Shown piece by piece: positions 1 through 32,952 of a DNA stretch of 32,952 nucleotides; the first letter of the stretch is position 1; each line of letters starts with the position of its first letter. The DNA is taken from contig JAZNWM010000089.1 of the NCBI GenBank assembly GCA_045593345.1, forward strand, positions 1 through 32,952. Direction: 5' to 3'. Both the position numbers and the translations under genes were made by a program. This stretch comes from Eubacteriales bacterium. Its GTDB lineage: Bacteria > Bacillota > Clostridia > Oscillospirales > CAG-272. The notes beneath the pieces are model-generated. The model saw nothing but the letters and a program-made list of their open reading frames with translations. It searched no databases and had not been told where the DNA came from.

Positions 1-115
1 GCTTCGTTTGGTATTCGCATACCGCAACAGCGGTATCTTGCCTGGCGAGGAGATGGTGTATGCAAGTATTACAACAAGTGTAATCAGCACAAATATCCCC
101 CCGAGCGGCAATACC
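1..115. repeat. Direct repeat copy 1 (113/115 nt identical to 13825-13939); may extend left of the window
   Basis: Manual alignment with offset 13824. The only differences are A/G at positions 65 and 71. Similarity collapses after position 115. Confidence 0.9.
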
Positions 116-346
116 GTAGACCGACCGATTATACTCCTTATGAGTACGTCTTTGGCGTTGGTGCTACGCACCCCGCATCGCCTCGCGATGCACTCACGGA
201 GCAATCTGCACACGCCTCGCTTGTGCGAGCACAGACTCGCTCTCGTTTGATTATGTAGCCTTCGGCTCAAACCGGTCGTTTCAGATTGAAGCCTTATATT
301 CCAAAAAGAAAAAGCCAAAACCAAACCGCAAGAGTTCAATTTTGAC

Positions 347-363
347 TTTTCTTGGTGGAGCAT
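347..363. repeat. Partial copy of the tRNA(CAT) 3' end; att-like left boundary of the island
   Basis: tggtggagcat (353-363) is identical to 14238-14248, the complement of the tRNA 3' end ATGCTCCACCA. With a 1-nt indel the match extends to ttttct / gtttct(g). Confidence 0.5.
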
Positions 364-416
364 TTTCAACGAACTTTGAACCAATTTAATGTATAGAATA
401 TTCTTTACGAATAATA

Positions 417-449
417 AAAGCCTTACTATCTTGCAGGTAGTAAGGCTTT
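417..449 (-). terminator. Rho-independent terminator downstream of CDS 535-2001 (palindromic, could act both ways)
   Basis: aaagccttacta-N9-tagtaaggcttt hairpin; T-rich tail on the minus strand. Confidence 0.7.
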
Positions 450-534
450 TGGGGAGCCGAAGTGTAGTTAAATCGAACTCAAAAATTAGAGCCGGGGATT
501 ACCCTTTAGATTTAACATGATACTATAAAAATGC

Positions 535-2001
535 TTACAGCCTTATTTTCAAGGCGGGAACCGTACCTAAGTTGGTATAGTCAACCCAGATAGAGCTATT
601 ACAATGTCCGTCTGTGCTACTTCTGTATGCATAGCCGCTACGGTTACAGTCGGGCGAGCGATGATACCACCAGCCGTTGCCGTAGTAGTCCTCCGTTGTT
701 ATCATCAGCGCTCCGAGTGCTCTTGAGTAATCCGATGTTATCATCTCTCTCGACTCATCTGCGGACTCGGAAGAAGAAAATCCGTAGGCTTCGTTGGTTG
801 CTTCCTCTTGAGAAAGAAGAAAAATCTTATCGTTGGTATTTTCACAAACGTATTCGTTAACACCTCCGTTATGTGCGGTTTCGTTGCCGTGGGGGTTAGT
901 GCTCTTTGCGCTGTTATCCACCTCGGTGATCAGAATTATTTCCTGCTGAAGCGCGCTGAATGCCGTTTCGTAGAAGGTTGCGTTAAGCCAGGCTCTTATT
1001 TCGCTGTACTTATAGTTATTTGCATAGGTGCCCTCGGGCACGCCGTCTGCGTTATTGTAGTATGTTTGATACCGGTCATAAAAATCCCATTGATATGGCA
1101 GGACGTCAATTATGCTATCGCAAAGGAGGAACGCCTCGCCATTTTCCTCGGAGAGTATTCTCCAACGGATGGGCTCAACCTTGAAGTAATATACGGTTCC
1201 TTTCGTTATGCTTGCTCCTGTGGAGAAGGTAAAGTCACTATAGTGAGGATCTGCACTTACCTTGGCATAATAGCATCCGTCGTCACCCAGGTAGTAGCCA
1301 CGTTCGTCGGTGGTTGAGGTAATGGTTACGCTATCGGCCTTTAACGTCTGGGGATATTCGCCGAAATAGATGTAATCGCCATCGCGGGTGTATGCCTTTT
1401 TGCCCTCTTTACCGCAGGTAGTACATACTCCGTCCTTGAAGGTGTGTATATCCTCAAGGCATTTGCGAAGGGCTGCTATCTCCTCATCCTTTTTCGCGGA
1501 GGCCTCGTTAATCTCGCCTACCAAAGCCTCGAGATTGGTTACCGTGTCATTAAGGCGGACAATCTGAGCTTCGAGATCCTCCTTCGTGCTGTTAAGCGAA
1601 GCCGCCTTTGCTTCAAGAGTCTCAACCTGCTCCTCAAGCTTTGATATTTCCTCCGAAAGTGCGTTGGAGTTGCCGTCCATAAGTGCCTTAAGCCTTGCGG
1701 TTTCGGTCTCAAGGTTTGTGATTTCTTCCTCAAGCGAGGCCTTTTCAGACTCAAGTGCGATCTTCTCCGCGCGGAGTGTTTCAAGGTCTGCCTTGAGTGA
1801 TGTTATCTCGGCAGACTGCTCCGCCTTTTCTGCTTCCAACTCAGCTATCTCATCGTTAGCTCCCTCGAGCTGTTCTGTCAATTCCGCAACCTGAGCGCTT
1901 AACGCCTCAACATCGCCGTCAGAGCCTGCACAGGCCGGCAAGCCAAAAAGCGACGTGCACATGAGTATTGTAAAAAGAATTAATGATATTATTTTTTTCA
2001 T
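535..2001 (-). CDS. Lipoprotein with a long N-terminal coiled coil and a C-terminal DUF6273-like domain
   Basis: Signal peptide with lipobox (LFGLPAC). About 150 aa of E/L/A heptad-like coiled coil. C-terminal motifs YIYFGEYPQ, IRWRIL, SEIRAWLN, DKIFLLSQEEA and WWYHRSP are typical of DUF6273 as I recall it. RBS AAGGAG. Confidence 0.75.
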   Translation of the reverse strand: MKKIISLILFTILMCTSLFGLPACAGSDGDVEALSAQVAELTEQLEGANDEIAELEAEKAEQSAEITSLKADLETLRAEKIALESEKASLEEEITNLETETARLKALMDGNSNALSEEISKLEEQVETLEAKAASLNSTKEDLEAQIVRLNDTVTNLEALVGEINEASAKKDEEIAALRKCLEDIHTFKDGVCTTCGKEGKKAYTRDGDYIYFGEYPQTLKADSVTITSTTDERGYYLGDDGCYYAKVSADPHYSDFTFSTGASITKGTVYYFKVEPIRWRILSEENGEAFLLCDSIIDVLPYQWDFYDRYQTYYNNADGVPEGTYANNYKYSEIRAWLNATFYETAFSALQQEIILITEVDNSAKSTNPHGNETAHNGGVNEYVCENTNDKIFLLSQEEATNEAYGFSSSESADESREMITSDYSRALGALMITTEDYYGNGWWYHRSPDCNRSGYAYRSSTDGHCNSSIWVDYTNLGTVPALKIRL

Positions 2002-2029
2002 TTTCTTTCTCCTTTCTACTCTACATGTC

Positions 2030-2515
2030 TTACTTCAAGATCTTGAACTTACCAATAATGGGAAGCACCTTTGCCCTTCCATTCAACGCGTTGATGATGC
2101 CAATGACGGAAAGAACCATGATGATAATGCTTACGACCGGGGCGAGAAGCCAACCCAGAATCGGGATTACCATAAGAATGGAAGAGGCAATTCCTCCGAG
2201 GAAGAGAACAAGTCCCTGGTTCGCGTGAAATCTTGCAAAAGGAGAGTCCTTCGCAGCAAGAAGAGGAATAAAGAACAGTATATAGGCAAGAACACCCATA
2301 ACTTTATTCTTTTCAACATCGTCCTTATCAAATTGTTCGATGGTGTCTGTCGTATTTCCTGGATTTATCTCCTTTGTCGCAGGAGCGTTCTGCTCTACCG
2401 CAGGCTCGGTGTTTATTTGCTCGGTTGTTGAGCTGGGTTCGACCGCCTGACCACATTCGGGACAGAATTTTGCATAATCTTCAATTTTTGTTCCACATTT
2501 TTCGCAGTATGCCAT
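2030..2515 (-). CDS. Zinc-ribbon membrane protein (N-terminal CxxC...CxxC, C-terminal DUF4870-like transmembrane (TM) region)
   Basis: Start moved to MAYCEKCG (ATG at 2515) because AGGAGG lies 7 nt upstream. CEKCG...CPECG zinc ribbon, then a low-complexity linker, then 3 hydrophobic helices with an HANQ motif. Confidence 0.75.
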   Translation of the reverse strand: MAYCEKCGTKIEDYAKFCPECGQAVEPSSTTEQINTEPAVEQNAPATKEINPGNTTDTIEQFDKDDVEKNKVMGVLAYILFFIPLLAAKDSPFARFHANQGLVLFLGGIASSILMVIPILGWLLAPVVSIIIMVLSVIGIINALNGRAKVLPIIGKFKILK

Positions 2516-2589
2516 AGTAGTTCCTCCTATTAAAAAATCTTTTTTGTTTTTAAAAATTCGCACACGCGGGCGATGGCTTACATTATACT

Positions 2590-3261
2590 TTATTTGCCGA
2601 TAGATAAAGAGCTTGTACCGTTTGCAAAGGTAATCGAGGCGATGTAGCCGTCTGCATTTTCGGCAGTAAAGGAATAAAGAACCATTTCACCAAATTCCCG
2701 ATCCTCGACAACCTCGTTGATATTAAAGCCTGCCGCCTTTACCTGCTCGACGTAATCCCTTATCTGTTCTACTGTTGCGTTCGTAAATGTAGCACCAAAG
2801 CTTTCACCCTCAATATACGTCGCCTGCAATTCAAGGCTCGGCTTGGGAACAAGCCTTGTATATTCGTTGTCGGGCCAATTGCCACCGATCTGTCCTTCAC
2901 CACCGTCTGCATCCTTGACTACCCAGCTGCCGTCAGGCTTCTGAACTACGACCGTACCGTCCTCATTATCTACAAAGGTCGTGCTACCGTCCGCACCGAA
3001 GGAAATATCGATCCCCTCCGCCTTTCCTTCCATAACAAGCTGCTGCTTGCTTGCTTTGTCCATTTGACCGTAGATCACTGTAGAGCTTCCAATACCTGCC
3101 AACAGAGAGTCGGTATTGCCACCGTTATTATTATCCTCGCCGTTATGCGAATTGTCGGGGTTGTTTTCTCCGTCACCCGAGGGGTTGTCGTCCTTATTTC
3201 CGCAGGCGGCAAGGCTAAATACCATTATTAAAATCAATAAAAATGCTAATATTTTTTTCAT
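2590..3261 (-). CDS. Hypothetical lipoprotein
   Basis: MKKILAFLLILIMVFSLAAC lipobox, then a G/N/D-rich linker. Good ORF with an RBS. Confidence 0.8.
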   Translation of the reverse strand: MKKILAFLLILIMVFSLAACGNKDDNPSGDGENNPDNSHNGEDNNNGGNTDSLLAGIGSSTVIYGQMDKASKQQLVMEGKAEGIDISFGADGSTTFVDNEDGTVVVQKPDGSWVVKDADGGEGQIGGNWPDNEYTRLVPKPSLELQATYIEGESFGATFTNATVEQIRDYVEQVKAAGFNINEVVEDREFGEMVLYSFTAENADGYIASITFANGTSSLSIGK

Positions 3262-3324
3262 TGTGTTATCCTCACTTTCTTATTATTGAATAGCACGCGT
3301 GCCATCAGCCAAATGGGTGTGTGA

Positions 3325-4308
3325 TCAATAAGTCAAATTTTCCACCATATCGGAGAAGCCAACCTCCAACAAGCAATCATAGGCATAGTAATTTGAGATA
3401 GCGTAGATTCCGTCTTTTTTGAGGCAGCAACGATAGCCGTCCTCACCGTTAGTTTCCCATTCTACCTCCCAGCCCAGATCCTTGAGCTGATGTGCATAGT
3501 CAATAGCATCCTGATTAGTAGCACAGTGATAATTAAACCACGCCGCGTAATATTCATCGGGAAGCTTATCCTTGCTTAAATCAAAGTCGACGTCATCGTA
3601 GCCGTAGGTGAAATCCTGAATGGTGTAGCCTTTGTTGTAGTCGCATTCCGTCATACCGCACTGAGGCAGAGGAATACCGTCAATAAACTCGGGAAGTGTA
3701 AACAAGGAATCTGTTGCACTTACGCTAACGGAATAATCATACGCCTCCTCGCTTATAGACTCACGAACGAAAATTTCCATAAACCAGCCGTTGCCAAAGT
3801 AATCGTAGTACGTCCACTCGCCCGTTTCCGTACAACCGCCCACCATACCCTTGGCTTCTACTGCCTCCGTAAAAGTGTTTAGCTGATCCTCGGTTGCATA
3901 AAAGAACACGCCGTATTCTCGATAATCTTCCTTGGACTCATAATATAGAGGACCTACGGCATAGGAACCATTTAGGGTATCGTGCTTGTAATCCTTAAAG
4001 GTAGTCTGATCCACCTTTACTCCCTCGGGGGGTGCCGGGAAGCAGTCCGGCAAAAACTCTTGATCCCACACATCGTAGATGTAGGCACCGTACCGGTTCT
4101 CGTCCCATCCCTCGGGCATCAAGCCTTCCAGCTTATCCATAGCATCCTCAAAATCTTCCACGTCTTCGTCCGAGATGATGGGATCACCGTTGCCGTTGTT
4201 GGAAGTGCCGGAGTCATCGCCATCTGTAGTTTTGTCGGTATCCTTACCGCAAGCGGCGAGGCTAAATACCATCGCTAAAGTCAGTAAAAGTGCCAATAGT
4301 TTTTTCAT
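3325..4308 (-). CDS. Hypothetical lipoprotein
   Basis: Start moved to MKKLLALLLTLAMVFSLAAC (ATG 4308), preceded by GGAGGAAATTA. The ATGA overlap with the upstream CDS stop suggests translational coupling. Confidence 0.8.
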   Translation of the reverse strand: MKKLLALLLTLAMVFSLAACGKDTDKTTDGDDSGTSNNGNGDPIISDEDVEDFEDAMDKLEGLMPEGWDENRYGAYIYDVWDQEFLPDCFPAPPEGVKVDQTTFKDYKHDTLNGSYAVGPLYYESKEDYREYGVFFYATEDQLNTFTEAVEAKGMVGGCTETGEWTYYDYFGNGWFMEIFVRESISEEAYDYSVSVSATDSLFTLPEFIDGIPLPQCGMTECDYNKGYTIQDFTYGYDDVDFDLSKDKLPDEYYAAWFNYHCATNQDAIDYAHQLKDLGWEVEWETNGEDGYRCCLKKDGIYAISNYYAYDCLLEVGFSDMVENLTY

Positions 4309-4679
4309 TGTAATTTCCTCCTGATTTGTTTTTTGTTGTGTTCGTCGTGGGAGTTCCTTCGACTTGCGCAATCCCGGCACAGGTCGTCTTCCTCCTCCAT
4401 TGCGAAGCATTCGTCGCAAACAAATCTGCCACAAGAGTTACATTGATTAAAACGTAGCCTTGCTTCCAGATTTGCCCTCTCGAAAGCCGCGTCGTGATCG
4501 ATACGGAAGAGAATGTCCTTTGCCTTTTTTTCGTCGTCGGATAGCGACTCCGAGAAGCCGTGAACGAACGGATATTCCTCGCTCGTCCATTCCCTTTCGC
4601 ATCGGTCGCAATAGAAGGAGAATTTGAAGTAGACGTCCGTCGATCTATCCCTATGCTTTTGGGTAATCGTTTTTAGCAT
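4305..4679 (-). CDS. Cysteine-rich cytoplasmic protein (putative zinc finger)
   Basis: Start moved to MLKTITQ (ATG 4679) with AGGAGG upstream. Motifs CDRC...CNSCGRFVCDEC...CRDC. No signal peptide. Confidence 0.7.
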   Translation of the reverse strand: MLKTITQKHRDRSTDVYFKFSFYCDRCEREWTSEEYPFVHGFSESLSDDEKKAKDILFRIDHDAAFERANLEARLRFNQCNSCGRFVCDECFAMEEEDDLCRDCASRRNSHDEHNKKQIRRKLQ

Positions 4680-4731
4680 CGCTATCTCCTCCTTCGTGCT
4701 TTTTGCAACATCATTCCTATTGCACATCTAA

Positions 4732-4761
4732 ATTATACCCGAAAAACTCACCGCCTGTCTA
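4732..4761 (-). promoter_or_regulatory. Sigma-A-type promoter for the 4679->535 operon
   Basis: Minus strand reads TAGACA-18 nt-TATAAT, about 45 nt upstream of the RBS of CDS 4305-4679. Confidence 0.55.
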
Positions 4762-4846
4762 TTACCCGCACATTACCCTTTCGGGTGATTTTTAGGGGGA
4801 AAAGGGGTATTTTTTGCAAAAAAACATTACCCATACGGGTATACCC
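4734..4846. promoter_or_regulatory. Cluster of (A/T)TACCC half-sites including two palindromes; candidate LuxR-type operators
   Basis: Half-sites: TATACCC 4734-4740, ATTACCC 4761-4767, GGGGTAT 4804-4810, TATACCC 4840-4846. Palindromes: ATTACCC-TTTC-GGGTGAT 4772-4789 and ATTACCC-ATAC-GGGTATA 4826-4843. Confidence 0.5.
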
Positions 4847-4870
4847 ATGGATTGTCGGTATTTTTGCATC

Positions 4871-4900
4871 AAAAAAGCCCGACCGTTTCCGATCGGGCTT
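4871..4900 (-). terminator. Rho-independent terminator after the beta-helix/LuxR gene
   Basis: Minus strand: AAGCCCGA-loop-TCGGGCTT followed by TTTTTT. Confidence 0.75.
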
Positions 4901-4913
4901 TCACCGTATTTTT

Positions 4914-7274
4914 TTACTTGAACAATGCAAACAATTCGTTACGTGAGGCAACTCCAAGCTTTGCATATATGCTCGTTATCTGCTTTTTGACCGTATTCTC
5001 GCTAATGTAAAGCATAGCAGCAATTTCGTTTCGTTGCTTGCCTTCGAGCAGAAGATCAAGCACCTCTTTTTCTCTCGGAGAGAGCATACTAGTGTCGGGT
5101 AATTTCTTTTCTGCGGTAACGGCAGGCTCACCGACAACGACGACCGTCTGTTCCTTCCGTCTGAATACCACAAGAGCAAGAGCCGCAAGACCGCCTGCAA
5201 ACAACACACCGAAGGTGATGATCAGCACCGTTGCGATAGGAAAGTCCTTTTCGTAGAATGCGTAATAGGTGACATCTCCTGCGTGTGTGAATATTTCGCC
5301 GTCCTCGATTTTATCACCCAACCCATCCTCGGTGCTAAACCAACCACCAAAGCTGTAACCCGATTTCTCGATAGCCTCTGGGAATGAAATAGACGCATCG
5401 TAGGTCTGCTGTACCGTGATGGTCTGCGCGTTGCCAAAATCAAAGGTCACCGTGTAAACGTTTGGAGTGAATACTGCGTGGAAATCTATGCTTTTGGTTT
5501 CGTTTCCTACGATGAAATATCGGTCTGCCTGATAATCAAAATTCTCGGCAAGTGTCCAAGAGGTGAGCGTATAGCCTGTCTTTTCAAAGGCAGGGCGCGT
5601 TGGATGTGTGCCTGAAGGAAGAACAACGGTTTCCTTGCAAACGCCGTCCATGAAGAATTTGAAGGTCACATCGTGATTGTTCGCACCTACGGTAAACGTA
5701 CCGTAGTAGTTTCTATCTCCCAGCTTTTCCTTGATGAAACTGGTGGAAACGGTGGGGGCGTGTACGAGATGACCTTCCTCGTTGTACCATTCAGCCGGGG
5801 CTGTGCTGCCGAAATAATTGTATCCGTTTTCCTCAGCGGGCTGTTCGACTTTCGGATTGTGGGTTTCATACAACTCGTCAACCACCAAATTCCCGTAGTA
5901 GTTGAGATAATTTATATCAAAAAAGTCGGGATACCACGAAAACCAAAGCCATCTATCCTCGCCGTATCCTGTATAATCGGACATTGCCGTTTTACAGGTG
6001 TTGTTCTCTATCGTACAGAACAGTAAATGAATTGATCGAGTGCTGTAATCAAGCGAGGGATTATAATCTGTAAAAATTGCGCCCATTGCATTCTCTGCGT
6101 AATTTTTACGGATCTCTGTGTTGCTTACGTTTACGCTTATTGCACCGTTGAGATAAATCGCGCCTCCGAGACCTTGATTGCTGGCAAGTCCGAGCGTGCT
6201 TCGCTTATCCTCAGTTTCCGGAATCGCCCTGTTCTCGGTAATATAGCAGTCCTCGATATCCACGCTTGATATATCTATTCCTATACCGCCGCCAACCGAC
6301 GCCTTGTTGCCGACAATTTTACAATTGCGAACAGTAATCTCCGAGCCGTCTGTGCATCCGATAGCACCTCCGCTTAACATATCTGCCCAAAATCTTTCAC
6401 CGCCGTAAAAGTAGTTCGCATCATTCCTCTCGAAAACGCATCCCTCAAAGGAGGCAGCAACGTTCCTCATATAGATAGCACCGCCACCGACAGCATTCTG
6501 AACAAATCCCGACTTGTTATCGTTAAAGCTGCAATCCTTAACGTTCAGAGTAACGTTCTTGTTATTCGCTTCCACGTATACAGCACCGCCGCCGTACAGT
6601 GATGCGTTGGAGGAAAAGCTACATCCCTCCAAATTAAGCTCTAATCTATACGGCACATTGTCGCCATGCTCGGCTTCAAGCCAGGGAGTCAGCGTATAAT
6701 CGGCGTAAAACGCGCGAATCGCAGGACCGTACGTATGCATATAATTTTTGAATTCACAATTTTTAAAGCCTGCGATTGCATTGCCCTTGCACTCAACGGC
6801 ATACTGATTTTTTAACGGATACGGAGATAATTCCTCACCCATACTATCGTATGAAAGCTGCCAATCCTCGTCCGTAATCACATTCGTATCAAGTCCTTCG
6901 TTAAAAGTGATTCCTTCAAATGAAAACGTGGAGTATTCGCCACCAATCTTCGTTCCGTTCAGTATGAAGCTCGCCCCTGTAAATACGGCGTTGCCGTCCG
7001 TCTTGCCGCTTTTTATAGTAATGTTTTTATCAATAATAATTCTTTCAATCGTATTAACGGCACCGGTAGAGTTTAGATTGAAATCAATATCGCCAACGAG
7101 AATGATATCGCCGTTCTCCGCCTTGTTCAGAGCGTTGATAAAATCATTTCTTGTCGTAATCAGCTCGTCCTCACGGGAGATTGCCTCCGCACCGACCGCT
7201 ACATTAATCGCAAAAGCCAAGCACAAAAACAACAAACACGAGAGAACATATAAAAATTTATGCTTTATCTTCAT
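4914..7274 (-). CDS. Membrane-anchored regulator: secreted beta-helix plus Listeria-Bacteroides-type repeats, one TM helix, C-terminal LuxR/GerE HTH
   Basis: Start moved to MKIKHKF (ATG 7274; GGAGGA RBS).
- N-terminal signal/anchor.
- Repeated GGGAIY / GGAIG / NxxxxGG motifs typical of right-handed beta-helix (pectin-lyase fold) proteins.
- GYTLTSW and GYSFGGWF motifs (Flg_new-type repeats).
- TM helix PIATVLIITFGVLFAGGLAALALVVF followed by RRK.
- C-terminus LSPREKEVLDLLLEGKQRNEIAAMLYISENTVKKQITSIYAKLGV is a canonical LuxR-type HTH. Confidence 0.8.
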   Translation of the reverse strand: MKIKHKFLYVLSCLLFLCLAFAINVAVGAEAISREDELITTRNDFINALNKAENGDIILVGDIDFNLNSTGAVNTIERIIIDKNITIKSGKTDGNAVFTGASFILNGTKIGGEYSTFSFEGITFNEGLDTNVITDEDWQLSYDSMGEELSPYPLKNQYAVECKGNAIAGFKNCEFKNYMHTYGPAIRAFYADYTLTPWLEAEHGDNVPYRLELNLEGCSFSSNASLYGGGAVYVEANNKNVTLNVKDCSFNDNKSGFVQNAVGGGAIYMRNVAASFEGCVFERNDANYFYGGERFWADMLSGGAIGCTDGSEITVRNCKIVGNKASVGGGIGIDISSVDIEDCYITENRAIPETEDKRSTLGLASNQGLGGAIYLNGAISVNVSNTEIRKNYAENAMGAIFTDYNPSLDYSTRSIHLLFCTIENNTCKTAMSDYTGYGEDRWLWFSWYPDFFDINYLNYYGNLVVDELYETHNPKVEQPAEENGYNYFGSTAPAEWYNEEGHLVHAPTVSTSFIKEKLGDRNYYGTFTVGANNHDVTFKFFMDGVCKETVVLPSGTHPTRPAFEKTGYTLTSWTLAENFDYQADRYFIVGNETKSIDFHAVFTPNVYTVTFDFGNAQTITVQQTYDASISFPEAIEKSGYSFGGWFSTEDGLGDKIEDGEIFTHAGDVTYYAFYEKDFPIATVLIITFGVLFAGGLAALALVVFRRKEQTVVVVGEPAVTAEKKLPDTSMLSPREKEVLDLLLEGKQRNEIAAMLYISENTVKKQITSIYAKLGVASRNELFALFK

Positions 7275-7479
7275 TATAGTTTTCCTCCACATCTGACAAA
7301 TCCACACCGTTATTCTTGCACCAAATAATAAACTTGCCGATTGCTCTTGCCTGTGGCTTACGATTCTCACGCTCCCAACGGCTGACGGTTGAATAGGAAA
7401 CACCGACCGCATCGGCAAATTGCTGTTGGCTTAGTAACCTCTCGGCTCTTATATATCTGATTTTTTGCGATAGAGTCAT
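7258..7479 (-). CDS. XRE-family HTH transcriptional regulator (73 aa)
   Basis: LSQQQFADAVGVSYSTVSRWERENRKP is a classic HTH_3 signature. GGAGGA RBS. The 3' end overlaps the next CDS by 17 nt. Confidence 0.85.
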   Translation of the reverse strand: MTLSQKIRYIRAERLLSQQQFADAVGVSYSTVSRWERENRKPQARAIGKFIIWCKNNGVDLSDVEENYNEDKA

Positions 7480-7513
7480 GCATTTTCCTCCATAATGTTT
7501 CTTAATATGTCAT

Positions 7514-7542
7514 ATTATATCACAAAATAGCCATTTCGTCAA
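7514..7542 (-). promoter_or_regulatory. Sigma-A promoter of the XRE/LuxR pair
   Basis: Minus strand TTGACG-17 nt-TATAAT. The word TCGTCAATAA occurs twice (7536-7545, 7564-7573), so the -35 sits in a direct repeat. Confidence 0.65.
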
Positions 7543-7625
7543 TAAGCTTTGATGTATTTACGCTCGTCAATAAAAAGAAAGGCACCACTTGGATGACTAC
7601 CGTAAATTGGTTTTATATTCAAATC

Positions 7626-7655
7626 AAAAAGGACGAGAAGCTTCTCGTCCTTTTT
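7626..7655. terminator. Perfect 15+15 palindromic bidirectional terminator
   Basis: AAAAAGGACGAGAAG|CTTCTCGTCCTTTTT. Confidence 0.85.
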
Positions 7656-7719
7656 GCACTCTTCCTTGACTGCAAGGTGTAGTGCGTTATACCGTATTAT
7701 TTGTTTCGGGCGGTAAGAG

Positions 7720-7940
7720 AATGATGTTTTTGCTTGCGCAAAAATGATGTTATTCGCTTCGCTCATAATGATGTTGCTCGCCAAGGCTCGCAATGATGTG
7801 ATGTTTGCCATAAAATGTGGCGAAGCCACACATCATTAGCGAAGCGTCATCACCGGACAAAGTCCTACATCTTTGCCGAAGGCAACATCACTTGCCCGCA
7901 AGGGCAAACATCATTCGGCTGACCTGCTTTATCGCAGGTC
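7720..7940. repeat. Divergent array of ~9 short units (small GNRA/GAA-loop hairpin plus ACATCATT-like word), followed by a hairpin
   Basis: AATGATGT at 7720, 7743, 7767 and 7792. The inverse word ACATCA(T/C) occurs at 7830, ~7846, 7867, 7885 and 7908. Hairpins at 7816-7830, 7855-7865, 7873-7885, 7892-7907 and 7921-7940. Confidence 0.8.
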
Positions 7941-8047
7941 GCCGTTTCGTGATACTTTCTGTCATTGGTGACCCGGAGTATTACAAGGTCGAATACGGGA
8001 TCTTGCTGTGTGAAAATGCTACGTCCAATTACAGCCTTTGTCCATAA

Positions 8048-10312
8048 TTATGTTTCATTTAAAAGAGATTTAACGTAATTAAGTTTTTCTAAAATTACAT
8101 TTAAACAGATCAACGTTAATTTAAATCCGTTCAACAATTCACCTCCGAAAATAAAAGCATTTCCGTGAGCGCACTCGTTCCTGATATTAAGGAAATTATC
8201 ATTATACATACACTGGTATACAAAGAACAAGTCGGGAACATTTTCTAAAGAAGAGGTTTCTTTATAAATTTCGAGAATGATATCTTGCAAAACGCTACTT
8301 GGATCTTTTTGGTGTATATACTCGTCCGTTTTTTCCTTAAACGGCACAATTGATAAATAAGAACCGTATTCTCTTATTTTGTTCTCTAATATAGGGAACA
8401 ATTGAGTAACATGTGCAAGATATATCTCGTCATTTAAATCAATCAATTTGTATTCAGATAATTCTGCTTTTATTTTTTCGTACAAAGTTTTTTCATCGGA
8501 AAATAGTGATATGCTCAAAAGAACGCCCTGAATCATGTCATCATAGATTGCGTTTAGCATATTCATAGGTTTCATTTGATTCAAGAACTTGTATGATTTA
8601 GTTTCAAGAATATTTTCTATGATGCTTAAAAACGCTTGATCCGTATCGTGTCTTTCAACATTTCGTATTCTCTCATATGGAAAAGATTTGCTGATTATTA
8701 GACTTGTAAACAACGAAGAGAATACCAATTCCGAGTGGAGAGATATTTTGTCTACCAAACGATCTTCTGTTAAGGAGATAATGCTACGTACATATGTGCT
8801 TGGTTTGTTAACTGCAAGCGCATTAGCAATATCAACAGATTCTTTTTTGATTTCAAGCGGTGTTTTGATAGAATGCATTTTTCCAAGGCACTTTTCATAG
8901 TAAATGCTTTGCCATGCCCTTTGCAATCCGATAAGCAACTGTTTTACTACTCTTTTTTCAACATTTGGATTTTGCAATTGTTTGAGCAAGAAAATTAAAA
9001 ACTCGTGGAATAAAGATGCCAAGGCAACGGATTGTTCTTCGTCAATCAGTTTTTGAAATACGTCAACTACATTTTCTAAAACTTCTGTTGTTTGTCCTTG
9101 AATTACAAATTCATTTCTGCAGTATTCAAAAAAATCTGTTGATTTCTTTATTTTAGTCCAACCGCTAGCCAAACTATCATTGTAGTCTTTAAGTAATTGT
9201 GTTTGCTCTTTGGTTGTAGTGCAACCTATTCTTTTTAAATGGCTTATGATTGTAGGAGAGGATAATTTCCCAATCTCAGCAACAAAATCGCGCATATACA
9301 GCTTTTTTATTGAATCTGATACGATCTTATCTTTGAGTAAAGCGGTTATAGTTAAAAGCGATGAGCATTCTATTTTATACCATGGTGTATCATCGTTAAC
9401 TGTTTTAAGATATTCTATTATCAACTCAAAATGCTTTGATATCGTTTGCTCGGATGGAATGCGGTTATACAAATAGTATCTAACCGTTTCAATAACGAAC
9501 GAGGATATATCGCAATTAAAATAATCAATTAACGAATCCAAAACATCTTCAGTCCACAAAGATATGTCGGGAATTGTTCTATCACTAAAAATGATAGCGG
9601 GTCTTAGTTTTCCGTCATCAATTTTGGTGTTGAGCATATCAAATATATACTGTTCTTCCCATGAAACGTTATTAGGATGATTTATTCTTCGATAATTAAA
9701 CGCATCCGCGGCAACTATTTCATTCCTATGTATTTCCAATAAACTCAAATTAGCGGGAATTACAACTTCATTAAGATTGTTTTCAAAGCAACTGATCCAA
9801 GTGCATTTATCCGAGTAATTTAGTGAGTTGAGTCGTGCAATTAAATTATCTTTCTCCTCTTTAACGTCATGTAAGTTGCTTAATTGAAAATAATTGTTAA
9901 ACTGGAATATACCCACTGAAAAAATATAGTTTCTGGGATTCTTATAGTTTAGTATTTTGGTTACATGTATTACAATTAGCAACAATTTGGAAAATTCGTC
10001 TGTAAAAGAATCCCACAATTCTTCGAAAGAGACTTTTTCACAGAAAAACAGGGCTAACGAGTTAACATTTTTTAACCATGGTTTATTTATCGTAATATTT
10101 ATATCCCCTAAATTATGGATGCTGACGAGGTGAGAATAAACATCGGAAATATCGTGGTAAGAATTTAAAAACTCTCCCCAGGTTGTAGTGTTCGCAGTGA
10201 ATCCTTTGAAATCAGCTTCAGTTTGATCTATAAACCACTGCCAATCTTTACTTAAATTTAATAATCCATCGGAAAATTTAACTTTTGTTTCGTGTTCATA
10301 GTAATTTTTCAT
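8048..10312 (-). CDS. Orphan 754-aa AT-rich protein with a C-terminal HEPN-like (DUF4209/Abi_C-like) motif and a second internal IRNxxxH motif
   Basis: Long uninterrupted ORF in AT-rich DNA, with a GAGGGA RBS. LNIRNECAHG (aa 708-717, nt 8165-8185) fits the Rx4-6H HEPN signature and the 'NLRNxxAHG' pattern I recall for DUF4209. ERIRNVERHD (aa 547-556, nt 8648-8668) repeats IRNxxxH. No P-loop or other recognisable motif. Confidence 0.6.
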   Translation of the reverse strand: MKNYYEHETKVKFSDGLLNLSKDWQWFIDQTEADFKGFTANTTTWGEFLNSYHDISDVYSHLVSIHNLGDINITINKPWLKNVNSLALFFCEKVSFEELWDSFTDEFSKLLLIVIHVTKILNYKNPRNYIFSVGIFQFNNYFQLSNLHDVKEEKDNLIARLNSLNYSDKCTWISCFENNLNEVVIPANLSLLEIHRNEIVAADAFNYRRINHPNNVSWEEQYIFDMLNTKIDDGKLRPAIIFSDRTIPDISLWTEDVLDSLIDYFNCDISSFVIETVRYYLYNRIPSEQTISKHFELIIEYLKTVNDDTPWYKIECSSLLTITALLKDKIVSDSIKKLYMRDFVAEIGKLSSPTIISHLKRIGCTTTKEQTQLLKDYNDSLASGWTKIKKSTDFFEYCRNEFVIQGQTTEVLENVVDVFQKLIDEEQSVALASLFHEFLIFLLKQLQNPNVEKRVVKQLLIGLQRAWQSIYYEKCLGKMHSIKTPLEIKKESVDIANALAVNKPSTYVRSIISLTEDRLVDKISLHSELVFSSLFTSLIISKSFPYERIRNVERHDTDQAFLSIIENILETKSYKFLNQMKPMNMLNAIYDDMIQGVLLSISLFSDEKTLYEKIKAELSEYKLIDLNDEIYLAHVTQLFPILENKIREYGSYLSIVPFKEKTDEYIHQKDPSSVLQDIILEIYKETSSLENVPDLFFVYQCMYNDNFLNIRNECAHGNAFIFGGELLNGFKLTLICLNVILEKLNYVKSLLNET

Positions 10313-10704
10313 AATTCCCTCGCTAAAATAATAAGTTGTTTTTCAACATTTTTTGAAATATGGAGCTTAGTTTTAAAAACCTATAATTTTATTTGAAATA
10401 CAGCACTTTCACCGCCCTTAAGTATTATTATATCACAAAGTTTTACAATTCAAAACATATAATACCAATGCTTTGGCAAGTTGCTTCGAAAACTCAGTTC
10501 TATTCAATTGATCATAACTTTTAAGGGGTTTGTTCGATGAAAACATATTTGCCTCATTAAATTGTGATAATACAATGAATTAATTACACCTTATATAACA
10601 TTATACCGCTAAAATCGACAAAATTCTTCAAAAAAACAAAAAAATTATAAAAACTTATTTTTTATATATTTTCCCTCCCGAGGTGCTAATTGTCGCATAC
10701 TTTT

Positions 10705-10858
10705 CGTATAAGTCAATGTCGGGTCGGAAATTAGCACTGAAAAATTGAATAGCCAAGTTCCAAATTTATGGATAGAGCCAAGTAGCTGTAAAAGGTTACT
10801 TGGCTTTTTTCTTTTTACTAAAACGCACTAATTTCTGTCCCTCGTTGACTTATACATA
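10705..10858. repeat. Imperfect ~33-bp inverted repeat (10705-10737 / 10826-10858) bracketing an 88-bp segment
   Basis: Both arms share the blocks CTAATTTC and TTGACTTATAC. An extra copy of GTGCTAATT lies at 10683-10691. Confidence 0.7.
10776..10811 (+). terminator. Rho-independent terminator inside the inverted-repeat-bracketed segment
   Basis: AGCCAAGTA-N12-TACTTGGCT followed by TTTTTT. A second AGCCAAGT word lies at 10751-10758. Confidence 0.65.
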
Positions 10859-10947
10859 CCGAGTTGGATATGGCTTTCTTTATACCAAAGTATGCACAAT
10901 GCACCTTGCCGGAAGGCAAAAATAAAAATATACGGAGGTATAGAAAA

Positions 10948-11247
10948 ATGAAAAAAGTGTATTACTCGGTTAAGAGGTACAAAAGAAACGAAATGATCGA
11001 ACAGAAAGGAGTCGGTTTTATCACCGATACGGATTTAGTTATCGCTTGTATAAGTCAGAATAACAAACCGTATATCAAAGTCTTTGAAGACTGTGTCAAA
11101 GACTGTCACGCTATCCCCTACAGACCTAATGAATATCAAGGTGGATACTATGAAATCCGTGAGATTGAAGTTGATACAGGTAAGGATAATTACGATACCC
11201 GTGAAATTCAACTTGACTATAAAATCTGGTACAAGCTTGTGGATTAA
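10948..11247 (+). CDS. Hypothetical protein (99 aa)
   Basis: Start moved to MKKVYYS (ATG 10948), 8 nt after GGAGG. No recognisable motif. Confidence 0.6.
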   Translation: MKKVYYSVKRYKRNEMIEQKGVGFITDTDLVIACISQNNKPYIKVFEDCVKDCHAIPYRPNEYQGGYYEIREIEVDTGKDNYDTREIQLDYKIWYKLVD

Positions 11248-11275
11248 GAAATAAAAGTATAGGGAGATACAGAAA

Positions 11276-11761
11276 ATGAAAGAAACAATTAAAATAGATA
11301 TATCAAAAACATGCACAACAGATTTAGACACCGTGATCACACGGGAAAATGTGCTTTATTTATGCGAAAATATGGCCTTATGTGCCCTGAAACGTATGAT
11401 TGGATACAGAGGTGATTACGAGCTTCGTATGTACTACAATCTTGTTGGTGACATAAAAGGCAAAAACAATATAAATCATATATTTTCAGACAGCTATGAT
11501 TTAGTACAAACAGCCTGTCTGTTTTTACTTAACTATGTAGGTATGAAATTAGGAGATACTGTAATTGACAGGTACAATAAACAAGTTACAATAAGGCACG
11601 CTTGTTATAGTGAAATCGGTGCGGCTTTTTACAAAAGGTGGAATTATCACCAAAGAACCTATCCCATCAGTTATAAGGATGCCGAGGAAGATATAGAATT
11701 TATAGAAGAAATACAATTAACGAAAGCCAAGAAAGAGCCGATACAATCGTGGCACGAATGA
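11276..11761 (+). CDS. Hypothetical protein, weakly sigma-70 region-2-like (mobile-element regulatory module)
   Basis: RBS GGGAGA. SDSYDLVQTACLFLLNYVG resembles sigma region 2.1/2.2 (DLVQE..fl). The context (followed by a region-4-like HTH and a recombinase remnant) matches the ends of clostridial integrative elements as I recall them. Confidence 0.45.
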   Translation: MKETIKIDISKTCTTDLDTVITRENVLYLCENMALCALKRMIGYRGDYELRMYYNLVGDIKGKNNINHIFSDSYDLVQTACLFLLNYVGMKLGDTVIDRYNKQVTIRHACYSEIGAAFYKRWNYHQRTYPISYKDAEEDIEFIEEIQLTKAKKEPIQSWHE

Positions 11762-11922
11762 ACCTTAAAGAAAAGCACAAGAAAGTGTTAGATTGCTATC
11801 TTAAGGGGATGGGCGTTGTGGAAATATCTAAATCGTTAGGAATTGCCTACGCTACGGTTTGGCGACACAGAATGCTCTTGCAGAAACGGTATATCGAAGT
11901 TACGGGATACCAGGTCCAATGA
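11758..11922 (+). CDS. Small HTH protein (54 aa), sigma-70 region-4/LuxR-like; not in the supplied ORF track
   Basis: Hand translation: MNLKEKHKKVLDCYLKGMGVVEISKSLGIAYATVWRHRMLLQKRYIEVTGYQVQ*. ATGA start/stop overlap with the upstream CDS. Confidence 0.6.
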   Translation: MNLKEKHKKVLDCYLKGMGVVEISKSLGIAYATVWRHRMLLQKRYIEVTGYQVQ

Positions 11923-11972
11923 AAATAATACTTCCATACTCAATATGGCATATTTACAGATTAATACATAAT

Positions 11973-12006
11973 GGGAGAGCCCTAAAAAGCTCTCCCTGCT
12001 TTTTTG
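11973..12006 (+). terminator. Rho-independent terminator
   Basis: GGGAGAGC-N8-GCTCTCCC followed by tgcTTTTTT. Confidence 0.8.
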
Positions 12007-12077
12007 AAAAAATTCATATTTACATTGAAAAAACATCGCAAAAGTGAATAAAAAGTGAAAATTTACTGAAAATTCAC

Positions 12078-12107
12078 TTGACAATCGAACAATCGTGCGT
12101 ATATAAT
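12078..12107 (+). promoter_or_regulatory. Sigma-A promoter of the AlbA_2-type gene
   Basis: TTGACA-18 nt-TATAAT, about 30 nt upstream of the ATG. Confidence 0.65.
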
Positions 12108-12138
12108 ATATTTAGATTATTATGTGGAGGTATCAACA

Positions 12139-13440
12139 ATGAGCTTCGAAACTGAAAATATTGAATTTAAATTGCAATTCACCGAGGATTTGTACAAGGA
12201 GGTAATTGCGTTTGCCAATACCGACGGTGGTGTAATCTACATTGGAATTAACAACAATGGCGAGGCTGTCGGAATAGATAACGTTGACGAGAATTACACA
12301 CGTATCACCAACGGAATTCGTGATGCGATAATGCCCGACGTTACTATGTTTGTTAGATACACTATCCAGGAAAACAAGGTTGTTAAAATTTCTGTAGGTG
12401 AAGGATCATACAAGCCTTACTATCTGAAATCCAAAGGCCTAAAGCCCAGTGGTGTGTTTGTAAGACAGGGTACGTCTACCGCACCTGCATCGCCCGAACA
12501 AATACGCGCGATGATTAAAGAGTCGGACGGTGACAACTTTGAAGCTATGCGTTCTATGGATCAAGACTTAACCTTCGAGAATGCAAAAACTGCATTCAAA
12601 AAATACGGTATTGAATTTGCACAAAACAAGTACAGAGCACTTGGTATCACGCACCCCACCGAAGAACTGTACACCAATCTCGCCCTTATCATCTCGGACC
12701 AATGCACACACACAACAAAGGTTGCAGTATTCGGTGATGACGCAAATACCGAGTTTAGAGATAGCAAGGAGTTCGGCGGATCAATATTCAAGCAGCTTGA
12801 CGATACCTATTCGTATTTAACGTTGTGCAACAAAAAGGTTGCAACCTTCCAGGGACTTGAAAGAATAGAAAAGGCAGATTATCCGGACGCAGCTCTTCGA
12901 GAGGCATTACTTAATGCACTCGTTCACAGAGATTATAGCTTCAGTGGCAGTGTAATCATCAATGTGAATGATAATGAAATGGAATTCATCTCCATAGGCG
13001 GACTTCTTCCTGGGCTTTCTCCCGATGATATAAGAAGCGGAATTTCGCAGCCGAGAAACAAAAATCTTGCGGACATATTCCATCGTTTGCATCTTATTGA
13101 ATCCTATGGTACGGGTATAAGAAAGATATACAATCTGTATTCTAAATGCTCGGTTCAGCCTCGAATTGAAGTGACTTCAAACACATTTAAGATCATTCTT
13201 CCAAACATGAATAGTGTGGAAGTATCAAGCGTCGAATCTCCCAAAATCCTAGCAATATCGCCACAAAAGCAAACTATACTTGACTTTATTGACCAAAATG
13301 GCTATATTACTGAACCACAGATTATGGAGTTGGTAAAGGTAAAAAAGACAAGAGCGTATAACATAGCAAAAGAAATGCACGCCGATGGACTGATAAAACC
13401 AATCGGCCGAGGCAGTGCTAAAAAATATGTGAGAATGTAA
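12139..13440 (+). CDS. AlbA_2 (Schlafen-like) / HATPase_c_4 / winged-HTH protein (COG2865-type 'RecG-like' putative regulator)
   Basis: Start moved to MSFETENIEFK (GGAGG 8 nt upstream). Family-typical motifs: E..EFK......L.KEVIAFANTDGGVIYIGI..NGEAVG, then ALREALLNALVHRDY and YGTGIRKI. Confidence 0.8.
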   Translation: MSFETENIEFKLQFTEDLYKEVIAFANTDGGVIYIGINNNGEAVGIDNVDENYTRITNGIRDAIMPDVTMFVRYTIQENKVVKISVGEGSYKPYYLKSKGLKPSGVFVRQGTSTAPASPEQIRAMIKESDGDNFEAMRSMDQDLTFENAKTAFKKYGIEFAQNKYRALGITHPTEELYTNLALIISDQCTHTTKVAVFGDDANTEFRDSKEFGGSIFKQLDDTYSYLTLCNKKVATFQGLERIEKADYPDAALREALLNALVHRDYSFSGSVIINVNDNEMEFISIGGLLPGLSPDDIRSGISQPRNKNLADIFHRLHLIESYGTGIRKIYNLYSKCSVQPRIEVTSNTFKIILPNMNSVEVSSVESPKILAISPQKQTILDFIDQNGYITEPQIMELVKVKKTRAYNIAKEMHADGLIKPIGRGSAKKYVRM

Positions 13441-13450
13441 AAAAAGATAG

Positions 13451-13759
13451 TTGACAGACAAGGAAAACAATTATGGCAATCAAAAAAATGAATTATATAT
13501 GATGCTTGAAAAAGAAGAGATAGAAGCTTTTTACGTTAAGGCACTAAAATGCGAATCCAGACTGATAATTGAGCTCCTGATCAAAGAAATAGTGCTTTAT
13601 AATGACAAGATGGAAATTTATTTGAATACCCCGGTCAAGAACGGTCCCGATGAAAATCGGGGCTTTTCTTTTTATAACAAGACTATTAATTTAAGATATT
13701 ATTCCAAATATTCAAGATTGTTCGCTGGGAAAAGTGCAATTATAGATATTCGTGTGTAA
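13451..13759 (+). pseudogene. C-terminal remnant of a large serine recombinase (DUF4368-like tail)
   Basis: LIIELLIKEIVLYNDKMEIYLNTP resembles the conserved C-terminal 'l..lIdkI.Vy.d.kIeI.f' tail of large serine recombinases. No catalytic N-terminus is present, and the frame opens with TTG directly after the preceding gene. Confidence 0.4.
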
Positions 13760-13824
13760 TCAAGGATTTTGCTCCTTTGGAGCAATATACCTGCACTCGC
13801 TGCTGGAAAGCGAGCTTTCCGACA

Positions 13825-13939
13825 GCTTCGTTTGGTATTCGCATACCGCAACAGCGGTATCTTGCCTGGCGAGGAGATGGTGTATGCAGGTATTGCAACA
13901 AGTGTAATCAGCACAAATATCCCCCCGAGCGGCAATACC
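13825..13939. repeat. Direct repeat copy 2 (see 1-115)
   Basis: 113/115 identity to window positions 1-115. Confidence 0.9.
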
Positions 13940-13978
13940 TTATCTTTGGCACAGCCAAAGAGCAAGGGCGAGTCAATC

Positions 13979-14029
13979 TTGATGCTCCATCACAGAAACA
14001 AAAAAGGCACCCCCAACGGGTGCCGTTTC
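13979..14029. repeat. Duplicate of the tRNA(CAT) trailer/terminator module (copy of 14186-14235)
   Basis: ttgatgctccatcacagaaacaaaaaaggcaccc is identical in both copies. The hairpin loop differs (ccaac vs gatt). Both copies end gggtgccgtttc. Confidence 0.85.
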
Positions 14030-14204
14030 AAGGATTTTGACGCTTTGCGTCAATATTTCCACGACCTTCGCCTTGAAAGCTAGCTTTCAGATCTTCGGTC
14101 GGGAAATGCGAACCTTTTCGTGCACAAAAACAAGTGCTAAAATTTGCAAAACAAAGCAAGGTGCACGAACAAGGTTTGAGTCTGATTGATGCTCCATCAC
14201 AGAA

Positions 14205-14231
14205 ACAAAAAAGGCACCCGATTGGGTGCCG
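14205..14231 (-). terminator. Terminator of tRNA(CAT)
   Basis: Minus strand GGCACCC-AATC-GGGTGCC followed by TTTTTT, directly 3' of the tRNA. Confidence 0.8.
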
Positions 14232-14237
14232 TTTCTG

Positions 14238-14314
14238 TGGTGGAGCATCAAGGACTCGAACCTTGGACCGACCGGTTATGAGCCGGTAGCTCTAACCAAC
14301 TGAGCTAATGCTCC
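14238..14314 (-). tRNA. tRNA with anticodon CAT (elongator Met or lysidine-type Ile2), encoded CCA
   Basis: Reverse complement: GGAGCATTAGCTCAGTTGGTTAGAGCTACCGGCTCATAACCGGTCGGTCCAAGGTTCGAGTCCTTGATGCTCCACCA. It folds as a cloverleaf with anticodon loop CTCATAA. The body resembles Bacillus tRNA-Ile(CAU) as I recall it, but identity cannot be decided by eye. Confidence 0.9.
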
Positions 14315-14330
14315 AAATATTAGCCTGTAT

Positions 14331-14359
14331 ATTTTATCAAATTAAAAAAGGTTTGTCAA
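14331..14359 (-). promoter_or_regulatory. Promoter of tRNA(CAT)
   Basis: Minus strand TTGACA-17 nt-TAAAAT, about 16 nt upstream of the tRNA 5' end. Confidence 0.65.
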
Positions 14360-14469
14360 TAGGTTTTAGGAAAAAAGAAATTAATTGATTGCCTATATTC
14401 GACATTTGCCCTCTTTTATGAAAAAAAGCGTGGAAAAATAAAAAATATTCTTATTTTTCAAAAAATGTA

Positions 14470-14498
14470 TTGACAAACGCAAAATTATTTGCTATAAT
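14470..14498 (+). promoter_or_regulatory. Promoter of tRNA-Thr
   Basis: TTGACA-17 nt-TATAAT, about 33 nt upstream of the tRNA. Confidence 0.7.
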
Positions 14499-14531
14499 TA
14501 TCAAGCGTCACGAGGAAATATCCTTGTGTTT

Positions 14532-14607
14532 GCTGCTATGGCTCAGTTGGTAGAGCACATCCTTGGTAAGGATGAGGTCCCCAGTTCGAATCTGGGTAGC
14601 AGCTCCA
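14532..14607 (+). tRNA. tRNA-Thr (anticodon GGT), encoded CCA
   Basis: GCTGCTATGGCTCAGTTGGTAGAGCACATCCTTGGTAAGGATGAGGTCCCCAGTTCGAATCTGGGTAGCAGCTCCA. Acceptor stem GCTGCTA/TAGCAGC; anticodon loop TTGGTAA. Confidence 0.92.
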
Positions 14608-14612
14608 GACAA

Positions 14613-14646
14613 CCCCGAAGAGAAATCTTCGGGGCTTTGGCTTTTT
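14613..14646 (+). terminator. Terminator after tRNA-Thr
   Basis: CCCCGAAG-N6-CTTCGGGG, then ctttggcttttt. Confidence 0.75.
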
Positions 14647-14970
14647 ATAGGAGTTTTGAGGCATTTTTTAAGGGAGTGCCTTTTTGTTTTCCGGGGTTGT
14701 CGGGAGTTGCTACTCACGCTTTGAATTGTGTTCTGCTCCTTAGGAGTAGAACCAGTTCGCATACCCCGCTTGGAGATCGGCAAGCTTGTTTGTCGGACAA
14801 AACCCAAGGATTCTGACGATTAAAGACAACTAATATTTACAAAGAGGTCAATCGAACGGTTGACCTTTTTATTGTTTTACAAGAATAAATATACTTCTTG
14901 CAATATCAAAAAATATATGATATACTATTTACAACACAGTTAAATAATCACACACCGAAAGGGGAAAATT

Positions 14971-16206
14971 ATGAAGGCGATCAAGATTATACTCGCGATA
15001 ATACTCGGATTGTGTCTTATTTGCGGTGGCTTTGCGATAGCAAACGAGCTGCATCAGACCGCGATGAACGAGTACATTGACAGCTTTGGCAGGGTGGAGA
15101 TAGAGAATCAGCTGGTTCCCGAGCTTGACGAGGCGGGAAGATATTACTTCACCACCGACGGCGATTTTAAGGTAATGCAGCTTACCGACGTACATATCGG
15201 CGGCGGAATTCTCTCCGGCGAAAAGGATAAGAAGGCGATAAACGCCGTTGCGGCGATGATTACCGCAGAAAAGCCCGATATGGTAGTGGTGACGGGAGAT
15301 ATTTCCTTCGCTGTGCCCTGGGCGGGAACGATAAACAATAAGTACGCACACGAGTATTTCAAGCGGCTGATGGAAAATCTCGGCGTATACTGGACCGTCA
15401 CCTTCGGCAACCACGACTCCGAGATCTACGATTACTATAACAGAGCTGCGGTAGCCGAGATGTACGAGGACGAGGCGATGAAGTACTGCCTGTTCTCCTC
15501 CGAGGACGGCGGCGTTTGGGGTGAATGCAACCACGTAATTAACGTAAAAAACAGCCTCGGCGTCATTACCCAAAGCCTTATTATGATGGATACCAACTCC
15601 TACACCGACGAGGATCCCCTGGGCATCAAGTGGATATACGACAACATCCACGAGGACCAGATAGAGTGGTACAGAGATACCGTCACCGAGCTTAACGCCT
15701 ACAACAAGGCGATTATCAGCGGCCTTGACACAGATGAATATGACGGTCTTACCACGGTGAAGAGCCTGCTCTTCATCCACATTCCCCTGATGGAGGTGCG
15801 TCAGGCGGTGGAGGTTTATCTTGGCGAGTCGGAGGCAATGCCCGACGGACTCGGCGAGGTTGAATACATTCGCGGTAAGATCGGTGAGAAGTCCCCCTAC
15901 GTATACTGCTCGGAGGACGGTGAGATGATGTTCGAGACTATGATAAGTCTCGGCAGCACACAGGCTATGTTCTACGGCCACGACCATCTTAACAATATTC
16001 TTCTTGAGTGCGGCGGCATCAAAATGTCCTACGGCTATTCTATCGATTACTTTGCCTACTCGGGTATTGATAAGCTTGGCTCACAGCGTGGCTGTACGGT
16101 AATAACCTGCCACAGCGACTCTACCATTGAGATCACCCACGAGAACTATTATCAGGATAAATATCAGCCTCTTTATGAAAAAGAGGTTGTGGATATGACT
16201 AATTAA
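14971..16206 (+). CDS. Membrane-anchored metallophosphoesterase (calcineurin-like)
   Basis: N-terminal TM helix. Motifs LTDVHIG, VVTGDISF, FGNHD and GHDHLNN. Confidence 0.85.
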   Translation: MKAIKIILAIILGLCLICGGFAIANELHQTAMNEYIDSFGRVEIENQLVPELDEAGRYYFTTDGDFKVMQLTDVHIGGGILSGEKDKKAINAVAAMITAEKPDMVVVTGDISFAVPWAGTINNKYAHEYFKRLMENLGVYWTVTFGNHDSEIYDYYNRAAVAEMYEDEAMKYCLFSSEDGGVWGECNHVINVKNSLGVITQSLIMMDTNSYTDEDPLGIKWIYDNIHEDQIEWYRDTVTELNAYNKAIISGLDTDEYDGLTTVKSLLFIHIPLMEVRQAVEVYLGESEAMPDGLGEVEYIRGKIGEKSPYVYCSEDGEMMFETMISLGSTQAMFYGHDHLNNILLECGGIKMSYGYSIDYFAYSGIDKLGSQRGCTVITCHSDSTIEITHENYYQDKYQPLYEKEVVDMTN

Positions 16207-16239
16207 AGAGGCAGATAATACACAAAAACGGGGGTACGT

Positions 16240-17157
16240 ATGATGAAAAAGCTTACAAGGTACATATCATTAGCCCTTTTACTTTGCGTTGCCCTTCTTG
16301 CCCTTTGCTCCTGTGCCTACATAGGATACAGAGGTGAATATGCAGGGGCATACACGCTTGTATACACCCAGGTTCCCGGCACACGCGGAGCAACGCAGGA
16401 GACGGTGATCTTCCGTGATCCGCAGATAATCCTGCTGGAGAGCGACTCGATGGGACGGGGACTTTACCTCTACCTCGAGGACACCCTCGGCCCGCTGTCG
16501 CTGGTTATAGTACAGCGTGAGGATGGGGATAAGGTTTATTTCTACCCCGAGGCATCGGCAATGTCCTTCAGAACACCCGACCGCATCTACGATCTGTATG
16601 ACGCCGAGCTTTCCGAGGAGGAGCTTATCTCGCTGTACCGCGAGCTTTGCTCGGATGCGGTGCTTACCTCCTTTAAGGCGGAAAACGACTGGGATATGCC
16701 CATCGACGAGAGCCGCCTTGACAGTGCGAAAATAAGCAAACCTACTCTTACAAGCCCCTGGTCCTACCGTACGGGCAGAGTGGTGACGCCCTTCCTCGAA
16801 TGGCGGGATATTTTGCTTGGCGAAGCGGTGAAGAACGGACACAGCGTGCCCGAGTACTTCTTAAACGGCAGCCACGGTATGAACATATACGACAGCTATA
16901 TGGCAACCGACAGGTACGGCAGAGAGCTGCACTATATTGAATCCTATTATTACGTTTTCAGCGAGGAGGGCGTTTACCCGCAGACCACCACCGAGTATTA
17001 CCTCGAGATGCTGGCGATAATCAATCCCGACGGCACGTTTGACCGCGACAGCTTCATTATAGAGCTGTCCGATATCTGCGATCCCGATGACGAAATGCGT
17101 ATACTTAAGGAAAGATGCGGCTGGAATCAGCCTCTTTACCAGGAGGTGGAGAGATGA
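16240..17157 (+). CDS. Hypothetical lipoprotein (paralog A)
   Basis: Lipobox LALCSCA. Shares collinear motifs with the next CDS. Confidence 0.8.
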   Translation: MMKKLTRYISLALLLCVALLALCSCAYIGYRGEYAGAYTLVYTQVPGTRGATQETVIFRDPQIILLESDSMGRGLYLYLEDTLGPLSLVIVQREDGDKVYFYPEASAMSFRTPDRIYDLYDAELSEEELISLYRELCSDAVLTSFKAENDWDMPIDESRLDSAKISKPTLTSPWSYRTGRVVTPFLEWRDILLGEAVKNGHSVPEYFLNGSHGMNIYDSYMATDRYGRELHYIESYYYVFSEEGVYPQTTTEYYLEMLAIINPDGTFDRDSFIIELSDICDPDDEMRILKERCGWNQPLYQEVER

Positions 17158-17987
17158 AACGGAAAATATCCCTATTGATTCTTACTCTTATACTAACCCT
17201 TTCCCTGCTCCTTACAGTCGGCTGCAAGCCCGACTTTGGCGGCGAGAATCCCGATCTCTGCTCGGTGGCGTGGGTAAATCTGCCGGGTGCGATAGGCTAC
17301 AGCTCTAACGGTGAGGTGAACCGTCCACCGTCGGTGCTGCTGCTCGAGACCGACTCGGAGGGCCGCAGGCTGTACTACTACAAGGAGAGCAGAAGCCCAT
17401 ATTGGCATATTCTTATTGCACAGATGAGCGAGGGTGAGAGTGTATACTACTACCCCGACGACTGCTATCTCTCCTATCCCGACGGCGAGCAGTCTCTTGA
17501 GATAGGCAGCTGGGATGACGTGAGGGCGATGATTTACGAGCGGGTATCGGCAGAGGAGCTTTCGGCATTCAAATCACTTAACGATTGGGGTAAGCCTATA
17601 AGCAGGGACAAATGCGAGGGCACCCCTATTCTGACGAGAAAATCCGAGGGAAAAAGCAACCCCGACAGAAGCCGACTTGAAGAATACGCCGAGGAATATT
17701 ACGCAAGGGTAGGAAGATACATACATCCCAGAAATTCCGATCTTGGAAGAAGTGCAACCTACCTCACCTGCGATAGCTACGGCAGAGAGCTTTACGTCGT
17801 GGACTCCTGGGTGGTTGAATACGGTGTCAAGAGCGAGACCACATATTATTACTCTCTTCTGATGGTAATAATGCCCGACGGCTCCTGCAACACCTCAACC
17901 ATAATCCTCGTCGAAAATCCAAACGACTGTCGCGACGCAATAAAGCAAATAAAGCTTGATAATAATTGGAATTTACCTATCGAATAA
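17154..17987 (+). CDS. Hypothetical lipoprotein (paralog B)
   Basis: Start moved to MKRKISLLILTLILTLSLLLTVGC (ATG 17154) after AGGAGGTGGAGAG. ATGA overlap with paralog A. Confidence 0.8.
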   Translation: MKRKISLLILTLILTLSLLLTVGCKPDFGGENPDLCSVAWVNLPGAIGYSSNGEVNRPPSVLLLETDSEGRRLYYYKESRSPYWHILIAQMSEGESVYYYPDDCYLSYPDGEQSLEIGSWDDVRAMIYERVSAEELSAFKSLNDWGKPISRDKCEGTPILTRKSEGKSNPDRSRLEEYAEEYYARVGRYIHPRNSDLGRSATYLTCDSYGRELYVVDSWVVEYGVKSETTYYYSLLMVIMPDGSCNTSTIILVENPNDCRDAIKQIKLDNNWNLPIE

Positions 17988-17995
17988 ATAAAAAT

Positions 17996-18021
17996 GGGGC
18001 TATCTCACACGAGATAGCCCC
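17996..18021. terminator. Hairpin terminator between convergent genes
   Basis: GGGGCTATCTC-ACAC-GAGATAGCCCC. Confidence 0.7.
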
Positions 18022-18168
18022 AAAGCTGTTTTATGGTTATTTTATAGAAAAAATATGAAAAATTACTCGGTTTCCTCATCGGTGGGGTAAATAAACTCCA
18101 GCGTACCGTCAAGGTAGGTCTCGATATCCTCGTCCATAGGGACGACAATTCCGTTTGGCATTATATAG

Positions 18169-18804
18169 CTACTCTTCAGCTGACAAAATAACCTTATTAT
18201 CAACTACCTTGTAACAAATAGCCATAGATTCTAAACAATTATATTGAGATGCATCACAGCTTTGTTTTGCTCCGTAAAGACCAATGTAGATTGCTCCCTT
18301 TTCATTTTTGAAGAGCTTTCCGGGTATCCATATCTTTTCCGAATGACTAAATGCTATCTCATAAGAGGATTCATACTCTTTTTTCTCACATCGATATTTT
18401 TCTGAAACAAGGTTATGATAAACTCGTTTAGCAACTACACTGTCCCCAAAATCATTGCTAAATCGCAATTCAAAGCAGGGATAATCGTGTGACTCCATTT
18501 CTTTTTCTAAATCGTCATCAAAATCTCCGCCATAAAAGAAATCCAGAATCACAAAATTAATATTGAACTCCGATTTATCACCCTTACACGCACAGTAAAA
18601 TAAGTTATCGATTTCAGGAGGATAGGTGCCTTTGTGTTGTAGCTTCCAGCTCTCATCATATTCAAATCCTTTTTCAAAGCCTTCGCTTGTATCCTGACCT
18701 AAAAGATCATTCCAGGCACATCCCGTTAAAGAAAGGCTGATTATCAGTAGGATAAGTAATAGCCTGTATATTTTGTTGATTCTTTTTGCTGCGTTAAAAC
18801 CCAT
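18169..18804 (-). CDS. Hypothetical lipoprotein (AT-rich cassette)
   Basis: Lipobox LSLTGCA; RBS AGAGGAG; AT-rich codon usage unlike the flanks. Confidence 0.75.
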   Translation of the reverse strand: MGFNAAKRINKIYRLLLILLIISLSLTGCAWNDLLGQDTSEGFEKGFEYDESWKLQHKGTYPPEIDNLFYCACKGDKSEFNINFVILDFFYGGDFDDDLEKEMESHDYPCFELRFSNDFGDSVVAKRVYHNLVSEKYRCEKKEYESSYEIAFSHSEKIWIPGKLFKNEKGAIYIGLYGAKQSCDASQYNCLESMAICYKVVDNKVILSAEE

Positions 18805-18854
18805 AACAGTTCTCCTCTTGATTATGTATTTTTGAATTATTGATCATAGATTTT

Positions 18855-19820
18855 TTATATTTCCTCCCCTCCGCTAATTATTTCAACAAAATCCCGAACG
18901 TTAATTAAGCCATAATTGGTGACAGAGCCGTCCTCATGTACGATACTGTATTTATCCATGATCATTATGCTCATCATATCGTCGTAATAGTTTTTGAACT
19001 CTGTTGTAGAATAATAATTTTGATTATAGCTTTGATCATCCCATAAGCGAAATAATAAATAATATTCCCCATCTAAATAAATGCAGCGTGTTTTATAATC
19101 ATAACCGCTGATTGCGGAGGGGAAGGAGGTCTCATAGATATTACTCTTGCTGGACTGATAGATATAAAGCCAACGCTTATCATATTCATCCGATTCGTTA
19201 ACGTTTTGACCATTAATAAATTTGGTTTCAAACATATTAAAATTTTCAAATCGGGGGGCGTCCTCCTCACAGGCTAAATTCTCAACTAATGAGGCTATGT
19301 TGAACTGAAATGCAACCAAGATCTTTTGACCTTTATAGGATTCTTTTATATCCGCCGCCTTTTCAACTTCAACCCAAGTATACTCATCGGTACAGCAGTA
19401 ATTGAGAGATTCGTACTCGCACGCAGGGCTATAATATCCGCATACGAAATAACAGCTTGAATAAGCAAAATCGACAAGCAACGGACGAGCTCCGTTTTTT
19501 ATTTCATCTATATAGTATGCTATCGTTGTATCGCCTTTATCGGCTTGCATCATTCTGTGCTTCAAAAAATAATTCAAGGCAAGTACAACATTACTGTTCG
19601 CATCCAACTCGTTTAACGAAGGCTCGTCTTGCGAATCCTCATTTTTCTCGTCCGAGCCGTCTCCACTAGATTCTTGGTTTATGTTATCTTTATTTTCGCC
19701 ATCTTCTGTATCTCCATTAAACCACGAATTAACGAAGTCAAAAGAGCAGGACGATAACAGGCTGACCGTCAATAGACAGAGCAGTAGCAAAGAAGCAATT
19801 TTTAATAAACTCCTTTTCAT
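18855..19820 (-). CDS. Hypothetical lipoprotein (AT-rich cassette)
   Basis: Lipobox LLSSCS, an acidic S/D/E/N linker, RBS AAGGAG. Confidence 0.75.
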   Translation of the reverse strand: MKRSLLKIASLLLLCLLTVSLLSSCSFDFVNSWFNGDTEDGENKDNINQESSGDGSDEKNEDSQDEPSLNELDANSNVVLALNYFLKHRMMQADKGDTTIAYYIDEIKNGARPLLVDFAYSSCYFVCGYYSPACEYESLNYCCTDEYTWVEVEKAADIKESYKGQKILVAFQFNIASLVENLACEEDAPRFENFNMFETKFINGQNVNESDEYDKRWLYIYQSSKSNIYETSFPSAISGYDYKTRCIYLDGEYYLLFRLWDDQSYNQNYYSTTEFKNYYDDMMSIMIMDKYSIVHEDGSVTNYGLINVRDFVEIISGGEEI

Positions 19821-19849
19821 ATCATTCTCCTTATAGTATATTTTCTTTC

Positions 19850-19879
19850 ATTATATCACACGGCTAAATACCTTGTCAA
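19850..19879 (-). promoter_or_regulatory. Promoter of the AT-rich lipoprotein pair
   Basis: Minus strand TTGACA-18 nt-TATAAT. Confidence 0.6.
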
Positions 19880-20012
19880 CAAAAAGTAATTAACCCATCG
19901 GGCTCTACCGTCTTTCTTGTTTTTTTCAAAAAATACCCCTCTATATATTAAGACGAAAAAATGACGAAAAGGTTTCAGAAAAATGATATTTTTTTAAAAA
20001 ATATAAAAAAGA

Positions 20013-20044
20013 AAGGACGAAGATTTAATTCCTCGTCCTTTTTG
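20013..20044 (-). terminator. Terminator after the nuclease gene (palindromic)
   Basis: AAGGACGAAG-N8-CCTCGTCCTT with T/A tracts on both sides. Confidence 0.7.
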
Positions 20045-20050
20045 TTATAT

Positions 20051-21373
20051 TTATTTCGAAATCGCGTCCAGCAGGGTGCTGTCGGTGATGCCGAGAGTCA
20101 TCAGGATAAGTATCAGCTCGGCGTCGCTTTCCACCCCTGCCATAAGGCTGTCCAGGGTGAGAGTCACCTTGGCACCGCAGACGGGACAGGTCTTGATGAA
20201 GCTATCGTCGTCGGCAAGCTCCCATTCTCCATAGGCGTGTGCATTGGTGGTGGGGATCTCAGAGCCGCGGGTGATAAGCTCGTCGCAATCGGCACAGTAA
20301 ATATCACCGGTATATCCCTCGTTGTAGCAATCTGCCGCCTTGCTGTTCTTAAGCACAGTTTGTGCGTGAGTACATACAGGAGGATCAACAGGCTTGTCAC
20401 CCGTATTACCACTGTCGCCGGTGTTACCGCCATCACCAGTGTTGCCACCGTCACCTGTGTTACCGCCGCCCGTACTGCCCTGCTTTGCCTCGCCGGAGGG
20501 GGTGGTCATATCCGAGGGAACCTCCCTGCCAAAAATAAGCCAGGCGTATTCGGGATAATCAATAAACACGTTTCTGTTGCCCTGAATAGCCTCAACGACC
20601 TCGTTTCTGCCCATCTCCCAGGTATCAACGGGATCAAGCTCGCACCATTCGAGCAGGACGTCAACGCTCTGGAACACCTTGGTAATGCTTGTCGCACCCC
20701 AATCCGAGCCCCATCTTACGTAGACGTAAAGACAGATTCTGGCAACGTCACCCTTCACGCTATCAAGAGGCTCAAAGTAGGTGGAGGAGGTTCCGCCCAG
20801 GTATCCCGATGCGGGATTGCTGCCGTAGACCTGCTTGCCACCGCTTGCATTGCCGTACTTCTTATTACCTCTGGTGCTGTTAACAACCGCGTCGGAGGGA
20901 CGGATGTGGTGAAGGTCGGCACCGCCGCCCGTGGTGGTATCACCGCCAAGGCTCTTGGGCCATATATGCTCACGGTTCCAGCCGTTCCACTGATTCATCG
21001 TAGCGTCGTAATCGGTGTAGATAAGGCTGAGATTCTTGGTATTGTTGTTCTCACAATCGGTAAGATTTGCCTTATAATGACAGTCGTCATAGGAGGAAAG
21101 CTTATTGTGGGTGGTTTTCATCAGAGTACTAAGGCTGGACTGGATCTCGGCCGCCGAAAGCTCCGAGAGGTTATCGTAGGTATATTTGCCGCTGTAATAG
21201 CTGTTTGCACTCGTGCCGCTAAGGGTAGTGCATACCACGTCACGCTGGCCCGAGTTAGAGCTTGACGAATAGGATGCGGGCTGATCGGATACGGCGTTTG
21301 CAGGAAGGTAGCTGCCTATTAATATTACGACGGTAAGCAGAGCCGCTACCGAGCTTTTTATAAATCTCATCAT
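20051..21373 (-). CDS. Secreted endonuclease I family nuclease with a GNTGD-repeat linker and a Cys-rich C-terminal domain
   Basis: Signal peptide ending PANA. REHIWPKSLGG, DLHHIRPSD and NSTRGN motifs (Endonuclease_1-type). (GGNTGD)x4. C-terminal C..C/CADC/CPVC. Confidence 0.8.
   Translation of the reverse strand: MMRFIKSSVAALLTVVILIGSYLPANAVSDQPASYSSSSNSGQRDVVCTTLSGTSANSYYSGKYTYDNLSELSAAEIQSSLSTLMKTTHNKLSSYDDCHYKANLTDCENNNTKNLSLIYTDYDATMNQWNGWNREHIWPKSLGGDTTTGGGADLHHIRPSDAVVNSTRGNKKYGNASGGKQVYGSNPASGYLGGTSSTYFEPLDSVKGDVARICLYVYVRWGSDWGATSITKVFQSVDVLLEWCELDPVDTWEMGRNEVVEAIQGNRNVFIDYPEYAWLIFGREVPSDMTTPSGEAKQGSTGGGNTGDGGNTGDGGNTGDSGNTGDKPVDPPVCTHAQTVLKNSKAADCYNEGYTGDIYCADCDELITRGSEIPTTNAHAYGEWELADDDSFIKTCPVCGAKVTLTLDSLMAGVESDAELILILMTLGITDSTLLDAISK
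20398..20472. repeat. In-frame 18-nt tandem repeats encoding GGNTGD x4
   Basis: gtcgccggtgttaccgcc / atcaccagtgttgccacc / gtcacctgtgttaccgcc and a flanking degenerate unit. Confidence 0.75.
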
Positions 21374-21388
21374 AACTACCTCCTATTC

Positions 21389-22177
21389 TTATCCGAGAAT
21401 ACTGTCAGCCGACACCTCGGTGAAAATATCGTCGGCACCCTGGGGGACGGAAATCGTGAATTCGCTGTCGTAATCGTAATCGGCATAGAGATGCATCGTA
21501 AGGCTGTAATCAACGCCGTCCATATTAACGGTGAAATTGCAGGAGAGAACGGAGGAATGATCTCTGCCATCCTTGACCTCAAGCTGATATGCGGCAGACT
21601 CGAGAGTCACCACCGCACCAAAGCCCTCAAAGCTCTTCGCTACTATACCCCTAAGGCTCTCTCTCGACTCGTCGGTCATTTCCTCGCAGGTATAAGAGTA
21701 ATTAAGGCCCGAGCCAATCTTTGACAGGGAGAGGAAATCGCCGATACCGATGTCAGCACCCGGGCCCGCCTTGGAGATAAGGCTGCTCCTTCCCTCCTCG
21801 CTAATAGCTGCACGCTGATGCTCGGAAACGGTCTTGTCACCGATCCTCAGAGTATTGGAGGAATACAGAACGCCGTCAACAAGAATATACTCGGCAGAGA
21901 CCGATAGGTTGTCATATTCTGCCTTGGTAAGGATCTGAACGTCCTCTCCGTCAACGCGAAGGGTAACGGTGGGAGTGCCGATGGCTGAAACGGCATCCTT
22001 CATCTTAGCGTCATCGGTAGCGTACACAACCCGAAGATTTGCCGTATATTTATCCGACGGAAGTGCCTCGTCGGGTGTTCCCTGGCCCTTATCATCAGGG
22101 CCAACGCAGGAGGCGAGACAGCCGCAGATTATCATTACAAATAAAAGCAATGCGGTGATCTTCCTAATCATACTCAT
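21389..22177 (-). CDS. Hypothetical lipoprotein
   Basis: Lipobox CLASCVG; RBS AAGGAG; 15-nt gap to the nuclease gene downstream. Confidence 0.8.
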   Translation of the reverse strand: MSMIRKITALLLFVMIICGCLASCVGPDDKGQGTPDEALPSDKYTANLRVVYATDDAKMKDAVSAIGTPTVTLRVDGEDVQILTKAEYDNLSVSAEYILVDGVLYSSNTLRIGDKTVSEHQRAAISEEGRSSLISKAGPGADIGIGDFLSLSKIGSGLNYSYTCEEMTDESRESLRGIVAKSFEGFGAVVTLESAAYQLEVKDGRDHSSVLSCNFTVNMDGVDYSLTMHLYADYDYDSEFTISVPQGADDIFTEVSADSILG

Positions 22178-22278
22178 ATAATTCTCCTTATAAATAATAC
22201 GTTTATAAATACTTTTCCATTTACATTTTACATCACATTGCGAAAAAAGTCAATAGAATTACAAAAACCAAATAATAT

Positions 22279-22307
22279 TTGCATTTTCACAAGCGATGTG
22301 ATATAAT
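22279..22307 (+). promoter_or_regulatory. Promoter of the MFS transporter gene
   Basis: TTGCAT-17 nt-TATAAT. Confidence 0.6.
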
Positions 22308-22340
22308 ATGTCAAGCACTTTAAAAGGAATCGGATAATCA

Positions 22341-23495
22341 ATGTACTCACTTCTTTTATCGGTAATTTATCTCGCCTTTATCAGCCTCGGTCTGCCCGAC
22401 TCTCTGCTCGGTGCGGCGTGGCCTACGATATATGCGGAGATGGGCGTTCCCATATCCTATATGGGTATCGTCACGATGATCATTTCGGGATCAACCATAG
22501 CCTCCAGCCTGCTCTGTGACAGAGTGGTGGCTCGGCTTGGAACCCACCGCATTACTACAGTCAGCATCGGACTTACCGCCCTGGCAATGCTCGGCTTCTG
22601 GCAATCGAGAGAATTCTGGCAGCTGTGTCTGTTGGCAATTCCCTACGGACTCGGTGCAGGGGCAATCGACGCCTCGCTTAACAATTACGTCGCGACCCAC
22701 TACAACTCCCGTCATATGAGCTGGCTTCACTGCTTCTGGGGTGTGGGAACCATAGTCAGCCCCTACGTTATGAGCTATGCCCTCACCCGCTCGGTATGGC
22801 AGGACGGATATAAAGCCGTTGGAATCCTTCAGCTGTGTATACTTCTTATCGTTCTGATCTCCTCTCCCCTCTGGAAGCTTCACAGCAGTAAAGGCGGTGA
22901 GACGGTCACAGTCGAGCCTATCGGCATACGCGGTGCAATAAAAACCAAGGGTGCTCTTCCCGTTTTTATAGGCTTTATGTCTTACTGTGCCGCAGAATCC
23001 ACCGCAATGCTGTGGACGAGCAGCTATTTTGAGGGAGTGTTCGGTATGCCGAAGGAGGAGGCGGCTGCACTTGGCTCTATATTCTTTATCGGTATGACGG
23101 CAGGCAGATTTTTGAGCGGATTCATTTCAGACAGGCTTGGTGACAGCAAAATGATCCGTCTCGGAGCGACGGTAGCGATCCTGGGAATCATACTCGCCTC
23201 CATTCCCTTCAGATGGGTTGCCATCACGGGCTTTGTTATAATCGGTCTCGGATGTGCACCCATATACCCCTCTATCGTTCACTCAACACCCACCCGCTTC
23301 GGTGCGGAAAGGTCGCAAAGCATTATCGGTATACAGATGGCGTCGGCATATCTCGGCTCAACCCTTATGCCACCACTGTTCGGCGTTATTGCGGACTATA
23401 TCGGTCTGTCAATTATGCCGCTGTACCTCGCCTTCTTTATAATAGTAATGATCCTGCTTCTCACCTACGCGGATAAGCTGTTGGCAAAAAAATAA
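22341..23495 (+). CDS. MFS transporter
   Basis: About 12 hydrophobic helices and a D-R-x-G-type loop (CDRVVARLG). Confidence 0.85.
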   Translation: MYSLLLSVIYLAFISLGLPDSLLGAAWPTIYAEMGVPISYMGIVTMIISGSTIASSLLCDRVVARLGTHRITTVSIGLTALAMLGFWQSREFWQLCLLAIPYGLGAGAIDASLNNYVATHYNSRHMSWLHCFWGVGTIVSPYVMSYALTRSVWQDGYKAVGILQLCILLIVLISSPLWKLHSSKGGETVTVEPIGIRGAIKTKGALPVFIGFMSYCAAESTAMLWTSSYFEGVFGMPKEEAAALGSIFFIGMTAGRFLSGFISDRLGDSKMIRLGATVAILGIILASIPFRWVAITGFVIIGLGCAPIYPSIVHSTPTRFGAERSQSIIGIQMASAYLGSTLMPPLFGVIADYIGLSIMPLYLAFFIIVMILLLTYADKLLAKK

Positions 23496-23522
23496 GGACT
23501 CTTAAAAACAGAGTCCTTTATT
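23496..23522. terminator. Terminator between MFS and ASCH genes
   Basis: GGACTCT-N7-AGAGTCC followed by TTTATTT. Confidence 0.7.
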
Positions 23523-23532
23523 TGTATATTCA

Positions 23533-23898
23533 TTAATTAATATATTTATCAAGCTCCACAAGTCTTATTTCAATTGCCACCACGCCGTAGGCTGCCTGAC
23601 GCTCCTTCGAGTAATATATATCCATATCCGAGGGCGAGGCCGTATCTATATCCTCCTCGGTATATCCGCACTTCAGCAGAGGCAGGGCGGCGTACAGCTC
23701 GGTGAAGGAGTCAAAGAGGTGAAGTGCCACCACACGACAGCGTATGTAATCCTCGCCGCCACGACTTCTGGTGAAGATTATCTCGTCCCCCGCCTTGATC
23801 TGCCGACGCTTCTCATCGTAAAGACGAAGCTCGTATATTTTCTTGCCCGACGCGATCATATCGAAGGGCGAGTCGTGAAGGTTCATTTCGTGCAGCAT
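23533..23898 (-). CDS. ASCH domain protein
   Basis: FDMIASGKKIYELRLYDEKRRQIKAGDEIIF matches the ASCH N-terminal pattern (F..I..G.K..E.RL.D.KR..i..GD.I.F). Confidence 0.7.
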   Translation of the reverse strand: MLHEMNLHDSPFDMIASGKKIYELRLYDEKRRQIKAGDEIIFTRSRGGEDYIRCRVVALHLFDSFTELYAALPLLKCGYTEEDIDTASPSDMDIYYSKERQAAYGVVAIEIRLVELDKYIN

Positions 23899-24016
23899 AA
23901 TACACCTCGCATTGATTTGATAAACACATTATACCATAAATCTTAATTGGGTGCAATAGCGTCACACTTTTTTTCGCACGGCGTAAAATAAGGATAAACG
24001 CTTTTTGGAGGAAAAA

Positions 24017-24550
24017 ATGCTGGTCACAAAGGACTATAACAGAGAAAACGCCGTAGCGTATGCGAGAAAATACGCATTTTCACAAAATTCGCTATTCGGA
24101 AATTTTGCGGGAATAGGAGGAAATTGCACCAATTTCACCTCCCAATGCATCTACGCGGGCAGCTGTGAGATGAATTACCGTCCCACCTTCGGCTGGTACT
24201 ACATTTCGCTGGAGGACAGGTCGCCCTCCTGGACAGGAGTGGATTATTTTTACAATTTTATAATAGAAAACGCCGACGTAGGCCCCTTTGGTAGAGTGGC
24301 AAACGCCGACGAGCTTGAGATCGGAGATGTAATACAGCTGGCGAGAGAGGGCGAGGGCTATTATCACTCGCTGCTGGTGGTAGGCTTTGACGGTGAGGAT
24401 ATTCTCGTTGCCGCCCAGACCGACAACGCCTATGCACGACCCCTGTCCACCTATACCTACGATTATTCAAGATATATCAAAATTCTCGGCGTGCGACTGG
24501 AAAGTCCTGATACGACCGACGCCTGCTTTGAGAGGCTTATGCAGGGATAA
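24017..24550 (+). CDS. Putative amidase-domain protein (Amidase_6-like)
   Basis: Start moved to MLVTKDYN (GGAGG 6 nt upstream). YNRENAVAYARKYA, GGNCTNFTSQCIYAG and HSLLVVG motifs. Confidence 0.75.
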   Translation: MLVTKDYNRENAVAYARKYAFSQNSLFGNFAGIGGNCTNFTSQCIYAGSCEMNYRPTFGWYYISLEDRSPSWTGVDYFYNFIIENADVGPFGRVANADELEIGDVIQLAREGEGYYHSLLVVGFDGEDILVAAQTDNAYARPLSTYTYDYSRYIKILGVRLESPDTTDACFERLMQG

Positions 24551-24562
24551 GGATAAAAACAA

Positions 24563-24596
24563 CCGCATTTTGTAAACTATAGCGTACAAAATGCGG
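24563..24596. terminator. Bidirectional terminator
   Basis: CCGCATTTTGTA-N10-TACAAAATGCGG. Confidence 0.8.
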
Positions 24597-24603
24597 CTTT
24601 GTA

Positions 24604-25668
24604 TTAAAGATTAATCTTATTTTCGGTGGTGTAGAGTGCGAGAAGCTCCTGCTTCTTTTCCTCAATCTCATCCTTCATACGCTGAAGCTCCTCGGGGGAG
24701 AAGCCGTCAAGATCGCCCTCGGCAAGCTTACCCTTATACATCTTATCAATGACGTGGGAGTATGCAATATCAACCGAGCAGATATCACCGTTACGCTCGC
24801 AGATAACCTTGTTGGAGTTGCCGCGAAGTATCTCCTCTACGGCGTAGACGCCCATCTTGGACGCCAGAACTCTGTCCTTCAGGGTGGGGTTACCGCCTCT
24901 TACGATGTGGGCAAGGCGGGCAAACTTTGTCTCAACGCCCGTATCGGTCTGAATCTTCTTTGCAAGAGCGGGGGCATAATCTGCTCCAACGCCCTCTGAC
25001 ACGATAACGATGAAATTACGCTTACCGAGCTCGCGTGCCCTCTTTATTTTCTTACAGATATTATCATCGCTGTGGGGGAACTCGGGAACTACTACCGCGG
25101 TTGCACCCGACGCGATGGCCGTATTAAGTGCAATATCACCCGCACCGCGTCCCATAACCTCAACCACGTTGCATCTGGCGTGAGATTCGCAGGTATCACG
25201 AAGCTTGTCGACAAGCTCGATTACCGTATTCATCGCGGTATCAAAGCCGATGGTGTTATCGGTGGAGGTAATATCATTATCAATGGTAGCGGGAATACCA
25301 ATACAGGGAATACCCTCCTCGGTAAGCCTGGTAGCACCCTGGAAGGTACCGTCACCGCCAATGCAGATAATACCGTCAATACCAAGCTTATGACAGTTCT
25401 CAATACCCCTTGCTCTTACCTCTGCCTCCTTGAACTCGGGACAGCGGTCGGAGTAAAGAATAGTACCGCCCTTATTTATAACGTTGGATACGTCTCTTAC
25501 CGACATAGGCCTGATGTCGCCCTCAATAAGTCCCGAATAGCCGCGGTATATAGCCATAACCTCAACACCGCGTGTGAGGGCTGTACGGCATACTGCTCTT
25601 ACCGCCGCATTCATTCCGGGAGCATCGCCGCCGGAGGTAAGAATTCCAATCCTTTTTATTTCACTCAT
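24604..25668 (-). CDS. pfkA: ATP-dependent 6-phosphofructokinase
   Basis: Start moved to MSEIKRIGILTSGGDAPGMNAA. GGDGT, PATIDND and MGR motifs. About 35-aa coiled C-terminal extension. Confidence 0.93.
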   Translation of the reverse strand: MSEIKRIGILTSGGDAPGMNAAVRAVCRTALTRGVEVMAIYRGYSGLIEGDIRPMSVRDVSNVINKGGTILYSDRCPEFKEAEVRARGIENCHKLGIDGIICIGGDGTFQGATRLTEEGIPCIGIPATIDNDITSTDNTIGFDTAMNTVIELVDKLRDTCESHARCNVVEVMGRGAGDIALNTAIASGATAVVVPEFPHSDDNICKKIKRARELGKRNFIVIVSEGVGADYAPALAKKIQTDTGVETKFARLAHIVRGGNPTLKDRVLASKMGVYAVEEILRGNSNKVICERNGDICSVDIAYSHVIDKMYKGKLAEGDLDGFSPEELQRMKDEIEEKKQELLALYTTENKINL

Positions 25669-25876
25669 CTTAAGAATCCTCGCTGATAAAAGTTTAACTA
25701 TGCTATTATACAACACTTTTTCAAATTTATCAATCCCAAATCTTGCTTTTTTCAAAAATTTTTGTAAAATAATTTACTCCCGTGGTAAAAAGGGCTGTAA
25801 AAATTGCGACAAAAACGCCCCTTTCTTGCAAAACAATACTTTTTGAACAAAAAATATTAAATTATTTGCATAATTA

Positions 25877-25905
25877 TTGACAAATCAGTCAAATAATGAT
25901 ATAAT
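25877..25905 (+). promoter_or_regulatory. Promoter of the MGS-like gene
   Basis: TTGACA-17 nt-TATAAT. Confidence 0.7.
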
Positions 25906-25965
25906 ATTTTAGAATTTTACGGACATTTGATAAAAATTCATTTTTTAGAGATTGGAGAGTGTAAA

Positions 25966-26403
25966 ATGGAAATAGCACTTATTGCAGACGACAACAAAAA
26001 AGAGCTTCTGGCACAGTTTTGCATCGCGTATTGCGGAATTCTGAGCCGTCATCATATATGTGCCACCCACACGACCGGCAGCTACGTTTCTGACGCTACC
26101 GGACTTGAGATAGAAAATTATATGCCCGGCTCGGGCGGCGGACTTGAGCAGATCAACTCAAGAATCTCCTACAACGAGATCGACCTGGTCTTCTATTTCA
26201 GAAGCACCAACGTTGCCAAGGAGCCTACCGAGGCAGAGCAGGATCTCTTCCGTCTTTGCGACGTAAACAACATCCCTCTCGCTACCAACATCGCTACCGC
26301 CGAGGTTCTCGTTACCGCACTTGATGCGGGCAGCTTCGACTGGCGTGAATTCATCAACCCCAGAAGTGCATACAACCAGAGAAAGAGGGCACTTAATAAA
26401 TAA
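25966..26403 (+). CDS. Methylglyoxal synthase-like (MGS-like domain) protein
   Basis: Start moved to MEIALIADD (RBS GGAGAG). Collinear with E. coli MgsA (IALvAhD..K, ATgTTG, IDlvfyF, NIPlATN). Confidence 0.8.
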   Translation: MEIALIADDNKKELLAQFCIAYCGILSRHHICATHTTGSYVSDATGLEIENYMPGSGGGLEQINSRISYNEIDLVFYFRSTNVAKEPTEAEQDLFRLCDVNNIPLATNIATAEVLVTALDAGSFDWREFINPRSAYNQRKRALNK

Positions 26404-26473
26404 TCGGCTAAAACGGAGGCTTTGTCCCATTTTGGGTTTTTGCCTTCCGTTTTTGTCTTTATAGAGGTACTGA

Positions 26474-26917
26474 ATGATTGACAAGGTAAAGCTTAAAATT
26501 GAATCAACCATAGAGGATCTTAACGAGGCGGGGCTTCCCGAGGGTGATATTGAGCGTGACGCAATTGAGGCCGATGGCTTCTATCGCTATGACGGCGGGA
26601 ATATTCATCTCAGCTACAGCGAGGAGCGTGAGGGCGGCAGGATTCGCACCGAGATCATTTCGGCGGGCGGCTCACTGCGGGTCATTCGCAGCGGTGCGGT
26701 GGAGAGCAATATGTATTTTTCCGAAGGTGAGAGTCACAGCTCGGTATACACCATCACCCCATACAGCCTTGACGCCGACGTGCATACCCGACGTATCAGA
26801 ATGGAGCTTAACGAAGAGGGTGGAAAAATAGACCTTCTTTACAATATAAAAATAGGTGGTGCCGACAGATCGGCAAGAATGAAAATATGGATATCCAAGC
26901 CTTCAAGTCAGAACTGA
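26474..26917 (+). CDS. DUF1934 (YwiB-like beta-barrel) protein
   Basis: Size and pattern (G.Y.y.....i.Y.E......t.i.......v.R.G...s.m.F..G....s.Y.T.....l.v.T..i......G.i.l.Y.i) match my memory of DUF1934. Confidence 0.65.
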   Translation: MIDKVKLKIESTIEDLNEAGLPEGDIERDAIEADGFYRYDGGNIHLSYSEEREGGRIRTEIISAGGSLRVIRSGAVESNMYFSEGESHSSVYTITPYSLDADVHTRRIRMELNEEGGKIDLLYNIKIGGADRSARMKIWISKPSSQN

Positions 26918-27915
26918 AAAGCGGAAAGCCCGGCGGAATATATCTCTTCACAGGCGAGGAGGATTATCTTGTCAGATATTACCTGAAATCCCTGCGTGAG
27001 AGCATTGTGGGTGACGAGGCCTTCGCAGTATTCAACAACCCCGTCTTCGACGGCGAGGAGGTTGATTTTGCGGCTATTACCGAGGCGGTGAAGGCTCCTC
27101 CGATGATGAGCGACTACAAGCTTATCGAGTGGCGGCACGCCAGCTTTCTCAAGCTTAACGAGAGCGAATGCGTAGCCCTTGAGGAGCTTATCGATGCCTG
27201 CATCGAGCACCCTGAGTCCATAGTAGCGTTTACCGCAGACGACGAGTGTATTGATTTCGGCACGCCGAAGCGTCCGTCGCCATTCATAAAACGCTTTGAT
27301 AGTAAAATTAAAATATTAAGATTTGAAAAATCAACCGAGAACCAGCTTTACGCCTGGTTAAAGAAGCACTTCAATGCACAGGGCGTTGAGGTTGGTCTTG
27401 ATACGGTGAAGGCTCTCGTCTTCCGCTCGGGCAGGTCTATGGACGTGCTGGTGGGCGAGGTCGACAAGCTATGTGCCCTTGCACTCTCCCGAGGCAAGAG
27501 CGTGGTAACGCCCGAGGACGTCAGCGAGGTTGCCTCCTCTACTCCCGAGTGCGATACCTTCGCCCTCTCCAACGCCATCCTTGACAGAAGCAAGCCCAGG
27601 GCATACCTCGCCCTTGAGGAGATGAAGCAGCGGCGTGTGGACTACACGGTAATAATGTCTATGGTGGCAAGAACCTTTGACGATCTTTGTGCGGTGTCCC
27701 ACCTGCTTGACGAGGGACTAAGTGCCAATGAGATCGAGGAGAGGCTCTCGATGAACAAATACAAGCTTAAAATGTATATCTCCGCGGCGAAGCGGTACGG
27801 CACCGAGAGGCTGAATGAAATAATATGCGATCTTGCCAGAGCCGACGCAGGCTCGAAATACGGCGGTGTGACGGGCTACTGTGCCGTCGAGCTGTTCATT
27901 TCGCGAAATCTCTGA
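26887..27915 (+). CDS. holA: DNA polymerase III delta subunit
   Basis: N-terminus ...LKSGKPGGIYLFTGEEDYLV is the typical HolA opening. About 340 aa. 31-nt overlap with the upstream CDS. Confidence 0.8.
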   Translation: MDIQAFKSELKSGKPGGIYLFTGEEDYLVRYYLKSLRESIVGDEAFAVFNNPVFDGEEVDFAAITEAVKAPPMMSDYKLIEWRHASFLKLNESECVALEELIDACIEHPESIVAFTADDECIDFGTPKRPSPFIKRFDSKIKILRFEKSTENQLYAWLKKHFNAQGVEVGLDTVKALVFRSGRSMDVLVGEVDKLCALALSRGKSVVTPEDVSEVASSTPECDTFALSNAILDRSKPRAYLALEEMKQRRVDYTVIMSMVARTFDDLCAVSHLLDEGLSANEIEERLSMNKYKLKMYISAAKRYGTERLNEIICDLARADAGSKYGGVTGYCAVELFISRNL

Positions 27916-27961
27916 TAACTATATCTATTTGAAAAACATAAACCGAAAGGAAACTAAAAAT

Positions 27962-28699
27962 ATGAAAAGAACACTCAGTCTGATCCTTGCGATCACGCTT
28001 ATTTTCAGCTGCCTTGCCTGCCTCAGCTCCTGCGGCAAGGAGAAGATGGGCACAGGAGCCTGCGAATATCTTGAGAGCCGCGATATTTCCGGACGAGATA
28101 TAAAGTACGTTGAGATCTGTATCAAGGGCTACGGCAGAATGGTGGTTCTCCTTGACGCCACCACCGCACCCGTCACCGTAGAGAACTTTATAAGCCTCGC
28201 CGAGAGCGGATTCTATGACGGACTTACCTTCCACAGAATTATCGGTGACTTTATGATCCAGGGCGGCGATCCAGATGCCAACGGCAGGGGCGGCAACAAG
28301 GATAAGGACGGCAACGAGATCAATATCAAGGGCGAGTTTGCCTCCAACGGTCATCAAAACGACATCAGCCACAAGTACGGCGTTATCTCTATGGCACGCT
28401 CGAGCGAGCCCGACTCTGCCTCCAGCCAGTTCTTCATCTGCAACGCCGACGCATCAAGCTCGCTTGACGGCAACTACGCCGCATTCGGCTACGTTGTAGA
28501 GGGACTCAGCGTGGTTGACGAGGTGACGCGGGACTTCTTCCCCAAGACCGACTACTATGAATATTACGCACAGTATATGCTCACAGGCGAGCCCACCTAC
28601 TATTATTACTGGAATATGTATGGCAACGGTGCCATCTCCGACAAGGACGATCAGCCGGTTATCAAGTATATCAAGGTTCTTGACTCCTGGGAAAAGTAA
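27962..28699 (+). CDS. Cyclophilin-type peptidyl-prolyl isomerase lipoprotein
   Basis: Start moved to MKRTLSLILAITLIFSCLACLSSC. Motifs FHRIIGDFMIQGGDP and SMARS...DSASSQFFI. Confidence 0.9.
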   Translation: MKRTLSLILAITLIFSCLACLSSCGKEKMGTGACEYLESRDISGRDIKYVEICIKGYGRMVVLLDATTAPVTVENFISLAESGFYDGLTFHRIIGDFMIQGGDPDANGRGGNKDKDGNEINIKGEFASNGHQNDISHKYGVISMARSSEPDSASSQFFICNADASSSLDGNYAAFGYVVEGLSVVDEVTRDFFPKTDYYEYYAQYMLTGEPTYYYYWNMYGNGAISDKDDQPVIKYIKVLDSWEK

Positions 28700-28717
28700 T
28701 CCGAAGGTGTAGCCCCA

Positions 28718-29725
28718 ATGAGCAAGCTTTACATTCCCGAAAACTACAAATCGCCAATGGACCTTTACAGAACGCAGAAGGCGATTTCATTCATAAAGCA
28801 GACCTTCCAGATAAAACTTGCCGAGGCACTTAATCTGAAGCGTGTGTCCGCTCCCCTCTTCGTTACCGAGTCATCAGGCCTTAACGACAACCTTAACGGC
28901 ACCGAGCGTCCCGTAGCCTTTGACGTGCCTGCGGTGGGCGAGAGCGTTCAGGTGGTTCACTCGCTGGCAAAATGGAAGCGTCTTGCCCTTCACGAATACC
29001 ATTTCTACGTTGGCAACGGCCTTTACACCGATATGAACGCCATAAGGCGTGACGAGGAGCTTGACAACATCCACTCCATCTACGTCGACCAATGGGACTG
29101 GGAGAAGGTTATCACAAGAGAGGACAGGACTCTCGACTATCTGAAGGAGATAGCACAGAAAATAGTAAACGTTATCTGCGACACGAACGATCTGCTTCGG
29201 GTGGATTTTCCCGAGCTGAATGCAGAGCTTTGCCGCGATATGTACGCCATAACCACCTCCGAGCTTGAGGATATGTACCCTGATCTGACACCGAAGGAGC
29301 GTGAGGACGCCATCACGAAGAAGCACCGTACCGTACTGCTTATGCAGATCGGTGGCAGGCTGAAGAGCGGCAAGCCTCACGACGGGCGTGCCCCCGACTA
29401 TGACGACTGGTCGCTGAACGGCGATATCCTCTTCTATAACGACACCCTGGGGCGTGCATTTGAAATTTCCTCAATGGGTATCCGCGTGGACGCCGAGTCG
29501 CTTGACCGCCAGCTTACCGAGCGTGACTGCGACGACAGACGCTCGCTTCCCTTCCACAAGATGCTGCTGGCAGGAGAGCTGCCCCTGACCGTCGGCGGCG
29601 GTATCGGTCAATCAAGACTCTGTATGCTTATGATGGGCTCCGCCCATATCGGTGAGGTGCAGTCCTCAATTTGGGATAAGGAAACCGTCGAGGGCTGTAA
29701 AGCCGCAGGAATAAAGCTATTGTAA
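28718..29725 (+). CDS. asnA: Aspartate--ammonia ligase
   Basis: Collinear with E. coli AsnA: VVHSLAKWKR, YVDQWDWE, RAPDYDDW, LNGDIL, SSMGIRVD, GGGIGQSRL. Confidence 0.92.
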   Translation: MSKLYIPENYKSPMDLYRTQKAISFIKQTFQIKLAEALNLKRVSAPLFVTESSGLNDNLNGTERPVAFDVPAVGESVQVVHSLAKWKRLALHEYHFYVGNGLYTDMNAIRRDEELDNIHSIYVDQWDWEKVITREDRTLDYLKEIAQKIVNVICDTNDLLRVDFPELNAELCRDMYAITTSELEDMYPDLTPKEREDAITKKHRTVLLMQIGGRLKSGKPHDGRAPDYDDWSLNGDILFYNDTLGRAFEISSMGIRVDAESLDRQLTERDCDDRRSLPFHKMLLAGELPLTVGGGIGQSRLCMLMMGSAHIGEVQSSIWDKETVEGCKAAGIKLL

Positions 29726-29757
29726 TATTTCACTATTTACAGTAATATAACACAACG

Positions 29758-29789
29758 CAAAAAAGCGACTCATCCGAGCCGCTTTTTTT
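29758..29789. terminator. Bidirectional terminator between convergent asnA and pyrB
   Basis: AGCGACTC-ATCC-GAGCCGCT flanked by A6 and T7. Confidence 0.7.
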
Positions 29790-29823
29790 AATTCCGAATT
29801 CTGCATTCTGAATTCTGCATTCT

Positions 29824-30879
29824 TTAAATGTACTGATCGCAATACACGCACTTGCCGTATTCGTCGAAGAAGCGTTTTACGCCACGCTCGGTGCGGCTGA
29901 TGCAATGGGGATTCTGACAGACCACACCGATCCTCTCCTCGCCGTCAAGGCGGCGATCATCAACACCCTTCGTGCCGAGAAGCATAAGGATAAGGGCCAT
30001 ACGTATGTATCTGCCGTACATCGCCTGGTCAAAGTAATCCGCCCTGGGATCATCATCCACGTCCACGTTGATCTCGGTCACGCGGGGCAGCGGATGCATT
30101 ATGGAAAGATCCTCCTTCGCCATAATAAGCTTTGATGCGGTAAGCTCGTAGGAGTCCTTCAGCCGCTCGTATTCCTCACGCGACTCAAAACGCTCGGCCT
30201 GGATCCTTGTCATATAGAGAATATCCAGGGAGGGAATTGCACTCTCAAGATTCTCGGTCTCCACGTACTCACAGCCGCCCGTAAAGAGGTGATCGTCCTT
30301 CACGTAATCGGGGAGAGTAAGCTCCTCGGGCGAGATAAGCACGAAGCGGACGTTGTCATATCTTGACATCGCCGCAATAAGCGAATGCACCGTTCTGCCA
30401 TACTTAAGGTCGCCGCAGACACCGATAACAAGGTTGTCGAAGCGGCCCTTTTTCTTATATATGGTAAGCAGGTCGGTAAGCGTCTGGGTAGGATGAAAAT
30501 GACCGCCGTCGCCTGCATTGATGACGGGAACGGTGGCAACGCGGCTGGCAACCACGGGGGCACCCTCCTTCGGATGTCGCATAGCGATAATATCCGAGTA
30601 CGCACTTACCATCCTGACGGTATCCGCAACCGTCTCACCCTTCGCGACAGAGGAGGAGCCCGCCTGATCAAAGCCGAGCACCTGACCGCCGAGGCTCATC
30701 ATAGCCGAGGTGAAGGACAGACGCGTCCTGGTAGACGGCTCAAAGAACAGAGCACCGAGTATCTTACCCTTACAGCTCTCGGAATAGAGGTCGGGATGCT
30801 CCATTATATCGGATGCAAGACGTACAAGACCCAAAATCTCGTCGGTCGTCAGATCAAGAATATTTACAAGGTTTCTCAT
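29824..30879 (-). CDS. pyrB: Aspartate carbamoyltransferase catalytic chain with a fused PyrI-type Zn-domain tail
   Basis: FFEPSTRTRLSF, HPTQ and HPLPR motifs. The C-terminal ~45 aa, VCQNPHCIS....KCVYC, matches the CxNxxCI(S/T)...CxYC Zn motif of PyrI. Confidence 0.88.
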   Translation of the reverse strand: MRNLVNILDLTTDEILGLVRLASDIMEHPDLYSESCKGKILGALFFEPSTRTRLSFTSAMMSLGGQVLGFDQAGSSSVAKGETVADTVRMVSAYSDIIAMRHPKEGAPVVASRVATVPVINAGDGGHFHPTQTLTDLLTIYKKKGRFDNLVIGVCGDLKYGRTVHSLIAAMSRYDNVRFVLISPEELTLPDYVKDDHLFTGGCEYVETENLESAIPSLDILYMTRIQAERFESREEYERLKDSYELTASKLIMAKEDLSIMHPLPRVTEINVDVDDDPRADYFDQAMYGRYIRMALILMLLGTKGVDDRRLDGEERIGVVCQNPHCISRTERGVKRFFDEYGKCVYCDQYI

Positions 30880-30942
30880 ATTTTACAGCTCCCTGCTAAC
30901 CAAAGTTTACAAAATGCGTTATATTTACCGAATATATAGCTT

Positions 30943-31596
30943 TTATTTCGCACCCCAAACGGTGAGGTAGCTCTTGATACGCTCAACGTTCTCGGTATTC
31001 TTCTCATCCTCCGAGAGATACTCGATAATATCGTACACGTCAACCACCGAGTATACGGGGAAGCCAAACTCCTCGCCAACCTCTGCCATAGCAGACTTCT
31101 CACCCTTGCCACGCTCCTTACGGTCAACCATAACGAAGGTCGCAATAACCTTAGTACCCTCAAGAGAGGAGAGTATCTCCATACTCTCGCGGATAGCCGT
31201 TCCTGCGGTGATAACGTCCTCAACGATAACGATCTCCTCGCCTGCCTGGGGCTTGTAGCCTACGAAAACACCGCCCTCGCCGTGATCCTTCGCCTCCTTA
31301 CGGTTGAAGAAGAAGGGAAGATCGAGTCCCTGCTTCGACAGACCGACAGCGGCAGAAACCGCGATAGAAATACCCTTGTATGCGGGACCGTAAAGCACAG
31401 CTCTCTTATTGCCAACCTTCTCAAGATATGCCTTCGCATAGAACTCGCCGAGCTTTGCGATCTGGTCGCCCGTCTTGATCTCGCCCGCGTTGATGAAATA
31501 GGGTATCTTTCTGCCGCTCTTCGCGGTGAAATCACCGAACTTAAGCACGCCCGCACCCTCTAAAAACTGTATAAATTCTCTTTTATAGCCTTCCAT
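30943..31596 (-). CDS. pyrE: Orotate phosphoribosyltransferase
   Basis: Start moved to MEGYKREFIQF (RBS GAGGAA). FKSGRK-like FTAKSGRKIPYF. PRPP loop IVIVEDVITAGTA. Confidence 0.9.
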   Translation of the reverse strand: MEGYKREFIQFLEGAGVLKFGDFTAKSGRKIPYFINAGEIKTGDQIAKLGEFYAKAYLEKVGNKRAVLYGPAYKGISIAVSAAVGLSKQGLDLPFFFNRKEAKDHGEGGVFVGYKPQAGEEIVIVEDVITAGTAIRESMEILSSLEGTKVIATFVMVDRKERGKGEKSAMAEVGEEFGFPVYSVVDVYDIIEYLSEDEKNTENVERIKSYLTVWGAK

Positions 31597-31597
31597 T

Positions 31598-31846
31598 TTA
31601 TTCCTCGCCTTTCTCTTTCTTATCAAAAACTATAAACGCCACCAGCAGAGTGACTATGCTGCCGAATATGAACAGCACGCCAAGATTACCGATGAGGTCG
31701 GCAACAAAGGGCTTGCCCGCCTCGGGCTGCCAGACGAGAGTAATGCCCTCGTCGGTGACGAAATGATAAAAGAAATAGTTAATAATAAACACTGCGACAG
31801 CGATAATTCCCTGCCAGAGTGATAGCTTCAAAAGTCGCTCTCTCAT
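31598..31846 (-). CDS. Small two-TM membrane protein embedded in the pyr cluster
   Basis: Start taken at MRERLLKL, which overlaps the pyrF stop (TGATG). Its stop lies 1 nt before the pyrE ATG. Two hydrophobic helices. Confidence 0.5.
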   Translation of the reverse strand: MRERLLKLSLWQGIIAVAVFIINYFFYHFVTDEGITLVWQPEAGKPFVADLIGNLGVLFIFGSIVTLLVAFIVFDKKEKGEE

Positions 31847-32544
31847 CAGCCGATAAACTCCCTGCAGCATCTTTCGTACGCGGCAACGGGATCCTCTGCA
31901 GCGGTGATAGGTCTGCCCACGACGATATAATCAGAGCCTATTCTGTTAGCCTCGGCGGGAGTCATAACACGCTTCTGGTCGCCAACGTCACCGTCGGCAA
32001 AGCGTACACCGGGAGTGACGGTCACGAAATCCCTGCCACAGCTGTCGTGTACCTTGCCTGCCTCGAGGGGTGAGCAAACCACACCGTCAAGTCCCGCCTC
32101 CTTGGCACAGGCTGCATAGTGCATAACGACCTTATCAATAGGCTCCTTAATGAGCAGATCGTTTTCCATACTCTCCTGGTCGGTGGAGGTAAGCTGGGTT
32201 ACCGCAATAAGAATGGGACGGCTGCCGTCAGGTCTGGTAAGTCCCTCTATTGCCGCCTGCATCATTCTCTTGGTGCCCGCCGCGTGAAGATTTGTCATAT
32301 CAACGTCAAGCCTTGACAGCACCGCCATTCCCTTCTTAACCGTGTTAGGAATGTCGTGAAGCTTAAGATCGAGGAATATCTTGTGTCCTCTCCTCTTGAT
32401 CTCCCTTACGATAGAGGGGCCCTCGGCATAGTAAAGCTCCATACCGATCTTCACAAAGGGCTTTCTGTCTGTGAACTTGTCAAGAAAAGCAAATGTTTTC
32501 TCCGCACTGTCAAAATCGCAGGCGATAATTACGTCCTTTCCCAT
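31846..32544 (-). CDS. pyrF: Orotidine 5'-phosphate decarboxylase
   Basis: [29 protein letters not shown] and VVGRPI motifs; RBS AAGGAG. Confidence 0.92.
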
Positions 32545-32570
32545 TTCTGATCTCCTTTATTTAAAAATTA

Positions 32571-32952
<382 letters not shown>

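Follow-up and report, generated by a model that had tools for sequence, protein, structure and literature searches.

A membrane-tethered LuxR-type regulator with an adhesin-like outer domain, and its predicted target operon, in uncultured gut Firmicutes

To our knowledge, transmembrane one-component regulators are common in censuses, few of them have been studied, and almost all of these are ToxR/CadC-like proteins from Proteobacteria. In ToxR, TcpP and CadC, the DNA-binding domain is an N-terminal winged helix of the OmpR type and the periplasmic domains are small; AguR, in turn, is polytopic. The RsgI anti-sigma factors, which work with sigma-I in Clostridia and Bacilli, are single-pass polymer sensors that occur as multiple paralogues and control nearby envelope or cellulosome genes; their N-terminus is located inside the cell, they sequester a sigma factor and do not themselves bind DNA, and they undergo autoproteolysis and intramembrane cleavage.

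In the census of transmembrane transcription regulators (TTRs) by Demey et al. 2023 (PMC10269533), which concerns ToxR, TcpP, CadC, PsaE, BcrR and others, most proteins are of the single-pass form, and GerE ranks third among the DNA-binding domains, with 4,943 proteins (9.8 %). A characterised LuxR-like case is AguR of Lactococcus lactis and Enterococcus faecalis, a one-component transmembrane protein that activates the agmatine deiminase operon (PMC3796520, PMC4696319), while SusR of Bacteroides has an extracytoplasmic (periplasmic) sensor and a C-terminal HTH (PMC3878776). An earlier note on the DNA that we have analysed had placed LuxR-type HTHs usually on soluble proteins and had called a type-I layout with a C-terminal LuxR HTH unusual; in view of the census and the AguR precedent, this rarity is overstated, and what the note gave as established knowledge, i.e. 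N-terminal DNA-binding domains in ToxR, CadC and TcpP, is incomplete without the GerE figures, AguR and the C-terminal HTH of SusR.

Here, we describe a locus in a stretch of 32,952 nucleotides, to which we refer as the window, where an adhesin-like outer domain is joined to an inner LuxR-type DNA-binding domain in one real, conserved protein (Table 1). We consider it probable that this protein of 786 aa, which crosses the membrane once, is a one-component transcription regulator that directly activates the adjacent lipoprotein operon from the membrane. This reading draws on the architecture, conservation and predicted topology of the protein, on repeats that are conserved in position and specific to each clade, and on gene linkage, all of which the analysis has established.

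Table 1. Features of the locus, in the order of transcription; positions are those of the window.
Feature	Position	Strand	Basis
TCGTCAATAA direct repeat	7536-7545 and 7564-7573	(-)	exact repeat
xre-regulator operon promoter, TTGACG-17-TATAAT, extended TG	7514..7542	(-)	11/12 consensus matches
perfect palindrome TAATATG-a-CATATTA over -10/+1, candidate XRE autorepression operator	7503..7517	(-)	sequence reading; invariant in alignment
XRE-family 73-aa HTH gene, stop 17 nt inside regulator gene	7258..7479	(-)	ORF; Pfam HTH_3
786-aa transmembrane LuxR/GerE-type regulator, whole gene	4914..7274	(-)	ORF, Pfam, hydropathy, AlphaFold2, homologues
signal peptide or signal anchor, residues 1-30, MKIKHK + hydrophobic core + AVGA/EA	7185..7274	(-)	hydropathy
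right-handed beta-helix, residues 36-530, PMP-type GGA[IV]/FxxN turns	5685..7169	(-)	AlphaFold2 pLDDT above 90; Foldseek; Pfam
two Listeria-Bacteroides (InlB B-repeat) domains, residues 531-678, membrane-proximal stalk	5241..5684	(-)	Pfam, Foldseek, model
single transmembrane helix, residues 679-704, then RRK	5163..5240	(-)	hydropathy, AlphaFold2, relatives
disordered cytoplasmic tether, residues 705-729	5088..5162	(-)	pLDDT below 50
GerE/LuxR four-helix DNA-binding domain, residues 730-786	4917..5087	(-)	Pfam, PDB sequence match, Foldseek
intrinsic terminator-like hairpin + T-run 3' of regulator gene, GAAAGCCCGATCGGAAACGGTCGGGCTTTTTT	4871..4903	(-)	sequence reading
distal operator-like palindrome TACCCGTATGGGTA, ~-109.5 from inferred start site	4828..4841	(-)	site count; kept in related loci
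proximal operator-like palindrome cACCCGAAAGGGTa, ~-55.5 from inferred start site	4774..4787	(-)	site count; kept in related loci
extra GGGTAAT half-site abutting -35	4761..4767	(-)	11-bp duplication peculiar to window-type loci
downstream-operon promoter TAGACA-18-TATAAT	4732..4761	(-)	11/12 consensus matches; -10 conserved in related loci
gene of 124-aa Cys8 protein, cytoplasmic, with four CxxC pairs, all invariant; opens predicted target operon	4305..4679	(-)	RBS GGAGGAG + ATG
rest of predicted target operon	535..4302	(-)	ORFs, Pfam
lipoprotein, start overlapping Zn-protein stop	3325-4302	(-)	
DUF6591 lipoprotein	2590-3261	(-)	
Zn-ribbon/DUF4870 membrane protein	2030-2563	(-)	
coiled-coil/DUF6273 protein	535-2001	(-)	

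The regulator gene and the XRE gene are both located on the minus strand and show the 17-nt overlap that the earlier note had read; the regulator gene begins with an ATG at 7274, 9 nt after a GGAGGA ribosome-binding site, and its stop codon is located at 4914-4916. Hydropathy reveals only two hydrophobic segments in the protein, at residues 7-29, next to the AVGA/EA junction, and at residues 679-704, which agree with the N-terminal signal or anchor and with the single helix followed by RRK that had been recognised previously; the ectodomain between them, put at about 690 aa, is in fact ~650 aa long. In the AlphaFold2 model of the whole regulator (pLDDT 89.3), a beta-helix spans ~40-530 and is followed by two small beta domains (536-676), the transmembrane helix (680-701) and a disordered linker (703-723). 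The HTH occupies 733-785, and its four helices (733-743, 748-755, 759-773 and 778-785) correspond to the NarL/GerE effector-domain fold. The identity of the C-terminal domain as a LuxR/GerE HTH is borne out by the Pfam GerE match (PF00196) at 730-782 (4.5e-15, 55.4 bits; cut-off 23.5), by its top PDB sequence match, GerE of B. subtilis (6e-9), and by Foldseek matches to NarL, DosR, LiaR and GerE (target TM 0.72-0.88, rmsd ~1 A), while Pfam finds no Trans_reg_C domain (OmpR-type winged helix) in the regulator.

On the outer side, the beta-helix that had been proposed from the repeats appears in the AlphaFold2 model, accompanied by a marginal Pfam match to Chlam_PMP (21.9 bits; cut-off 20.6); PF02415 and PF13229 (Chlam_PMP and Beta_helix) are recorded in most homologues. 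The beta-helix is predicted to serve as the sensor or binding domain, although neither a catalytic nor a binding site is recognised in it. In the stalk, Pfam Flg_new is found at 607-672 (1.6e-14) and Foldseek matches the region to an InlB B-repeat (TM 0.87); both B-repeats of the earlier note are folded in the model, but only one passes Pfam, the second (GYTLTSW) being divergent. Neither an autotransporter barrel nor a cell-wall anchor is found at the C-terminus by Pfam or in the model, this position being taken by the transmembrane helix and the HTH.

Homologues of the regulator number more than 100, at 25-99 % identity; without exception they come from MAGs of uncultured gut Firmicutes, mostly Clostridia, and retain the transmembrane-HTH tail, and the homologue search yields 103 clusters with a matching domain set. 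Among 92 relatives, the transmembrane helix is present in all, the N-terminal hydrophobic segment in 80 (with lipoboxes in several), and the residues past the transmembrane helix carry a net positive charge in 89, which is why the HTH is assigned to the cytoplasm. The DNA-binding domain is thus predicted to face the cytoplasm and the ectodomain the outside, from the N-terminal signal, the lipobox in some relatives and the RRK after the helix; hydropathy and AlphaFold2 agree with the type-I-like layout that had been suggested. The B-repeat stalk is missing from relatives below 40 % identity. The tether, 23 aa long in the window protein, constrains the access to DNA from the membrane. Contigs from a metatranscriptome run cover the locus, which is weak evidence of expression, as such contigs may contain DNA.

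The earlier note had missed the strongest functional clue, namely that operator-like repeats are conserved downstream of the regulator gene and that a dedicated operon follows them. The spacer that follows the regulator gene contains the terminator-like hairpin, kept with compensating changes in the alignment of related loci, and two copies of the palindrome TACCC-N4-GGGTA. The core ACCC-N4-GGGT occurs at 3 sites in the 33-kb window (0.28 expected), two of which are located in this 186-bp spacer; in the same spacer of 14 other loci, drawn from all clades, the clade-specific half-site occurs in 1-6 copies, against 0.02-0.26 expected. The C-rich half-sites are arranged in most loci as two direct copies 10-12 bp apart and one inverted copy, and the operator-like sites adjoin the -35 of the next promoter, TAGACA-18-TATAAT at 4732-4761, which the earlier note had named for reporter fusions; it is not the XRE promoter and precedes the next gene downstream. 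With start sites placed by consensus hexamers only, the proximal palindrome of L001-type and clade-D loci precedes the start site by ~43 bp; it is located at ~-55.5 in the window, where the geometry differs from that of the relatives because of an 11-bp duplication. The half-sites differ by clade (TACCCG, ACCTACC, CCCTACC, TCCCCC) and shift alongside the recognition helix (TVKKQIT, TVKDYAGR, TVKDYYRK), an apparent co-variation across the ~5 clades compared. From these sequences we infer that the candidate palindromes may be bound by the HTH of the regulator.

The gene of the Cys8 zinc protein is located directly downstream of the regulator in 21 of 36 evaluable loci, across four clades, and homologues of the two proteins share contigs; the AlphaFold2 model of the Cys8 protein has a pLDDT of 88, and no relative of it is found in PDB, Pfam, NCBIfam or PADLOC. 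In other clades, the Zn gene is followed by comparable lipoproteins and by membrane proteins headed by a Zn-ribbon.

Upstream, the 73-aa protein is matched by Pfam HTH_3 (1.2e-10, 41.7 bits; cut-off 23), while its NCBIfam matches to RstR and DicA fall under their cut-offs; it looks like an ordinary autoregulator. The pairing of the XRE gene with the regulator recurs: among 60 evaluable loci, the XRE gene is upstream on the same strand in 27, where the copies are 85-100 % identical, divergent in 14 and absent in 19. Its promoter had been correctly recognised and is located at 7542-7514; the -10 region and the 5' UTR are invariant in 16 aligned loci with unrelated upstream flanks. The XRE protein may bind the palindrome TAATATG-a-CATATTA, half of which is the -10 box itself. 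The TCGTCAATAA direct repeat, within which the promoter had been said to lie, is exact in the window but is not conserved, as it is shared with the near-identical copy L005 only and missing from the 14 other aligned loci; it is probably non-functional. Nothing points to the XRE protein helping to release or modulate the regulator, as had been speculated: it is a bare 73-aa HTH, and it is absent beside 19 intact regulators.

In the mechanism that we propose, the signal sequence would export the ~650-aa ectodomain, with the PMP/adhesin-like beta-helix held off the membrane by the two InlB-type B-repeats, while the transmembrane helix and the 23-aa flexible tether would keep the GerE/LuxR HTH at the cytoplasmic face. 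The binding of an extracellular ligand, most plausibly a polymer or a surface since the ectodomain is a beta-helix, would alter the oligomeric state or the orientation of the regulator; HTH dimers would then fill the TACCC-N4-GGGTA palindromes and the half-sites that flank them, immediately before the -35 of the adjacent promoter. From this place, the membrane-bound regulator would most likely activate (class-II-like position) the Cys8-headed lipoprotein/Zn-ribbon operon. The XRE protein, made from the same mRNA, would most likely autorepress the xre-regulator promoter through the -10/+1 palindrome. That the regulator activates, how the XRE protein acts and what kind of signal is sensed are our inferences.

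It is conceivable, but unlikely, that the regulator is instead a latent factor, in which a stimulus received by the ectodomain leads to cleavage at site 1 and then within the membrane, and the HTH, once released in soluble form, binds the TACCC repeats, much as in RsgI/sigma-I signalling or in the cleavage reported for CadC. The tether (20-60 aa across the family, median 36) is short, disordered and poorly conserved, which would make access to DNA from the membrane awkward, and the transmembrane helix contains glycines (FGVLFAGGLAAL) of the helix-destabilising kind that favours intramembrane cleavage in site-2 protease substrates; precedents exist, in that regulated intramembrane proteolysis of surface sensors is reportedly established in Firmicutes and cleavage of CadC is said to occur. 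However, none of the loci examined has a protease gene next to the cassette, Pfam and NCBIfam detect no SEAL or other autoproteolytic domain, and ToxR and AguR work while bound to the membrane.

We regard as distinctly improbable that the protein is mainly a surface adhesin or a polysaccharide-modifying enzyme and not a dedicated sensor, with an HTH that merely couples its own abundance or occupancy to the neighbouring envelope genes, or represses at the -35. PMP-type repeats, like InlB B-repeats, are characteristic of adhesins, and the beta-helix fold is also that of PL6 lyases and AlgG (Foldseek pairs the domain weakly, TM 0.2-0.44, with PL6 lyases, AlgG, pectate lyase and tailspikes). Moreover, operator-like sites that touch or cover the -35 would suit repression just as well. 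Against this, the HTH is the most conserved portion of the regulator across the family, and the beta-helix of the family almost never occurs without the transmembrane-HTH tail: when 1.84 billion representatives are searched with the ectodomain only, the beta-helix proteins retrieved are 650-860 aa long and nearly all end in a transmembrane helix and an HTH. In addition, no conserved catalytic constellation has been recognised in the beta-helix, and the occurrence in several MAGs of two regulator paralogues with differing operator types fits insulated signalling channels better.

It is very improbable that the XRE protein or the Cys8 zinc protein, instead of the LuxR domain, binds the C-rich repeats and that the membrane protein has another, distant regulon. 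The genes of both show close linkage to the cassette, and the first of them encodes a DNA-binding protein, but the repeats stay in place in loci without the XRE gene (L003, L048, L050, L052 and L055) and in loci without the Zn gene (L002, L003, L055 and L060), so that the regulator is the only constant partner and the repeats track it. The repeat type follows the LuxR recognition helix, and a single operator type is found across the clade-A loci compared, among which the XRE protein is 85-90 % identical. The operator type switches only between clades, where the XRE protein diverges too (30-57 % identity). That an assembly error or a frameshift has joined a small LuxR gene to the gene of a surface protein, which the earlier note had named as a concern, is rejected as practically inconceivable: over 100 independent clusters, drawn from numerous assemblies and hosts, have the same continuous architecture with its transmembrane-HTH tail, the independent contig L004 is 100 % identical, and contigs from two other runs cover the regulator gene.

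Beyond direct activation from the membrane, we tentatively raise the possibility, itself doubtful, that the cassette is an unrecognised modular surface-sensing system of uncultured gut Firmicutes, mostly Clostridia, whose receptor, an adhesin-like beta-helix, reports contact with a polymer straight to DNA without a kinase or a sigma factor, with insulated paralogues that each have an operator code and a lipoprotein set, and with the Cys8 zinc protein as the dedicated feedback partner of the tethered HTH. If true, it would play in these Firmicutes the part that SusR/hybrid two-component sensors have in the PULs of Bacteroides and that sigma-I/RsgI sensors have in cellulolytic clostridia, and the contacted polymer could be dietary, host or microbial. 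A large folded beta-helix as sensor, its DNA-binding domain, and an operator and target operon that are both predicted fit within ~7 kb, and natural variants exist where operator and recognition helix change together; the locus offers a testable model of a tethered LuxR domain that reads DNA from the membrane, a handle on surface sensing by uncultured herbivore-gut Clostridia and, possibly, orthogonal gene switches with extracellular input.

Compared with the TTRs, the window protein likewise combines a transmembrane region (679-704) and a DNA-binding domain (GerE, 730-782) in one polypeptide that is predicted to act on nearby promoters, while Flg_new, Chlam_PMP and Beta_helix are not found in the parts of the census tables considered here (PMC10269533). 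Several TTRs require a membrane partner (ToxS, TcpH, PsaF), whereas the linked partners of the window regulator, the XRE and Cys8 proteins, are cytoplasmic; with respect to ToxR, CadC and TcpP, its DNA-binding domain is C-terminal and of the LuxR type, the orientation is reversed, and the ectodomain is large and adhesin-like. With chlamydial PMPs and Listeria InlB it shares the GGA[ILV]/FxxN repeats that form a beta-helix and the B-repeat stalk domains, but those are adhesins with an autotransporter barrel or a cell-wall anchor and no cytoplasmic signalling domain. RsgI has the opposite topology, and neither of its domains (N-terminal anti-sigma-I, juxtamembrane SEAL) is detected in the window regulator by Pfam or NCBIfam. 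The likeness to SusR is one of layout only, i.e. an extracytoplasmic sensor with a C-terminal HTH, the control (here predicted) of adjacent surface/lipoprotein operons, predicted operators with direct repeats and several paralogues per genome, as SusR is confined to Bacteroidetes, has a DNA-binding domain unlike known families and binds a periplasmic oligosaccharide (PMC3878776). AguR, going by its published description, is similar in being a membrane-embedded, LuxR-like Firmicute protein that responds to an extracellular signal and controls an adjacent operon with no partner kinase, but it senses a small molecule through a membrane-embedded domain, where the window protein has a single internal transmembrane helix and a folded ectodomain of ~650 aa (PMC3796520, PMC4696319). 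Membrane-bound LuxR-type regulators being already known, no principle is overturned, and the window regulator is a new variant within a known regulator class rather than a new kind.

The start of the regulator gene has been placed at the ATG at position 7274, which is overlapped by the final 17 nt of the small XRE-type helix-turn-helix (HTH) gene and is preceded, at a distance of 9 nt, by a GGAGGA ribosome-binding site; an upstream TTG start, which would give a protein of 834 aa, was rejected, since the ATG has the GGAGGA site and fits the N-termini of the homologues. The encoded protein contains only two hydrophobic segments, i.e. residues 7-29, preceded by MKIKHK and ending with AVGA|EA, and residues 679-704, directly followed by RRK. 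According to Pfam, a GerE domain is located at residues 730-782 (55 bits, against a cut-off of 23.5) and a Listeria-Bacteroides repeat at residues 607-672 (1.6e-14), with a marginal match to the PMP repeat; for the full-length protein, no curated family was found in NCBIfam or Pfam. The AlphaFold2 model, for which 65 family members served as input (pLDDT 89.3), comprises a right-handed beta-helix (residues about 40-530), two small beta domains (536-676), a transmembrane (TM) helix (680-701), a disordered tether (703-723) and a four-helix bundle (733-785). In Foldseek, the pieces of the model found separate matches: the beta-helix gave weak matches to PL6 alginate lyases, AlgG, pectate lyase and tailspikes (TM-score 0.2-0.44), the small beta domains matched the InlB B-repeat (target TM-score 0.87), and the C-terminus matched NarL, DosR, LiaR and GerE (rmsd about 1 A), GerE also being the top PDB sequence match of the tail (6e-9). 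Hydropathy, Pfam, the AlphaFold2 model and the ORFs bear out the signal segment, the beta-helix, the TM helix with RRK, the C-terminal LuxR/GerE HTH and the 17-nt overlap that the earlier note had described; the ectodomain is present in the model, at about 650 aa and not the approximately 690 aa claimed, and the two Listeria-Bacteroides-type repeats correspond to the two beta domains, the second B-repeat being divergent.

Features of the cassette and half-site types of the related loci
Feature	Position	Strand	Remarks
XRE gene	7258-7479	minus	73-aa ORF; Pfam HTH_3, 1.2e-10
Regulator gene	ATG 7274, end 4914	minus	786-aa ORF
Perfect palindrome TAATATGaCATATTA	7503-7517		spans -10/+1 of XRE promoter; within invariant stretch
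Terminator-like hairpin	4871-4903		3' of regulator gene
Distal operator-like palindrome TACCCGTATGGGTA	4828-4841
Proximal operator-like palindrome cACCCGAAAGGGTa	4774-4787
Downstream promoter TAGACA-18-TATAAT	4761-4732		ahead of Cys8 gene
Cys8 gene	4305-4679		124 aa; stop overlaps lipoprotein gene start
Genes after first lipoprotein gene			DUF6591 lipoprotein, then Zn-ribbon/DUF4870 membrane protein, then coiled-coil/DUF6273 protein
Half-site ACCTACC			L008, L015-L020
Half-site CCCTACC			L048-L052
Half-site CCTACC			L055 (Erysipelotrichaceae)
Half-site TCCCCC			L060
Half-site ACCCT			L003

The domain set of the regulator recurs in 103 clusters, at 24-99 % identity, in a search of 5.8 billion proteins. 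A word-free search of 1.84 billion representatives with the ectodomain only gave 137 matches below 1e-30, where the proteins with an uninterrupted match to the beta-helix measure 650-860 aa, nearly all with a terminal TM helix and HTH, and giant proteins are matched via their B-repeats only. The tether is 20-60 aa long in 92 family members (median 36); its shortness and the glycine-rich TM helix would suit an HTH set free by regulated proteolysis, a reading that we consider less probable, as neither a protease nor an autoproteolytic domain has been found linked to it. It is possible, but less likely, that the regulator is mainly adhesive or enzymatic, with the HTH acting as a repressor, because conservation is highest in the HTH (and lowest in the signal, TM and tether) and the regulator-type beta-helix is hardly found without an HTH. 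A strong TM segment precedes the HTH in all 92 members. A fusion artefact is excluded. The eight residues that follow the TM segment are net positive in 89 of the 92, which predicts a cytoplasmic position for the C-terminal HTH; an N-terminal hydrophobic segment is found in 80, several of which have a lipobox, implying a cleaved export signal. As judged from these sequence comparisons, the regulator is a genuine gene, with a topology that is consistent across the family. The cassette loci all belong to gut MAGs of uncultured bacteria; the hosts include goat, sheep, deer, horse and buffalo, and the taxa to which the loci are assigned are Eubacteriales, Christensenellales, Oscillospiraceae, Lachnospiraceae, Erysipelotrichaceae and Bacilli.

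Three relatives deviate from this layout: the 475-aa homologue P0098 (38 % identical across 53 % of the query's length), which may stem from a chimeric gene call or from a rearrangement, has PMP repeats and a phage-integrase domain (PF00589) where the TM-HTH tail would be; P0166 and P0196, from the representative search, are beta-helix relatives with a C-terminal TM segment and no detectable HTH, and may be decayed or anchor-only forms.

The spacer between the regulator gene and the gene of the eight-cysteine (Cys8) protein is 186 bp long and contains two palindromes, 54 bp apart, with an additional GGGTAAT at the -35 of the downstream promoter. Within the 33-kb window, ACCC-N4-GGGT is found three times, against 0.28 expected, and two of the three copies are located in this spacer; the third (14216) was rejected as an operator, being the stem of a GC-hairpin beside tRNA-Met, without T/A flanks. 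The palindromes are kept in ten related loci. In the other clades, where the palindrome sequence of the window is absent, an own C-rich half-site takes this position in an identical arrangement, with two direct copies at a spacing of 10-12 bp and then an inverted copy, ending just 5' of a -10 box. In each locus, the locus-own half-site word is clustered in the spacer (1-6 copies against 0.02-0.26 expected). At the sequence level, the half-site type varies in parallel with the recognition helix of the regulator: ISENTVKKQIT pairs with TACCCG, TVKDYAGR or TVKDNAGR with ACCTACC, and TVKDYYRK with CCCTACC. The repeats are kept in loci without the XRE gene and in loci without the Cys8 gene, so that the regulator is their sole constant companion; these same loci contradict the idea that the XRE or the Cys8 protein binds to the repeats.

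We infer that the tethered HTH would bind the C-rich repeats and control the operon next to the regulator gene, activation being more probable than repression; the functional assignments for the regulator family are predictions throughout. In L001-type and clade-D loci, the centre of the proximal palindrome is located about 43 bp 5' of the inferred start site, and the area around -43 is where class-II activators act, e.g. LuxR at the lux box. At 4756-4778, a tandem 11-bp duplication of the right operator arm (GGGTAATGTGC GGGTAATAGAC), corresponding to one helical turn, occurs in the window-type loci (the window, its near-identical copy L005, and L025) and is absent from L001-type loci; in the window, it has displaced the proximal palindrome, otherwise at about -43, to about -55.5, and a half-site is left at the -35.

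Two paralogous cassettes per MAG are present in four MAGs (L010/L021, L012/L026, L022/L034 and L028/L039), the pair coming from different clades in at least three of the four; different operator types are thus expected, which suggests insulated channels. Many cassette contigs are just 2-5 kb long, suggesting assemblies broken by paralogy.

The promoter at 4732-4761, named in the earlier note, was rejected as that of the XRE gene, since it belongs to the downstream Cys8 gene. The Cys8 protein has eight invariant cysteines, forming four CxxC pairs, and a confident AlphaFold2 model (pLDDT 88); a sequence comparison with the PDB gave no match, Foldseek gave none with E below 1, NCBIfam and PADLOC contain no family for it, and Pfam gives just a sub-threshold prokaryotic RING match. 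Its homologues share contigs with regulator homologues, its gene being located directly downstream of the regulator in 21 of 36 evaluable loci, and it is followed in other clades too by lipoproteins and Zn-ribbon-headed membrane proteins. In loci without the Cys8 gene, the gene behind the same promoter region codes for a lipoprotein or for a large surface protein of the Big_2 or Glug/B-repeat type. Clade-C operons (L016-L020, L057) encode, at their far end, homologues with 60 % identity to the Zn-ribbon/DUF4870 protein (2030-2563), so that part of the predicted regulon is kept across clades, while the lipoproteins vary.

Among 69 related loci, nine of which were not evaluable, 27 have the XRE gene directly upstream of the regulator and co-oriented with it, 14 have a larger XRE-like gene that is divergent to the regulator, and 19 have no XRE gene; the pair is therefore recurrent, in same-strand or divergent form. 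Across 16 loci with unrelated upstream flanks, the XRE promoter and 5' UTR do not vary. A palindrome across -10/+1 is the usual layout for autorepression by a small XRE protein, and by analogy the XRE protein may repress its own gene via the palindrome at 7503-7517, one half of which is the -10 box. The TCGTCAATAA direct repeat, noted earlier at this promoter, was rejected as a regulatory element, being restricted to the window and L005. Nothing points to the suggested help of the XRE partner in the release of the regulator: it is a bare HTH, absent in 19 loci. A defence or toxin-antitoxin role of the XRE gene was also rejected, with only generic HTH matches in PADLOC and no toxin-like partner. 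Just 5' of the XRE promoter, a perfect 32-nt palindrome (7625-7656, CAAAAAGGACGAGAAG/CTTCTCGTCCTTTTTG) resembles a bidirectional terminator that would insulate the cassette.

The window is part of a chromosome, and PFK, holA, asnA and OTCase are found nearby; given this setting and the lack of an adjoining integrase or transposase, the cassette was rejected as a mobile element. Its upstream flanks vary between loci. In one metatranscriptome run, contigs cover the cassette at a depth similar to that of a DNA run, with DNA carry-over possible and start sites not readable, which is compatible with expression. Further upstream, the stretch 7700-7920 contains many AATGATGTT/AACATCATT motifs, which occur in either orientation, and a 33-nt imperfect inverted repeat is found at 7719-7751 / 7884-7916. 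In two runs (metagenome or metatranscriptome), contigs reach depths of 56 and 131 at 7801-8100, compared with about 15 to either side, indicating a multicopy element at the edge of a low-GC island. This island (8048-14200) has a GC content of 31-40 %, compared with about 47 %, and extends to tRNA-Met (14238-14314, minus strand) and tRNA-Thr (14532-14607); two other runs have no contigs that contain it, the depth at 8101-9000 being 0. It codes for a 754-aa protein without a family match and for a Schlafen AlbA_2 / HATPase_c_4 protein (12124-13440), for which PADLOC gives weak matches to pAgo- and Aga-associated modules, and it may be a defence island that varies between strains. A second low-GC patch (18001-20000, 36 %) is located between housekeeping-type genes, and the minus-strand ORFs at 18169-18804 and 18855-19820 have no Pfam match.

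The premise of the earlier note, that membrane regulators have N-terminal DNA-binding domains and LuxR-type proteins are usually soluble, is too narrow. In a published census, GerE is the third most frequent DNA-binding domain among transmembrane transcription regulators (4,943 proteins, 9.8 %), and single-pass proteins are their commonest form (PMC10269533). AguR of Lactococcus and Enterococcus, a characterised one-component activator (PMC3796520, PMC4696319), is LuxR-like and transmembrane, as is our regulator, and SusR of Bacteroides (PMC3878776) shares with it a sensor outside the cytoplasm, in this case periplasmic, and a C-terminal HTH. The part of the census tables covered by the analysis includes no PMP, B-repeat or beta-helix domain names (PMC10269533), and our literature search found nothing relevant on an architecture of LuxR, beta-helix and Listeria-Bacteroides repeats. 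Membrane-bound LuxR-type regulators are thus already known; what is not described, as far as our searches reached, is a receptor whose large PMP-type beta-helix stands on a stalk of B-repeats and is joined to a LuxR domain, in a cassette together with an XRE gene and the Cys8 protein.

Follow-up and report, generated by a model that had tools for sequence, protein, structure and literature searches.

Introduction

The closest described relative of the locus reported here is Gut-1 (Rfam RF01706), a candidate that was graded as certainly RNA (Weinberg 2010; PMC2864571). Both consist of tandem short hairpins joined by a conserved 7-nt linker, which reads GUGAAAU or GUGAUAU in Gut-1 and (A/G)UGAUGU in the family treated here; both have the same C-UUC-G type of loop, and both inhabit Clostridia of the human and animal gut. 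Gut-1 was described as a context-free RNA of three hairpins, whereas the array analyzed below is embedded in a bounded, mobile-looking element of ~355 nt.

Architecturally, interspersed repeats of Streptococcus pneumoniae are a second point of reference, namely BOX (boxA-boxB(n)-boxC), RUP, which is linked to an IS630-type element, and the terminator-like SPRITE (PMC3049150). BOX, too, is a composite non-coding interspersed repeat of Firmicutes with fixed ends, lies mainly downstream of genes, and contains a variable number of tandem stem-loop modules (PMC3049150), but its boxB is 45 nt long and conserved in sequence, whereas the modules considered here are variable perfect palindromes of 21–25 nt arranged in mirror halves. 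The likeness is one of architecture; a sequence relationship to BOX, RUP, or SPRITE is not expected. Correia elements are another well-known interspersed repeat of this general sort. REP/BIME sequences (REPIN) are likewise extragenic, palindromic, clustered, and multi-copy, with a short conserved motif at the 5′ foot of a hairpin; in the passages of PMC6006769 that deal with them, REP is defined by a short conserved guide 0–2 nt 5′ of the hairpin, and the REP-flanked Y1 classes are placed mainly in Proteobacteria, Cyanobacteria, and Bacteroidetes, Clostridia being named there only for the IS200-type subclass.

The DNA under study is a chromosomal stretch of 32,952 nt (hereafter the window) from an uncultured Clostridia bacterium, its PFK being 92% identical to proteins of MAGs with that designation, in which a mirrored array of small hairpins follows the gene for a 754-aa protein. 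An earlier note had offered three readings of this array: an RNA partner of the protein comparable to the antitoxin of a type III toxin–antitoxin system, an iteron- or centromere-like array, and a genome-wide REP-like element. The arrays of type III systems (ToxI and relatives) are direct repeats of ~34–36 nt, located upstream of the toxin gene and conserved with it. The array in the window resembles ToxI in that short repeats stand in tandem close to a putative RNase-like gene, but it is mirrored, located downstream, and unlinked to the gene at the homologous loci examined.

Results

The word AATGATGT occurs seven times in the window (1.56 expected), a count reached or exceeded in none of 100 shuffles. 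Six of the seven fall within 7720–7915, at 7720, 7743, 7767, and 7792 on the plus strand and at 7830 and 7908 on the minus strand. The shorter core TGATGT adds two sites, 7799 (plus) and 7885 (minus), and the remaining linker positions are occupied by degenerate linkers legible in the sequence (TCATCA at 7847 and ACATCT at 7867). The hairpins comprise TTTTGC-TTGC-GCAAAA (7728–7743), GTGGC-GAA-GCCAC (7817–7829), a weak AGC-GAA-GCG (7838–7846), GGAC-AAA-GTCC (7855–7865), TTGCC-GAA-GGCAA (7873–7885), and TTGCCC-GCAA-GGGCAA (7892–7907), and the units are regularly spaced at 21–25 bp. A repeat finder recovered the mirror symmetry (arms 7719–7751 and 7884–7916, 33 nt, 79% complementary) as well as a perfect palindrome of 16 + 16 nt at 7625–7656. 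Both strands of the array region fold much more stably than shuffled sequence does (z = −7.2 for minus, z = −5.9 for plus). The mirrored array of hairpins and linkers that the earlier note had described is thus real, words and hairpins lying where it had put them and symmetry and folding scores being in agreement. One of its nine hairpin units, 7775–7791 (TGCTCGCCAAGGCTCGC), is a conserved non-hairpin segment, which reads GCGAG..CGAGCA in the family. No credible ORF is present in the block, just as had been stated. A plus-strand promoter proposed at 7666–7693 (TTGACT/TATACC) failed a promoter scan, its TTGACT sitting inside a conserved internal hairpin (7656–7685), and the hairpin at 7921–7940, proposed as the boundary of a convergent RNA of ~250 nt, belongs instead to a terminal inverted repeat.

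When metagenomes were scanned with the hairpin 7921–7940 as query, seven loci were found in which a hairpin of this type is followed by a closely related array. Six of them were aligned with the window end to end (alignment A2). Homology sets in precisely at (A)CGGCGACC and breaks off after GGTAGGTCCCCG, and the flanks are unrelated; the ends of the element in the family read CGGCGACCTGCGATAAAGCAG and CTGCTTTACGGTAGGTCCCCG. Each copy aligns over about 331–336 nt, that of the window over 354 nt owing to one extra unit of 19 nt. The conserved block extends beyond the array to the spacer that follows it, the hairpin at window 7656–7685, and the terminator at 7626–7655. The ends form imperfect terminal inverted repeats of 21 nt, identical at 14–20 of the 21 positions in six copies and degenerate at the right end of the window copy. 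The genes around the metagenome copies are mutually unrelated (PHP, DUF4349, AraC, GyrB/ParE, Mur ligase, Met gamma-lyase, and a dockerin protein). With MITEs, the element shares terminal inverted repeats on a small, non-coding, multi-copy sequence that occupies unrelated sites and differs in presence and absence.

The dinucleotides flanking the element on either side are the same in six of the seven copies, with the second base always A (chance ~0.06): AA/AA in the window, L224, and L228, TA/TA in L222, L223, and L229, and AA/TA in L230. Given this invariant A, the flanks do no more than suggest a 2-bp TA/AA duplication of the target. When the flanks were rejoined to reconstruct the empty sites, six of the seven copies yielded a terminator-like hairpin with a T run behind it (ΔG −9.9 to −27.4 kcal/mol), and the junction sits in the loop of that hairpin (L229, −27.4 kcal/mol; L223, −20.6; window, −14.8), most clearly so in L223, L229, and L222. 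Since the rejoined flanks are terminator-like hairpins, the copies occupy terminator loops and supply a terminator of their own.

The family orientation of the element corresponds to the minus strand of the window. Read in this direction, it consists of the first 21-nt terminal inverted repeat (half of a long hairpin), three to five units of (A/G)UGAUGU plus mini-palindrome, a centre (GGCAAACATCRCATCATT), the GCGAG..CGAGCA segment, three units of mini-palindrome plus ACAUCAUU, a spacer, a hairpin, a bidirectional intrinsic terminator, and the second terminal inverted repeat. In the window, the outermost feature on this side is TT at 7945–7946 (AA on the minus strand), one copy of the apparent duplication as judged from the flank comparison. 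The left terminal inverted repeat follows at 7916–7944 as the long hairpin CGGCGACCTGC-GATAAA-GCAGGTCAGCCG, placed by the exact start of homology. Half A of the array (7817–7915) comprises five units with hairpins at 7892–7907, 7873–7885, 7855–7865, 7838–7846, and 7817–7829; the extra 19-nt unit lies around 7847–7865 and is missing from the other six aligned copies. The centre, ATTTTATGGCAAACATCACATCATT (7792–7816), is the best-conserved stretch of the family. Half B (7720–7791), delimited by its sequence and the family alignment, begins with the GCGAG..CGAGCA segment (7775–7791) and continues with ACATCATT (7767–7774), a GCGAAGC hairpin (7751–7766), ACATCATT (7743–7750), a TTTTGC-GCAA-GCAAAA hairpin (7728–7743), and ACATCATT (7720–7727). 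Alignment further defines, all on the minus strand, the conserved spacer TTCTCTTACCGCCCGAAA..GGTATAAC (7686–7719) and the internal hairpin GCACTACACCTTGCAGTCAAGGAAGAGTGC (7656–7685). At 7686–7692, the spacer carries a weak −10-like GTATAAC aimed at hairpin and terminator, which might be read as a promoter. The bidirectional intrinsic terminator AAAAAGGACGAG..CTCGTCCTTTTT (7626–7655) is kept in all full copies of the element; it is plausible that the array is co-transcribed with the 754-aa gene up to this terminator, as had been proposed, the terminator itself being part of the inserted element. The degenerate right terminal inverted repeat, CCAATTTACGGTAGTCATCC, was aligned at 7591–7610 to the family consensus given above, and TT at 7589–7590 (again AA on the minus strand) is the other copy of the apparent duplication. 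Joined together, the host flanks 7947–7975 and 7560–7588 yield, on the minus strand, the terminator-like hairpin and T run of −14.8 kcal/mol, the presumed target. With its degenerate right end, the window copy has an insertion history less clean than those of L223, L229, and L222. It has TAGTCATCC in common with L233; because the sequence shared with L233 extends from there outward, the right boundary (7591 or about 7600) and the local history of the copy are uncertain, and the true end may lie near 7600.

The family was extended by searching one genome of each species for ATGATGT occurring three times at distances of 11–21 nt; all counts for the family refer to the matches listed. Among these, 14 loci in MAGs of Clostridia (Oscillospiraceae, Ruminococcus, "Eubacteriales", and others) contain the window's centre, GCAAACATCRCATCAT, and align position by position across ~215 nt (nhmmer E 1e-49 to 1e-69; window, 4.7e-54). 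The arrays at these 14 loci typically lie 3′ of a gene for a tRNA (Ser, Leu, Tyr, or another type) and of a terminator of conserved sequence, and their downstream edge adjoins a strong promoter, TTGAAA-N17-TGnTATAAT, which serves varied genes. The G+C content of the hosts ranges from 35 to 63%. Linkers can be mixed within the family (AATGATGT, AATGAAGT, GTGAAGT, GTGAAAT, and ATGAAGC), and multiple arrays were encountered in one 8-kb locus as well as on two contigs of one MAG. Some arrays have a single orientation (e.g., L033, between era-like and recO-like genes), and A-only, B-only, and permuted B-A forms exist without the terminal inverted repeats of the window element; the array module may therefore predate, and be independent of, this MITE. 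Both the unit and the ~355-nt block as a whole turn up again at many intergenic sites that have nothing in common, which supports the third of the readings offered at the outset, a genome-wide REP-like element.

As to mobile carriers, the core centre was found on only three predicted viral contigs, all beside tRNA-type junctions; one of them (L126) has three core copies within 1.3 kb, adjoining an array of the Gut-1 type. A separate viral scan for three AATGATGT words returned mostly contigs labelled as giant-virus MAGs, presumed to be unrelated. Searching plasmid and phage collections with blastn yielded no match for the element. The 61 ORFs flanking arrays represent 65 Pfam families, each in at most two ORFs, and among the 25 of these families listed, all of them housekeeping, there was neither a transposase nor an integrase; likewise, the flanks of the array loci yielded neither an autonomous element nor a transposase that shares the terminal repeats. 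No preferred orientation toward neighboring ORFs was evident for 53 half-arrays. A rule by which the UGAUGU strand is the strand of the incoming transcript failed on these half-arrays and on the permuted B-A arrays, and a link to the replication strand was discarded, the GC skew of the flanks having no consistent sign relative to element orientation.

The only Rfam signal was Gut-1, which matched window 7842–7916 on the minus strand with 44.4 bits (E 4.5e-7), below the cut-off of 50 bits. Arrays with GTGAAAT linkers pass this cut-off (L009, 56.3 bits; L126, 51.3 bits), and other arrays scored 34–48 bits. As in the Gut-1 layout, at least three adjacent hairpins with an RUGAnnU linker are present here, the linker being UGAUGU, not UGAAAU or UGAUAU. 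Conversely, the published Gut-1 alignment also contains a mirror half (hairpin + AUAUCAC) downstream of the modelled part; in BAAZ01000095.1, several GUGAUAU + hairpin units are followed by several of hairpin + AUAUCAC. Both types of linker occur within one array or side by side in L065 and L126. The array core grades into Gut-1, and the window element is a variant of the Gut-1 kind.

The anatomy of the unit was derived from a catalogue of 174 units from 37 loci. Stems are 4–8 bp long and begin immediately 3′ of TGAWRY in 143 of the 174; in 117, the end of the stem and the core that follows are 1–2 nt apart. Not one of the 151 distinct stems contains an internal mismatch or G-T (G-U) pair, and 83% of the units are closed by C-G. 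Loops are mostly 3 nt long and read, on the TGATGT strand, TTC (40), TGC (16), TTGC (11), and TAC (8), which on the opposite strand correspond to GAA, GCA, GCAA, and GTA (UNC on the UGAUGU strand being GNA on the other). In this they fit the hyperstable DNA mini-hairpins of the C-GNA-G/GCGNAGC type (PMC13037366), unlike typical RNA tetraloops. In 23 aligned elements, 96% of the cells pair and 14 of 43 pairs are altered on both sides; the covariation score was equalled by none of 500 shuffles. The covariance check that had been suggested for the locus was thereby carried out: stems keep pairing as the sequence drifts, with compensatory changes between copies and sub-lineages, located in the local hairpins. 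RNAalifold additionally predicts long-range helices joining A-linkers to B-linkers; two of these contain one lineage-level G-C/A-U swap each, and U-G wobbles occur only in the minus-strand reading. These helices say little either way because they are almost invariant. The covariation fits RNA and ssDNA alike and cannot tell them apart, and perfect palindromes can also be maintained through template-switch correction of quasi-palindromes.

The array adjoins the 754-aa gene, the product of which had been called "HEPN-like"; the one basis for this label is an RNExxHG motif, invariant across seven sequences. The protein matched nothing in Pfam (also with relaxed thresholds), PADLOC, NCBIfam, or PDB profiles, and its AlphaFold model is of low confidence (pLDDT 66), with no fold match in Foldseek. 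Look-ups of the exact 754-aa and 834-aa ORFs of the window returned no entry, probably because of the choice of start codon. Only six homologues of the 754-aa protein were present among 5.8 billion clusters. For three of the six (97, 91, and 79% identity), five loci (L001–L005) were examined, and none has an array downstream of the gene. The 97% copies (L001–L003) have ~85 nt after the stop codon in common with the window, followed by unrelated sequence, and in L004 and L005 (91 and 79%) the gene leads directly to integrase or HTH genes. Rfam had no match in the loci carrying 754-aa homologues. In turn, the 754-aa gene is absent from every array-bearing locus examined, and the loci orthologous to the window's XRE-LuxR region (L233, L231, and L232; 99, 83, and 77% identity) have upstream neither the gene nor an array. 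The proposal of a type III antitoxin-like partner RNA is accordingly not supported in either direction, homologues occurring without array and arrays without gene, and the check named in the earlier note, whether homologues are ever near an array, came out negative at all five loci. The adjacency probably goes back to the element having inserted where the gene's terminator lies, downstream of it, and not to a functional partnership; as the array would thus lie there by chance of insertion, it would be ordinary "junk-like" DNA and no partner RNA of this gene. The divergence point is better explained by a differing terminator plus an inserted element. A tRNA attachment site had been considered for this boundary: CTCCGGGTCACCA (7957–7970) was first taken for a displaced tRNA 3′ end at the boundary of an island, but tRNA-Met at 14238–14314 is mismatched to it, and ARAGORN detected no tRNA in L001–L005.

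Discussion

Taken together, window ~7591–7944 is probably (we put it at about 0.75) one copy of a non-autonomous, MITE/BOX-like interspersed repeat of uncultured gut Clostridia. The element would be moved in trans by a transposase recognizing the terminal repeats, and its ends and TA/AA flanks would be compatible with a DDE enzyme such as those of the IS630/Tc1-mariner type. It may land in the loop of an intrinsic terminator, which would offer single-stranded or bendable DNA, and insertion there would be tolerated because the element brings its own two-way terminator. The mirrored linkers of 6–8 nt may serve as subterminal protein-binding repeats, and the palindromes may stay perfect through fold-back selection or through template-switch correction of quasi-palindromes.

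The compensatory changes and the strong conservation across genera hint at a structure under selection rather than inert DNA. It is conceivable, if rather doubtful, that the mirrored array of Gut-1 kind is itself a selected single-strand structure and not the passive interior of a transposon. Its conservation across Clostridia with 35–63% G+C is the reason why selection could act on it. In such a structure, linker A(i) would pair with linker B(n−i), and since every spacer is a perfect mini-hairpin of the C-GNA-G type, a strand of ssDNA or RNA would stack four-way junctions. If so, it might serve for recognition or synapsis in a hairpin-dependent mobility system not yet described, or else as a two-way boundary between transcription units, and the Gut-1 "RNA" of Rfam would have to be reinterpreted as half of an element of this sort.

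A stand-alone structured RNA of the Gut-1 class, transcribed and acting in trans, with the repeat-like spread being secondary, is unlikely. It might act, for example, as a sponge in which single-stranded UGAUGU is exposed repeatedly between the hairpins, or it might fold into four-way junctions arranged like a ladder. The Rfam scores point this way (44.4 bits in the window and, above the cut-off, 56.3 and 51.3 bits in related loci), as do the published certainty rating (PMC2864571), the covarying hairpins, and the predicted pairing of A- with B-linkers, with wobbles only in the minus-strand reading. However, the array lacks an evident promoter, its usual place being between a terminator and the promoter that follows, and it is oriented randomly relative to neighboring genes. 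Moreover, 151 of 151 distinct stems are perfectly Watson–Crick paired without an internal G-U, the 3-nt loops closed by C-G belong to the hyperstable DNA type, the copies bear transposon-like ends, and the near-invariant long-range helices give little evidence.

Even less probable is a REP/BIME-like ssDNA element, the unit of which would be recognized by a Y1 HUH (RAYT-like) or other ssDNA protein, whose activity would grow the arrays. Stems that directly follow TGAWRY in 143 of 174 units match the geometry by which the relevant passages of PMC6006769 define REP, and both the GNA/GNRA loops of DNA mini-hairpin type and the extragenic, multi-copy, clustered distribution are in keeping with it. 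The conserved motif, in contrast, is TGATGT-like, not GT[AG]G, and the stems vary between units, whereas copies of REP have a common stem sequence. No RAYT gene was seen; a Y1 transposase was found neither among the 25 listed families of the 61 flanking ORFs nor in 10 ORFs scanned individually. Terminal inverted repeats and a possible target duplication set the present family apart from HUH elements, which have neither. The host range also speaks against REP, the REP-flanked classes lying, as far as the passages in PMC6006769 go, mainly outside Clostridia.

A repeat RNA acting as antitoxin or regulator of the 754-aa protein, or a dsDNA protein-binding array (iterons or centromere) of a plasmid or phage, is very improbable: the array does lie in a variable, defence-island-like region, where the gene beside it encodes the invariant RNExxHG motif, and its units are regularly spaced at 21–25 bp, but the examined homologues lack it, dozens of array loci lack the gene, it is mirrored rather than direct and lies downstream rather than upstream, no rep or par genes are nearby, the plasmid and phage collections contain no match, the core is on only three viral contigs, each beside a tRNA-type junction, and conservation within the unit is limited to the 6–8-nt linker, the spacers being variable perfect palindromes. 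CRISPR, TIGR-type guide arrays, box C/D-like K-turns, DnaA/Spo0A boxes, and integrase arm sites were set aside because perfect palindromes make up the variable parts and no more than 6–8 nt are conserved.

If the locus is read as a MITE/BOX-like interspersed repeat, repeats of this sort and the motif of hairpin plus linker (Rfam Gut-1) are already known, and on present evidence no new kind of biology is involved; the mirrored architecture, the UGAUGU variant, and the bounded element preferring terminator loops appear to be undescribed in the literature searched. The idea of a defence gene that has a partner RNA, tempting but a false lead, is removed, and the window's "perfect terminator" and "promoter" are re-labelled as pieces of an inserted repeat. 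For the annotation of gut MAGs, it matters that such arrays can pass for CRISPR-like or regulatory features. Gut-1, since 2010 a candidate RNA known only from the gut, appears to represent one half of a family of mirrored repeats dispersed in Clostridia, of which at least one sub-family has transposon-like ends and a preference for terminator loops, and which is of relevance to how small repeats remodel terminators and promoters.

Variation in the element and sequences beside related arrays

The copy of the MITE-like repeat in the window carries a hairpin-plus-linker unit of 19 nt (7847-7865) that is absent from the six other aligned copies of the element. As the window copy has one unit more than these, the number of units is variable inside one sub-family of the element.

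At six loci of related arrays (L024, L026, L037, L076, L108 and L112), the array promoter is directly followed by a small gene whose product starts MKENKLAELSM…, a four-helix-bundle/23S rRNA intervening-sequence protein (PF05635 confirmed for one). Such a gene is found behind the array promoter more frequently than expected. L112 also contains a terminator hairpin of conserved sequence, AAAAAACGCACTTTTGTCTACCAGACAAAGGTGCGTTTTTT (2823-2865), which recurs in L027, L073, L076, L122, L128 and L126. It begins directly after the CCA end of differing tRNA genes, in differing species, and in L126 it is also present at the opposite end of an array; the hairpin appears to be a separate terminator repeat, of the type of the SPRITE repeat of Streptococcus pneumoniae. 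At two loci, the 3′ end of the neighbouring tRNA-Ser occurs a second time flanking the arrays, in direct orientation in L122 (~290-720) and inverted in L013 (~260-560), the pattern that would be expected if site-specific integration at tRNA genes had left remnants.

Genes adjoining the array in the window

On the minus strand (7258-7542), the gene of a 73-aa XRE regulator is under the control of a strong promoter (TTGACG-17-TATAAT with TG; 7542-7514), and the regulator's ORF overlaps the start of a LuxR-type/Listeria-Bacteroides-repeat protein. Synteny of this pair is conserved in L231, L232 and L233, where the orthologues share 83%, 77% and 99% identity, respectively.

The 754-aa protein encoded beside the array (8048-10312, minus strand) is predicted to be all-alpha, and no Pfam, PADLOC or NCBIfam family matched it. 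It has six homologues only, and an RNExxHG motif close to its C-terminus is invariant. Because integrases, a relaxase and PcfJ/PcfK/ArdA genes adjoin the homologues, the protein looks like mobile-element cargo. Downstream of the 97% homologue in L001, two related segments of ~150 nt each (8380-8900) share the layout …GGGTTCGAAACA, long stem, ATTCCCGTAC and terminator; they gave no match in Rfam and no tRNA call.

The stretch from the 754-aa gene to tRNA-Met/tRNA-Thr (10400-14700) contains the gene for a Schlafen AlbA_2 plus HATPase_c_4 protein (12124-13440), for which PADLOC showed a weak resemblance to Argonaute-associated proteins. The syntenic locus L232 lacks this stretch and has a TRAM/tRNA-U5 methyltransferase gene in its place. 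This suggests that the stretch is a variable, defence-island-like region.

Follow-up and report, generated by a model that had tools for sequence, protein, structure and literature searches.

The window, the whole stretch of 32,952 nucleotides analysed here, has a GC content of 0.465 over positions 1-7000 and of 0.487 from position 15000 to its end; between these lies a low-GC island (~7500-14500). The largest gene of this island, as a sequence-only reading had pointed out, is a minus-strand ORF with a GC content of 0.321 that encodes a 754-residue protein. An 834-aa ORF lies just beyond the island. A Shine-Dalgarno sequence, GAGGGA (10317-10322, minus strand), stands 4 nt ahead of the ATG. 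The ORF, its two IRNxxxH strings, its AT-richness and the upstream gap (GC 0.298) are as that reading described them. The gene and the features treated here are:

Positions 7962 to 11234: 3.3-kb module made up of the gene, 86 bp downstream and ~920 bp upstream, delimited by blastn against contigs L005, L006 and L007.
Positions 8048 to 10312, minus strand: complete ORF of 754 aa with an ATG start, a member of an unannotated ~750-aa protein family.
Positions 10313 to 10863: intergenic region of 551 bp, GC 0.30, from the gene to the divergent ORF 10864-11247, with the RBS and promoter-like sites inside.
Positions 8438 to 10312, minus strand: N-terminal ~625 residues, all-alpha, a putative sensor or regulatory module (conservation, AF2 secondary structure).
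Positions 8048 to 8437, minus strand: HEPN-like domain, residues ~626-754 (AF2 helices, DUF4209 matches, alignment of 28 domains).
Positions 8372 to 8386, minus strand: E643-N-K-I-R647, an Ex3[KR] motif carried by the HEPN domain's first helix (conservation in 76 members).
Positions 8165 to 8182, minus strand: R711-N-E-C-A-H716, a HEPN Rx4H motif of canonical form, its Arg followed by Asn and its His by G717, predicted to be catalytic (conservation in 76 members).
Positions 8648 to 8668, minus strand: I549-R-N-V-E-R-H555, a clade-specific Rx4H look-alike (conservation and profile comparison).

In blastn comparisons, the 3.3-kb module is 95-97% identical to the three metagenomic contigs, the flanks otherwise differing; in those contigs it sits among PcfJ/PcfK/ArdA-type conjugative element genes. 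The closest upstream ORF is divergent, and the closest co-oriented downstream genes, ~570 bp away and starting with an HTH_3 gene (7258-7479), fall outside the module; the earlier statement that the gene has no operon partner therefore stands. No CRISPR array or cas genes occur near the gene, and an Rfam scan of the leader region gave no match. One promoter-like site in the leader lies at 10453-10424 on the minus strand; as a promoter and terminator scan counted no more promoter-like sites than in shuffled sequences, these sites provide no evidence of function.

Searched alone, the window protein matched nothing in Pfam (at E ≤ 10), NCBIfam, PADLOC or the PDB sequences. PADLOC-DB v2.0.0 has no model for the family (0 matches to the window protein at E ≤ 10), and 18 members searched against PADLOC gave only three single-member matches (E 0.006-0.03). 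The earlier description of the gene as an orphan is thus apt as regards annotation but not as regards homologs, for an exhaustive profile search recovered 273 homolog clusters (50% identity) at E ≤ 1e-3. A word-index search returned only 6 relatives, even when alignments of 7 and 76 sequences served as the query. About 75 of the best 150 clusters from the profile search are 700-800 aa long and aligned end to end: the protein comes from a family that is sizeable, though unannotated, and uniform in its ~750-aa architecture. Its hosts are host-associated Firmicutes and Actinobacteria of the gut, mouth and vagina, among them Lactobacillus iners, Anaerococcus, mitis-group Streptococcus, Collinsella and Atopobium. 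The distribution is sporadic across phyla, with the gene absent from most relatives, and neither tblastn of plasmid and phage collections nor a scan of IMG/VR found a family member.

Conservation, counted over 76 full-length members, centres on the C terminus. The IRNECAH string (residues 710-716, nt 8185-8165) belongs to an N-[IV]-R-N-x3-H motif of which N709, R711, N712 and H716 are kept in 76/76 members and the following G717 in 72/76. Upstream, an E-x3-[KR] motif is present in 69/76 (E643 in 76/76, R647 in 67/76). The AF2 model folds the C-terminal ~125 residues into four main helices (632-652, 671-686, 693-702 and 723-753), with RNxxxH on a short helix (710-715) ahead of the last long one. 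An Rx4-6H motif with a polar residue (N, D or H) directly after the Arg is a hallmark of HEPN domains, and an upstream Ex3[KR] motif is a second (Anantharaman et al. 2013, PMC3710099); the family has both, including the polar residue.

When 47 members were searched against Pfam, DUF4209 (PF13910) was the sole recurrent family and the sole one at E ≤ 1e-3, matching 31 members at E ≤ 10 and three at E ≤ 1e-3 (best E 2.4e-6), always over the RNxxxH region. The next family, RiboL-PSP, matched 2/47 and is itself a HEPN family. Eight of nine divergent full-length members also had a DUF4209 match over the motif region. The resemblance to DUF4209 that the sequence-only reading had noted for this motif is therefore borne out. 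The window protein and most family matches score below the DUF4209 gathering cut-off (22.3 bits; family consensus 15.6 bits, divergent members 12-20.6 bits), and the family is thus a distant relative of DUF4209, not a formal member. Sequence-profile searches of the PDB with the C-terminal 235-aa and 130-aa alignments gave nothing relevant. The C6orf70/DUF4209 family is listed as a predicted active HEPN family that extends from bacteria to eukaryotes and 'occurs in R-M related operons' (PMC3710099). Our family resembles the C6orf70 (ERMARD)/DUF4209 family in its C-terminal HEPN domain, where an RNxxxHG-type motif follows an Ex3[KR]; bacterial members of that family are likewise fused to large helical regions (PMC3710099), whereas the family studied here forms its own tight ~750-aa group, with a ~625-aa N-terminal region that has no Pfam match. 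Motif conservation and profile matches together support a HEPN-type domain of the DUF4209/C6orf70 kind in the C-terminal segment.

The internal IRNVERH string had been taken for a second such motif. The window protein, in which the two arginines are 161 residues apart, shares both IRNxxxH strings with its relatives of at least 79% identity. Two Rx4H motifs occurred in 7% of 20,000 shuffles of the protein and two IRNx3H motifs in none, which makes the pair an unusual string; by sequence comparison, the family-wide constraint falls on the C-terminal copy only. An Rx4H occurs at the internal site in 5/76 members, those of the window's own clade and one other, compared with 76/76 at the C terminus, and relatives at ~40% identity (P0010, P0012, P0014 and P0016) lack it. 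Position by position, R550 is kept in 10/76 members, N551 in 6/76, R554 in 27/76, H555 in 49/76, D558 in 57/76 and P545 in 76/76, in a segment, F-P-x(~9)-[RK]-H-[DE]-[IV]-D, that is loosely conserved and lies ahead of helix 556-571. The moderate conservation of H555 and D558 suggests that this segment has some role. No HEPN-family Pfam match covers the internal motif. In hhalign comparisons of all N-terminal segments with the HEPN domain, the probability reached at most 2.4% (2.0-2.4% for residues 480-625 or 500-625), and an internally duplicated HEPN domain was rejected on this result. Profile searches thus upheld a HEPN-like domain at the C-terminal motif but no second one, and the proposal of a dual-HEPN chain is already largely refuted by conservation: the internal IRNVERH varies among homologs, which the sequence-only reading had itself named as grounds for refutation.

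Across 30 family groups, no neighbour is common to all and the intergenic gaps mostly exceed 200 bp on both sides. No conserved small ORF was found within 700 bp upstream or 500 bp downstream in these groups; a conserved operon partner and a small antitoxin ORF were accordingly rejected, as was a HEPN toxin-antitoxin (TA) system of the RnlAB/LsoAB or HEPN-MNT type, there being no adjacent conserved antitoxin or MNT gene. The settings of family genes are the borders of islands (next to guaA), integrative mobilizable elements, and restriction-modification (R-M) and Gabija-like loci, which they flank or lie within. Neighbours include integrases, resolvases and relaxases and, in a qualitative listing, the defence-type genes GajA/GajB-like, HamA, type I and type III R-M, PsyrT, DdmD-like, TIR, SIR2 and PIN. 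The GajA-like/GajB-like linkage is confined to one group (L001, L002) and absent from the window and the other 29 groups; a three-gene Gabija variant or a general Gabija linkage was rejected on that ground. In 21 of 22 groups, the gene has a lower GC content than its flanks, by a mean of 10 points. The homolog neighbourhoods thus agree with the earlier expectation that the gene stands alone and occurs in mobile and defence settings.

With one conserved HEPN domain rather than two in a family of mobile-island proteins, the 754-aa gene most likely encodes an ordinary-type single-gene abortive-infection or defence HEPN RNase, not a Cas13-like dual-HEPN enzyme. In the fuller account, towards which we lean, the protein would be a solo, horizontally mobile effector that joins a large all-alpha N-terminal region to one C-terminal C6orf70/DUF4209-type predicted HEPN RNase and acts through oligomerization, sensing and RNA cleavage. 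Because each chain carries one Rx4H motif, a homodimer or higher oligomer is probable, in which two HEPN domains would build a composite, metal-independent RNase site. The N-terminal region would hold this site inactive until an infection cue is sensed, which might be a phage protein, a ligand derived from a nucleotide or the loss of R-M function. The activated enzyme would then cut cellular RNA (tRNA, mRNA or rRNA), resulting in abortive infection or growth arrest.

Both oligomerization and solo HEPN defence have precedents in HepS (PMC13043305), ApeA and Tha. We regard the family as a new one of putative solo HEPN effectors that probably act as homo-oligomers. HepS, the 'HEPN Solo' abortive-infection protein of the Gifsy-1 prophage, has one HEPN Rx4-6H motif per chain and active sites between the protomers of an oligomer (PMC13043305). 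It is likely the working analogy for our family: like the window gene, it is a single gene with one such motif per chain and no neighbouring partner or inhibitor gene. It differs in being prophage-encoded, with its motif at R100-H105, whereas the 754-aa family has a huge N-terminal region and is not found in the phage and IMG/VR collections; no sequence relation between the two was detected. ApeA (HEPN_Apea), also a stand-alone HEPN protein, is a single-gene anticodon nuclease activated by deoxydinucleotides through a separate ligand-sensing pocket, and it forms an oligomer and brings about abortive infection (bioRxiv 10.64898/2026.01.26.701840). Our family, by contrast, has no Pfam HEPN_Apea or PADLOC ApeA match and an unrelated N-terminal architecture. 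If confirmed experimentally, the favoured account would bring a further family to the single-gene HEPN abortive-infection proteins, one found in Firmicutes and Actinobacteria of the gut, mouth and vagina. It would also open, for the first time, a functional way into the bacterial branch of the C6orf70/DUF4209 HEPN lineage; we know of no biochemistry for ERMARD, its eukaryotic member.

The same predicted RNase could instead be a selfish toxin of a mobile element, serving post-segregational stabilization or competition between elements and not phage defence. The position of the gene at the edges of islands and integrative mobilizable or conjugative elements, its travel as a compact 3.3-kb module and the frequency of HEPN toxins in TA systems (PMC3710099) are consistent with this. 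We nevertheless consider it unlikely, given that the 30 groups revealed no conserved antitoxin-like partner or small ORF, that a 754-aa protein with a conserved non-catalytic region of 625 residues resembles a sensor-effector more than a TA toxin, and that R-M and Gabija-like defence loci repeatedly enclose the gene.

PrrC, which also has a C-terminal HEPN RNase, is kept silent by the type I R-M system to which it is linked (PMC2610378, PMC3458546), and our protein might similarly be a guard that a type I complex keeps inactive and that fires when a phage anti-restriction factor disables the complex. Five mitis-group streptococcal loci (L023, L024, L028, L030 and L052) have the order hsdR, family gene, hsdS, other genes, hsdM in one co-oriented operon, with hsdS 12-14 bp downstream of the family gene; this is the classical position of prrC within a type I operon. 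In another locus (L019), the family gene abuts an SNF2 helicase and a type III R-M system. The streptococcal operons also carry unrelated inserted genes (AAA_21+DUF4435, KAP NTPase) and may simply be insertion hot spots. Moreover, the type I linkage is clade-specific, seen in one of 30 groups, and R-M genes are absent from the surroundings of the window copy and most others. The anticodon nucleases PrrC and RloC combine their C-terminal HEPN RNase with an N-terminal ABC-ATPase, whereas Pfam searches of the window protein and the nine divergent members detected neither an ATPase nor a P-loop family. A guard of this kind is quite unlikely.

It is very unlikely that the protein is a non-catalytic or housekeeping helical one whose HEPN-like domain binds a ligand or processes RNA outside any conflict. 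Some HEPN domains are indeed non-catalytic binders, and the whole-chain model weakly resembles alpha-solenoid scaffolds, but such HEPNs typically lose the Rx4-6H motif (PMC3710099) that is invariant here, and sporadic occurrence, low-GC island signatures and neighbourhoods that differ between groups argue against housekeeping. Hardly credible, on the conservation and profile comparisons above, is a Cas13-like single chain whose composite RNase site would be built intramolecularly from R550/H555 and R711/H716: the likeness to Cas13 lies in a large, mostly helical polypeptide with HEPN chemistry, whereas each Cas13 chain contains two conserved HEPN domains and works with a crRNA, and our family has one conserved HEPN motif. 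The family should not be looked to for a new Cas13-like programmable or dual-HEPN scaffold.

Neither the window protein nor the nine divergent members had a Pfam family (no TPR, no WD40) in the N-terminal region. An initial AF2 run on 7 sequences gave a low-quality model (pLDDT 65.7) and a meaningless Foldseek result; the model used here has a pLDDT of 93.3 and a pTM of 0.77 and is all-alpha apart from one small beta region at 229-247. Foldseek searches of the PDB and BFVD with the chain as a whole returned only generic alpha-solenoids (E ≥ 0.008, TM ≤ 0.22) and no HEPN match. There is a small chance that the ~625 N-terminal residues represent a novel type of infection sensor linked to a DUF4209-type HEPN RNase and that, in oral streptococci, the protein perhaps serves as a PrrC-like back-up without an ATPase, set off once the type I R-M system around it is disabled. 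Being modelled with high confidence and without a structural relative, the N-terminal region would be a reasonable target for trigger discovery. Its residues N140, N179, W467 and P545 are invariant across the family.

The reading frame described in the sequence-only reading agrees exactly with our ORF call, and both IRNxxxH motifs that it had singled out are present:

8048-10312, minus strand: ORF with ATG start, encoding 754 aa
4 nt ahead of the ORF's ATG, minus strand: ribosome-binding site GAGGGA
8185-8165, minus strand: IRNECAH, residues 710-716
8668-8648, minus strand: IRNVERH, residues 549-555

As that reading also stated, the gene is AT-rich (GC 0.32, with 0.30 in the 551-bp upstream gap, compared with 0.47-0.49 in the flanking chromosome) and has no co-oriented partner: its upstream neighbour is divergent, and the nearest co-oriented genes downstream are ~570 bp away, outside the module with which it travels. 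This module (7962-11234, 3.3 kb) has counterparts of 95-97% identity in contigs whose flanks otherwise differ. It lies in a low-GC island (~7500-14500) that ends at tRNA-Met and tRNA-Thr genes and also carries a Schlafen AlbA_2/HATPase_c_4 gene (12124-13440, plus strand) and small HTH genes; no recombinase was found in the island. Clostridium sp. OM02-18AC has a homologue of the Schlafen gene, placed with it in one blastp cluster, as the first co-oriented gene 3' of its family member (locus L037, 12916-14352).

The protein had no match in Pfam, NCBIfam, PDB sequences or PADLOC, the last in its 2023 PADLOC-DB release, such that the family may already stand in a later catalogue. By word index, only six relatives came up. 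When 1.84 billion cluster representatives were searched exhaustively by profile, 273 passed E<=1e-3 and 139 of them E<=1e-30, and of the top 150, about 75 have lengths of 700-800 aa and align end to end; the protein is thus not the orphan it had been taken for. Scanning of GTDB representative genomes located 52 family loci, many of them in Clostridia, Lachnospiraceae and Oscillospiraceae, others in Lactobacillus iners, Anaerococcus, mitis-group Streptococcus and S. zalophi, Abiotrophia and Erysipelothrix and in Collinsella, Atopobium and Actinomyces, and a few in Bacteroidota or Melainabacteria-like metagenome-assembled genomes. Searches of plasmid, phage and IMG/VR collections brought up no relative. 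The family is genuine, uniform in architecture and horizontally scattered across host-associated bacteria.

The two motifs had been proposed as a candidate single-chain, Cas13-like dual-HEPN site. When the protein was shuffled 20,000 times, two Rx4H strings arose in 7% of the permutations and two IRNx3H strings in none; the coincidence is real, and its meaning is to be decided by conservation. In an alignment of 76 full-length members, the invariant residues are N140, N179, W467, P545, P640, E643, N709, R711, N712 and H716. The C-terminal motif, with consensus N-[IV]-R-N-[ED]-C-[IV]-H-G, retains Rx4H in 76/76 members, always with Asn after the Arg, and ~68 residues before it E643-x3-R647 belongs to an Ex3[KR] motif found in 69/76. 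Judged by sequence, this pairing of RNx3H with Ex3[KR] corresponds exactly to the two marks by which a catalytically active HEPN domain is known, Rx4-6H with a polar residue after the Arg and an upstream Ex3[KR] (Anantharaman et al. 2013, PMC3710099). The internal site behaves otherwise: R550 is kept in 10/76 members, N551 in 6/76, R554 in 27/76, H555 in 49/76 and D558 in 57/76. Its Rx4H occurs in 5/76, comprising the clade at least 79% identical to the window protein plus one unrelated member, and is missing even from the next relatives at ~40% identity; what is loosely conserved, F-P-x(~9)-[RK]-H-[DE]-[IV]-D, is no signature of HEPN domains. When six N-terminal segments were compared, profile against profile, with the C-terminal domain, the probabilities were 0.2-2.4%. 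The sequence-only reading had itself named lack of conservation of IRNVERH among homologues as grounds for refutation; by that standard the second motif is refuted, the Cas13-like arrangement is unsupported, and the feature that first made the gene exciting falls away. Each chain carries one conserved HEPN active-site signature together with a large conserved, non-catalytic region.

AlphaFold2 gave a poor model from 7 sequences (pLDDT 65.7) and a confident one from the 76-sequence alignment (pLDDT 93.3, pTM 0.77). The predicted chain is all-alpha except for a single small beta region (229-247). Within the last ~125 residues, modelled helices span 632-652 (bearing Ex3R), 671-686 and 693-702, followed by a short helix at 710-715 bearing RNECAH and a long helix at 723-753, a layout that a HEPN bundle would allow. 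A Foldseek search of PDB and BFVD with the whole chain gave nothing at E<1e-3, returning exportin- and SF3B1-like solenoids alone (TM<=0.22), and PDB sequence-profile searches gave no match. A confidently predicted N-terminal fold with no structural relative is one of two features that remain of interest.

A Pfam scan with the last 235 residues from each of 47 diverse members upheld the likeness to a DUF4209 core that the sequence-only reading had noted. DUF4209 (PF13910) matched 31/47 at E<=10; at E<=1e-3 it matched 3/47 (best 2.4e-6) and was the sole family to do so; the runner-up, RiboL-PSP, also HEPN, matched 2/47. For divergent full-length members, DUF4209 was the top match in 8/9, at 12-20.6 bits against a cut-off of 22.3. 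Matches always covered the RNxxxH region (profile positions ~38-77). DUF4209 is the C6orf70 (ERMARD) HEPN family, predicted to be catalytically active, fused to helical repeats and occurring 'in R-M related operons' (PMC3710099). The C6orf70/DUF4209 lineage is nearest to the family's catalytic domain, and the window protein is, by these profile matches, a distant DUF4209 relative and formally no Pfam member. Tested for formal membership, it belonged to none of the DUF4209, ApeA, PrrC/RloC, HEPN-TA, Gabija and Cas13-type families.

HEPN RNases normally assemble their active site between two domains, each of which supplies one of a pair of opposed Rx4-6H motifs. The single-HEPN defence proteins HepS (PMC13043305), ApeA (bioRxiv 10.64898/2026.01.26.701840) and Tha are oligomers that stay inactive until a phage cue and, once triggered, cleave tRNA or bulk RNA. 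By analogy with these solo effectors, the family protein would act as a homo-oligomer whose RNase is switched on by a trigger and leads to abortive infection, with the N-terminal region serving as sensor or autoinhibitor. The family is best filed as new and undescribed within this well-known kind.

Genomic context was judged qualitatively from ORFs called and clustered in 60 loci, whose family genes form 30 groups at 80% identity. The groups have no neighbour cluster in common, no conserved small ORF accompanies the gene, and the gaps on either side are mostly >200 bp; gene GC is below flank GC in 21/22 groups. For the 134 genes that lie no more than three positions away from it (29 groups), Pfam identified guaA (6), Resolvase (5), tyrosine integrase (4), ResIII (3), AAA_21 (3), Mob_Pre (2) and HamA (2), and PADLOC matched GajA, DdmD-like, type III methyltransferase, type I REase, PsyrT and PDC-S01. 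The window copy's close relatives have either PcfJ/PcfK/ArdA genes beside them or genes for integrase, relaxase and TIR; one locus (L003) has flanking PIN_12 and AAA_15/21 genes, and Erysipelothrix has the order lysS, family gene, SNF2 helicase, type III R-M. The gene resides, as a solo gene, in mobile and defence islands.

GMP synthase (guaA) lies directly upstream in six loci of five groups (L001, L010, L011, L013, L020, L021), which suggests that islands or integrative mobilizable elements (IMEs) repeatedly insert at the guaA 3' end. Listeria booriae and a related element show guaA or an IME first, then the family gene, GajA-like and GajB-like. This short Gabija-like pair (L001 12321-15070, L002 12320-15066) is co-oriented, 54-58 bp 3' of the family gene, and consists of a 548-aa GajA-like protein (AAA_15 + OLD-TOPRIM) and a UvrD-like protein of only ~368 aa; the two may form an operon with the family gene or be merely adjacent systems.

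The second feature of remaining interest is an R-M-embedded streptococcal clade. Five mitis-group loci share the order hsdR, optional DUF6261, family gene, hsdS, AAA_21+DUF4435 or HAD+KAP NTPase, hsdM, with hsdS starting 12-14 bp downstream of the family gene. This hsdR-hsdS position is that of prrC within its own type I locus (PMC2610378, PMC3458546), and a PrrC-like role as R-M guard is possible for this clade. Such a role cannot extend to the family at large, since the window copy and most others have no R-M neighbour; a solo triggered RNase is the reading we prefer for the family. The five loci (L023, L024, L028, L030, L052) come from Streptococcus oralis, peroris, infantis, australis and an uncultured Streptococcus. 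Their type I R-M operons are split between hsdR and hsdM by the family gene, DUF6261, AAA_21+DUF4435, or HAD+KAP NTPase, and the operon seems to be a hot spot for defence-gene insertion.

Several further elements were seen in the window. A full-length, sub-threshold match to the Gut-1 RNA motif (RF01706; 7842-7916, minus strand; 44.4 bits against a gathering cut-off of 50, E 2.3e-6) lies ~130 nt past the gene's stop codon, on the strand of the gene and outside the shared module, and overlaps one arm of a 33-nt inverted repeat (7719-7751/7884-7916). On the left, the island is bordered by an 834-aa ORF (4914-7418, minus strand) with Chlamydia-PMP-like repeats, a Listeria-Bacteroides repeat and a C-terminal LuxR/GerE HTH, which overlaps the 3' end of a small HTH_3 gene (7258-7479). 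A second low-GC patch (~18000-20000, GC 0.36 against ~0.50 in its flanks) holds ORFs at 18169-18804 and 18855-19820, both on the minus strand. At the island's right edge, tRNA-Met (14238-14314, minus strand) is followed by tRNA-Thr (14532-14607). Two perfect 34-nt direct repeats (13979-14012 and 14186-14219), 207 nt apart and each followed by a GC-rich hairpin, are inverted copies of the adjacent tRNA-Met 3' end (14231-14252) and may be remnants of successive integrations.
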